This document shows positions 1 through 64,000 of a stretch of 64,000 nucleotides of DNA, piece after piece. Below the pieces are notes generated by a model. That model searched no databases. It saw only the letters and a program-made list of their open reading frames with translations, and was not told the DNA's origin. How positions within the stretch are numbered: position 1 is the first letter of the stretch; each line of letters starts with the position of its first letter. The position numbers and the translations under genes were made by a program. The stretch spans positions 40,238,001-40,302,000 of the forward strand of contig OX597827.1 of NCBI GenBank assembly GCA_951406725.2, in the 5' to 3' direction. Origin of the DNA: Octopus vulgaris (lineage: Eukaryota).

Positions 1-299
1 AGATTGACAGATTTATTGCCAAAGGCTAAATGTATATTGCCAATCAATTTACACATCAGATTTACACAACACTTGTGTGGACAGACTAACACTTCTTGTA
101 CAAAGATACAACAATGGCAACCCAAAGGAGCTGCATATAGTCACTTAACTTGCAAACAATAATCTATTTAATAAACTTCACTACACACGTGCACATACAC
201 CATCCAGAAGAGGAAATTTCAGATTGGAAGCAAAATAAGAATCAAAAAACCTTTAAATAAATCTAAGATTAAAGTATTAGCATAAAAGAAAACAGCCAT

Positions 300-970
300 C
301 ACCATCCAGGAAGTGGCCATGCTCGATCTGCAGAAAAGAAGGGGGTAGGAATTCCAAATGATGTACTCTAAACTATGGATGCACAAGAAGTGTAGTGGGA
401 TCACAAGCAGTATAAGCAGGCTGACAGGAAAGATAGACTTCATACGTAACAAATATAATTAACAGTAAGAGTATACATGAAATAAATTCCTTCAAATGCT
501 CAAAAGGTTCCCTATAATTAGGTGATCTAATTAGCAGTGGAGAAGAGTATTCTGAAAGCACAGCTACCAGGGTAATAACAGTATGAAAAAAAATTTGAGG
601 AACTATTGACACTGCTAACAAAGGAATTCTCTCTCTGAGTGAAAGACAGATTGCATGATGCTTTTGTATGACATGCAATGTTGTATAGTAGCAAGACATG
701 GGTATTAGATGCAGAAGATATGCAAAGATTGGAAAGAAATAAGATGAACATGCTCTGTTGGATGGGTCATATTAGTGTGCATAGACAGAGCACAAATGAG
801 CTGAGAGTAAAAAAGATACAAGAGGAATCATAAGTAGCATGCAAAAGAGATGACTGAGTTGGTATAGACATGTGAGGCACCTTAAAAACGACTGTTGAGT
901 AAAGCCTGACAATCCAAGTAGAAGGAACCTACAGGAGAGGAAAACCAAGGAAGACACAGGAAGAAATTAA
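300..970 (+). mobile_element. Degraded RTE-clade LINE fragment (3' part of ORF)
   Basis: Resembles the RTE copies at 44845-47140 and 35755-36870 (e.g. WMHKKCSGI, 'gaaagaaataagatgaacatgctctgttggatg'); many stops; boundaries approximate. Confidence 0.6.
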
Positions 971-3900
971 GGAAAATGCAAAGTGTATTGGTTATTTGTG
1001 AACAAACTATAGTGAGCTGTAAATGGCAGGTGGCCCAAATTACACTTTGTAGTATGCAACAAACATCGACTTGCTCATTTCTTTTTCAAATGTATCAACA
1101 GCATCAACATGTGAATTCCAATTTGACACAAAAAATGAAAAGGCATGTGGCTCTAGCAATTCAGAGATCACCAGCTTCTTGAATGTAGTGTTCAAGAAAA
1201 AACTAGAAGACTCAAGCAAGGGACTTGGCATCTATGGCTAAGATCTATTATAAAAATGAGAGCTCCAGCAGACCAATGTGAATTATTACCAAGAAGCTTA
1301 AAAGATAAGTGGTGCAAAAAGAATCATACAAGTTCTACATAAGAGGGCAGTTCATGTTTGGCAAAACCCAAGACAGCCATATAATCATACAACCCCAACA
1401 TCAAATAGCTTTCTAAATCTCCAGATTTAAATCACCTGAACTGAATACTGTTGGTGACAGAACATTCACAGGGCCACTAGACATCAACCCACAGGACCAA
1501 CTATTTGTCAGAGGTTTTCATTGTTAGTGTGGTAAGTGGCAGCCACCTTATCCTGCTATGCAACTGCTTCATTTTTCCTTTTTTTTTTTGTTTGATGCTT
1601 TTGTTTTTCATTGTATTTTGTTTTGCCATTAGTTGCCTGGCACACATACAATATATATACATAGAACTGCCAGTCATGTGAAATGTTTCAAGTTGTAAAA
1701 TCAGAACTTAATAGAAACAATAGACAGGCACAAAATAAGAGATATTGGAGTAACTTAAGAAAATAGAAAACTTCAAACAAAAACTCTACTCAACCTAAGA
1801 TCAGTAAACAATATACAAGGATGCATATAAACTTTTCTTATATATGCTTTTGTTCATGCCACTAGCTCAACAATACACTTTTCTTGTTTCTAACCATACA
1901 ATTGTGAGCAGTAAAAAAATAAACCTGTTATCACCAAGAAACCAAGCAAACAGTGCAATGTGTCTTAATCTTACAACCACTGTGCCTCAAACTGTTTTGA
2001 TTTTAAAAGCTACAAATATAATCTTTCCATAAAAATTAGAGATCTTTCAAGATGGTGATTAACTGATTTCCAAGGAGCAAGCTCACAATAAATATTCTCC
2101 TTTGATATAGTATTAGTTTACTGTTTGCATATTGCAGCTAACTGAAGAAGTTTGGTATCTTTATACCAAATGCTTAAGTAAACTGAGATTGTAGTGACCT
2201 ACTCAGGAACAAAAAAAAAATTTTTTTTAACGCCTACTTGCAGATTTGAACTCAATCTAGTGAACTCATAATCTAATATCATTTAAATTTTCTGTGTACA
2301 TACATATACATGAACTAAATGTGTCAGCTTTATTGTATATGCACTATGTACATCAGATCTCAGCTGTAACTTAGTATTTAATCAAATTAACACTGCTTTT
2401 GAATATACACAGACATTAACCAACTCTTCTCATTCAAATAAAAATATATATAAAGAACATTATTAATTCTCTGATACTGGAATGATTTCTGTATTCTAAG
2501 TATGGCATGACACCATTCTCCACAATCCTATGTCATCTTGTCTGTAAAGCCTAAATCCTTGGATCAGACAATAATTGTCTCCTAACATATCTTCCTCTGC
2601 CTCCATTTAAGCCCCAATCCAATATTTGTAATAACATCCAACTCCTTTTTTAATTTGTAACCAACAATCACCCTTATTTTAGCATCCCTTTTTCAAAACA
2701 GGAATGATTGAATAGGCCTCTCATAAATCTTTCTTCAAGAGCCTTGATTTCATGTTCTTTCATATGGGGGATCTAACCTCAGACAAGATGTAACTTCAAC
2801 TCTTTTCTACACAACCCGCTCTCAACCTTTGTGATCCTACTACATCATTTTGTTTAACCAGCATGTACTATCTACTTACATTACATGTCAATATCAACAA
2901 TCACCTCTTCTAATATGTCAATGCTCAATTTTTCAACACACTTAGACATGCATTCACATAGACACATACAAAATGTACTTCTTTTAATGAACTTTTCATG
3001 TTCCATAAACAAACTTGAAATTAAACATGCTAACTTTATAGTAACAATATTTGTGTTATTAAGGAGTTATCTGACAGCTTGTGCAATCACATATAAAGCT
3101 GAAAAAGCAAAATAACCACTACTAGAAATACTACTATAGGTTCTAAATAAAAAAGTAAAGTCAACAGTATAGTTTTAATAAAGAAATTGATATAGTTAAT
3201 TAAGCTAATCACAGTAAATGACTACTGCTTTATCATCTTTAGAAGGAAGAAAAACAGGACTCCTCCAGCAGGGCTCAAAATTAGAACCTAAAGACACAAT
3301 AAATATTATATTTTACTCCAGTTCTTTTAGTTTTTGCTAAGTTATTGCCCTAGAAGGGATATTAAAAGACTAGGAGGCAGGAAATATCAAAGGAACTTCC
3401 TACACAGCATAGCAGCACTGCATCTGCCTCAAACATCTTAGTACCTTTAAAGTGTTGACCAGAGCAGTTTAATGTGGGACTTTCCACATTCGTTCAACCA
3501 TTCTACATGATAGCAACCAATTCTTATGTGTACTTTGTTTTATTTTTTATTAATTTTATTATCTTTTTTTAACGAAAACTACAAGGTCTAAATCTTATAC
3601 ATGCTACCCAAAGGTAAAGGTGGGATGATCACAACTAGAAAACAAAAATTTATCTTTTGAAGATTCAGCCTCAATCCTCTGGATACTTTATATCCATTTA
3701 CATTCCAAAAATACTAGACTTACAAGATGATCTGAAGTATCTGAATAAACTGAAATATTAGATCACTGTATTAAATTTTCTCATGAAAACACTGACAGAG
3801 GAATGAAGGATTACTTGCTGACAATAAGGCACCAACAAAAAAGGTTAAAGTTAACAACCTTATTAACATTACACACACAAAGTGCAAGCATTACCTCTAA

Positions 3901-4996
3901 ATACCTTGCCAATTTTTTTCACATCTATTGTGTTTCATAAGTCAATAAAAATAATTCATTAAAAACCCCGTCCAAACAGTTTTATATGCTGCCAGCTCAT
4001 TTCCTGTCAATAGCAGCAAAATACAAAGCATATGGTGATATCAATATCTTCAATATGCATGCATTCACTTAAGTTTGTATGCATCTACTTGAAGACAAAA
4101 CAATAGCTTTAATTTAATGTTCTAGCTGCTATCAAATTCATCCATATAATTTATTATATTTGATAATTCTAATATTACAGATAGAGTTGACAGTATACCA
4201 AACAACCAATCAGAAGGCTCAGATTTTTTTTTATCTTATCAGTGTTTTGTTTCATGTGAAGGTACTTATCTATAGTGAATCTTTTTTTTTTTCCTTGAGC
4301 TTTAAGACTTATAAGGTCTGTTATTTAGTTTCCATGGTGTATAAATGACTGAGATCACAACATTCCATTGTAGGGATGCTGAATCTACCTGACTCTAAAT
4401 TGTTGAATCACTCAGGTTGGCTTTTATCTCATAGATCTATGATCAAAGGTATTTAAATCATAACCATCACAAATTTATTTTTAGGAATAATGTATTCTGG
4501 ATCCAATATATCTATTTTTGATAGACTATGGTTCAAAAGGAGATTTTGCAACTTTTTCTAGCAGGTTGAGTAACCACATAAAAACTCTTCCTAGACATAA
4601 CTGCATTTATAGATACTGACTGTGGAATGATATAACTTGCATCTACAAACAGTAGCAGCACCTTGGAAGTGATGACAGATTAATTGGCTTGCAGCTTGTT
4701 TCTACTCATGGAAAAAAGCTACCTGTAACAGACTAGAACTGGAAAACAAGATGTATCTTTTCCACAGATCCTTATGTTTAAGAGAATTAACTTTATAAAA
4801 TGTCCAATATTATAAATATACACACAAACACACACACATGTAGTCAATGTAACAAACACATAAAAAGGATAAATTTATTTCTCTGTAGACTGAAAAATTA
4901 TGAACAGCCTTAATTGATTTTCAAACCTTATTGGGTTCTCATCAGATGTTTACGTCACTTAACCAATCACAGAGAAACAAGTAGCCAATCTGGCTA

Positions 4997-7262
4997 TCAC
5001 CATCATCTGTTTTCCATGCTGGCATGGGTTGGACGGTTTGATTGAGGACTGGCAAACCAAGATGCACCATACTCCAATGTGATCTGGCAAGGTCTCTACA
5101 GTTGGATGCTCTTCCTAATGCCAACCACTCCAAGAGTGTAGTGGAGGCTTTTTATGTGCTACCAACATGGGGGCCAGTCAGGCGACACCAGCATCGATCA
5201 CGCTCAAATGATGCTTTTTACACGCCACCGGCACAGGCATCAGCCACACTTGAAAGGTGCCTTTTACGTACCACCAGCACAGGTGCCAGTCAAGGGGCAT
5301 TGGCAAAGACTACGATTTCACTTGACCTAACAGATCTTCTCAAGCACAGCATATAGCCTGATAATTGAAGGGTACTTTTAAACAGGCCGGTTATGCAACA
5401 TTGGCATCAACCACGGCTACAATTTCACTTGGCTTGCCAGGTCTTCTCAAGCACAGCATATCTCCAAAGGTTTCAGTCGCTTGTCATTGCCTGTGAGGCC
5501 CAACGTTCAAAGGTCATGCTTCACCACTTCATCTCATGTTTTCCTGGGACTGCCTCTTCCACAGGTACCCTCCACTGTTAGGGTGTGACACTTTACACAG
5601 CTGTCCTCATCCATATGCAACACATGATCATACCAGTGCAGTTGTCTCTCTTATACACCACATCTGATGCTTCTTATGTCCAACTTTTCTTTCAGGGTGC
5701 TTACACTGTCGTGTATGCACACTGACATTACACATCCAGTGAAGCATACTAGCTTCATTTCTTTCAAACCTACGCATGTTCTCAGCAGTCACAGCCCATG
5801 TTTCACTGTAGTGTAGCATGGCTATTCACACACATGCATCATACAGTCTACTTTTCACTCTGAGCAAGAGGCCCTTTGTTACCAGCAAAAGTAGGAGCTC
5901 TCTGAACTTTGCCCAGGTTATTCTTATTCTAGCCACTACATTCTCAGAGCATCCACTCCCACTAACTGACTTGATCACCTAGGTAACAAAAGTTATGAAC
6001 TACTACTAGTTTTTCCTCCAACATGTGATGGAATCTATCTTCTGTACATCGTCGGTGTTTATTACCCCTGTGCATCTGCCACACACAAAAACTATCTTCC
6101 CAGTTAACCTTCCTTTGATATTGCTGCACCTCGTGTGTCCAAAGCTTGCACCGGGTACATCTCATGGAGTTTCAACCTATTCCTTTTCTACAGATCGAAC
6201 AGGGCCATCTACCTGAAGGGATTTGTGATTTGTCTACTTACCTACTTACTAAGGCCCTTCCATTCTAGACCTTGCTCCCACACCTGTAATTTCTCTAGTT
6301 ATGGTAGTGACTCAGCTACTAGTACAAGGTCATCAACATAGAAGAGCTCCCAGGGATAGTCTGTCTTGAATTCCTGATATTGCCTGGAGGACTATGATGA
6401 ATAAGGGGGGGGGGCTGAGGACTGATCCTTGGTGAACCCCTACTTCTACCCTTCTTCACTATACTCTTCACCAACTCTCACCTTACTGACAGCATCCCTG
6501 CACGTGGCTTGTACAGCTCTCACCAACCACTTGTCTATCCCTAGTTTCCGCATTGACCACCAGATAAGGGACCAGGGGACCCAGTCAAAAGCTTTCTCCA
6601 TGTCAACGAAAGCAAAATACAGAGGTTTATCTTTAGCTAGGAATTTCTCCTAAAACCGTCTTACCAAAAACATAGCATCAGTGGTGCTTCTCCCTGGCAC
6701 AAACCCAAACTGCATCTCATCTAAACTAATTCTCTCCCTACAGGTGACTAGACTATAGCCTACACCACCAGATATTTTAAGCATCTCGGCAGTGATTCCT
6801 GATGAGCTGGGGGCTTTCCCTGTCTTCATACTCTTAATTGCTTTATCTACCAAGGTACTATCAATTCGAATAGCTGGTCAACATTTGGCAGACTCTCTTT
6901 CTCCCATTCACTCTCTTTATTGAGCAACCTTTCATAGTGACATCTCCAAGTCTCTCTCTTTGCAGCAACATTAAATGTAAGTGAGCCACCATCCATGCGG
7001 ACACATTTCTCTCCTGTGACATCACGATTCTCTCTCACACACAGTCTTGCAATACAAATCACTTCAAGTCTCTGGTCCTCACAATGCAGAACATTGGCAA
7101 ATTGTTTTCTTATCTGCTTCCCCTCTGGCTAAGTAAACCTGTCTCCTAGCTTCCCTTCTGGCAATCTGATACAGTTCCCTGCTATCACCACATTTCCAGT
7201 CCTTCCATGCCTGTTTCTTTTCCCTAATGGCCCTGTCAACTACAACGTTCCACCACCACGTT
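4997..7262 (-). mobile_element. 5'-truncated RTE-clade LINE, reverse transcriptase pseudogene
   Basis: Minus-strand fragments MKTGKAPSSSGITAEMLK and QFGFVPGRSTTDAMFLVRR, then VDMEKAFD and GVHQGSVLSP; C-terminal LHYSETW; family 3' tail 'ccaacccatgccagcatggaaaacagatgatgg'; interrupted by stops and frameshifts. Confidence 0.85.
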
Positions 7263-9029
7263 ACTCAATTAGAGAAATAAGTAAAAATTATTCATGCTTG
7301 TGTATATGTTTGAAATAAAAACAGATGTCACACCTAAAAGCACTAATCACTCACATGAACAAATACACTTGAAACACGCCTAAATGTTACTGTATGCTTA
7401 TATACCCATGTATTATTGACATAAATATCAATACAACAGGTAGAACAGAAAATAAAATAACTGGATGAGAATACTAGATGAAATTTAGAAATTGTTTAGT
7501 TGATGAAATAATGAGAAGGCTGCTAGAGATACAAATAATCTATAAATTAAGACCATAGAGAGAACAGGTGGTAGATTAAAATAGATACTTGAGATGAAAA
7601 TGGAAGAAAAGCCAATAGTAATAAACTAACAAGCTTATAGAAATAAAAAGACTTGTAGCAACAGCTGGATTTCTTTCTAATTGAACATGGTAGAACCATT
7701 TAAATAATGCAAATTTCTAGTTCGTTAAATATATACATAGACGATGGGTGGAGGTAATAAAAGGTACTGGGCAATCCAATAATTTTTTAATCCCTTTTAA
7801 AAAAATACCATTAACCAAATTTATTTCACAGAAACACAAAAAAAAAATGCTGTACTGACTTTAACTATAGAAGATTATTACTAAAATTTATTGATACTCA
7901 AAATGCTTAAAACTAATGAGCTGAATAAATAACTAAGAGGGCAGTAAAAAGAAAACATGTTGATATTTCATACAGCTTGAAAATATAGAATAAAACAGAC
8001 TATAGTGAAACTAAATTCTCACCATTGTTTCTACTACAGACACAAGGCCTGAAAAATTTCAAGGAACACACTAGTCAATTACATTGACCCCAGTGCTCCA
8101 CTTGGTATTTATTTTATCCACCCTGATAGGATGAAAGGCAAAAAATCAACCTCAACAGAATTTGAACTGACTGTAAAGTCAGAAGAAATGCCACTGAGCA
8201 GTTTGTTTGATGCAGAAATCATTTTCCCAGCTCAACAGCCTCACCATTCCTGTAATACCATAAAACTTATATTTTACCACAGACAACTATACGGTCACAT
8301 GAATTTAATAATTGAATTCTTGCTGGCAAATGGGAAAAAAAAAAAACAAATGAGTCAATGGGGAAGCCTCTCCAAGTCATGTAATCAGCTATAAATAGTA
8401 ACCAAAAAAAGAACAAAACACATGGTAGTCCTAAAAACACTACACTCAGTAAAAACAAAAGTTAGGAGGGCCACATTTGGTATACTTCTGATCATAAATA
8501 TGCTGAATCAGAGCAAATATTAGGGCTAAACATAAAGACTGACATTGTCCATGTGTATCATGATTCAGGTACTTCAGCTGTCAGAGCAGCTTGGATAACT
8601 TGTGCAGAGAATGTCATTTGCTTCAATATCTGAGGAATACCAAATGAAATGAGCAAAAGATGAAACCCACAACACACCTATCAAATCACAAAAGGCTATA
8701 AGAAACCATGCCAAAATAGACATGAAGCCTGGCCAGCTCCTGTCAAACCATGCCAGCATGAAAAACAGACATTAAATGATGAATGAATGATTGCTTAGAG
8801 GAAAATTTCAATAAACTACAAATTCATGTACAGGATTCAGTACATGTCACACCATCTTATCCCACATCATCATATCAATGGCTCCTTTAAAATATTTCTT
8901 TGCTCTTTTTAATTATATAACATGCACCATGCACATACACATTCATTTGCTTGGAAGAAGTCAACATTGCCATTTATTACACATACCACATACATTATCA
9001 TAGTTGCTATTCAATTTCCTTGTTTCCCC

Positions 9030-9420
9030 TGATAGGCACAGACATGGCTTTGCGATGAAGAACTTAGTTTCAGGTTCAGTCCCACAGCAAGACATTTTGA
9101 GCTAATGTCTTCTACTATAGCCCCAAAGTAATCAAAATTCTGCAAGTAGATTTGATGGATGCTGTAGGAAGCCTGTTGTGAGTGTGTGTGTGTGTGTGTA
9201 TGTGTGCGCGTGCACATATTTAGCTTGACATCATAACTGAGAGTAACTGTCACAAGTGGTGCTGCGCCAATTTTCCATAGAAACATGTCCAGCCATGGGG
9301 AAAAAATACAGATGAGATTTGGCAACAGTAAGGGCATCTGGCCATAGAAAATCTGCCTCAATGAAATTTGTCCAACCCATGCAAACATGTGAAAGTGGAT
9401 GTTAAAATGATAACAATGAT
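9030..9420 (+). mobile_element. tRNA-derived SINE with RTE-type 3' tail (degraded)
   Basis: Box-B-like 'ggttcagtccc', body 'tgtcttctactatagcc', internal (GT)n, tail 'ccaacccatgcaaacatg...gttaaaatgat'. Confidence 0.6.
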
Positions 9421-12400
9421 GTCTACAAGTATGAAAGTCTTGCAACTTCTCTAATCGTACCTGCAAAACCAGTTCTCTGTCAGTTCTGAAATGCCATTAT
9501 TATTTATTTATTTATTTACATAATCGTATATTTTTGTTGCTGCCACTGGAAAAAATAACTTCCAAAACAACATTTGTTTTAATACTATTAAGACCAAAAT
9601 TCCTGTCAAACAATAATCACAAGAAACAAAAACATGTATGTGCACCTAAAAAATTGAGCATATATTGTTCACATGAACATTTGAGCAATAACTACTGGTC
9701 AAATACATGTACACCATACAAAAAAGCTGTCTAAATTACTTTTCTAATTCTCAACATATACTTTGACAGAACAGATGATTCAAATTTTGTTTCAATTTTT
9801 TTTTTTAATTAAAATCTCAAATTTATAAAACAGATGCTTACATAAAACCAAAAGCAGAGAAACAAGAAGTCAAATCAAGCAAAGAAGATTTTAATTCATG
9901 AAACTTGAATACCAATTTATATGAAAAGAAGTAATTCAATTTTTCATAGATAAATGTATTTCAAAATATAGTACATAGAAAGTACTGGGAGGCTTAAGAG
10001 CTTATTAAGTAATTATATTCTAGCTTATTAAGGAATATATATTCTACTTTACTGATATGGTCAACTGATCTAGTTAGTATTTGCAAGGTCTTGATATTCT
10101 GACATTAATTGCAGTTAAACAAAGGTTGGTGAAGGAAATTCATAGATATTATTGCCAAGGTTGTGACACAAGCAACTCCAAAGACAGGTTTCAGTGATAC
10201 ATCAATGCTAAGAGTATTTATGAAGGTTGAATCAGAGGAGGAAAGTTAACACTAATTAACTTAGCAGGGTTTCTAAGATTCGTGGAAGGAAAGGGAAGAG
10301 AAACCACACCTAATTAGGTACTGTCCAACAAACAAGCTTCTCCACAGGTTGGATTGACCAGGTGCATTGGTAGGTGAAACTTGCCTAAGCTGCCATGTTG
10401 TGGCATCAAACCTGGATCCACATAATTGCAAAGCAAGTTTCTTAACGACACAGCCATGCCTGAGCCCACATTACCAGAAGGCTACAAAGTTTTTAGGTGG
10501 ATAATTAGACCCTAGGAAGACAAAAGACAAAGTTAACTTCTGTAGGAGTCGTACTTGGAAGCAAGACATCACAGAGCATTTAGTCTATCGTTTGAATATT
10601 TGTCACTCACCACCCTTATCAGTGCAAATTGTATTAATTCACTCAATATAAATCAGGGGGGGGCGTCTATAAAATAGAAAAACAAAACAAATATTTCAAC
10701 ACTAAAAGCATGAGATATTTTACTCAAACTAGAAAATCCTCTCATATTTCTTTTAAAATAAACTTTTAACACCTGTAAACAATCTATACTCATCTTTTTT
10801 AAAACTCCATATGGTGTTGTGTCAACGAAATGTCAAAGAGACTAAGGCAATGCACACAAACTGACTGCTCTAACATTTGCAAGTACAGGTTGGAGGTAGA
10901 TTTTTATTTCTTTATAAATATTTAACTTATTGAAAGAAATGGGATTGTATGCATTGTTTGACAAAAATAATCAATAAAGACACCATCACTCAATGTTCGG
11001 AAAACATTTACATTAAATATTTACTTTCGTTCAGCAACAAAAAAAAAAGTTAATTACTATGTACCACCAGGTGCCATAGTTTGTAGGTAGAGTAGTCAAA
11101 ACCTTCTCTTGATGTTTTAATGCATTTCTGATCAGGATATTATTTACATCACCACCATTTTACATTACCTCTACTAATGGTGGTGGGTGGAGGCTGGCAA
11201 AGTAGCAGCAAAAGGGACATGTAGTAGACTAGCAGTTTTTTTTAATTAAAGATTCATCATCAACTAATGCTACGGAAATGCATGGAACACTGATGCTGAT
11301 GAATCTTGTTTTTTGATTGGTTACTGTTAAATTCCAATGAAATGTATATTTTAAGCTAAATACATGTATCATTTATGTAACAATCATAAAAATTTAAAAC
11401 AATACAACATGGATTAAGAATAATTATGTAGGTTCCACCGAAGCAGCATTTCACCATGGAAATATATTCCAAATGGAATGTAAATTGCTCCAGCAAACTT
11501 GCTTGAGGCACGGTCTTTATGACCAAGTTAACTGTAGAAGTTACAAATCTCAACTCTACTGCATAAACTCAAAATGTAACAATGACTTCTACTAAGACAA
11601 CAACAACAATATGCTTAATAAATATATATAAGAATTGTGTGAGAGAGAGACAGAGAGAATCAGGCACTATGGTTCTATTACAGGGTCTTCAGCAGCTTGG
11701 AATGAGGATTGAAGGTACTAGTTTTGTCTTCATAATCCACACTATGTTAGTATTCAAGCTATTAAATGCTTGGGAATTAGCTTTGTTTTATTATTTTATT
11801 ATGTAAATGATATTGAGCCACTCCTCACAAACTGGTTTACATTTTTAACAAGTAGTCCTAAGCAACTTGCTTTCAGATGTTTGATAAATAAAGGTAACTG
11901 ATCCCTGATGAGTCTTAAAATATATTTTTTTTAAAAAACATCCAAAAACTTTTGCCATAAGCTGCCAAAAGTACTGTAGTTTAACCATAAGGCCTAGCTT
12001 CATAGACTATGTCTTTAAAATTATGACTGTATATGCATTCATATATATCAATCACAATAAATCATTATTTTTTTAGTTTACAATTAGATAAAAAGTGACA
12101 GCTAGCAAAGTCCTACTCATAGAGTAGCCATAATCTGTATCCAATAAAAATGATATTGTGCTATACAAATTTGAATCAGTATGCTTTGGTGCAGATAGGT
12201 CCAGCATGGAAGTTTAATTTAATGCTGTAAGTAGCAAGGACAATGTATTACTAGCAAGTGATTTGTCAACTAAGAGTAATGCATACTCACCAACACATTA
12301 CATTTACTGACCAACAAATGTGCTGCTTTTTTTTTTCTGTCTCTTCCTAACCACAACTACAATCACTTCTCCTCTGAAGGTGGCAAGCTACATATCTCCT

Positions 12401-15400
12401 ACCTTGGTCCACTGAATGCACTTGCCCCATTCAAACCCTGTACTAAACATTTTGCAGAGTCAATTCTCAAAACTAGAACTCTCCTTGTTCATGTTATTTT
12501 GCCAGTGGCATATCCCCCAACATAGAAGCAGAAATCTGACAATTTCTCGATTTTATGAAGTATTATTTTTATTCATCTATTCTTAGTTGCAAGATTGAAC
12601 TACAAACTGAGAATTTCTACAAATGTAAATTTCCATAAGACACTCTTTTCAGGACACTTGAAGTGGATGCATTCTTCTTTGAGATAGAGAAAAGTCCAGA
12701 GTCTTCCCAATAGAAAATAGAACAGACAGATGTAAAAAGTAAACTCCTCACATAAAATATAACTAGTGGATTTTAAATGAATGTTTTGGAACTGGTAAAC
12801 TAATTCTGGTAACCACACATTTTACATTAACAGGAGTTTCACCCATGTATGTGCACTGAATGAGGCAATACTTAAGGAGTTCCAGTAGTATCTTATTTCA
12901 ACCCTGTAAGAATATCTTCTACATATCTAACAATCATACATAGTTGGATGTGATAGAAGGGAAATTAGGCTGCTATTTCTAGAGATCTATGCTGAGTCAT
13001 ATTGAATAATGTATTCCTAGATACACTATCTGAAAAAAGACTGGATGGTCACAGCTGGAATTCTTTTAATTAGAGTTGCCTAGGATTAAAGAAACAACAA
13101 AGGCTTCTCAAGCCATTGTTTTTATTGACAGGTGGCTCCAACAGTACTTTTAGCTTAGTCCTATTTATACACCTTGTCACTAGATCAAACAATCACTACC
13201 AAGTCTTTAAGAAAGACTTTCACTCTAATCAACTATTTGATTACTTTCTCATTCTATTGAACCATAAGAGAAACCACATAAGCAATTTCTATAGTATTTG
13301 CTCTACAGAATCATAGTTTCCAAAGTTCTATTTTGAACCAACAATTCATTAGAATTGTATTCTTTCTCTTTTGTTTATCTTTAACTGTAATCATCAACAT
13401 TGGATAGCTCTTTAACACTGTCTCATTACTTGTTACATTCCAGCATCCCAAGATCAAACCTTATTACTTTTTCATGGGCTTCTTGATATTTCACTTATCA
13501 TCCTTATCTTTTATATATACCCAAATCTCATCTTTCACCCAATGATAGCTAAAGTAGATTACCACAAATTACTCAAACTTTTGGGAAAATAATTTTTGTT
13601 TCAGTGATCTGGAGTGCAGTTTTATAAAAAAAAAATATCTGATGACATTAATAGTAGTATTTGAGTTATTATTTTTTTGACTCTAATAAAGTTGAACCTG
13701 AAAAGATTTGAACTTAGAATAGTAGAATAACAAACTTTCATGAATGCTGTAAAGTACTATTAACTGTACCATAACAATGCATGTATTTAAGATTTTAAAA
13801 ATTATTAATCAAAAGAAGATAATGCTTATGTAAATTGTGTTTATGACAAAAATACATATTTAAAAACAAAAATTAGAAAGGTAAAATATAGGTATAAACC
13901 AAGTGTTTGTCTTTAAAACTTCAAAAAATAATTTACACAATTTAATTGTTAACTCTCAGTAAAACTCATTTATTAAAAAAAAATTAAATTGGATAAGTGA
14001 ATGAAAGTGTGTTGATAAATGATTTGAAGGTAATGAGTTCCGATCTGACTTTTGAAGTTCATAATCTTTAAGACAATGAATATTACTTATAACTAAAATA
14101 ACCTATTGCACTATAAAGATCTCACTGAAATAATCAAGTATTGTTTCTGATTTGTGCCAATATTCATAAGTAGTTTACTCAAGAGCTTAAAAATCTAGCA
14201 CAGTAGCTGCAGACCACTACTACAAAGCAAGCCTGTATGCATTAGTGCTTAACTGAAAGAAAATAGCCAACAGTTTCCACTTCATGGTTGTCAGCTTAGT
14301 TATTGTAGCAAAAGTAAAAATGAAATTTTATAAAAATATGTTTTAAATGTAGGACTCCTCCACTCAAGCATGAATAAATAATGTACATGATTCTTACTTT
14401 AACTTATATTTTTAATATATGTACAATTATATTTTAAAATTTGGCTTTTTTTTTTTTTTTACTATTTTAAGCTCATTATTCCATATTAGTATGGATTTGA
14501 TCATTCTGTAAATTCAAGTTTCAGAACGTGATTTACTGGAAAAGCCTTTTGTATATTTTCTCCAGGTGGTTGGCTGTCTCTCTAAACTGTAAAGTTACAC
14601 TTTTTCTTAACTAATGGTTGCTCAAGTAATTGCTTAAGCAAACCTATGATGAAAAGTATTCTAGCCATTACTACTCAAAGTTTTTTTTGCTTTTTTTTCA
14701 AGCAGTATGCATTCAGGACTATATTAATTTATTTGAAACTACACAATCTAATATGATCTTCCTTTTCCTCACAAATTAGGAAATCTTTTTGGGACAGTTA
14801 GCAGAAGGAACATACAATATAATATCCATAAAGTTTAAACACAATCCATCATAACCACTGGTTGGTCTGCTGGATCAGTGCAAACTTGATCACTCCTTGA
14901 TTAACAAGTCTTTCAGTCAAAGGCTGATAATATGTCAACAGCAAAATTTGAATACTTTATATTCCCATTAATTATATTTTCATTTCCCAGGAGCTGTCAT
15001 GCAACTCAAGACTGATCCTAACGATGAATAGATTTACACATATTGGTGAACATATGTTCTCTATGTGCATTTACACCAGGTTAAAAGTATATATAAGCAT
15101 GCATGTAAACATCTATAGACACACGTTTATATTTACCAATGTAACTACGTAATTATAATAACTATTCTACTGAAAAAATGTGTATATATGCTATAAGGAT
15201 TTAATGGATATGTATTGTTACTTTTCTATTTTTATTGCTATTATTGTTTCTGCAAATTGGCTTAGCCTTCTCTTCATCATAAACAATACCAAACAGAAAC
15301 TGATCTGAGTAAACATCCAGTTATGTGTAATTATGGTATGTAGAATATATATCATAATCATTTTTGTGCATGCTCTTTCATACTCATAAGGGTTGGATGG

Positions 15401-16765
15401 AAGTGTTTGATATAGTGTTTTGTTTTAAAAAAATATATGTGTAAAACTTGTGAAGCTTATAAAATTTACGTTTATTTTGCTGATCACATGTTCAGACAAG
15501 TTTCAGCAAGAAATATATACTAAATAGCAACAAATATTCAACCAATGAGGAAGCTTGTATGTAGTTGCTCAACCTGCTAGAATAGACAACTCACTATAAA
15601 ATCACATGCGACTAGCTTAAAATAAAAAAGTTATTTAAAGACAAGAAAGGCATGTTGGAAAATGTAGTAGGAGATAACTGTTTGAAAAGAGTTATAACTG
15701 GAATGTTCTTGATCATAGGTCTGCTGAATCAGAGATGATTTAAGCTAAGTAATAGATATGTGTAACCATAAAAAAAAATGAAATAAGAACAGTAAAAGAT
15801 AAATAATGACTCATAACTACAGGGAAAAATGAAAGGGGGAGTTGTGATGATTATTCTTTTTCCAAGGGCATAAATAACTAAAATAAAAAGATTCCAATTG
15901 AGAAGTAAAATCAGAGAAAAATTAATAAATTTAGACATAATAGAAATTTTTTTATATATTTTCAAATTACATTATAATGAATTATGTTAGACATTGTGTC
16001 TAATACCTGTAAAAGTCCCTTCTCAAACCGCTGAACCAAATGGGGAGTCTGATTTCTCAATATGCTAGAAATAGCTAAATTTCCTTCAAATTACATCCAA
16101 CCATGCAGCATTTTAAACTAAACTATAATTATACAACTTCATCCAGTTATTGTTAATCCTAGGAAAGACGGAGACAACTGGACATTTAACTCACTAGCAT
16201 ACTCAAAACAACAATTTTATAGTTTTTATTTTGTTAGTTGAATAGAAACAACCATGAGATGGATGGTTGTGCAAGGCTTTATAACAGGAAAGGAATGTTA
16301 TAAGAGCAACTGGAATGAAAACAGTGCACGCCCATAGAGGACTGAAACCTTATATCTACTACATTTGATAATCACATAAGTTCAAGTCCCACCAGTGGAC
16401 CTGTTGCTCTTTATATATCAAACAGACAGTTATAATATCTAATAACATTTACATGAAAATTTCAAGGAGAGATAAATCTGGTCCAGAAGCACCACAGAGA
16501 CTTTTCGATGTAAAATCAATATTGCTTAAATGCTGTAAAGAAGGAAGCGATTTGGGAGCTAAATTTAGCAGGTTAAATGGCTAAACAGAATCAATTCTTG
16601 CAGGATTTTACATAGTTACTCAAATTCAAACAACCAGGATTAAGTACCAGATCAGATGGGTAATGTTAGCAGTTTTAGACCAGCACCCCATGAAGAGTAG
16701 TATTAATCTCTAACCTGCTTTTCAACATAGAAATGAAGATAAGCAATGGCCCTTCAGTACATATA

Positions 16766-17620
16766 CAAGGTGGTATCAAAAAGTTCTAGGACTAGATATG
16801 TTTAATAAAGAATAACTTATTTACCTAAGTCCTATCTCCTTCAAGATAATCACCTTGCACAGCAATACACTAGTCCCAGCATTCCTACCACTTTTAGAAT
16901 CCAGCTTGGAAGTTTTCTGTAAGTGAGTTGAGGACCTTCTGCAATTTGCTCTGGATCTCAACAACAGTGTTAGAACAGCAACTTTAGGCTGCATTTTCAT
17001 TTGAGGAAAAAACATGGAAGTCTGCAGGTGCTAAATCTGGTGAATAGGGCAGGTACAGAATCGATACATGTTGTTTTTGGCAAGAAACTCACAAGGGAGG
17101 AGAGCTCAGCAACAGAGTGCATTGTTGTCATGAAGAATCCAGTTCATGTTCCACAGATCCAGTTGCTTTCACTGAATGTCCTCCCTCAAACACTTCAAAA
17201 CATAACAGTAGAACTCTTGATTGATGGTCTGGCCCTACAGGATGAATTCTCAATGCACAATACCACATTTCCAGGGATGATGCTTATGGCAGATCTTCCA
17301 GGGATATTCTACTTTTGAAGTGCCTGTGCCACTTGAAACATTGCATACAACCCATTGCCTTGTTGCCATAAGCTTGCCAAAGCATGCTTAATGTCTCTGT
17401 AGCAGACTTCTCAAGTTTAATGCAAAATTTAACATTAGCTCTTTGTTCCTGTCCATGACAAAATTACAGATTACAGTATGTAATTGCAAAAATACAAATT
17501 TCACAACTAGCGAAGTAAACACAGCGATATCACTGCTAGCTCTCACTGCAAATCCAACCAAGTGCTGTCATCTGTTGGCACACTACAGAACTAGGCTGGG
17601 AACTTTTTGATAGTGCCTCA
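16766..17620 (-). mobile_element. Internally deleted mariner (Tc1/mariner) element
   Basis: Imperfect TIRs 'caaggtggtatcaaaaagttctaggactag' / 'ctaggctgggaactttttgatagtgcctca', both flanked by TA; minus strand reads LPYSPDLAPADFHVFPQMK (mariner YSPDLAP motif) near 17000-17055. Confidence 0.8.
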
Positions 17621-18142
17621 TAAATTTATAAGGTACTCAACAAATTTTAATCTGGGTCTAAAAGAATGGGTGTATAATCCTCAGTGAAAATGATATATAG
17701 ATAAAAACATTTCACAGAAGTAAAGCTAAGTCCTTCTGCAGGGTTATTGTGCTTTCGATCTTAAACAGTGAAACAGATACAAACCTAGTTCCTAGCATTT
17801 TATTTTTGAAATTATACCCTGCAATAGTTACTGTCAATTTTATTAGCTGGTGTAAAATTAATTCCTTCCACTCACAAAAACAAAAGTAAAAAGGATCCAA
17901 TTTGAAAGTATATGCAATGAGATATATTACTGGTATTAAATGACAATCAAGAGTGCAGAAAAAAAAATAAGCATGCGACAGTGTTAAAAAGTAGACAAGT
18001 AAATGAAGAGAAGTTAAATGTTGAAGTGTGAATGAACCAATGGTCACTCCAAGCAAGCAACACATAATACGAGACAGGTTTCCTGTTTTAATGACTGAAA
18101 CCTATAATGCGGTTAATAGTTGTAAAGGTATAACATACTCAC

Positions 18143-18391
18143 CAAAGTCAGTGCCGTGGCATGTGAGTCAATATCAGCAGTCAGAGGAGGCTTGTCGCCT
18201 ACCTGGAAGTCAAAGTAGACAACCTTGTGGGAGAATGTGGAGAACTCATTACTAAAGCAGAATTTATACACGCCAGTCTGGTCAGCTGTCCACGTGAAGG
18301 TATCATACTGTTTCTTAGTGTCTTTGTATAATATCTGACCACTTGGTGCTGAAAGTTCCATATCAACATCATAACTACCACCAGTTATTAC
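18143..18391 (-). CDS. TMED7: p24/TMED gamma-subfamily protein (TMED3/TMED7-like), coding exon 2 (GOLD domain)
   Basis: [10 protein letters not shown]...KKQYDTF...[26 protein letters not shown]...ATALTL; acceptor ttgcag and donor gtgagt; 249 nt, phase 0/0, in frame with exon 1. Confidence 0.92.
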
Positions 18392-21300
18392 CTGCAACAG
18401 AAACAAAACACTATATATTTTCTGATTATAAATAATAAACACCCAGTTTTAAAGCCATTATTGTCAATAATTAGTCTGGAGAAGCAGAGAAGTGGCCCTG
18501 ATTTTTCCAAGCTCTTTGAAACTGCAGCATAGGGATAGTTGGATGTGATTATTACAGTTAATATTCACATTAATACTCTTGATGTATATTAAGAAAATTA
18601 TGGAAAGAGGCAACAGAACCAAGCAGTGTTTATAATGTAGCAATTTGGTTAGAAGACAACATAGAATAGTCAATGTATGTATCAAATGGTTTTGAGATGG
18701 AAGTGGTATATTGTTAGCAAGACCTAGAGAGTAGTGGAAAAGATATAGTGATGAACATAATTCATGGATGGGCAAGAAAAGATACTGTTATTGATGGTTT
18801 ACACAAGAAAAGATTGGATATGGCTAGCCACCAGATTGAGAGAAATGGTCAGAATTTCATGTCACATCATTTACCGGATTCTCAAACTTTCACTTTGAAA
18901 ATACATTCTCACTTTTTTTTTTTAAATTAGAATGACTGAAATCTAATTATTTATTATTTTCAAGACAGTTCTGGGGTGAGACAATAATAGCTATGAACTA
19001 GTGCACCCTTCTCATACTTTTACCCCTCATTTCCTTGGATAAAGCTGGCTCCTGAAAGTTTGTAGTTTTGCAAACTGTATGGCAGCTTCATTAGTACTGG
19101 TGACACAAAAAAGGCACCTAGTTACACACTGTAAAGTGGTTGGCATTACAAAAGCAACCAGCCACAGTAATCATGGCAGACACTGTCAATCTCTCCAACA
19201 CATGCCAACATAGAACATGGACATTAAATGACAACGGAGGATGATGACCTAGTCATCTCATCACAAAGTTGTTGTTTTTTTTTTCTTACATATGGAAACT
19301 ACCACTTGCATAAGTCATGAAAATTAATACTAGTATATTCAATGTTATTTCAGCCAGGTTTGAAAAGGATACTAAATTATGCTAAATATTCTCGATTTCT
19401 TTAATTCAGTTTTAGTGTGTCAAGAAAATCTGCAGGACAGTTATGCAGCCAGACTACAAACTGCATAGTTATAAGTTCAAAACTCACTTTTTTTGTTATA
19501 TTAAACAAACGGGTTCCATTTGAGTGGTTAGCAGAAGGGCATCTTGTAGTAAAAGTAATTGCTCTAACAAATAAACCATCTCAGATAACAATTATGAAGG
19601 AAGTGAGCCAATGGATTAAGATTTCCTGGAGTGGAGAGCATTTCAGTGTTAGATAGGTCTTAAAAGAACCAGCTAATTGTAACCTTGCTAGTACCATAAT
19701 GGTTCATATGATGCTGATTGTCGCCAAGAAAAATATGAGGGACTTTCTAACACAAATCTACACAAAGGTTGGTGATCACTTGATATGAAAAATAAAAAGA
19801 AGTGTTAGAACATGATTATAGAAACCTTAAGCACTTCATAAGGTTCCTCAGAAGAGTATAGTTGAATAAATTAACCCACACTACTTGATTGGTATATATT
19901 TTATTAACCCTAAAAAGATGAAAACAAAGTAGACTACAGTGGAATTTGAACTTGATGTTAAAAAAAAAGAGATGTAACTTAATGCCAAATTGCTTAACTG
20001 CTATTAAAAAAGTTTACAATATATGTTAAAATGTTCATGAAACTTAAACTCTAATAATCAAAGTTATAAGTGTGTGTGTGTTACAACACGGATAAGGTTT
20101 GATAACAAGAAGAATCTCCAGCTGCAAAATCCTGCCTCAAATAAGCACTTGCCCAACACATGCTAGCAGGAAAAAATGGATATTAAATGAATAAGTGTGT
20201 GGGTGGGTGTGTATAATTCAGCTAACTGTAGAAATTTAAGTCTGCTTAACAAAAATTACAAAAGAGTGCTCCTTAACCATAAGAATGATTTCTAACATTG
20301 GCACAAACCCAAAAAATTTAAGGGAGAAATGACTGACTGATCCGATTCCAGCACATACCCGCTTTTTATTTTCGTCAACTTCAATTAAATAGAAGGCAAA
20401 GTCAACGCCTTAAGAATGTGAATTCTGATAGTGAGAGATAGGATAAAATTCTCAAACTCCAAGATCTGTTTCACAGACACACTCTCTCCACACTGCCCTT
20501 TCTACAATGCTACAATGCCCCTTGCTCCTCAAATGTGACTGCTTTCGTGTCACTTTCACGCAAGCACCCTCGATTCACTCTTTTCTCCGACTCTAAACAC
20601 TGTTCACCACCACTCCACATATACACCACTTCCAAGATAGACACACTAACCACTACAACCAATCCTTTCGTCCCAGAATATCGACACTTGGGGATTCCCT
20701 CCCGGCACATATCCTTCAAGTATCGATCTCACCGGTCTCGGAGGGCCAGTGAAGGTCGTAGATACAACTCTTCCTCCAGACTAAACTATTAAAAAAAAAA
20801 ACAAAAAAAAAAAACAATCCTGTCCCCTACTATTTTCGCCATTCCATCAGCTTGATTTTTATTATACATAAAACATACGAGATGAATACTAGTTGTTAAA
20901 CTAAGGGTAAACAACCAGTCCAATTTAATGCATGAGTGCGTATAAAATTGTCAAATTGCATTTTGTGTCAAATGATAATCTCCATATTTACAGATAAATA
21001 TTGTTTAATTATTTTTGATTTTTTTTCTAGGTAATATTTAATTCTGTAAAATTTAGCCATTTGTACACCCAAATGTTTACAGTCACTAAACCTTATTTTT
21101 ATTATTATTTAAATTCTTGGTTAAAATATACAACTTTCACACCTAATATGTATCATAACGTTGGTATGCTCCTAGTTAACGTGGCAGAACAAGCAACTCA
21201 ATGGGGCCATCCATTCATTAAACCTTACATGAATTCATATAAATTATCTATTAATATACGAAAAAAATGGTCATTAAGTAACCTGAGGGGAGGGAGTACG

Positions 21301-22382
21301 TTCTGCCAGGTTAAATTGACCTTGACCAGATACACGATGACAAAGTTTCTATGTGGCACCCCAAACTGAGAGACGAACCTTCCCCGAATAAATAGGGGAA
21401 CGGAAGTTTTGAAGCATTCAGGGTCCTGCATAAGACACAATGGACAGGATGCCAGCTCACGACACGTGAACTGGTGTTCAAATACGTTATACCCGAGGAT
21501 ATTTCATTCATACATATGCACACGCAGCCGTGGTTTCATAGAGGTTTACCGACACCTCCCTCTTGTAATTACTTTATAATTTCCCACAAAAAACCCTTTT
21601 TTTTTTAAACTCAACATGCGGAGGTCCTAGCTGGAATTATAAGGATCTGCTTTAATAACAGATGTGATCGCCATGGAATGGCGAAGAAGCCAACCTAAAG
21701 ACCTCGTCTTCAGTGTTACAGTCGTAATAAGTAACACCCACTAACACCTGTATCTGTCTGTGTTCATACCTATATGATGGTTACGTTAATTAGCATTTAT
21801 AAAACAAGGAAATTGAGACAACTATTTGTGAGATCGAAACAAGCATTTCCTTTCTACGCCTAGATACATCACAGATGATGTGTATGTGTAACATATATTG
21901 AACCTATCCTCGCAAAAATAAAAGTTATGTATAACCTTGTAGGACTGAGCTCATAGTGTTGGTGGACATAACTAAATATTGCAAATTAGTAGTCTAAGAC
22001 GTTATCGGGTTTCCCTACAACCATTTGCTAAAACCTATCTTCCACTTGTAACTCTAACTCATGAGTAAAAACCCTTTGAGAAAAATCTACAGTAGATTTT
22101 ACCGACCTCAGTACTTGAGTGGTACTTTCATTTATAGACCTGGAGAGGATCAAAGACAAAGTTGTTCCAGACGAAAATTTAACTCAGAACAAAAAGATAT
22201 AAATGGGGGATTTTTAACATTGGCACACATTTTTAGGGGACAGGGTGAAACCGGTTATCCACTGGTACCTATTTTACTGATATCAAAGGAATGAAAGGCA
22301 CAACTAATTACGATGTTATTTGAACGTTAAGGGATGATAGTAAATAAAATAATAGTAATAATTTTAATTTATTTTAACTCAC

Positions 22383-22562
22383 CTGGAACTCCAGTGTGCT
22401 TTTGAGGCCTTCTTTTATACTCTCGAAGAAACACATACGTTCGTTATCCGGTAGCTCAAACGTAAGTTCCCCGGACAGCACAGTATGCACATTTAAAAGA
22501 CATAGCAGTCCTGTCACAAACACGAACATTGAAGTCGACGAAGTACTCGCAAGACACTCCAT
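22383..22562 (-). CDS. TMED7: p24/TMED gamma-subfamily protein (TMED3/TMED7-like), coding exon 1 (signal peptide and start of GOLD domain)
   Basis: ATG at 22562; hydrophobic signal peptide then [16 protein letters not shown]...TLEFQ; donor CAG|gtgagt at 22382; 180 nt. Confidence 0.92.
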
Positions 22563-22689
22563 TTGTAACTATTTAATTATAATAACAATAACTAGTAAAG
22601 GAAAATTTAAATATTCAACAAGCACCCACCTAAAAAAAAATTAATTCCCCCAAAAAACAAGTAGTTATAATAATTAAAAATCACAGTAA

Positions 22690-22800
22690 CAAACAAACTC
22701 TAACAACTGCAGGAAGTCAGTCACTACACGACAACAAACAGTGGCGAGGCTTCGATTTGAAACCGGCTGGGTTTATGTTATTGTCGTATCGTTCAAAGAA
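22690..22800. promoter_or_regulatory. Putative TMED promoter region
   Basis: CpG-enriched patch 130-240 nt upstream of the ATG, with ETS/GABP-like CAGGAAGT at 22710-22717. Confidence 0.4.
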
Positions 22801-23306
22801 ACAGCGATTGATAATTAAATATATGCTTATATATATGATTTAAACTACTCATGTGTAAATGTGTCGTATTATGTATGTATATATAAATATACACATATGC
22901 TTGTGCGTGCGTATAAATATGTTTTATGGTAATATTTATATAAACACTGTCAGAAGATGCAGACGAATATATTGTTTTTTTTTTCCAAAGAAACAGATGA
23001 CAGTCCAGAGAAGGAAATTGTTACAAAAGAAAAAAAGAGAAAAGAAAAAAAATCAAGAAGGAAGAAAGACAATATGGAGCAAACAAAATCCTCTCCTTTC
23101 TTTTTTTACAACTCGAGGGGCGTGTAAGTGGTATCGGAGCCGGCCAGGTTTTATATGCTTAGTGACGGCAATGGCGACAGTGATGGCGGACCGAGTGACG
23201 TGGCTTTTCCGCTCGCCAGACGGCGTTTCGGTAGAATTTCGTGCTTCCGCTTTGATGCGTTGATATTTTGCCCCGTGTTTCTATATAAACGTGTATATCC
23301 GCAAAA

Positions 23307-23337
<31 letters not shown>

Positions 23338-23671
23338 TAAAGCTTAAAAGTATGCTAAATTATTGAAGATAGAATATAATAGTTATTAATTGTAAAGATC
23401 CGTAAGTACTTCTAATGAAAGGGAAAAGAAAAAGAAAACTTCGTACACAATACTATTCAATTTTTTTTTTTTAATATAGTGAGTTTGTGCCCATCTGAAT
23501 AATGATGTGGGCGAGCCAAAACATCGACTAAATAAAAATATATATACTCAGGACGTCATTCAAAACTGAAGTTGATGGGAATGAAACAAGTAATCAACTG
23601 CATATGTATCGATGATACACCTGTGGGTAGAAATCAATAAGTTATTGATCACCAATAAATGTAATAAAGTA

Positions 23672-24936
23672 TTGGGTTGTCCGGAAAGTTCGTGCCGATT
23701 CTTAAAAGAAAAAAAATGGTCAATAAATACTTGCCATTATATTTTTAATCAACCAAATCTGAACCATTTTGTTGCACAATGCGTCTCCATCTTTCCTTTA
23801 ACTTGAAAATACCCTCTTCCCAGAACTGAGGTGGTTTCATGGCAAGGAATTCATCAAGGTATCTTTTTAAGTCATCCAAGGAAGTGAAATTTTTACCATT
23901 AAAACTATTCTGCAGAGACCTAAATAAGTGGAAATCCGAAGGAGCAATATCTGGTGAATATGGAGGGTGGGGTAACACATCCCAGCTGAGCTGCAGCAAA
24001 TTTTGTTTGGTTCCCAAAGAAATGTGTGGTCTTGCATTATCATGTTGGAAAACAACACCCTTCCTGTTGGCCAATCCTGGACGTTTCTCTTGAGTTGCTG
24101 CTTTTAACTTGTCCAGTTGTGTGCAGTATTTCTCAGAATTAATTGTCTGGTTACTTGGGAGAAGCTCATAGTACAGAATTCCTTTCCAATCCCACAAGAC
24201 ACAAAGCAAGACTTTTTTAGGGTGACTAAGGGTGGCTCATGTCACTTACTCCAGGATTGCTTTCTCTGAACATTTCGGTAGATAATCCATTTCTCATCAC
24301 CTGTCACAATTTGCTTTAAAAAAGGTGCGTTTTCATTCCGTTTATAAAGCGAATCACAGATGGAAATGCAATTCAAAAGGTTTTTTTCACTTAACTCATG
24401 TGGTACCCAAACATCGTAGCGATTTGTGTACCCAAGCTTTACCAGGTGCTCATGAATGACAGATTTTGATAGGTTGAGGCTTTCTGCCAATTCTCGGGTT
24501 GTGCAATGTGGGTTATCCTCAATGAATGACTTGATTTGGTCATCATCTGTAGTAGATGGTCTGCCTGATCACTCTTAATCAATAAGGCTACAATCTCCAG
24601 CTTGGAACCTTGCGAACCACTTCCGTACAGTTCTTTCAGATAAAGAAACATCACTGTAAACTGCGCACATTTCTTTGGTTGCTTGTGAGGCATTCTTCCC
24701 TTTACAGAAAAAGAAAAGCATCAAGTGCCGAAAATTAACTTTCTTATCTTCCATTTTAAAGGGTTGCAGAATTAACACAGGTTATAGGAACATAAACCTT
24801 CTTCCACAAAAAGATAGCTTAAACTGTGCTCTAAATGGAGGTGTAGTCAAATCCTATTATATAGACTCAACCATGTTCTAAAATAAGTTGAAAGGTAAGC
24901 TACTATAAATCGGCATGAACTTTCCAGACAACCCAA
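23672..24936 (-). mobile_element. Near full-length mariner transposon (1265 bp) with inactivated D,D34D-type transposase
   Basis: 29-bp TIRs ttgggttgtccggaaagttcgtgccgatt / aatcggcatgaactttccagacaacccaa; TA on the left, TG on the right; transposase from ATG 24754 to 23745 with WVPHEL, TGDEKW, HDNARPH and YSPDIAPSD motifs; broken at ~24575 and ~24242. Confidence 0.95.
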
Positions 24937-25730
24937 TGCTTATAAGACAGACTGACAATAGAGAATGGTAACAGTATTGAAACTTATAATATTGACTTGA
25001 TCCTTTTATATACTGTCAGAATCACAAGCATCCAGCATAGGATGCTGGTCTCCAACAAGTAGTTTTTCTCCAGCATTGAATGCGAAGAAAAAGCTTGTTA
25101 GTTTACATTACTTGCAGAGATGAATTTCACAACACCTTTCATGATACCTATTTATGGCTGAGAGTTAAGTTTCTTGACCATGGACAAAGAGGTACAGTAA
25201 TAGAATAGATAACTTTCTGGTAATCTCATATTCTCACAACTGGACCATCTGCAATTCAGACCTAATATATTACTTGTAATTATTTTATCAATTCACAGAG
25301 AATGTAAACTCAAGATTTGCAAAATATTATCATCATCATAATGCTCTACATACCAACCTCTGCTACTCCACGTTATGACTCTATTTAAAGTTATTTATCC
25401 CAAGCCTCAAGTGATAACTTAATCATTTACCTAAATCTATCCGAAATACCAGATGTTGTGAGATTGATTATTCAACTGCTCCTCTTCTACAAACTTACAG
25501 AGAAAACTACCTCAACTTAATTACTATCTATATTTATACAATAAAAATGTGAGACTTTTTGAGCTCATATCTTAGTGTAAAAAGCACACCTCCTAGCATC
25601 AACAACAGCATCTTTTTCTTTTGTTTATTTCTTTGTCCTTTTTTGTTTTGATTTTGTTGGGGTTTTTTTTTCAGCCAAGATGGAAGACAATGTTCATGTT
25701 CTGAGAGTTGTGGGAAGAAGAGATCTTTAA

Positions 25731-25942
25731 CCCTTTAGTATTCAGATTACTCTATCAAATGTAATGCTTATTGATTCACACCATTTTGAATTAATCAAAC
25801 AGGATCATGTAGCTTTGAGATTTTGATGAAGTGATTGTTTATTTTTAAATAAGTCTGTAGGATAAGTGTGAACCTATCCAGTTTGAACATAAAAGAAGGT
25901 AGAATATTTGGACCTGATATGGCTGGTTTAAATGCTAACGGG
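25731..25942. mobile_element. piggyBac-type MITE
   Basis: ttaa|ccctttagtatt ... aatgctaacggg|tgaa: CCC/GGG termini with a degenerate TTAA target; non-coding. Confidence 0.6.
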
Positions 25943-26384
25943 TGAACCTGGCTGAACTGCTTGTATAAGAGTGGACGTTGACTAAATACACCTAAGATGC
26001 TAAATCATGTGATGTAGTAGGTCAACTACCCAGGCAGCTCACCATAACAGGATTTGAATTCAGAATTCAAAGAAGCTGGAACAAACACTGCAAGGTAATC
26101 CGGTTTGACATTCTTATAGTTCCACTAATCCACCATACTGGGTAGGTATTTTATTGATATCAAATAAAATAACCTGATTTTATGGTGCATGTTACCAATT
26201 TTTTTATTCAAAAATCAAAATGAAAAATCTCATGAAATTGACTAAAATTGATGATATTTCTGTATATAATTAATTGCTCAACTCTTCATAGATGCTAAAT
26301 GAGAAGTAATATAATTAATTGTACTAGGTAATTACGCATCATGCAATTAAGCAGAATTAAATGTGCATATATGTGTATGTGTGT

Positions 26385-26682
26385 GGAGGCACATGGCCTA
26401 GTGGTTAGAGCAGCGGACTCATGGTCGAGGGATCACGGGTTCGAATCTCAGACCGGGCAATGTGTGTTTATAAGCGAAAACACCTAAGCTCCACGTGGCT
26501 CCGGTAGAAGGTAATGGCGAACTTCTGCTGACTCTTTCGCCACAACTTTCTCTCACTCTTTCCTTCTGCATCTTTCAGCTCACCTGTGACAAACCGGCAT
26601 CCCGTCCAGGTAGGGAACTTGTACACCAAGGGAACCAGGAAACCGGCCCTATGAGCCAGGCATGGCTTGAGAAGGAACAAAC
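26385..26682 (+). mobile_element. tRNA-derived SINE
   Basis: Head with box A 'tggcctagtgg' and box B 'ggttcgaatc', followed by a non-tRNA body; related copies at ~32975-33190 (-) and ~61128-61330 (+). Confidence 0.85.
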
Positions 26683-26829
26683 ATGTGTATGTATATATGT
26701 AATCAGTTGTGATTTTATACGAATATAGTGAGGGTGTCTAACAGGGACTTAGTTCAACTTAAATTCATTACATGCCCATCTGATGAGTGTAGACTTCTTA
26801 ACTAAGAATGTTGTTGACAGTGACTTGAA

Positions 26830-28240
26830 GTCTCAGGCAGTTAAGCCATTGTTGGACTGTAGTGCATCAAAGTTGGTCTTGCTTTTATATAGTCTCTGTT
26901 GAGTTAAAATCTTCCTTGGGTGTGTAAGTTTGAGTGGAGTGGTAATTAGGTTTCTAGGGTGGGTTGTTATGGGTTGGTGTTCTGGAGAATTTTTTTTATT
27001 AAACTTGGAGTTATTGTTTAAAACTAATCCATGTGTGTAGAATTTTGTAAAGAAGTGGGTAAGTGTTTCTCTTTTGTTAGATAGACACAGGGTGTAGCAG
27101 TATTTTTGTTGTTTTTTGTATTTGGGATTTAATCTTTCTGCTTTGACAATGTAAAGATCAAAGGTAAAAAGTCCGGTATTCAAAGTCTTAGTAATTGAGT
27201 GTGTCAACTTTTTTTTTCACAAAATAATATAGATAGGTGGTAAGTTTCTACTGATCGTTTCTTTACTTGTTTTTATCTAGAGTATTTCTTGTTTCCATTT
27301 GTAAGATAAGGGTTATTAGTCATGTCAGTGTGCTATTAGTATAGAAAATTGTTTCTCTTGTTCTTTGATGTTCACAAAAGTATTTAAGTAAAGGTTGGTC
27401 TACATGTTTCTCTCTAAATGTTCAGTTCTATAAACAATTTGGTTTAAAGGGATTTAAACCTTTGTGTTTTATGGAGGCAGAGTATGCTGTTTGTTTATAA
27501 AACTTCTTCAATAGAACGTGTATATATGTTCATGTATAAAAATAAAATTTAACTAAAAAAAAAAAGGAAAGAGGTCATTCAGTTTGCTTGCATACAAATA
27601 TACATTTTTTAATGTGTATATATGTAGTTTGTATAGTTATATTAGAAAATCTTTGAGGGGATGTTGGTTGGAGATAGGGAAACTTTTAGATAATTTCTAG
27701 AGTACTTGTTTAGTGTAAAGCTGTAAGAGTTGTTTTCATTATATGTTATATTGTGGGGATTGTTTATGATGTAAGTGGAAGGAGGGGAGTTGGTGAGATA
27801 TTAACAAGTGCAGCAATGAGAAAAGATTCTTGGTTTGAAGTGTTTTAGACTTTTAAGGTTTTGTGCTTGCATAAAGAGACTAGTTCAGAGTTTCGGTTCA
27901 GCATTTGGCCCATGAATATTAGAATGTGGTAGGATTCATTAGTACAAGGTTGGCAGGGTTTCTTATCTTGGTGTGATTGTACATGTGAGAGTATTCTCCA
28001 ATTGATGCTAGAGTGTTTTTATTTTAATTGCCATATATGTTTGGAGAGTGACGTATCATATTTTTTCAGTTTGAGTTGCAAAATGTATATGAGTGTGTCG
28101 TCCCTTGAACTGGTTTGCTGTAGATCCTGTCTATGTAGATATAGTAGTTGGTGTCACGTTTGTGGTTACTACTTGGAGTGGGCACCCAGTGTGAATGGCA
28201 GCAACAGTATTTTTCATATTGGTGCAGCAGCTGTATGAAA
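26830..28240 (-). mobile_element. Degraded Penelope-like retroelement remnant (GIY-YIG region)
   Basis: Minus strand reads T*TGSTANQFKGR (~28098-28135; YIG-S/T..FK.R-like) and LSKHIWQLK (28022-28048), as in Penelope GIY-YIG endonucleases; strong strand compositional skew; left boundary uncertain. Confidence 0.55.
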
Positions 28241-29694
28241 CTTTCATTGAACTTCTATTAAAAATTTTCATTTATCTATGGTTACCTGGGAAATGCTTAG
28301 CTACTTAAGCCAGGAATTTTCTACCTACTGTACACCCAACATTTTTTTATATGCTACTTTATAAGGAATATTATCACTTATCTACTAATCTATTTTTGTA
28401 ATTTCACCTGTGAAGCCCAGTATCCTATATTCTGACCTAATTACTTTTTCCAATGTCTTCTAGAAGTGCTAATTACATTTATCACACATATTTATTCCTA
28501 TTTCATGTTTATACAAAGATAATCATTTCTTTTGCATACCTCACATCATAACATAAAGAAGAAATGGTAAGGAACTCATCTATACCCCTTTGAATATGGG
28601 AGTATGAGTGACCTTCTTTCTCACCTTACTCATACTCCTGGATTTCATGCAGTTCAACATAAAACATTTAATGGATTTTACACCCTTTCCACAATTAATG
28701 CTATACCTCACTACCATTCTGCAGCACAATACTTACACAGCTTTTTATTTTCAGAAAGAATCCTTTTGCAAATGAGAGCAATGTTCCCTGTGGCACTCCA
28801 TTCAGGAAATTACAACTTCTGGAAATGATGCTCCTGTGCACTACAAAGGCTTGATAATTTAGTGTTGAGTATTTTTTTATGTATCATAGATTGAGGAAAA
28901 TGAGGCCAAAACTTTATTGTTGTTAATAGTAGTTAGGATGGTATGAGAGAGAGGTTTTTGTCTTGTTTTTTTTTTCTGAAGCCATCTTGTATTCCTTGTG
29001 CTAGGTTCATAAATTGAGGTTTGAATCCATGTTATTGTGACTTAGAGATCTGGAGAGAGGTGTATATGGATTAATGGTGTCAAGAATTAATCTTTCTAAA
29101 ATTTTCAAGACAGGAATAAGGTGATGAGTTTGTATGATGTTACTTCACTAGAAATTTTGCTTGGATCTAGAATTGCTACAATTTTGCTCAATTTCTGAAT
29201 TTTGTAAATTTGATCTTGTTGGTATGAATGGTTGTGGTGATGTGAAGTGTTTAAGGTGCATATTTATTTGTAATATTACCTAGCCCAGAAGAGCTGAGGT
29301 TTAGATTTTCACATTAATTTCTCAATGTCTATTAAAAGGAAGGGATCAAAAACTATGTGTAAGGTACATATTTTTCATTTTGTGTTCCTGTTTTCTTTGT
29401 ATGATTTTTAATAACTAATAAGATATCTGATGAAGGTGTACGCTTGATGTTTCAGTGTGAGTATATCTTAATGAAATATGTAATGTGGTGTAGCCATTAT
29501 TATTGTTTGTGCAACGTTTTGCAGATTTTGTGGTTTCTGTTGGATAAAAATGTTTGCCAATTTTGATTTCCCTGAGTTAATTAATCAAGGTTACTATTTC
29601 CTCTATTTTAAGGTCTTCTTTGGCGAGCTCTGTGATATATACACACACACACTATTATGAGCATGCTAAACAGCAAGAATGAATATACATTCTT

Positions 29695-29865
29695 TAACTT
29701 GCTTCATTCATTTGACTGGGGCAATGCTTTAGTTGAGCAAATCAACCCCACGACTTATTCTTTGTAAGCCTAGTACTTTTTCTATTAGTCTCTTGCTGAA
29801 CCGCTAAGTTACGGAGATGTAAGCACACCAGCATCAGTTGTTAAGTGATGTTGGGGGGGACAAAC

Positions 29866-29896
<31 letters not shown>

Positions 29897-30050
29897 CACG
29901 ATGGGCTTCTTTCAGTTTCTGTCTACCAAATCCACTCATAAGGCTTTGGTCGGCCTGCGGCTATAGTAGATGCCCAATATGCCACACAGTGGGACTGAAC
30001 CCAGAACGATGTGGTTGGTAAGCAAGGTACTTACTACACAGCCACACCTA
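29695..30050 (-). mobile_element. tRNA-derived SINE ('gtggctgtgtggtaag' family)
   Basis: Reverse-complement match to the copies at 30799-31160 and 47429-47570; internal (TA)n. Confidence 0.8.
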
Positions 30051-30574
30051 AAAATAATTACTGCAAAGAAGTAATCTTGATCTCCAACTTTATGTGGAGG
30101 CTGTATTAGAACACAGAAACTGTATTTATTTACCTTGAAAGGACTTGTAGTGCATTAAAAACACTGGACATTATATCATGGACAGTAAAGAATCATCTGC
30201 CACTGCTGGTATGGATTCCTCAGTGACAGATGTTCAGCAGCAATGTAACAGCTGAATCTCCCATCAATGACACAATAGGATCATTGTGTCTTTGCTGGCA
30301 CTAGTGTTAAAAATAAAACATAAGCAGTATTAATACTAAAAAATAATCTTGATCTCCAACTTAGCATGGAAGTTGAGTTGGAACACATTCTCTTCCTGAG
30401 CAAAACACTTGCTCTGTGATCATTTCCACATCTAATGTGTGGCACTTCATGCACCAGTACAGGTTATGTCGATTTGGTGGGGAGAGTGAGCACAAGAATT
30501 TGATCACAATAAACAAAACTTCTGTGCAGGTTGTCTAGCAAGAAATTGCAGAACTGTGATCTTTTCTACTCTGA

Positions 30575-30745
30575 GCACAAGGCCTGAAATTTTGGGGAAG
30601 GGGGCCAGTCAATTAGAGCAACCCCAGTAAGCAACTGGTACTTAATTTATCGACCCTGAAAGGATGAAATGCAAAGTCAACCTCGGCGGAATTTGAACTC
30701 AGAACCTAAAGACAGACGAAATACCACTAAGCATTTTGCCCTGCC
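30575..30745 (-). mobile_element. SINE (second family, core 'gtcgactttgcctttcatcctttcggggtcgat')
   Basis: Same core as the copies at 48680-48905, 56045-56225, 60470-60675 and 8030-8240. Confidence 0.75.
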
Positions 30746-30798
30746 ATCTGTCATTTACAATAGATAAGTCCATAATATTTGAGCATCTACATATATAT

Positions 30799-31160
30799 AG
30801 GAGTGGCTGTGTGGTAAGTAGCTTGCTTACTAGCCACATTGTTCCAGATTCAGTTCCACTGCGTTGCACCTTGAGCGAGTGTCTTCTACTATAGCCTTGT
30901 AAATAGATTTGGTAGACAAAAATTGAAAGAAGTCCGTCATATATAGTTATATGTGTGTGTGTGTGCTTGCATCTGTGTTTGTCCCCCACCATTGCTTGAC
31001 AACCGATGTTGGTATGTTTATGTCCCCATAACTTAAGCAGTTTGGCAAAAGAGACTGATAGAATAACTACTAGGCTTACAAAGAATAAGTCCTGGAGTCG
31101 AGTTGTTCGACTAAAGGCAGTGCTCCAGCATGGCCACAGAATGACTGAAACAAATAAAAG
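30799..31160 (+). mobile_element. tRNA-derived SINE, near full length
   Basis: 'ggagtggctgtgtggtaagtagcttgc' head, body 'gtgtcttctactatagcc', 3' end 'atgactgaaacaaataaaaga'. Confidence 0.85.
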
Positions 31161-32589
31161 AATATATATATGTATATAATTCAGCAATGTAACTGCTGTT
31201 GGTGATTTCTTTCCATTCTTTGGACTTTTCCCTTTCTCCTGTCTGACAAAGAGCTATGCTCAAATCATTAAACTCTCTCTTTTTACCACGTGTCAAGCTA
31301 ATACATTCCTTGTGCACATCCTCTTGTCTGTTAATTTTATTATTCATTTATTTGAATTGACTATATATATATATATTGTCTATTCTTATGTATTTGAGTT
31401 GCCAGTTTTTGTTTTTATAACTTGCATTTCTGGTGTGCAATTCTCTGTTAGTTTATATCAATTGTATTTATGTATTGGATGCCTAATTTTATGTATGTTA
31501 TGAAGCTTTTTTCTGCCTAAACTGATCTAGGTACAATTAGATTTATAGTGCTTGATTTAATGCTGAGACAGTAAAGATGAATCTTGCATTGATGCTACAT
31601 AAAAAGTTAAATGTGATAATTAAAATGTTTTAGTTCCATAAAGGTGTTTTTAGGCCATTAATGTAGAATTATTTTTAAACTTTTGTCATTCTTATGAAGT
31701 TTATTGTATGTAAAGTGTTCTTTCTGTAAAGTATTCTGTTCGGAGTTGTGACAATGTGAAGGGAGATAATAATAGCAAATCACTTACTTTCCTTGATATT
31801 GTTTCTGTAAATGCATATTGCTTTTTTTTTTTTCTTTTTTGTAAATGCGGTTTGTATTTTCATACCTTTGCAAAACACATTTTTAGAGATTTTAACAGTT
31901 TGTTTTCTGTAGAGTTACGGTTTCTCTTTCTTTCTGACCCCACTTGGACATGTTATGAAAAGTACTTTTGTGTGATGAATACAAAGTGCAGGCATGGTTC
32001 TGTGGTAAGAAGTTTCGCCCACATGTGGGCAAATGTTTCCCCTGCTACAGTTACAGGCTGGCCAAAAGCCTTGAGTGGATTTGGTAATCAGAAATCGAGA
32101 GAAGCTCATCATGTATGTGTATATACATATATATATCTAAACATACCTGTGTCAGTGTTTGTCCCCCTCCCACCACTTAACAACTGGTGTTAGTGTGTCT
32201 ACATTCCTCTGAGTGGTTTGGCAAGAGACCGATAGAATAAGTACCAGGCTTGAGAAGGTAAGTACTGGGACTGATTTGTTTTGGCTAAATTTCTTTAAGG
32301 CGGTGCCCCAGCATGGACACAGTCTAATAACTGAAACAAGTAAAAGATAAAAGATATATATTGTTCACTCAATATTCAAGATATGAAGGGCTACGTTCTG
32401 AGTTCAAATTCCACCAAGATCGACTTTGCCTTTCATCTTTTCGGGGAACGATTAAATATGAACCAGTTATGCACTGGGATCAATCCCTTTGCCTGTCCCC
32501 TACCATGTTTAGCCCCTGTGGGCAATAAGGAAATATTCAGGATATGATCATGTCCCTTTTTCTGGCATATTGTATTCAGGGTTACTTTA

Positions 32590-33765
32590 GTATATATTCT
32601 TTTGTTTCAGTCGTTTGACTGGCCATGATGGACCACCACCACCTTTAGTCAAACAGATTGACCCCAGGACTTATTTTTTAGCCTAGTACTTATACTGTCG
32701 GTCTCGTTTGCCAAACACACCAACATTGATTGTCAAGTGATGTTGGGGGCACAAACATACTCTTTTACTCGTTTCAGTCATTTTGACTGCAGCCATGCTG
32801 GAGTACTGCCCTTAGTTGAGCAAATAAACCCTAGGACTTATTCTTTGTTAGCCTAGTACTTATTCTATCTGTCTCTTTTGTCGAACCACTAAGTTACGGG
32901 AACGTAAACACACCAGCATCGGTTGTCAAGCAATGTTGGGGACACACGTACACATGCATATATATATTTTTATATCACGTGACCGACCAGACCATCAGAT
33001 GTTTTAGCCTTTCAATGACGCCACCAGAAGAGTGAAAGAGTGGTGAAAGAGTACAGCAGGGATCACCACCCCCTGCCGGAGCCTCGTGGAGCTTTTTAGG
33101 TGTTTTCGCTCAATAAACACTCACAACGCCCGGTCTGGGAATCGAAACCGCGAGTCCGCTGCCCTAACCACTAGGCCATTGCGCCCCCACATATATATAC
33201 ATATACGACAGGCTTCTTTCAGTTTCTGTCTAACAAATTCACTCACAAGGCTTTGGTCGGCCCCAGACTATAGTAGAAGACACTTGCCCAAGGTGCCATG
33301 CAGTGGGACTGAACCCAGAACCACGTGGTTGGTAAGCAAACTACTTAAGTTAATTTTTTGGCTCAAAAAGCAAGGCCATGGAGGGTGTTCATGCCATTTC
33401 TGGTCAAGAGAGACTTTGAACCGAGTGGTTGTCGGCATCTTCTCTATCTCATCTGGCAGCTTACTCCACGGATCCGCAACCCAGACGGAGAAAGCCCATC
33501 TTCTTCGATTGAGATGAAATCGTCGCAGCTTTTCGGAGTGGCCCCGCAGCTGACGCTCTGGAGTAGGAGTGAAGAACAGCTCTTACCACACAGCCACTCC
33601 TGTACGACAAGCTTCTTTCAGTTTCTGTCTACCAAATCTACTCACAAGACATTGGCCAGCCCAAAGCTATAGTAATAGACACTTCCTCAAAGTGCCATAC
33701 AGTGGGACTGAACATGGAACTATATGGCTGGTAAGCAAGCAACTTACCACACAGCCACTCCTGCA
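32590..33765 (-). mobile_element. Nested cluster of SINE copies of at least two families
   Basis: Repeated SINE 3' halves (32595-32760, 32765-32945), a tRNA-head SINE (32975-33190) and two SINE 5' halves (33205-33345, 33602-33762). Confidence 0.8.
33347..33577 (-). mobile_element. 5'-truncated CR1-clade LINE 3' end inserted into a SINE head
   Basis: Minus strand reads LRGHSEKLRRFHLNRRRWAFSVWVADPWSKLPDEIEKMPTTTRFKVSLDQKW, the CR1-type C-terminus (RGH..KL ... W..LP); the SINE resumes after it with an imperfect duplication ctactta/ctctta. Confidence 0.75.
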
Positions 33766-34126
33766 CATATATAAACCACGTGAATTGTTGGAGATTTCCT
33801 TCCTTTCTATTGGACTTGCCTGTTTTTGAAGAAAAGCATTGCTCAAAACTTTAAACCAGCTTTCTTTCTTTCCCTGAGCGTTTCCTAATACTTTACATGT
33901 ACCAGGTTCTCGTGTTGTTTTTTGTTTTTGGATTTACTATATATAAAACTTTTTGGCATTTAACAAAATGTAAGTTTTTTTTTATTGATTCAACAATTCA
34001 TTTGTTGACAACAGTATTACTGACACTTTTGTTACTCTAACAAGTATATCATTACAACTGCCTTCTGCATTATATTATCCATATGACAAACTGAAGATCA
34101 TAAAATTATTTCCATATGTACTTTAA

Positions 34127-34490
34127 CTCTCTTTACACTTTCATTTGACTGGCCATGCTGGAGCACCGCCCTTAGTCGAGCACACCAACCCCAGGACTTA
34201 TTCTTTGTAAGCCTAGTACTTATTCTATCAGTCTCTTTTGCCAAACTGCTAGGTTACAGGGATGTAAACACACCAGCATCAGTTGTCAAGTGATGTTGGC
34301 GGAACAAACAGACATACAAGCATACATACGATGGGCTTCTTTCAGTTTCCATCTACCAAATCCATTCACAAGGCTTTGGTTGGCCCGAAGCTATAGTAAA
34401 AGACACTTGCCCAAGGTGCCACGCAATGAGACTGAACCCAGAACCATGTAGTTCACAAGCAAGCTACTTACCACATAGCCACTCCTACAC
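34127..34490 (-). mobile_element. tRNA-derived SINE, near full length
   Basis: Reverse complement of the 30799-31160 family. Confidence 0.85.
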
Positions 34491-35754
34491 CTGATATCCC
34501 AGTTCTCCATACCTTCTGTACTGCAAGTGCACATTATCAAATTCAAAGCTGCCTCATTCCAATTTCCTTTCTCTTCATAATCTTTTTTACGGTTTGCTTA
34601 AAATAATATATTGCGTGCTATATGTGTTTGCTAAATTATTATTTCATTTACTTGTGGTCCAAATTATGCTTGCTCTGCACACTAACCCAGCTTGTACCTT
34701 CAAGTGTAACCCCTCCAAGCTATTCAGCTACTTCTGGTTTTCTTAGCATCAAAGCCCTTTTCCAGACCTACAAATGTAGTGGTATTTTTTTTAGCTTAGA
34801 ATAGGCATGGTCAACCTTTTTGAAGTGGGCTGTATAATACGTAGTTCATCAGGCAGAACTGCATTACTAAGAAAAAATCCAAGGTGATTTTTTGTTAGGT
34901 GTGCTACAGCTGGCTGATAAAATCAAACTAATGACCACTGAAAAAAAATATTGTCACAGGAGTCAGTAGAGAAAAATATTGTGTTGTTAGCACAGTGATG
35001 TACAGCCTGGTAGCCAAGAAGGAAATAACATGACAATGAAGACCTTAGCGCTACGTGGACAACCTGCTAGAAATAGCTAAATCCAAACTACACCCTACCA
35101 TTTTAATGTGTCCTTGGAAAAAAAAAATATCAATGCTTATTTTCCATGCTAACATGGGTTGGATGGCTTGACAGGAACTGACATGGCCAGGGTCCAAAGC
35201 AGGCACCATGGTATTTTGGCTGGATGTCCTTCCTAACAACCACTTTACAGTGTGCTGGGTGCCTTTTACATGGCACCAGCACTAATGCTTAGATGGCACA
35301 TTGACCTTCTCGAGTACAGCAATGTCTGAAAGTAAGGATATTCCTGGCCAATGTGCCTTTGATTATAGACCTACCTGATTAATCCTTTTGATACCAACTC
35401 ATCTGAGACACCCCCCACTATCATATACTTCCTGTTTTAAAGTGACATAAATTAAAGCCTCCCATCAAAATTTCATGTTAATTTATGATCCAATCACTGG
35501 ATCCATCATCCATTGTCATTTACCATCTGTCTTCTATGCTGGCATGGGTTGGACAGGAACCCGTAAGCCAGAGAATTACTGTAGCAATCTCTACTATCAG
35601 TTTTGGCATGGTGTTTATGGCTGGATGCCAACTATATCAGAGTGGATAAATGTCAAAGGTATTTTATTTAATTCATTATTTTCATATTTAATTGAAACAA
35701 GGACAGTAAGTTTCAACAGAAATATAGTAATGAAAAGTTTAAGCTAACTTAGGG

Positions 35755-36870
35755 ATAAACAATAGGAAACCAAGTATCTCAGCAACAATTTCGATCAATT
35801 GATCACAAATCCCTTCAGGTAGATGGCTCTGCTTGATTTGTAGAAACTCCATAAGATGCACCTGATATAAGCTTTGGACACATAAATGGCGCAGCAATAT
35901 CAGAGAAAGGTTAACAGGGAAACTGGCTTTTCTATGTGGAAAATGCAGATACAATAAATGTTGAAAATAGATTCAATCAACTGCCTGGGAGCAAGCTAAA
36001 GGTAATAGATAGCTTCCGTTATCTAGGCGACCAAGTTAGTGGAGGTGGATGATCCGAGAGCATAGCTGTGAGAATAAGATTAGGCTGGGCTAAGTTCAGA
36101 GAACTCCTACCTCTGCTGGCAACAAAGGGCCTCTCAGTAAAAGGCAGATTGTATGATGCCTAGCCATGCTGCATGGCAGTGAAACATGGGTTGTGACAGT
36201 CGAGGATATGCGTAGGCTTAAAAGAAATGAAGGGCAGCATGCTTCATGGGATGTGCAATGTCAGTGTGCATGTTCAACATAGTGTAAGCATCTTGAAAGA
36301 AAAGTTAGGCATAAGAGGTATCAGGTGTGGTGTGCAAGTATGGTCATGTGATGCATATAGCCAAGCACAGCTGTGTAAAGAGATGCCGATCTCTAACAGT
36401 GGAAGGAACCTGTGGTAGAGGTAGATCGAGGAAAACATGGGATGAAGTGGTGAAGTATGATCTTCAAACTTTGAGCCTCACAAAGGAAATGACCAGTGAC
36501 TGAGACCTTTGGCAATATCCTGTACTTGAGGAGACCTGTCAAATGAAGTGAAATCGTAGTCATAACTAATCTTAGTTCACTTAACTGGTAGAGCGCTGTT
36601 TGAGCATTGGGCCTCATGAAGGCAATGACTATTGCTGAAGAAGACACACCAAGCCGAGCAAAATTGCCATCATGGCAGATACCAGTGTCATGCAAATAGC
36701 ACCCATGCCAGTGATATGTAAAAGAACCCATTACACTCTCGGAGTAGTTGGCATCAGGAAGGGCATCCAGCTGTAGAAAACCATGCCAAATCAGACAGGA
36801 GTCTGGTGCAACCTTCCAGCTCTGGTCAAACCATCAAACCTATATCAGCATGGACACATTAAATGATGAT
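35755..36870 (+). mobile_element. RTE-clade LINE 3' fragment
   Basis: DSFRYLGDQVS, GWAKFRELLPLL and LHGSETW; same 3' UTR as the other copies, ending 'ggacacattaaatgatgat'. Confidence 0.85.
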
Positions 36871-37090
36871 CACCGTTTCAAATTTTGGCAGAAATCCAGT
36901 AATTGCAAGTCAGTTACATCAAACACACTGACACTTTATCAACCTTAAAACAATGAACATGAGTTGGGAGAAATGTTACTAAGCATGTTGTTCAATGTGC
37001 TGATTCAGCTAGCTTGTCAAAACAATCAATCATGATAGCTGATCCTTAATAAAGTCGCTTACCATAACCTACCCCTTAGACCCTTTAAAT

Positions 37091-37263
37091 CAGTGGTCCC
37101 AAAACTTTTTCAGGCCACCACCACCCATCACAAATCCCAACCATCTTCTGCAGCAAATTCAAGACAGTATTTTACAAATAAAACTTAAACTGAAGTAACC
37201 AATGCTTTCCTTCAAAGCTCCCCATCCACTGGATCTTTTCGCTGCCCACTTTGGGAACCACTG
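37091..37263. mobile_element. hAT (Charlie-like) MITE
   Basis: TIRs cagtggtcccaaa / tttgggaaccactg; imperfect 8-bp TSD ctttaaat / ctgtaaac. Confidence 0.65.
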
Positions 37264-39036
37264 CTGTAAACGTTAAAAACAAACCCTATGTAATGTGACA
37301 TACAGAGAGAAGGAAAATTACAGCCAAGAGTCCATTAGACATGTGAAACAGGTATAGGTATGTGGAGCAAAAAAAGAGGTAGAAGAAATCATGTCTCAGT
37401 ATAGTATTGTCAATGAACTGTTCACAATCAGCTGACTGGCCTTTCAGATGACACAGCAGCATTGTTTCTGATTTATTTTCAGAATCAACAATGAATTAAA
37501 GCTTAGTGATCTTGAAACCTATTCATTGGGATGCACCTTTGACAATGGTTAAATACCAGAGATGCTTAAGTTACACACTGTTCTTAAGCAGTGCAATATT
37601 TGATTTTTTGATTACTTGATGTTGCTGAAAGAAATGAGTGTATGTACCTATTGAAAATTTCTGTTCAAAGTACTGCATCTTAGGAGATACCATTATAACT
37701 AAAAATAATAATGGTTTCATTTCTGATACCCTTAACTCACTCATAATTCTTTTTTGTTGCCACAAATTTTATTCCTTGGTATTACACATTTGCATTCATC
37801 TATCTTTTTCCTACTAAGCGCAGAGAATATAGTAAAATTTATCTAGTATGCATTCTTATCTCCAAAATACCAAATGTTTATCTTTTTAGTAATTCTCATT
37901 AGTTTTGAAATACTTTGGTGAAAAACTGATGCCTTTAGAGTTGGTACCACAAAAGAAAAAGTACTCAGTACTCTTTGATCTCTAAATCAAATTGAGCAGC
38001 AACAATGCAGAGGTTGAAAAGGCTCTTTAATGTTGCCAATGTTAAAGCACTATCTACAGTACTGCGCTACAAAGACATGCACTCAATACACTGTGAAGTG
38101 GTTGGTGGTGAGAAAGAAATCCAGCAATAGAAATCTTAAGAGATTGGAGCAGGATGTAGGTCATTACTCTGTTGTATCGTGTCAAACTATCCAACCTAAG
38201 CCATCAGAGGTTGATACAGTAAATGTGAAACAAGTATTGGGAGCGAAGGGGAGGGGATATAAATGGCTATCAACCCAATACATACAATGTATGGCCTTGT
38301 GGATAAAATAGAAATCATTATTATTAAGCGGGAAAGTGGTAGAAGTAATGGGGTTGATGGTATCAACTAACTCCCTGAAAATCTATGGCATATCTACAAA
38401 ATCTTTAACATTTTGTTTTGAGATCTACTGATAATGAAGCTATTATGCTATGGGTATAATGTTTACTTATTTAAACAATTTTTCAAGTCTCCTTTTCCCT
38501 GGGTCAGATGAGACTGTGTTGTTTACTAAGCTGGATGCTCTTTCTGGTACCGACTCACACTTGTTTCAAAACAAGAGAATAACCCCACCAATCTATTGAG
38601 CAATCAACACTCTGTGCATGATTATATGAAGAACTTGTAAGAAACAACAACTTTTGTATGATCCACACAATGTCAGGAAGTTCAGACATACTTTCAGTGG
38701 ACTGCAAGCAAACAACACTGTCTATATGAAGCAAATGCAGAAAGACAAACTTGTCCACAAGTATGTTAACACACAAGCTTCTGCAGTTTCTTTCTAATAA
38801 TTTCACAAGGCATTTGATTAACCTGTGACTACAGTAGGACATGAGCCAAGGGTCCACAGTAGGATGGAATGCATAATCATGTTTTCAGAAGTAAATTTCT
38901 TAACCAAACAGCCATGCCCGTGTCTAAATAACTCAATTCAAAATTTTATATATACATGAAAATAAAGAAAACAAACAAATCAGTTGTGTGTCTGATAAAA
39001 GAAATACAAGAATAATAATCACCTCGCTCGAGGTAG

Positions 39037-39042
39037 TTTATT
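39037..39042 (-). terminator. RPS3A polyadenylation signal
   Basis: AATAAA 2 nt after the TAA stop on the minus strand, followed by a U-rich downstream tract. Confidence 0.7.
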
Positions 39043-39044
39043 AT

Positions 39045-39359
39045 TTAAACCGAGTCTAGTACAGGTGGCTCATAACCCTCTGGTCTGGAAACCTTCTCTC
39101 CAGTTTCTGTGCCAGATGCACCAGTCGTGCTCTTGCCTTCACCATGCAGCTCCATCAATTTACCAAGATCAAATTTGGGTTTCTTCAATACTTTCACCTT
39201 CCTGATGAAGACATCGTGGAGAGGGTAGATACCTTGACAAGCCTTTTCAATATCCTTGCCAATACTATCAGGGATGAGTTTGTTGACCACTTCTTTCATG
39301 TCATTAGCAGTGACCTCCCGGGTGATGATCTCAACCATCTTTTTCCTGATTAGTTTTAC
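39045..39359 (-). CDS. RPS3A: 40S ribosomal protein S3a (eS1), coding exon 2
   Basis: Acceptor ttttatag|GTA; [16 protein letters not shown]...[31 protein letters not shown]...[10 protein letters not shown]; 315 nt; spliced protein 264 aa. Confidence 0.97.
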
Positions 39360-41768
39360 CTATAAAATGCAATAAAATGTAAATATATAACATACACGCA
39401 ACACAAGAAAATATGCACACAATAAAGATGACAGGATACAGGATCACAAGCTCCTTGCATCTTGCTGCCAGTATACTAAGTAGCTAAACTCTCAAACAAC
39501 CTCTGTGAATTGGGATGGATACAGTTCATTTGAATGCAGGAGACCAATAACAACAAACATTTTGCTTCACATGGTTTACTTTCTAAAACATTCATGTTTA
39601 TTATTGGCCTGCAATGGATGATATGATTGTTGTATTGTCACTATTCCCAGTAAATAGGAATACTGGATTGTTTAATTACTTTTGTGGTCCTGAAGCAAAT
39701 ATTTGGTATAGTATGCTATCCACACCAAATATTCAGTGGATACAAGGGAATAACCTAACTACAATACCTCTAGTTTTTTTTATTTTTTATACAAAATTTC
39801 CAGAAATCTTTGTTCTACAAGAAGTTACTATAACAATGACAAGATATCTATTGTTTGCTATCCAGCCTCAAAACTAATCATTATTTTAATTAAGTCATAT
39901 CATCTTGGTGTTGATGGGATTTCTTCCTGAAACAACCCTGCCAGAACTTCTGTATTTGTAATTAGCAAAGACAAAAGAATCCTGAGGCTCCAGTCACTAA
40001 CTTGATGCATGGTCAAGATGAATATAAATTTGTTGTGTTGCAATACCACCCAGCCCAGCTGTAAACCAGTAGTGGTGAAATATGCACAAACTTCCATAAT
40101 CTCTTCAATCCTTTCTCAGTTCTAGGATTGAAAGCATCTCAACGTTGACCAACCAACTTGTCTTTTTACAGACAGTAAATTACACAAACAGCCTCTTCGC
40201 TTTTAGTGCAAGTATGAGTGAAATGAAAGGATGGTTGACAACAGAGAATCAGTGCAACGCCAGCAATTATCTGCCACAGGGGACTTGTATCTCTTACAAA
40301 TTGACGATTAAGGTCTTTCTTATTTAAAAAAAACACATGTACAATAGAGTAACATAAATTTGGGGTAAAGTAGTCGAATGCGAACGTAAACAACGACTTT
40401 CTGTACGAAACAGAAGGGACCACACGAAGCGACATCGAAAGCTAAAACAGAAAATTAAATTGAAGATTTTCGAAATTCAAGCTGTAAGAAACTAATTATT
40501 TGAAATTTTTGGCGAGAATATTTTCGAGGTCATCTACAACCTCCTCCCCCATGAAATCAACAATCTGAATGTATTTGGTCAGAAAACAATTAGAATACCT
40601 AGCAAAAAGTCATCCGTAAATTATATTCTGATATTATAAAAAGAAAAAGCCTAACTTTGTAACATTCATTAAATATTCGTCGTAACTATACACTTAGCTT
40701 CAACCGACTCATTAACTACAACAAAACGCAGGCAATTCGGTAAAAATGGGATTAGGATTAGAAGTCTTTATATCCATTCTTAATTTTTATTTGATCGATT
40801 GTAGACGATAGAGAAAGGAAAAGTAAATTTCAACTTTAGAATAATATGGATTAACAAAAATTGGGCCTCACGTCTTCCACATTCCCTTAGTATATTTTTA
40901 CCCGTATGAAAATGCTGTTACACTATCAGCTGCTTTACAGTGTCCTGCATACATGCATTTAAAATTTATTTTCGATAATCACAAATATTAAAGAATATAA
41001 TAAAAATACAAGTACACACACGTGTTTCGTCCACAGTCGAAGTTATTTTTGTTCGATGGATGGCTCCGTACTATGTGAGGGTAATCATAAGAATACTTCA
41101 ATATGCGTTGAAAGATTACTTTTTATTTTAACAATTTTTATTGTATTAACATGATTGTTACTCAAAAATTAACCAAACGAACTAATTCTACCGCATAGAA
41201 ACGGTAATAAAATCAGAAAAATACATCAACACCAGAAGCCGGCCGGTTGTCCTGTAATTTAAACACGCTATGTAAAATTCCTTCGGTAATCTATTCATTA
41301 CAATCTAAATAAGAAAATCCGATTTCCAATAATTATTTTCAAAAACACTGTTTATTTAGCAATGGAAATTCCATTTCCTAGGTCCTTCTTTCACATATGA
41401 ACGAATTTTGAAAATCTCCTACCACACTGATAATGTAAATGTAACAGAAACAGCATGTCAATCTTAATTAGTCAGTGTAAAGTTTTGTCGATAATCCAAA
41501 GGTTTAAAAGAAAATCTTTTACAGGCGGAAGTATTGCACCGAACAATTAATATTCCCAATGATTTTGTAAAAAACAAAAAAATGCTTTTCATACATAAAT
41601 CGTCGCCTCGTAGCGCTGACATTTGTTGAAGATTTACCCCTCAGATAGATACCTAATGTTAAGCAACAACGATATTAGACTGCATAAATTACAATAATTA
41701 TAATAAAAACATGGATTTAAGTGCAACAATTATCATCATAATCGCAGGGGAAAAAATAACAAACTTAC

Positions 41769-42248
41769 TTGAGCATGTTGAGCATAACATGTCTTCTTGT
41801 TTTGGTTGGGCTTCTTTTTGGTGAAACCGATACAGAACATTCTCAACAGATATCCATCAGTGGTTCGTACATCGACATGTGCCTGAATCAGAGTCTGCCA
41901 TTTCTTCACCATGGAACACAATTTATCTCTGGTCAGGTCCATGCCGTGGAAATTGGTAAGAACGTTTTTGCCTTGAACTTCTTCGGCGATCAGCTTCATC
42001 TTGCGGAAGGCAATTTCGTCATTTTGAAGATCTGCTAGAGATACTTCAAACACGCGGCCTTTCAGACCTTCGGAGGCAATTTTAGTACCTTGTGTTCTAG
42101 TTACTAAAGTTTTGCCGACTTGCCTAATGTTAAACATACTAGGGGCTTTGACATCATACCAATCTTTTTTCGTGAAAGGGTCTACTGGTTTCTTTTTTTG
42201 GCCCTTTTTTCCACCTTTTGTAAGCCTCTTATTTTTACCAACCGCCAT
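41769..42248 (-). CDS. RPS3A: 40S ribosomal protein S3a (eS1), coding exon 1
   Basis: [16 protein letters not shown]...[14 protein letters not shown]...CYAQHAQ; donor CAA|gtaagt at 41768; 480 nt, phase 0. Confidence 0.98.
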
Positions 42249-42263
42249 GGCGAATGTTCAGAA

Positions 42264-42296
42264 GTGAGAAAGGAAGAGCGATTAGAGGCCACGTGG
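42264..42296 (-). promoter_or_regulatory. RPS3A TCT/5'TOP initiator and adjacent E-box
   Basis: Minus-strand CTCTTCCTTTCTC (42278-42266) about 20-30 nt before GCCATGG; palindromic CCACGTGG at 42289-42296. Confidence 0.8.
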
Positions 42297-42737
42297 TACG
42301 TGAACTCACATTCGTGTTCGTTAATTCTAAGAGTGAATGTAGGGGAGTAGTCGTTATTTGAAAACTAGTTCCGGAATACAGTGAAAAGAGAGAGAGTGAG
42401 AGGAGAAATCACAAACGCTTATTCTGACGGAATAAATTTCTTAATTACCTCCCTTTAACAATACATTTTATCCTAGTGTAAAATACATCCTACGCATGTC
42501 CGGAACAGCATTTTTTTTTTTACTATACAAGAATGTATATTGCAAAATAAATTCTTCCTCTAAAAATATAAAAATCTTATTTTTTAACTTACTAATCTTA
42601 AAAATGAATATATTCAGGTTTGGTTGAACAAACGAGAAGACTTAATATATGAGTATATACTTTATTTTTTAGTCGGTAAAAAGTCACACAATTGACTAAA
42701 GGTCCGAGAGTTTAGGGTATGGCAATAATCAAACTTA

Positions 42738-43607
42738 GGCAATCTTTCGTAACCGTACACGAAAAATGAGTCTATTTCTTGGATATTTCGGTTTGAACGG
42801 CAGTTTTTTTTAATAATTTCCACGTAACTAAACAATTTTAAACTTCGTATACTGGTTTAAAACATCTTTTTCTCAAGGCTTTATTGAGAAAATTCTTTGG
42901 TTTGTAAGATATTTGCTGTTTTTTTCTGCAATTTCAACCAATCAATGACGTCTATTGAGGTAAAAAAATATTCTGTGCCGTATGAATATGTCCCTCGTTT
43001 AAGAAACAGATTGGGTTTATTTACATTTGTGAAGAAAAAAAGATACCCTTCCCCCACCCCTAACCCTAAAAGAGATTGAAATGCAATCGATCGATGCTTG
43101 GGTCATAATTATGGGTGACAATTTCATATAACACCGCTCGAAAAAACTGCCGGGATCTTTTCGGTTTTTAACATAATTTCTAGGTAACTACAAAATTTTA
43201 AACTTCGTATACTGGTAGAATCTGTTTATAAAACATCCTTTTCTCTTGGCTTTATTGAGAAAATTCTTTAGTTTGTAAGATATTTGTTGTTGTTTTTCTT
43301 CAATTTCTGCAATTTCAACCAATCAGTGATGTCTATTGAGTTAAAAAGCATTCTGTGCCTTATGAATATGTCCCTCGTTTAAGAAACAGATTGGGTTTAC
43401 TTACATTTGTGAAGAAAAAAAGATACCCTTCCCCCAACCCTAAAAGAGATTGAAATGCAATAGATCGATTGTAGGGTCATAATTATGGGTGACAATTTCA
43501 TATGACACCGCTAGAAAAAACTGCCTTTCAAACCGAAAAGATCCCATTTTTGTACAGAAGTTGCCGAAATAGTTTCACCCTTCGTATACAGTTAGGGAAA
43601 GATTGCC
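42738..43607. mobile_element. Nested non-autonomous DNA transposons (outer MITE with 8-bp TSD containing two copies of a ~370-390 bp inner MITE)
   Basis: Exact TSD caaactta at 42730-42737 and 43608-43615; outer TIRs ggcaatctttc.../...gaaagattgcc; inner TIRs ggatatttcggtttgaacggcagtttttt / aaaaaactgcctttcaaaccgaaaagatccc; inner body present twice (42781-43151, 43152-43545). Confidence 0.8.
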
Positions 43608-44079
43608 CAAACTTATATGCATACGAATGTATGTCTAAATAGTATGGTCAAATGGTTAAGAAGTTTGTATTCCAGTCACGAGTTCCAGGGTGTCAGCTTG
43701 GACAGATACTGTTTTCTACATTTATTGACCTGAGTGAGTAAAACTGGGTAGACAGAAGCTATAGAAGCTTGTTGGATGGATTGTACATGTTATGTCATAC
43801 TGATTTTGGATGAAAATTTCCTTGATGATGCTCATTTCTGTGGACTGCTCGTCATTCAGGTGCAAGTAGTTGAGTCGAACAGACAACTAAATCCTCATCA
43901 ACACCACACACACACACAAACATCAAGGACTAGTAAGCATTAGGAAAGCCAGCCACAGGAACTATGTCAAGGCATAATGTACAAGCAAAACCCATTTAAG
44001 AAGGTAGTAAATCGAAATAAAAATAAATTTTGAGCTGTAGTATATTCTTGGTTATATGTATATATATGTATGTGTGTGT

Positions 44080-44306
44080 ATGGCACATAAAAAGCACCAT
44101 CCGATCGTGGCTGTTTGCCAGCCTCCTCTGGCACGTAAAAAGCACCCACTACACTCATGGAGTGGTTGGCGTTAGGAAGGGCATCCAGCTGTAGAAACAT
44201 TGCCAGATCAGACTGGGCCTGGTGCAGCCTTCTGGCTTCCCAGACCCCAGTTGAACTGTCCAACCCATACTAGCATGAGAGGCGGACGCTAAACGATGAT
44301 GATGAT
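44080..44306 (+). mobile_element. RTE-family 3' end fragment
   Basis: 'ggcacgtaaaaagcaccc...ggaagggcatccagctgtagaaac...ccaacccat' ending in (gat)n. Confidence 0.75.
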
Positions 44307-44844
44307 ATATATATATATATTAGGGTGTATAACTCCAAATTTACAGGGGAAAATTGTGTTGACTAACTCTCCGCTGTGTGTGTGTGATCATTTTACGTCC
44401 ATTTCCTATGCTGGCATGAGTTTGATGGTTTGACTAGAGCTGGTAAGGTCAGTATCTACACTAGGCTCCATTGTCTGTTCTGGCATGGTTTCTCCAGTTG
44501 GATGCCCTTCCTAACATCAACAACTCCACAGAGTGTATTGGGCACTTTTAAGTGGTACTAGCACCAGTGCTTTTAACATGGCTCCATGTGTGTGTGTAAC
44601 AAATACCTTCCTAGATTCTTAGCCAGGATTCAATATCTTGCCTAGATTTATTTCTATTACAGTTCTGTTGCCTAAGTGAACATTCTTATGTTTAAAAAAG
44701 GGTTCAGATAAGATAACTGATGAAAAATCTTTTGTTCAGTCTGACCTAATTTAGTTGGAAAAAATATAATTACAGAACCCAAAATCAGTTCTACCTCTTT
44801 TACCTGAGCACATGGGGGTAGCAGGGAACTGTACCAGATAGCTA

Positions 44845-47140
44845 GAAGACAGGTATTCTAGTTAATGGAGAAGCAGAAAAAATGTTTGCCTTTGTTCAGC
44901 CATGTGAAGACCGAAGACTTGAAGTTTTTCGGATTGCAAGACAGTCTATGTGAGAAAATTGTGATGTCATAGAAGAGAAATATGTCTGCATGGATGGTGG
45001 CACTCTTGCATGTAATGATTCTGCAAAGAAAGAAGCTTGGAAATGTCATTATGAAAAACTGCTGAACATGGAGGAGAGTCTGTGAAATGTTGACCCAATT
45101 GGGAGACCAGCTATCTGAATTGACAGTATCTTGGTAGATAAAGCAATTAAGAATATGAAGACAGGGAAAGTTCCCAGCCCATCAGGAATCACCACTGAGA
45201 TGCTTAAAATATCTAGTGGTGTGGGTTATGGTCTAGTCACCTGTATTGTAAATCAGGTGGTTCATGAAGGAATCATACCCAATGATTGGGGTAGCAGCAC
45301 CATAGTCAATTGCTACAAATGTAAAAGTGATACCTTAGATAGGAATAATTACAGATGTATCAAATTATTGGATCAGATGATGAAAGTTATGGAGAGAGTC
45401 AGAGCCCAACTAATTAGGGAGAAAGTTAGTCTAGATGAGATGTAGTTTGGTTTTGTGCCAGGTAGAAGCACCACTGATGCTATATTTCTGGTAAGGCAGC
45501 TGCAAGAGAAATACATAGCCAAAGATAAAACCTCTGTACTTGTCTTTTATTGACTCAGAGAAAGCCTTTGATAGAGTCCCCTGATCCCTTATCTGGTGGT
45601 CAATGTGGAAACTAGAGATAGATAAGTGGTTGGTCAGAGCTGTACTAGCCATGGACAGAGATGCTACCAATAAGGTGAGGGTTAGCAACAACTACAGCAA
45701 AGAATTCAGGGTACCAGTAGGGGTTCACCAAGGAATGGTCCTCAGCCCCCTCTTGTTCATCATAATCCTCCAGGCAATAACAGGAATTTAAGATAGGTAG
45801 CCCCTGGGAGCTCTCCTATGTTGATGATCTTGTTCTTATAGCTGAATCACTACCAGAACTAGAGAAGTTTCAGGTATGGAAGCAAGGTCTAGAATTGAAG
45901 GACTTTGAATTAACCTAGCAAAAACCAAAGTCTTAGTAAGTAGGAAGGCAGACAAATCACAAATCCCTTCAGGTAGATGATCTTGCTCAATCTGTAGAAA
46001 AGGCATAGGTAGAAACTCCATAAGATGTACTTGGGACACATAAGAAGTGTGTTAACAGGGAAAATAGCTTTTGTGTGTGGAAGATGCACAGGTACAATAA
46101 ACACCAAAAAGGTACAGAAAACAGACTTCATCAACTGCCAGCAGGGTAAGCTAGAGGTAATAGATAGCTTCCATTATCAAGGTGACCAAGTTAGTAGCAG
46201 AGGTGAATGCTCTGAGAGCATAGCTGTGAGAATAGGATTAGTCCGGGCAAAGTTCAGAGAGCTCCTACTTCTGCTGGCAACAATGGGCCTCTCCCTCAAA
46301 GTGAAAGGCAGATTGTATGATGCCTGTGTATGAACAACTATACTACATGTCAGTGAAGCATGAGCTGTGACAGCTAAGGACATGTGTAGGCTTGCAAAAA
46401 AATAAAGCCAGTATGCTTCACTGGATGTGCAATGTCAGTGTACATGTTTGACAGATTGTAAGCATCTTGAGAGAAAAGTTGGGCATAAGAGGCATCAGAT
46501 GTGGTGCACAAGAGAGACGACTACACAGGTGTGGCCATGTGGTGCATATGGATGGGGACAGCTATGTAAAGAAGTACCGATCTCTAACTGTGGAGGGAAC
46601 ATGTGGTAGAGCTACACACAAGAAGACATGGGATGAGGTGGTGTAGCATGATCTTTGAACTTTGGTCCACACAGAGGAAATTACTAATGCCTGAGACCTT
46701 TGGCATTATGCTGTGCTTGAGCAGACCTGTCAAGCCAAGTAAAATCGTAGTTGTGGCTGATGTCAGTGTCATGTAACTGGCACCCATGCTGGGGGCACAT
46801 AAAAAGCACCTTTTGCATGTTGGGCCTCTTGAAGCACAGCGGCTGATGCTGGTGGCATGTGAAAAGTTCCTTTTGATTGTTGGACCTCACAGAGGCAATG
46901 ACCAAGACCTTTGGCATTATGTCGTGCTTGAGAAGAAGTCCCATCAAGCCAAGTAAAATTGCAGTTGTGGCAGATACCAATGTTGTGTCAGTGGCATGTA
47001 AAAGCACCCATTATACTCTTGGAGTGGTTGGTGTTAGGAAGGGCATCCTACTATAGAAACCATGCCAAATCAGACTGGAGTATGGTGCAGCCTTCCAGCT
47101 TGCCTGGTCAAACTGTCCAACCCATGTCAGCATGGACAAT
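44845..47140 (+). mobile_element. 5'-truncated RTE-clade LINE, reverse transcriptase pseudogene with 3' UTR
   Basis: MKTGKVPSPSGITTEMLK, NNYRCIKLL, FGFVPGRSTTDAIF, GVHQGMVLSPLLF and LLYVDDLVL (YxDD); many stops. Confidence 0.9.
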
Positions 47141-47428
47141 GTGTACTGACCCCAGGTGGCTATGACGGCAAACAAAATGAGATAGCAGAAACATGTGCTT
47201 GCAAACAGGTTGTAAAATAGGGAAAGCAATACATGTATCATGATAGATACTGAACATAATTGCAGAGTTTGGTGCAGTAAACCTTTAGCTACACAGCTAT
47301 GCATATCAAACTAAATGCAAAACATGGAAAATGAAAATACAATGTGAAAACATGCATAGGAACAATATTTGTGAATAACTTTCTTTGAAAAAGAAATAAC
47401 AAACAGTTTGTGTTATAATACAAAGTGC

Positions 47429-47570
47429 GGGAGTGGCTGTGTGGTAAGTAGCTTGCTTACCAACCACATGGTTCCGCGTTCAGTCCCACTGCGTGGCACC
47501 TTGGGCAAGTGTCTTCTACTATAGCCTCGGGCTGACCAAAGCCTTGTGAGTGGATTTGGTAGACAGAAAA
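47429..47570 (+). mobile_element. tRNA-derived SINE 5' half
   Basis: ggagtggctgtgtggtaagtagcttgcttaccaaccacatggttccgcgttcagtccc... Confidence 0.85.
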
Positions 47571-47629
47571 TGAATAGAATTGATATCCTAAAACCAAGGT
47601 ACCATATGAAAAGCATTGTTCTAAATTTT

Positions 47630-48660
47630 GTGGTGTGTTTTCTTATTCTTTTTTTTTTCTTGTGGGGGAAATGGAGTGGGTGGGTTTGGTGTCTGTATGG
47701 GGAGGGTGGGTCTGAGTGATCTTGGGTGGGATGGAGTTGGACTGGGGTACCACATCATACTCAGTGTCTTTTCTTTTTTTTCTCTTTCTCTTTCTGCTCT
47801 CTGTAACTTTCCATTCTTCCTCCTTTCCTCAATCTGCCTTTTCTTCCTCTCTTTTCTCTTCCATCTCCACAACTGTTTCCTCAGCCATTGTCCTCTGTAG
47901 AGGGCAGTATGCTCTAATGTGGCCCTTTTGGCCACATTTAAAACAATGTGGTACTCTACCCTCTACCTACACCCTCAGCACGATTTTCCCCAATGTCACC
48001 GTCTCTGCCAAGTTCTCCAGTTGCCCTCATCCGTCTGAATAATGAGTTCAAGTGTCTTTCCTTTCCACCCTCCTTCTTCCGTTTCTGTGGCTTGGAGGAC
48101 AGCCACCTTCTCCTTGCTTCCAACAAGGACAGCTGCTGCTACCCAAGCCACTTCTATATCTGGTGAAATTGCTTCTACCCTCACCTTGGAAGTCTTTCTT
48201 CCAAGGTATGTAGGCAGAAGCACTACTTCCTCTGTTTTCACTGCCACACTCGCCAGCCTCCTCACCTCCTCTATTGTCCTAAATTGGACGACTGTTGTCC
48301 TATATCTTCTTTGATTGTTCCCTCAGCGCCTTTTCCACTTCTGCTTTTTTTCCTTTTAACGAATACACCTTATAGGTGATCGTTTTCCTCTCCATAATTC
48401 CTTTGGGGAGCGACATCTTCATGTCGCTGCTCACCTTCTCATACTCCTTCAGACCAGCTAAGTCTAGCTCCCTTCGCGTCACTTCTGTGGCTTCAGCAAA
48501 ACTCCTTATCTTCAACACTCTGTCCATCTTTATGACTGCCCTTACCAGCTCCTCCTCCTCCTCTGACAACTCAGACCCATCAAGGTCTGAGTACATCTTC
48601 TATGCAACACAAAAAACTACGTCTGACTCTTACGAAATCCAGACAGCAAATAACCCAATG
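47630..48660 (-). mobile_element. Frameshifted gag/ORF1-like retroelement fragment with CCHC zinc knuckle
   Basis: Minus strand reads PHCFKCGQKGHIRAYCPL (~47897-47952; CX2CX4HX4C), preceded by broken ORF pieces 48300-48596 and 47996-48265 and followed by a charged tail and A-rich end. Confidence 0.7.
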
Positions 48661-48679
48661 CATGCACAGATGCAAGCTT

Positions 48680-48905
48680 CTTATTTCTTTATTGCCCACA
48701 AGGGGCTAAACACAGAGAGGACAGACAAACGGATTAAGTCGATTATATCGACCCCAGTGCGTAACTGGTACTTATTTAATCGACCCCGAAAGGATGAAGG
48801 GCAAAGTCGACCTAAGCGGAATTTGAACTCAGAACATAGCGGCAGACGAAATACGGCTACGCATTTCGCCCAGCGTACTAACATGTCTTCCACCTCGCCG
48901 CCTTC
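48680..48905 (-). mobile_element. SINE (second family), well preserved
   Basis: Minus-strand head 'ggcggcgaggtggaagac...gagttcaaattccgc', core 'gtcgactttgcccttcatcctttcggggtcgat', tail 'gggcaataaagaaataag'. Confidence 0.85.
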
Positions 48906-49251
48906 TTACCACACAGCCTCACCTGTGCCTGTGTATGTATTATCACCATCTACTGTTTGCAAGATGTTCTGGTTATACAAACTAATGAAGCTGCAAATAT
49001 TTTGATGAAACTGTAGCTAACTTTTTGCCAATGTTGGTAAGAACATTATATGAGAGGATTTCACCAGATACTAGTTCATTTTCTAATTTTACATGTTTGA
49101 GTATTTCATGTAAGTTTGATGAAACAAACAAGAGAAATAGGATTCAATATAAGAGTATATATGCTTTTCCTTTTAATTAGCAGAAAGTTACACAAGTTAT
49201 TCATAGGCTGAGTTTTATGAAATTTTCAGCTAAGTTACTTTTCTAACTTTA

Positions 49252-49615
49252 TCTCTCTATATATAAACGGCAAAATGTTTGTGTGTGTATCCTTTATACA
49301 AATCCACAATTTTTCAGTTAGAGGGCTCACATTTTCTATGGTCATTCAAAACCGTCCAAGTGTGGTCGTGCTTATCTTTACATTTCCCCAGTCACCCCGC
49401 AAAGCCATTAAAAAATCAATAGAAGTGACTTTTTTGTAAATTTTCTATCCAAAAGCCAATCAAAATGCCCGAAACTTGATATGCCAATTGAATGCCAGCT
49501 AGCTGTATGTGATTGGTCGGAGATTTGGACAGTACTCACGTGTATGTGTGCACGCACGCAGCTGTATATGCATGCACTAGCACTATGACCAGGTGTTGCC
49601 GGGTCATAGTGCTAG
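49252..49615 (+). mobile_element. Non-autonomous Helitron-like element
   Basis: a|TCtctctatatataaa 5' end; subterminal hairpin; CTAG|t 3' end; inserted between A and T with no TSD. Confidence 0.65.
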
Positions 49616-49668
49616 TGGGGATTAAAATAGTACTCAACACGCACACACACACACAGAACATAAGTGTT

Positions 49669-50068
49669 CAAAATTCACAACAGCTGTTTCAGCAACATTT
49701 TATTGATGCATTCTCAGATAACATCATGGCAAAACCCCTCCATCTTTAGGTAAATTTCAAATATATAAACAGGTAAGGTAGAAATAGAGGCAACTAGTTT
49801 CCAAAATTCACAACAGCTGTTTCACTGGCAGTTTATTGATACATTCTCAGATAACATCATGGCAAAAAAACCCCACCATCTTTAGGTAAATTTCAAACAT
49901 ATAAACAGGTAAGGTAGAAATAGAGGCAACTAGTTTCCAAAATTCACAACAGCTGTTTCACTGGCATTTTATTGATGCATTCTCAGATAACATCATGGCA
50001 AAACCCCACCATCTTTAGGTAAATTTCAAACATATAAACAGGTAAGGCAGAAATAGAGGCAACTAGTT
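49669..50068. repeat. Tandem repeat, 3 copies of a ~133-136 bp unit
   Basis: Units start at 49669, 49802 and 49938 with 'caaaattcacaacagctgtttc...gaaatagaggcaactagtt'; nearly identical. Confidence 0.95.
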
Positions 50069-51649
50069 CACCCACAATCATGGCAGACATTTTCCATTAT
50101 GATTGTTGGTTAACTGGTGTCAATGCAGAATGTGCTACATGTCCTTGACTGAACTAGAGAATACTACTGTCTCAGCAAGAGGTGACAGATCAGCATTTCC
50201 TTCCAAGTTGATCCAGTTTTAATATAAAATAAAGAAAAGAAAAAAGAAGATACACCCTCCGTCCCATATAACTTCTCTGTCAGAATGATATCTTAACTTA
50301 GTACAACTTTTATTATGTTTGGTGAGTTGTAATGACACATTTATATTGGCGCGGTTACAAAGTTCGCTACACAACTACGTTGTTTCAGGTTTAATCCAAT
50401 TACATAACATGACCACAGTAGTTAAATTTAGTAGGCAGAGAACATATTTGGAGCGGTAGACTAATCCGCCATTCGGTTTAACATGACTATCTAACACCTT
50501 AATGTATAAAGTATGTTGCCGATAGATATCAGACACTCCCACCTCTCAGCAGTGTCCACTCAGTTGCAAGAATTCGGTCAACTCTTCGGTATGAGGACAA
50601 CTCGCACTTTCTAGTTTCGGAAGCTCTGAACATGGGCGCTGCACTTCCTCCTCTTGACTAAATAGTCTACACAAATATATAAATTTGAAAAAAAAAAAAA
50701 AAGAGCTTCTTTGAAAAAGTTACGGTATGAATAAAAAAGAAAGTAAAAGAGAAAGGTCCTCCATTAAATCTCATATCTGTCATAAATGTTATGTATAAAG
50801 TTTACAGAAACGAATAATCATGCCAACAATCTCACTTTTGTGAAATTTATTAACATACTTTTGCTGACGCAGACCGCTAAGTTTAGCCGGGCTGGAGATT
50901 TTCTTTCCTGTTATGTAATTGTAATTGAGAGAAATTGGTTTAGAATTTAATACCACTTTTTATTTTAAACTAAATTAAATGTCATATTCAATAAAATATA
51001 CTTCATCTGCATCCAACTGACTTTAACTTAGAAAAGAGAGAAAAAAAAGAAATAAAAACAATTTTTGGTTCATACGAATCATTCTCAGAATCTTTCCTCA
51101 GTCAAGTTCACACTTGCTTTACCCAAAATGCAACAGGCATCCGGCTGATTATAATATTTGTCCGAAAAAAAAATTGATAAATATTAATTATTCACGAATA
51201 TAATTATCATATTTTATTAATATTAATACTTTCAGTCGTAAAGGAGTATGGATTTAATTTAAGCGAATAAATATACACTAATCTCTGTCCTATTTTTATT
51301 TACTTCCTACCCACTTATCGGTTCTACGAAAAAAAATATATAACTTAAAACAATCATTTTTATTTGAGATATATTTAATCTACATTTATTACCATTAATA
51401 AAAAAAGAAACACTTTCAGAACTTCCGTTCCAGCTTCCATTTATATATATATATATTTATAAAATAATACATTTCAGTGACTAATCATTAAAAAGGATGT
51501 CTCCTCTTCCATTTCTTTTTATAACCTAATTAGACTATGTTGATATTTGTCGTCAAATCAGTGTATAGAAATATAATCCTTTGAAAAAACCCAGATTACT
51601 TATTACCTAAATTAACATTGTCATATGTTAGAATAGAAATTACGAGTGA

Positions 51650-51800
51650 AATAAGAGATAGAAAGAAGGGACGAAGAGGAGGTTAAACTCCGCAGTTGAT
51701 CCTGTCTCCTCCCGTTTCTGCGCGTCTAGTTTTCTACTACCGTGCATGCGCTGTCCGTTTATCTCGGAGCTCCATTATTGTTCTGCTGCTGTTGTAGCGA
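51650..51800 (+). promoter_or_regulatory. Putative CpG-rich promoter/TSS of the C6orf62-like transcription unit
   Basis: Abrupt switch from very AT-rich to CpG-rich sequence; 'tgcgcg' and NRF1-like 'gtgcatgcgc'; it precedes the chain of plus-strand ORFs. Confidence 0.45.
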
Positions 51801-51972
51801 GCGAAGAGGACAGCTTGCTTGTTCTCTTTCTTTATTCTTTCAGACAAATATTTCATTGCTTCTGGTACTGATTTTGTCAGTCAGCAAATCTTCCACTGAG
51901 TCTCATGCAGAAACTTGCCGTAGCAGGAAATATGCTGTCGTGCCTTTCTCGGCACTGCCTCATACTTCGACC

Positions 51973-52785
51973 ATGGATGTTGACGAAGGACCCAGCAACA
52001 TATACATAACAGCCCTGTTGGCAGAGAGACCCACCAACTCTTTTTGTAATTATAATAATAATTACTATTATAATCTTTGTTGTCAACGCCAACGCCCCTT
52101 GCCTCAACAACTTCATTACTGTTACTATTACAGCTACTGTTATTATTACTATTACCACTCTCGTCATCTTCGCCAACTCACTGGAATCTCTTCTACTGCG
52201 ACCAACAACACCAATCTCATTGCCGCTGCCCTTGCTGCTGCTACCTCTATAACCACCATTTATATAGCCTTATTTGCTGTTGTTGACAGTTTTCTATTTC
52301 TTCTGTTTTTATCAGCGCATCAAAACACCAACATAGACAACAACAGCACAAATACTGACATTAAGACCACCTCTATTACAAATAACAGAACCAACATAAA
52401 CTCCAGTAGAAACACCATTAACAATAACACGAACATTACCACAGTTGTCTCCACGACGAACAACAACAACAACAACAACAGAAAGTATTTAACTAATACT
52501 CAAAGCACTTTTCTCTCTTTACCCGTCTCCTCTTACTTCTACCTCGCCAGTAACAAGTACACGACCATCGACATAGACCAGGGTGACATCGACAACATTG
52601 TCGGCATCAACCTCAGCAGCAAAAGGAAACGACGTTCGAACAGAAGTGACGGCGCACAACAGTCAACACAATGTCTCGGAAGTGATTGCGAATGGGACTG
52701 TCTCGATGAGAAAAGCTTGTTTGAAACGATCAATTTCCTATCATCCTACCCGCTCACATCATCATTTGTAGATTTAATCAAATAG
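51973..52785 (+). CDS. Putative 270-aa ORF (possible large uORF or first cistron) with a hydrophobic segment, N/T-rich linker and a Cys/acidic C-terminal motif
   Basis: ACCATGG Kozak start; 813 nt open (frame open from at least 51742) through trinucleotide repeats; C-terminus KRKRRS...CLGSDCEWDCLDEKSLFETINFLSSYP; no homologue recognised. Confidence 0.4.
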   Translation: MDVDEGPSNIYITALLAERPTNSFCNYNNNYYYNLCCQRQRPLPQQLHYCYYYSYCYYYYYHSRHLRQLTGISSTATNNTNLIAAALAAATSITTIYIALFAVVDSFLFLLFLSAHQNTNIDNNSTNTDIKTTSITNNRTNINSSRNTINNNTNITTVVSTTNNNNNNNRKYLTNTQSTFLSLPVSSYFYLASNKYTTIDIDQGDIDNIVGINLSSKRKRRSNRSDGAQQSTQCLGSDCEWDCLDEKSLFETINFLSSYPLTSSFVDLIK

Positions 52786-53269
52786 AACTGATAGCCAGAG
52801 AGAGATAGGAGAGCAACAACGATATTATAACAGTAATGATGATAGTAGCAAAGCTGTATTAAGTAAATTATTCGCAACTATACATACAAAACAATCATAC
52901 ACATTATACATTTAATATGTAAACAATATTGTATATTTATTTTGTATACATAACTCTTATAGCAACATGTATTTAGACATAAGTTAACAGTGAATTTTCA
53001 GATGGGAGGGAATAAGGTTCTATCTTAAAACTCAGTATTTAAGCTTTTTTTGTTTTTTTTTATATGCACTCATGGTTTCTCAGAGTCCCGAATTAGATTT
53101 ATGTAATAATTATTTTTATTACAACACATCTATTTCTTAGCTAAGCCAAACACTAGTTTGCTTGTTGACTGAAAACAAATTTTTTTCAATATGCTTGCAA
53201 GTTGAAAGTGAATTTTTTTTTTTCTTTTGTTTTTGGTGTTACTATCTGCTGTAAAAATCATTTTTCAGC

Positions 53270-53539
53270 ATGAAGTCGCTAGCAACGGGTATGAACGGGG
53301 TAGTTTCTGCCACCATTTGTGATAAACCTTGTTGTTCTTTGCCTCTGTCGATTCAACTGCCTCCTCCACCACACTCTGTCGCCTCTAATACCACCACCAC
53401 TGTTCCTCCGTTAATAGCTTTCGCCGCTGCCACCATTCCCATTGCGTCCATCAGTCTCAGTAATACAAGCCACATCAGCATGCCACCAGCGATAACAACC
53501 GCTGCTGTTGCCCCTTGTTTGCAGACCCTGTTGTTTTGA
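53270..53539 (+). CDS. Putative 89-aa uORF
   Basis: ATG 2 nt after a candidate acceptor tttttcag (53268); GC-richer block in AT-rich surroundings; Pro/Thr/Ala-rich. Confidence 0.25.
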   Translation: MKSLATGMNGVVSATICDKPCCSLPLSIQLPPPPHSVASNTTTTVPPLIAFAAATIPIASISLSNTSHISMPPAITTAAVAPCLQTLLF

Positions 53540-53805
53540 TTAAGCATTTTAACAACAAACCCTCCATAACATATACTGGGCACTTGCCATTCCCTCCCTT
53601 CCTTATTTTCTTTCTAAACCTCTATTTTCTCCTTTCTTTTATGGGGGTGTGTGTTATCATGTGAAATGAGTTATATAAATATGTATAAATAAATGAATGT
53701 AATTTATCTATATATATTTTAGTGTATATTGAACAGTTTTCTTCAGAATGACATCATAAAAGGAATTGGGATTTGTGTTCGAAAAAAAAAAAAATTGTAG
53801 GAAAA

Positions 53806-53985
53806 ATGACGAAGTCGCATTTTGAAGCAGACCTTTCGGTGGGTCTGTCTATTTTGCGAAGAACTCATTATATTGTCCATGGGCTTGTTGATGATTTCGG
53901 TGTCCCATCTCCACCACCATCACATTCGTCAGTCCTAATAGCATCACTAATTACTTCTCTTTTCTTTCCTTTAGAATCTTGTTGA
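53806..53985 (+). CDS. Putative 59-aa uORF (MTKSHFEADLSVGLSILRRTHYIVHGLVDDFGVPSPPPS...)
   Basis: AAAATGA start (A at -3); complex, protein-like sequence island; candidate acceptor ttttcttcag at 53746 upstream. Confidence 0.3.
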   Translation: MTKSHFEADLSVGLSILRRTHYIVHGLVDDFGVPSPPPSHSSVLIASLITSLFFPLESC

Positions 53986-55438
53986 GTAAATATATATATA
54001 TATATAATTTTTTTCATGATAGAGTGTACAATAGACGTGTACATGTATAATAGAAATGTGTGAGCATGAAATAGTTGTGTGAATAGGTTGGAAGTTCATA
54101 AATGATTTGAAGTTTCTTTGGGAAAGATATATTTTTGAAAAGAAAGAAAAAAAGTGGGTTAAAGAAAAAAAAAAATTAAAATGTATTTTTTGTTAATGTC
54201 ATTTTATTAATATCATACTATTGTGAAAAAAAATCTACAAAAAAATGTATTAGTGATGCAAAATATAGATTTTGTTGTGTTCGTGAAGGTGAGAATTTTT
54301 TTTTAAACCTCACAAAAATCCAATTAAATATATATATATATATATTTAAAAATGTAGATTTATAATATGAAAAAACCCCACAAATATTTGTATGTTAGTT
54401 TGTAAAAACTAAAAAAAAAAAAAATATATATATAAATATAAATCTACACAATCCCATATTCCCTTTTTCCATTCCTTTTCTCTGCTGAGAAAACCAGTAT
54501 GTTTAAGTCTACATGTATATAATACTAAATGACTTGACTATTGGGCAAAAAGAGTTATATAAAATATATCTGCGGTATGGATATAATAAGGGCTGAAAAT
54601 CTTGTTCTAAACTAAAACAGGTGACAACTATGGCAAATACTTAGGAAATATTGAAAGAGAAAAGGGAGAAAAAAAAAAGCACCAGCACAGCTTTTTTTTC
54701 CTGAAAAATTTGGTTCAGACCAAAAAGTTTTCAATAATTACAAAAATAAAAAAATTCTTTAGGTTTTTAGATGCTTTGATGAAGGGACAGGAGTTAAAAG
54801 AAAAGAAGAAAACCCAGAATTAAAAATATACAAATCACTGATAGTGTTAACATAGTTTGTCAAATAAGATGGAAGAATGATTAAAAGAAATTAAGATAAT
54901 TTTTGAGGTGATATTGGGCACGAGAATTAAGTCTTCAATTGGTACAAGCACGACTACAACAAGTCGATACTGTACAAGTTAAAAGTTTTTGTAGTCTTGG
55001 AGTGAAATTCCATTGGCTATATATGATTATCTTCTCCAAGTAAGGTTCTATTTGAAACTACTTCCCAATATTTCATAGATTGCAAACTTTTTTTTTTCAA
55101 AGATTGTTGTTGACTCCTGTAGTACAACAGTTTTAATTTTTTTCCTTGGTTCTCATTTTTTTTGTTTTCAATTGTCAGCAAATCCCCTACATAAAGAAAA
55201 GGAAAACGAATTACTTTTAATGATTTTTTTTTTCCACAGTGTGTATAAGTTAATCTACAGTTAATTTATTTGATCTCATTCTATTCCCATTCCTTTTGTC
55301 ATCAACAGTTTGTTAATCATCTTAGGTGTCTATAGTTATAAGTTTTCAAGCTCATCTCTCCTTAGTGCTATAATAGGTTTCATCCTGTTGTTGAGGAATC
55401 ATATAGTTTAAATAAAAAGAAAAGAGAAAACCAGTAGG

Positions 55439-55567
55439 ATGGGGGATTCCTATACACGCAAGCAGACGGCTGTGAACCGGCTGAGGCATCGACTGAGAAA
55501 GAAACGAGAATCTTTGGCAGATCATTTTGACTTCAAAATGTACATTATGTTCCATTTCAAAGACAAG
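55439..55567 (+). CDS. C6orf62: C6orf62 orthologue (DUF4566), first coding exon
   Basis: [43 protein letters not shown] closely resembles the human C6orf62 N-terminus as recalled ([43 protein letters not shown]); AGGATGG start; donor AAG|gtatgt; 129 nt; later exons not found in the window. Confidence 0.9.
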
Positions 55568-55729
55568 GTATGTATCAGTTTTTTAATTTAAATTTTTTAA
55601 ACATTTCTAGTTTTGTAATCACTAATTTGATGTTTTTAGAGCCCAAACATGATTGCAACAGTTAAATTTGTTATTTATATTTCAGAAATGTATGTTCATT
55701 ATGATTTATCGTTGTCTCCAATAAACACC

Positions 55730-56030
55730 ATTTGAGTGTTGGGCCTCATGGAGGCAGTGACAGGTGACAGACCTTTGGTGATATACTGTACTTGTGTAGA
55801 CCTGTCAAGCCAAGTGAGACTGTAGTCGTGGCCGATGTCAATGGCATCTGTGCTGGTGGCATATAAAAAACACCCACTATACTCTTGGAGTGGTTGGCGC
55901 TAAGGTTAATCCAGCTGTAGAAACCTTGCCAAATCAGACCAGAACTTGGTGCAGCCCCTGGTTTACCAGTTTTCAGTCAAACTGTTTAACTCATGTCAGC
56001 ATGGAAAACAGATGTTAAATGATGATGATT
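55730..56030 (+). mobile_element. RTE-family 3' UTR fragment
   Basis: Matches 46820-47140; ends 'cagcatggaaaacagatgttaaatgatgatgat'. Confidence 0.75.
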
Positions 56031-56566
56031 ATTGTGTGCTAAAGGCAACAAACTGGCAGAAAGGTTAACATGCCAGGCAAAATGCTGCTAAGCATTTTGC
56101 CCATCTTCACATTCTGAGTTCAAATTTTGCTGGAGTTGATTTTGCTTTTCAGGATCAATAAAATAAGTACCAGTTGAGTACTGGGGTTGATGTAATTGAC
56201 TTATGCCCACCCCACCGAAATTTGAAACCAATATTATTGTGGACTGAAGAAAGAGATTTTGTTTTTGCCCCCCTAATTTATTTCTTAGAAAGTATTTGTA
56301 TTCAAAGCAGAAGCCACACAAAGCAATGATGGAACTTCTGTACAGTGATTCAAATTACTCAACATAGCAGCCAAGTATGCTCTTACACACTTTTAGTGCC
56401 TGTAAAATAGGAGCTTCTATGTACTTATTGAAATTGTTGGTTGGGCCATAATGATGGGACAGTTATGTAATAAATATATTTGTTATTCTGTCATTTTTGT
56501 AATCCAAGATACTAGCATTTAAAATGTCCCATTGATATGGTCTACCCTGTATATATGTATTATTTA

Positions 56567-56601
<35 letters not shown>

Positions 56602-56689
56602 TTTTATAAAGCAACTAAACAACTCAGATTGAAGGCTTTTGATCTGACCATCAGCATTTTTGATCATCTTTCTGCTGTTGCCCCTACTG

Positions 56690-57620
56690 TATATGCTGAT
56701 GGGAAAGCATTAAAAAACTGTTTCTTCCTTCACTTATCTTGATTCTATTGTGTCCAGTGATGCTAAGATGGATAAAGAAATCAAGCCCAGAATTGTGGAG
56801 GATAGCTCCACTTTCAATAAGCTTTATCACAGGCTTTGGAACAGTTACAACATGTTGAATGTGGAAGTTGGTGTTTATCAGTTGGTAGTCATGACAACAT
56901 TGCTTTATGGTGTTGAATCTTGGACTTTCTACTGGAAGTGCATCAAGCAGCTCGATGCTTTTCATATGTGATGCTTGTGTACTATCTCTAACATAAAACC
57001 GAGTGACCATATTCATAACAATGAGGTACTAAGAAAATGCAACATTTAAGGTATTGAAGCCATCATCAAAATACAACTTAGATGGTCAGCATCTCTCACG
57101 TATGAATATCAGGATTCCAATGCAACTTCTCTTTGGCCAATTTCTAACAGGAACGTCTATTGGAAGGCCTCTCTTGCACTTTAAAGACAAACTAAAAGAC
57201 AATCTGAAGTGATGCCACATTCCTTTTTCTTCCTGGGAAAACAAAGCATCGGAATGCAGGATCTGGTGCCAGTCTTGCTTCTCCTCAACTCAAAGATATG
57301 AGCAAAGTTGACTGCAAAATTGGGACCAACTTCATGCAAGCATGAAGACATGCTGGCAGAACACTGCTCCTCTAAATGAAAACCTTACCTGTCATTGTGG
57401 TTTTGTGGCATGAAGCAAAGCAGGCCTTGCCATTCACTCAAGAAACCCATTGTAAATGACCTACAGTCACTCAAGCAAATTGAGTTCTCAACTCATTCCA
57501 TCTGCCAAAAGGTTTGCAAGGCACCTGCAGGCCTCAAGAGACACATTTGTGTCCATAGAACATGATTAACACTTTATTTTACTGAACCATCATTTGTTGT
57601 TCACAAGAGAATCCATCATC
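56690..57620 (+). mobile_element. RTE (BovB-like) LINE 3' fragment, distinct family
   Basis: VVMTTLLYGVESWTFYWKCIKQLDAFHM, NNEVLRKC, QLRWS and terminal Cys/His motifs (ICQKVCKAPAGLKRH); stops present. Confidence 0.75.
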
Positions 57621-58119
57621 TGTATGTATGTAAACTTTTACAAATTGTTAACCATGAGTTAACTTGTAGTGATTATAGTTGCCAGGTGTGTCCCTAGTAT
57701 CATTAGATATAAGAACAAGTAAGGTAAAATAGTGAGACAGTTTACAATAGAAGAAAGGAGGATGATTCAGGACTACCATTTATATTATGTAATGTCTTTC
57801 TACTCTAACTTTACAAAAATATAGTTACTGCTTTGATAAAGAGTTCTCTAAGGTTGGTACTTAATTTTTATGTAGCCTTAGATTATTTGAATCAGTAGTT
57901 GTTTAGACATAAGTTATCTGTGAATTAGGGTTTTGCATCCTTTTAAATGTATCTAAGACTACATGTGTGACGGTTATTTTGAACAGATCAAGTAACCATG
58001 TAGTGACTCCCTCATTGGCTTGTTAGAAGTAATAGTAGAATGTGGTAATGGCTGAAATCACAATGTTAGTATGTTGTTCTTTTTTTTTAAAAATTTGTAG
58101 CTTTCAGTCTATCACAACT

Positions 58120-58672
58120 ATTTACCATCCATGTTGGCATGAGTTGACCAGAGCTGGCAATTTGGAGAGCTGCACCAGGCTCCAGTCTAATTTGGCATGA
58201 TTTCCCTTCCTAATGTAGATAACTTTACGGAGTGTGCTGAGCACCGCACAAGCGCATTTACATGGCACCAGCACAGAACTTTTGCAGGTCGATTCTCTTC
58301 ACTAGGGTGACTGTGAAGCACAGGTCTTGAGTACAGCAAGGCACGAGGCATCTTGGTCCTTAGTCATGTCATCTCGCCTGTAAGGTTCAGCGTCTTGAGG
58401 TTGTATTTCAGTAATTTGCCCCATGACTTCTGGAGTCTTCCCACTTCCACCGTTCCATTTACTTTGGGAGGTTGGCACTTCTTTATGGAGCTGTTGGCAT
58501 CCATCTGCATCACATAGCCAAACCAGTGCATTCTTTCTTCCACACAGCATCTAATTCCTCTTATGCTTAACTTCTCTTTCAATACACTAGAACTCTGTTG
58601 AACATGTACATTTACATTAAGCATTCAGCAGAGAAACTAGCCTCAATCCTTTCCCATCTTTGCATCTCCTCT
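58120..58672 (-). mobile_element. RTE-clade LINE 3' fragment
   Basis: LKEKLSIRGIRCCVEERMHWFGYVMQMD plus the family 3' UTR. Confidence 0.8.
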
Positions 58673-59903
58673 ACATTCAGGGATCATGTCTCACTACCAT
58701 ATTTCTTGTTTTTATTGCACTACTTACTGCGGCTAAGTGGGCCTTGAAGAGTGTAGTGTTTTGTTTCGGTTTTGTATTTTCAATTGTATAATAATTGAAT
58801 AATAATAGGGAGGGAAGTGACCCAACCCCCCACCTAATTTGCTGAAAGGTGAGAGAGATGAGAATGCTCCAAATGAATGGGATTACTTCAAAGTGCACTT
58901 ATTTTCTCATAACAGTTTAGAACGGTGACTTGTGGAATAATTAATCTCTCTTATTTAAAGAGACAAACAGTTTTTGAATTCCTGAATCAGGAGCTCAGTA
59001 TTTCATTCATTCTTGTTCTCCATTTCTGAGAGTAAATAGAGCTAACTTCCATTTTTTTCATTTGAATGTGGTAAATGGAATTAAGTTTTTGTAAAATCAA
59101 AGTAAGAGATTGTAACAGAAAAAACAAAACAAAACCAAAAAAAACAAACTTGGATAACATAATTAAAACTTAGTTTAGTCCTTCTGCATTAAGTTATTGA
59201 AGAGTTGGAACAGTGTCCATGATCTTTTGTGGTCTTTCTCATACTGGTGAGACTGATATTTGCTTTGAATCCAACCTGAGTTTGAATGTTAATTCCAAAG
59301 TTTCAATCTTAGGGAAGTTTTGGGGGAGTGTTTAATATGAGATCTGAGAGGGGTGTCTAAGTGAAGAGGTGTGTAGATAACTAGATTCAATGGAGTAGAG
59401 GCTTTGTAGTCTGGCAGAAGCAGAAAGGAAGAAGCTTTTCTGTAATATAGAGATAGTGATATGTTGGGGAATGAATTTTTTACTAATCAGTCAAATGATC
59501 ATTTGAATGTAGTCAAGGATGTGTGTATTAACGTAGCAAGAACACTCTCCAATCTTATATCTGTGAAGTTTCTGTGAGAGGTCTCTGCTGACAAAAGAAA
59601 AAGCTGCCATTTTCTTATTGTTTTGTTAGTAGGTAAACTAAATTAATCAATAACATTTTCCTAGTATTGCTGATTTAAACCTTTTGTTACCATATTTGTG
59701 ATAATATAGGCTGCCTTTGTTTCAATTGATTTTTAAAATAAATAAGAATTTAGTAAAGTAACTTGCTAACTTTTAAGCTGGGGTCTGGAACAATTTAGCA
59801 TAAAATTTTGACAGATTATAATTTAGATCATCTTAAAAGATTAAGTTTATTATAGAACTTGGGGTGGTCTGAGGCAGGTTGATATCAAAAGGGTTATTGT
59901 ATA

Positions 59904-59967
59904 AGTACATCAACATATTGTGAGTGGTACAAAATTAAGCAGACCACTCACAATATGTTGATGTACT
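59904..59967. repeat. Perfect inverted repeat (25-bp arms, 14-nt loop)
   Basis: agtacatcaacatattgtgagtggt (59904-59928) / accactcacaatatgttgatgtact (59943-59967). Confidence 0.95.
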
Positions 59968-60469
59968 CATTATGCTCTTACAAATGATAGATGAAGTGAG
60001 TAACATTTAAACTACGCATACTTTATCTGGCTGACTTCTAAATGGAATAGAGTTGTCTATGAGAATCTGGTGTAAAATATATTACCTTAATAAATCCATC
60101 CAGTGGTTAAACGATGCTGTTTTGGGCCAACAGAAAACAAAAAAAAAAATGTTCTGTGTAGACTTTTGGAAAATTGGAACATTGAAAATCATTGCATACT
60201 TTATTTACAAAAATATGAAAGAAACCATGAAAAAAACGTCTATGAGTTTATAAGCCTAATTACACATACACACAAGACTTTTTTTTAAAGAGATATTTTC
60301 ATTGTGTGTAAAATTTAACTGAGTAGATGACTTGTATATTTTTCTTTTAGTTGTGAGATCTTGTAACTGGTATTTAGCAGTGAAACCCAGCTGGTGTCTG
60401 CAGACGGTCTTACTGTGAATGCTAATAAATCTGTTTCCTGGAGTATTGCTTGCATAATATTGGTTTCAA

Positions 60470-60675
60470 ATTTTGGCATAAGGTCAGCAGTTTTGGAGGA
60501 GGGGCCTATTCGATTAAATTGACATCAATGCTCAAATTACATTTATTTTATTGACCCTAAAAGGATGAAATGCAAAGTCGACCTTGGTGGAATTTGATCT
60601 CAGAATGTAAAGATGGACAAAATGTCACTAAGCATTTTCCGTCATGCTAATGACTATACCAGTTTGCTGCCTTAT
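60470..60675 (-). mobile_element. SINE (second family), degraded
   Basis: Core 'aaaggatgaaatgcaaagtcgacc...ggaatttga.ctcagaa'. Confidence 0.7.
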
Positions 60676-62829
60676 TGGGTGTGTATTAACTTGTGAGAAA
60701 GATTGTATAGTGGAGAAAGTGATATGGCTTCTGAAGTCAGATTTATTTACTGAGGGCAAGAATCATTTTGGTGTGGAATACAATGTGAATCAGTAGTGCA
60801 TGATGGGCTAGCCATATTAGGTATAGGCTATAGAAAATTTGAAATGAAGTAATTTAGGTTAGAAGTGAATGTTGCTTTACAAATGATGCACTGCAGATCC
60901 ATCCAAACCATGATGATATGGAGCCCTCACTTTTCTCTTTCATTTTTCTATAGTTGCACTTGTTTATTTATTATGCAACCTTAAAGTAAAAAACCTCATA
61001 TCTAGTTAGCAAAATTCACTTTCACACTTTAAATTCTTCCAAAGTGCTAGTTCTCAGCTTTCATCTTTGTCAGATGGGATATACCCTTAAGAAACCTTGT
61101 TTTGTATGTGACATAATATAGGTTTTAGGGTGTTGGACTCATGATTGTAAGATTGTAGCTTCGATTCTTGGATAGGATGATGTGTTGTTGAGCAGAAAAC
61201 ATTTCATGTTGCTCCAGTCCACTCAGCTGGCAAAAGTGAGTAATCCTTTGAGGGACTGGCATCCTGTCCAGTTAGGGAATACACACACCATGGAAACTGG
61301 GAAATTGGTCCTATGAATCTATATGACTCAGGGAAGAGCTTTACTTTTTTATTACTAATATAGGTTAAGCCATTCCCTCTGGCTTATTCATTCAAAATAC
61401 CTGAGCATTTTACTTAATTGTCTAAACATTGTCATATCTTCAGTTATATATTTTCTTTTTCTCACTTAATTGATAAATGGCTCTAAATGGTACTTGGCTT
61501 GAGGAAAGCTGTAAAAACCTCAGGATGTTCAAATGATTTGATGTGGCTCTTCTGTTGCTATGTGTATAAAATTTGTTTTTACTGACATACATTGACTTTG
61601 AGCTGATCTGATACCAAACAGAAAGTGGAATATTTTGTGATATTTGTACTTCATGTATGTTCACAAACACTAATAAACTGATAACAAAATTCAGTTTCAC
61701 TGTATCTAAGTTATTTTCAAGTTGGGTGTAACTTAAGAACAGAACCAGTTGTTGACTGTTTGCAAATAATGAGATTAACCTGTAGCACAGGGTGTTAATA
61801 TAAGAACAGCAGCTATACTGGCAGTAGTGGTGGTTGTTTAGGTCCAGGTCAGTTCTTATCATAAACACACTTATGATCAAATTTGTTCCAGCTGTGACCA
61901 TTTTTATTCCAGACATAGTGTATTCATGAGTGTATTATTTATATATTTCCTATCTTTTAAAGATGATTGTGTTATCTGAGTTAGGTTTGGCTATTATTTC
62001 AGGCAAGGTGATTGATCATATTAGAAACTTCATTGGTCTATGCTACTTTGGTGCATATGTGAAAGGATGGTGCATCCTTTGTTGAAAAAAAAAGTGCCTA
62101 TATATTTTATGATAAAGTATACATTTAAGACAAGGTAGTTTGCACTTCATTCTTATTAGAATGAAGAAAGGCTTGATTATTGAAAAGGTATCGTTTTGAG
62201 ATGTATAAAAATATTTTTTTACTGACTTGCCTATATATTTCTACCAGTGAAATAGCAAAATGAACATGAGGAGACCTAGTTCTCCTTACATTTAGTACTT
62301 AATGTTATTCTTTATTGTTGGGTAATCTTTTATCAAAGATGTCTTAGCTTTTTCCAAACATAGTATAAACTGTTATTGTGTATGCTCTCCTTTAATGACA
62401 ATATGGTGTGTTTGTGGGACATTTGTTTGCTATTTCTAACAACTTGAGTGGTTATGTAGTCACACTTCATTGGTTTGTCACAGTTAAGAAAGTAGTTGAT
62501 TTATTTTGAGATTCATAGGCATGTATTGGGTCTCTTGCTAGTTAGACATTATATGCAAAGGTTGAATGAAGAAATGTGACAAAAGAGAGATTGGTGTAAA
62601 AGGCAAGCCACTTGAATGAGAGAATTCACTTTGTTTTATAATATTGTCCAGAGATTGACTACATTGAAATTCAGTGAAGCTTCAGCTTCTAATATGGTGA
62701 ATTTGTACCTAAACTCCAACTTGAAATACAGGAATGTAATAGCTACCAAGCTATTATCACTGCTAAGGACTTCCTGTCTGTCTCCTGATGTCTGCCTGGT
62801 TACATTGCAACTATTATGAATTTCTCACA

Positions 62830-63160
62830 GTGGGTACTTTTACTGACCTCATGCCGGTGGCATGTAAAAAGCACCATCCGATTGTGGCTGTTGCCAGCCT
62901 CGTCTGGCCCCCGTGCCGGTGGCATGTAAAAAGCACCATCCGATCGTGGCCGTTTGCCAGTCTTGTCTGGCACCTGTGCAGGTGGCACGTAAAAAGCACC
63001 CACTACACTCACAGAGTGGTTGGCTTTAGGAAGGGCATCCAGCTGTAGAAACAGTCAGATCAGACTGGGCCTGGCACAGCCTTCTAACTTCCCAGACCCC
63101 AGTTAAACCATCCAACCCATGCTAGCATGGAAAACGGACGTTAAACGATGATGATGATGC
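62830..63160 (+). mobile_element. RTE-family 3' end with internal ~62-bp tandem subrepeats
   Basis: Three 'ggtggca(t/c)gtaaaaagcacc' units, then the tail 'ccaacccatgctagcatggaaaacggacgttaaacgatgatgatgatg'. Confidence 0.8.
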
Positions 63161-63313
63161 TGTTTATGCTCCTTTGTGTATTTGTTTTCCTTATTATTAT
63201 ATTAGTATAAATATGTCATAATCTGATTTGATACCTGTTGTTTGCCTTCTATTATATATATATATATTCAAATATGAATATGAAGCAGCCTGAGGGATAT
63301 AAACAATATTGAT

Positions 63314-63791
63314 CACACATACACAAGGTATGTGTTTTGCAAATTCATGGGCAGGCTGCAAGTTATAGGCACAAGAGAATATATGCCTGTTAATTTGCCT
63401 GTTGTTAGAACTCCTGGAAGTCATAGGCAAGTAAGATAACTTGCATCAGCTCCTGTTGCAGGAGCAGTAGACATTATTTACTCATTTTTGTGACTTGCCA
63501 GGTGCAAGCTAAACTGCTGTCTGTTACTATATGCAGGTAAGAACCCTATATTGGTATGTCCCTTGGTGATTTAGCTTGTGTTTGGCCTCATTCGAGTATG
63601 TGGTATTGACAAGTTAGAAAGATAACAAAATATTTTCTACTGCTCTTGCAATGGCACCTGATGCAAGTTATCTTGCTTGTCCATCACTTTCAGATGTTTT
63701 AATACCAGGTGGATTCATTAGAATATATTCTCTTATGCCTATAAATTGCAGCCTGCCCATGAAATGGCAAAACACATCTTGTGTATGTGTG
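63314..63791. repeat. Long imperfect inverted repeat (fold-back)
   Basis: 63314-63385 is the reverse complement of ~63721-63791; 63428-63480 of ~63627-63680; 'caagctaaa' (~63505) of 'tttagcttg' (~63570). Confidence 0.85.
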
Positions 63792-64000
63792 TGGTGTTTG
63801 ATATATTTATGTGTATTTGTTTTAATTTTCATGGCCACTGTTCCATGCTAGCATGGGTGAGATGAATATATTATTGAGGCGTTGTTCTACAATCAGATAC
63901 CTTTCCTGTTGCTAACCCTTGTTTTTCAAGTAAGAGGTCACTTTTTCCATGTGTCTTTAAAAGTACAAAAGCCAGCAGATGATTTGTTGGCAGGGGAAAT

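Follow-up and report, generated by a model that had tools for sequence, protein, structure and literature searches.

The window analysed here, a stretch of 64,000 nucleotides of Octopus vulgaris DNA, contains a long open reading frame (ORF), from which the first coding exon of the C6orf62 orthologue is separated by 2.65 kb on its downstream side. It has homologues in two octopod relatives and keeps its frame, while its peptide drifts fast and mostly without constraint. Judged from these comparisons, we regard it as a real, frame-conserved upstream ORF that is restricted to octopods. As an explanation we tentatively favour a long translated uORF in the first exon of the C6orf62 transcription unit, which would act as a cis brake on the translation of C6orf62 and would likewise be confined to octopods. 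The features discussed below are summarized in Table 1.

Table 1. Positions of the long ORF, its parts and the surrounding signals within the window.
Feature	Position	Strand	Basis and remarks
CpG-retaining block	50501..53500	.	Observed/expected 0.62-1.17, window median 0.21; predicted promoter and first exon
NRF1-like words	51719, 51744		Within the CpG block; presumed motif
Homologous leader DNA, for which P0002 needs 4 frame switches (internal control)	51780..51874	+	Three-frame comparison; indels deduced from protein, not DNA
33 in-frame codons before the ATG, no residue change compared with P0002	51874..51972	+	Strongly kept leader DNA or non-AUG extension
Out-of-frame short ORF across the start of the long ORF	51905..52009	+	ATGs at 51905 and 51932
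Long ORF, 270 codons, ACCATGG start to TAG	51973..52785	+	Translation; homologues P0002 and P0003
N-terminal motif, start and ITALLAER	51973..52029	+	Common to Argonauta, which has an Asn/Thr insertion between Met and ITALLAER
In-frame GT..AG interval of 270 nt, Tyr/Cys-rich and hydrophobic; candidate exitron	52046..52315	+	Corresponds to the part that the Argonauta protein lacks
Asn/Thr/Ser-rich linker of variable length, includes KRKRRS (absent in Argonauta)	52316..52668	+	Sequence comparison
Last 38 codons and stop	52669..52785	+	24 residues invariant in three sequences; core DC-x-WDCL
First AATAAA after the ORF stop	53688..53693	+	Might end a separate transcript, or occur by chance in AT-rich DNA
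Best candidate leader intron downstream of the ORF	54289..55239	+	Predicted; donor 8/9; acceptor-like sites 55178, 55239, 55308, 55365
First coding exon of the C6orf62 orthologue (DUF4566)	55439..55567	+	Pfam PF15130, E 1.8e-18

Translation of 51973-52785 on the plus strand gives 270 residues, in which the hydrophobic, KRKRRS and C-terminal stretches quoted in the first-pass annotation are all present. That annotation had called the ORF the longest of the window, which is correct for the 24 ATG-started ORFs of at least 90 residues and also for the stop-to-stop frame that holds it (351 codons from 51730, the runner-up having 209). The strong start was confirmed as well, the ACCATGG context being common to 6 of the 1373 plus-strand ATGs, the start of the ORF among them. 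Dinucleotide shuffles of the region never attained 270 codons (0 of 1000, maximum 184), and block shuffles with 30-, 60- and 90-base blocks, which keep the triplet tracts and randomise their phase, attained this length in 0, 2 and 8 of 1000 cases. The description of the DNA as AT-rich was overstated: with 41% GC the ORF lies above its downstream flank (36% and 28%) and is therefore not especially AT-rich. Of the microsatellites said to run through it, triplet runs do exist, but they are short and degenerate; of the six perfect ones, five have 3 copies each and the longest is (AAC)7, and the ORF contains none of the 11 rows of Tandem Repeats Finder for the window. Long mono- and dinucleotide runs number 0 in the ORF, compared with 25 in the 2653 nt downstream.

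Homologues were searched with the last 49-51 residues of the ORF as queries, and two were accepted. P0002 is an ORF called directly on an assembly contig, which is 88% identical (E 7e-17) and was one of three candidates in the word-indexed search. P0003 is the Argonauta hians protein GAB1604272.1 from the representative search (E 6.5e-5). A third match, P0004 (E 1.4e-4), was dropped, as this 1204-aa repeat protein shares a short repeated word only and lacks the ends of the motif. The word-indexed searches covered proteins of at least 73 aa, and the representative search, run with one query, took in proteins of any length. Among its 1.84 billion representatives no homologue outside the octopods was found. 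A profile of the three sequences, run over 1292 candidates of 73-2000 aa, returned two proteins, which were the already known P0002 and P0003, and a metagenome scan with the motif gave 190 pattern matches with none confirmed. Conservation among metazoans, which the first-pass annotation had proposed to examine, was thus not seen in the representative, profile and metagenome searches, nor in the two leaders outside octopods described below, all of them weak for unannotated short ORFs.

The reading frame is conserved in both relatives. P0002 aligned to a single frame of the window over the whole ORF in spite of 10 gap events, and the two share their stop. The DNA just upstream served as an internal control: gap events in frame and frame switches number 10 and 0 in the ORF and 0 and 4 upstream (Fisher's test, p 0.001), and runs of at least 4 bases are not denser upstream (5.7 per kb, 9.8 in the ORF). 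In P0003 the Met, ITALLAER, the C-terminal block and the stop can all be matched to the ORF, although only 38 of 127 linker columns (about 30%) are identical. Both the frame-preserving indels and the length-variable linker of the first-pass annotation are therefore borne out, the latter by lengths of 181 aa for P0003, 270 aa for the window ORF and 284 aa for P0002.

The exon at 55439-55567 belongs to the C6orf62/DUF4566 family according to its PF15130 score (67.3 bits, gathering cut-off 27), and all 43 of its residues are identical to the C6orf62 protein P0008 of O. vulgaris and O. sinensis. The first-pass annotation had proposed to look for matches of the ORF next to C6orf62 orthologues. In Argonauta such a match is present, since the homologue GAB1604272.1 carries the accession number directly before that of C6orf62, GAB1604273.1, each on one contig of 30,661,994 bases. 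Read from accession order and contig, we take this as a conserved neighbourhood of the ORF and C6orf62. The genes of A. hians were, according to the available text of PMC12682272, predicted by a pipeline that mixes ab initio, RNA-seq and homology evidence. GAB1604272.1 presumably comes from this annotation, so that P0003 may contain introns and its open frame may be partly imposed.

A single block of retained CpG spans the ORF and fades before the C6orf62 ATG, around which the observed/expected ratio is down to 0.28-0.39. From this block we infer one promoter near 51.7 kb, where two words lie which we take to be NRF1-like. Splice donors were scored against the nine-position donor consensus. 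Between 51650 and the ATG of the ORF the best donor has 5 of 9 matches, compared with 8 of 9 both at 54289 and at 55568, where the C6orf62 exon ends; without a good donor between about 51.7 kb and the ATG, the ORF would sit in the leader. An unspliced leader from 51760 to 55438 would contain 52 ATGs, and some other leader must therefore exist. A TATA-like word at 54558 and a YY1-like word at 54866 allow a second promoter. Rfam gave two sub-threshold matches over 50800-55600, both outside the ORF.

Further features of the locus and of the window were noted in passing. Two ATG ORFs lie between the long ORF and C6orf62 (53270-53539, 89 codons, and 53806-53985, 59 codons), both on the plus strand and locally CpG-retaining. 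Neither has a Pfam match above the cut-off or an exact match in the protein collection, and neither resembles the two leaders outside octopods (106 and 202 of 300 shuffles attain the best score). A motif scan of 55568-64000 did not find the second C6orf62 exon, so that intron 1 is likely longer than 8.4 kb. The O. bimaculoides C6orf62 records P0010-P0012 have a short unrelated N-terminus instead of the conserved first exon. Probably this reflects mis-annotation or an assembly gap at the locus, by which the upstream ORF may be concealed as well. About 9.7 kb upstream of the ORF and pointing away from it, RPS3A (39045-42248, minus strand; Pfam Ribosomal_S3Ae, E 6.5e-56) starts within its own CpG-retaining block at 40.0-43.5 kb, which is similar to that of the ORF. 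A third block of this kind, at 20501-23500, may mark the start of another gene; a 134-codon ORF (22859-23263) is found there beside an (AAT)n tract. Overlapping ORFs of 98 aa (minus) and 194 aa (plus) without Pfam match occupy 48300-49005, and nearby fragments at 45155-46333 look by eye like a decayed retroelement. A 136-base unit forms three tandem copies with 93% matches at 49669-50068.

The peptide changes much faster than the gene downstream of it. Compared with P0002, 32 of 263 aligned residues differ (12%), whereas the C6orf62 changes among octopods amount to 1/186, 2/229 and 10/229 and are mild in kind. By this comparison the drift of the peptide beside a near-static C6orf62 would fit a cis role better than a conserved protein. 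One-base steps account for 29 of the 32 changes in P0002 and for 10 of the 12 C-terminal changes in Argonauta. The mean BLOSUM score is -0.06 for the former, compared with -0.31 for random missense changes (21% of null draws are as high), and -1.0 for the latter, compared with -0.61 (82% of null draws as high). Overall the peptide thus appears to be weakly constrained, and its drift to be mostly unconstrained.

The C-terminal end, which had been described as a constrained peptide on a variable linker, gives a divided picture. In the comparison with Argonauta the constraint is visible, as 26 of the last 38 residues are identical, far above the linker (38/127, p 4e-5). In the comparison with P0002 it is not, the C-terminal block being identical at 32/38 and the linker at 97/113 positions. 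In neither comparison are the substitutions milder than expected by chance. Within the C-terminal end, hydrophobic, aromatic and Cys positions are invariant at 14 of 17 positions and the others at 10 of 21, a post hoc comparison (p 0.043; 0.035 under a mutational null). From these values the end seems to be under extra constraint, for which protein and nucleic acid are alike possible; its predicted RNA fold is nothing unusual (z -0.74) and Rfam gave no match there.

These observations also bear on the explanation that the ORF is a young octopod-specific protein gene which acts in trans. Its product would be a low-complexity protein with two short conserved ends, made either from a short transcript of its own that ends close to the AATAAA at 53688 or as the upstream cistron in a bicistronic mRNA, under a promoter shared with C6orf62. 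We consider this unlikely, if worth serious attention. Although the start with its strong context and the stop are both conserved, and the hydrophobic, aromatic and Cys positions of the C-terminal end are preferentially kept in the post hoc comparison, the substitutions as a whole show no significant excess of mild changes over the random expectation, 21% of null draws being as mild. Argonauta has a separate gene model for the ORF, yet its protein lacks the hydrophobic segment and the basic cluster. No Pfam family was found above the cut-off, and neither a usable Atlas match nor a PDB sequence match was obtained for the protein; DC_STAMP matches in Pfam (17.6 and 19.2 bits, cut-off 25) were put down to composition and discarded. 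The short ORF overlapping the start is what a regulated CDS might have, and 270 codons are not needed for a cis brake.

Neither the hydrophobic stretch nor KRKRRS, on which the first-pass annotation had put weight, is present in the Argonauta protein. This protein is short of about 90 residues, which correspond to the Tyr/Cys-rich and hydrophobic segment, and its maximum 19-residue hydropathy is 1.02, compared with 2.36 for the window ORF. Removal of 52046-52315 from the ORF leaves 180 codons, where Argonauta has 181. Among 31 in-frame GT-AG deletions this interval ranks first; among all 25,989 trial deletions, 320 score equal or better. Its acceptor is pyrimidine-rich (6 of 1926 YAG sites are equal or richer) and its donor is weak with 5/9; the end of the hydrophobic stretch is the translation of the pyrimidine-rich acceptor tract. 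P0002 is open over the segment, with 78 of 88 residues identical. The definition of an exitron, a stop-free GT-AG interval inside coding sequence, describes this interval, which is in frame and open both here and in P0002. It is thus a possible exitron, though a genomic deletion in Argonauta or an intron set by the predictor would explain the gap just as well. Exitrons as described in the accessible part of Marquez et al. 2015 (PMC4484396) share with it the GT-AG ends in an open frame, the lack of stops, a length that is a multiple of three and a weak splice signal; our candidate is known from its sequence. The first pass had noted neither this possible in-frame intron nor the conserved N-terminal motif.

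It could also be argued that what is conserved is promoter-proximal or 5' leader DNA derived from C/A-rich triplet repeats, and that the stop-free frame is incidental and was simply reported by gene callers. Slippage in triplet tracts gives whole-codon indels, and by this alone the phase is kept without selection. Of 2000 simulated neutral copies, 27% were still free of stops after 32 residue changes, which is the distance to P0002, 10% after 60 and 3% after 100; the absence of stops alone is therefore weak evidence. In these alignments the argument for a kept frame is carried by the absence of frameshifts and by the common ends. Nearly all residue changes are one-base and of random type, the ORF had been chosen as the longest one, and the Argonauta model may be spliced around stops. 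In addition, the longest conserved stretch in the comparison with P0002 comprises 60 identical residues which run from the leader before the ATG through codon 27 of the ORF, and it suggests a constraint on DNA or RNA around the ATG. Nevertheless, we regard an incidental frame as rather improbable. Even with the triplet tracts kept and their phase randomised, at most 8 of 1000 block shuffles attain 270 codons, and the four frame switches just upstream have no counterpart inside the ORF. Start and stop both match the Argonauta protein in spite of the divergent linker, and the conserved end shows neither a special RNA fold nor an Rfam match.

C6orf62 is preceded by upstream ORFs outside the octopods as well. 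For the human gene, the available portions of the respective sources report a smORF that is translated and lies in an extension of the 5' end (10.1101/523860), a uORF for which CRISPR tiling gave a selective phenotype (10.1101/2023.05.04.539399), and two 5-aa uORFs, MLELK and MVCST, in a leader of at least 773 nt in supplement coordinates (PMC10032668), while the source data of PMC13303939 class the transcript ENST00000378119.9 as monocistronic. Two spliced C6orf62 contigs from non-cephalopods, L001 and L002 (64% and 58% identical; the two confirmed of 529 pattern matches), have 7 ATGs in L001:1-379 and 9 in L002:1-695, with uORFs of up to 33 and 63 codons, and both leaders may be short at their 5' end. 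Many uORFs may be a general trait of C6orf62. A likeness seen by eye between the motif and the 63-codon uORF of L002 was rejected (hmmsearch E 4 among 53 segments). In spite of the translated human uORFs and the ATGs in these two leaders, it is very doubtful that the octopod ORF descends from an animal-wide uORF peptide, the same element as the human uORF and expanded by repeat slippage in octopods, as no homologue was found outside octopods in searches that are weak for unannotated short ORFs, the two leaders contain nothing similar to the motif (best E 0.26; 702 to 817 of 1000 shuffles attain the best score), and the two human peptides compared, MLELK and MVCST, are unrelated to it. In the literature on C6orf62 uORFs and on octopus or cephalopod uORFs covered here, with subscription journals mostly outside coverage, no paper was evidently about the ORF.

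As far as the available text of the cited studies goes, several known systems resemble the octopus ORF in part. The animal CPuORFs identified by ESUCA (Takahashi et al. 2020, PMC7530721) likewise start with ATG, lie upstream of a conserved main ORF with the homologue adjoining the homologous main gene, and are best conserved at the C-terminal end beside the stop. The octopus ORF differs in its greater length (181-284 codons), its presence in one order only and its non-conservative substitutions. ESUCA asks for a homologue upstream of the homologous main ORF, which is found here through the consecutive Argonauta accessions on one contig, and for conservation in at least two other orders, whereas here one octopod and one close relative were found in searches weak for unannotated short ORFs. 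It also asks for an ATG-started ORF within the 5' UTR of the main-ORF transcript, of which the octopus ORF shows the ATG and the upstream position, a shared transcript being predicted from CpG profile and donor scan. A further threshold is Ka/Ks below 0.5; for the octopus ORF the protein-level proxies disagree (BLOSUM negative, hydrophobic positions marginal). The ORF is therefore CPuORF-like in its anatomy, yet is not filed as a CPuORF.

With the sequence-independent regulatory uORFs (Zhang et al. 2021, PMC7889888; Shepelev et al., 10.1101/2025.07.07.663426, both as far as available) it shares a conserved start codon and a near-neutral peptide, the cis role being only proposed for the octopus ORF. 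In contrast to it, such uORFs are typically broken by stops and frameshifts, the more so if long, whereas the octopus ORF keeps a long frame and the position of its stop. The bicistronic cases described in the accessible text of PMC13303939 (MIEF1 uORF, PYURF-PIGY, ASDURF-ASNSD1 and STREMI-SLC35A4) also comprise a sizeable second ORF upstream of a conserved gene, plausibly under one promoter. Those upstream proteins are clearly under purifying selection across vertebrates, whereas the octopus ORF drifts fast, with 12% change to P0002, and belongs to no recognisable family, as Pfam (above its cut-off), Atlas and PDB gave no usable match. The human C6orf62 uORFs share the downstream gene, and those reported in the available text of 10.1101/523860, 10.1101/2023.05.04.539399 and PMC10032668 are translated and lie in a long leader; among the peptides compared (two, 5 aa each) there is no sequence similarity.

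If the ORF is a cis-acting uORF, as we favour, transcription would start from the CpG-rich block near 51.7 kb, with a promoter common to the ORF and C6orf62. The ORF would lie in an unspliced portion of the leader, and its strong start context would capture scanning ribosomes. After long uORFs re-initiation is inefficient, and the length of 270 codons would accordingly lead to poor re-initiation at C6orf62. Within the ORF it is the better-kept last 38 codons that would count, by slowing or stalling the ribosome at the end; this is about as much peptide as fits into the ribosome exit tunnel. The triplet-rich middle would be a spacer, free to vary in length if the frame is kept. To make C6orf62 protein, ribosomes would bypass the ORF in a leaky or regulated way, or other leaders would be used that are shorter or spliced differently. 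In XBP1u a hydrophobic segment is followed by a C-terminal pausing peptide. The octopus ORF has the same order of hydrophobic stretch, spacer and conserved C-terminal end, its pausing and membrane targeting being putative; there is no sequence relation, and the Argonauta model is without the hydrophobic stretch. A more elaborate version would be an octopod-born, elastic arrest-peptide uORF with a 38-residue stalling end and a repeat-stretched spacer, in which an in-frame intron toggles a membrane-targeting segment, so that splicing of the uORF decides if C6orf62 mRNA is held at the membrane or released, but to this we give hardly any credence.

Stalling by the C-terminal part is reported for many regulatory CPuORFs (PMC7530721, in its available text). 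For the octopus ORF the radical C-terminal substitutions in the alignment with Argonauta argue against a tight arrest peptide. That the majority of uORF peptides show neutral evolution, long ones being seldom retained (PMC7889888), and that many essential human uORFs act in cis (10.1101/2025.07.07.663426) is stated in the parts of these sources at hand. The translated uORFs of the human C6orf62 leader speak for a cis uORF. Against it we count the 52 ATGs of an unspliced leader, the words at 54558 and 54866 that would permit a second promoter, the AATAAA at 53688, which allows a separate transcript, the pipeline model of P0003 with its possibly imposed frame, and the Argonauta annotation, in which the ORF is numbered as a separate gene.

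As a rule, long uORFs are soon lost, whereas this one keeps start, phase and stop while its peptide drifts. Argonauta and Octopus separated at least about 29 million years ago, a lower bound from fossils given in the available text of PMC12682272. The ORF offers a clean case to separate selection on translation from selection on the product, and also a case for watching gene birth in a 5' leader. Should its frame be incidental, the ORF would instead caution against orphan gene models in the repeat-rich leaders of cephalopods. C6orf62 itself is a highly conserved gene to which no function has been assigned, and its human leader also contains translated uORFs, one of them with a CRISPR phenotype. 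If the octopod ORF is independent of the human uORFs and unrelated to them, this would suggest that C6orf62 needs tight translational restraint.
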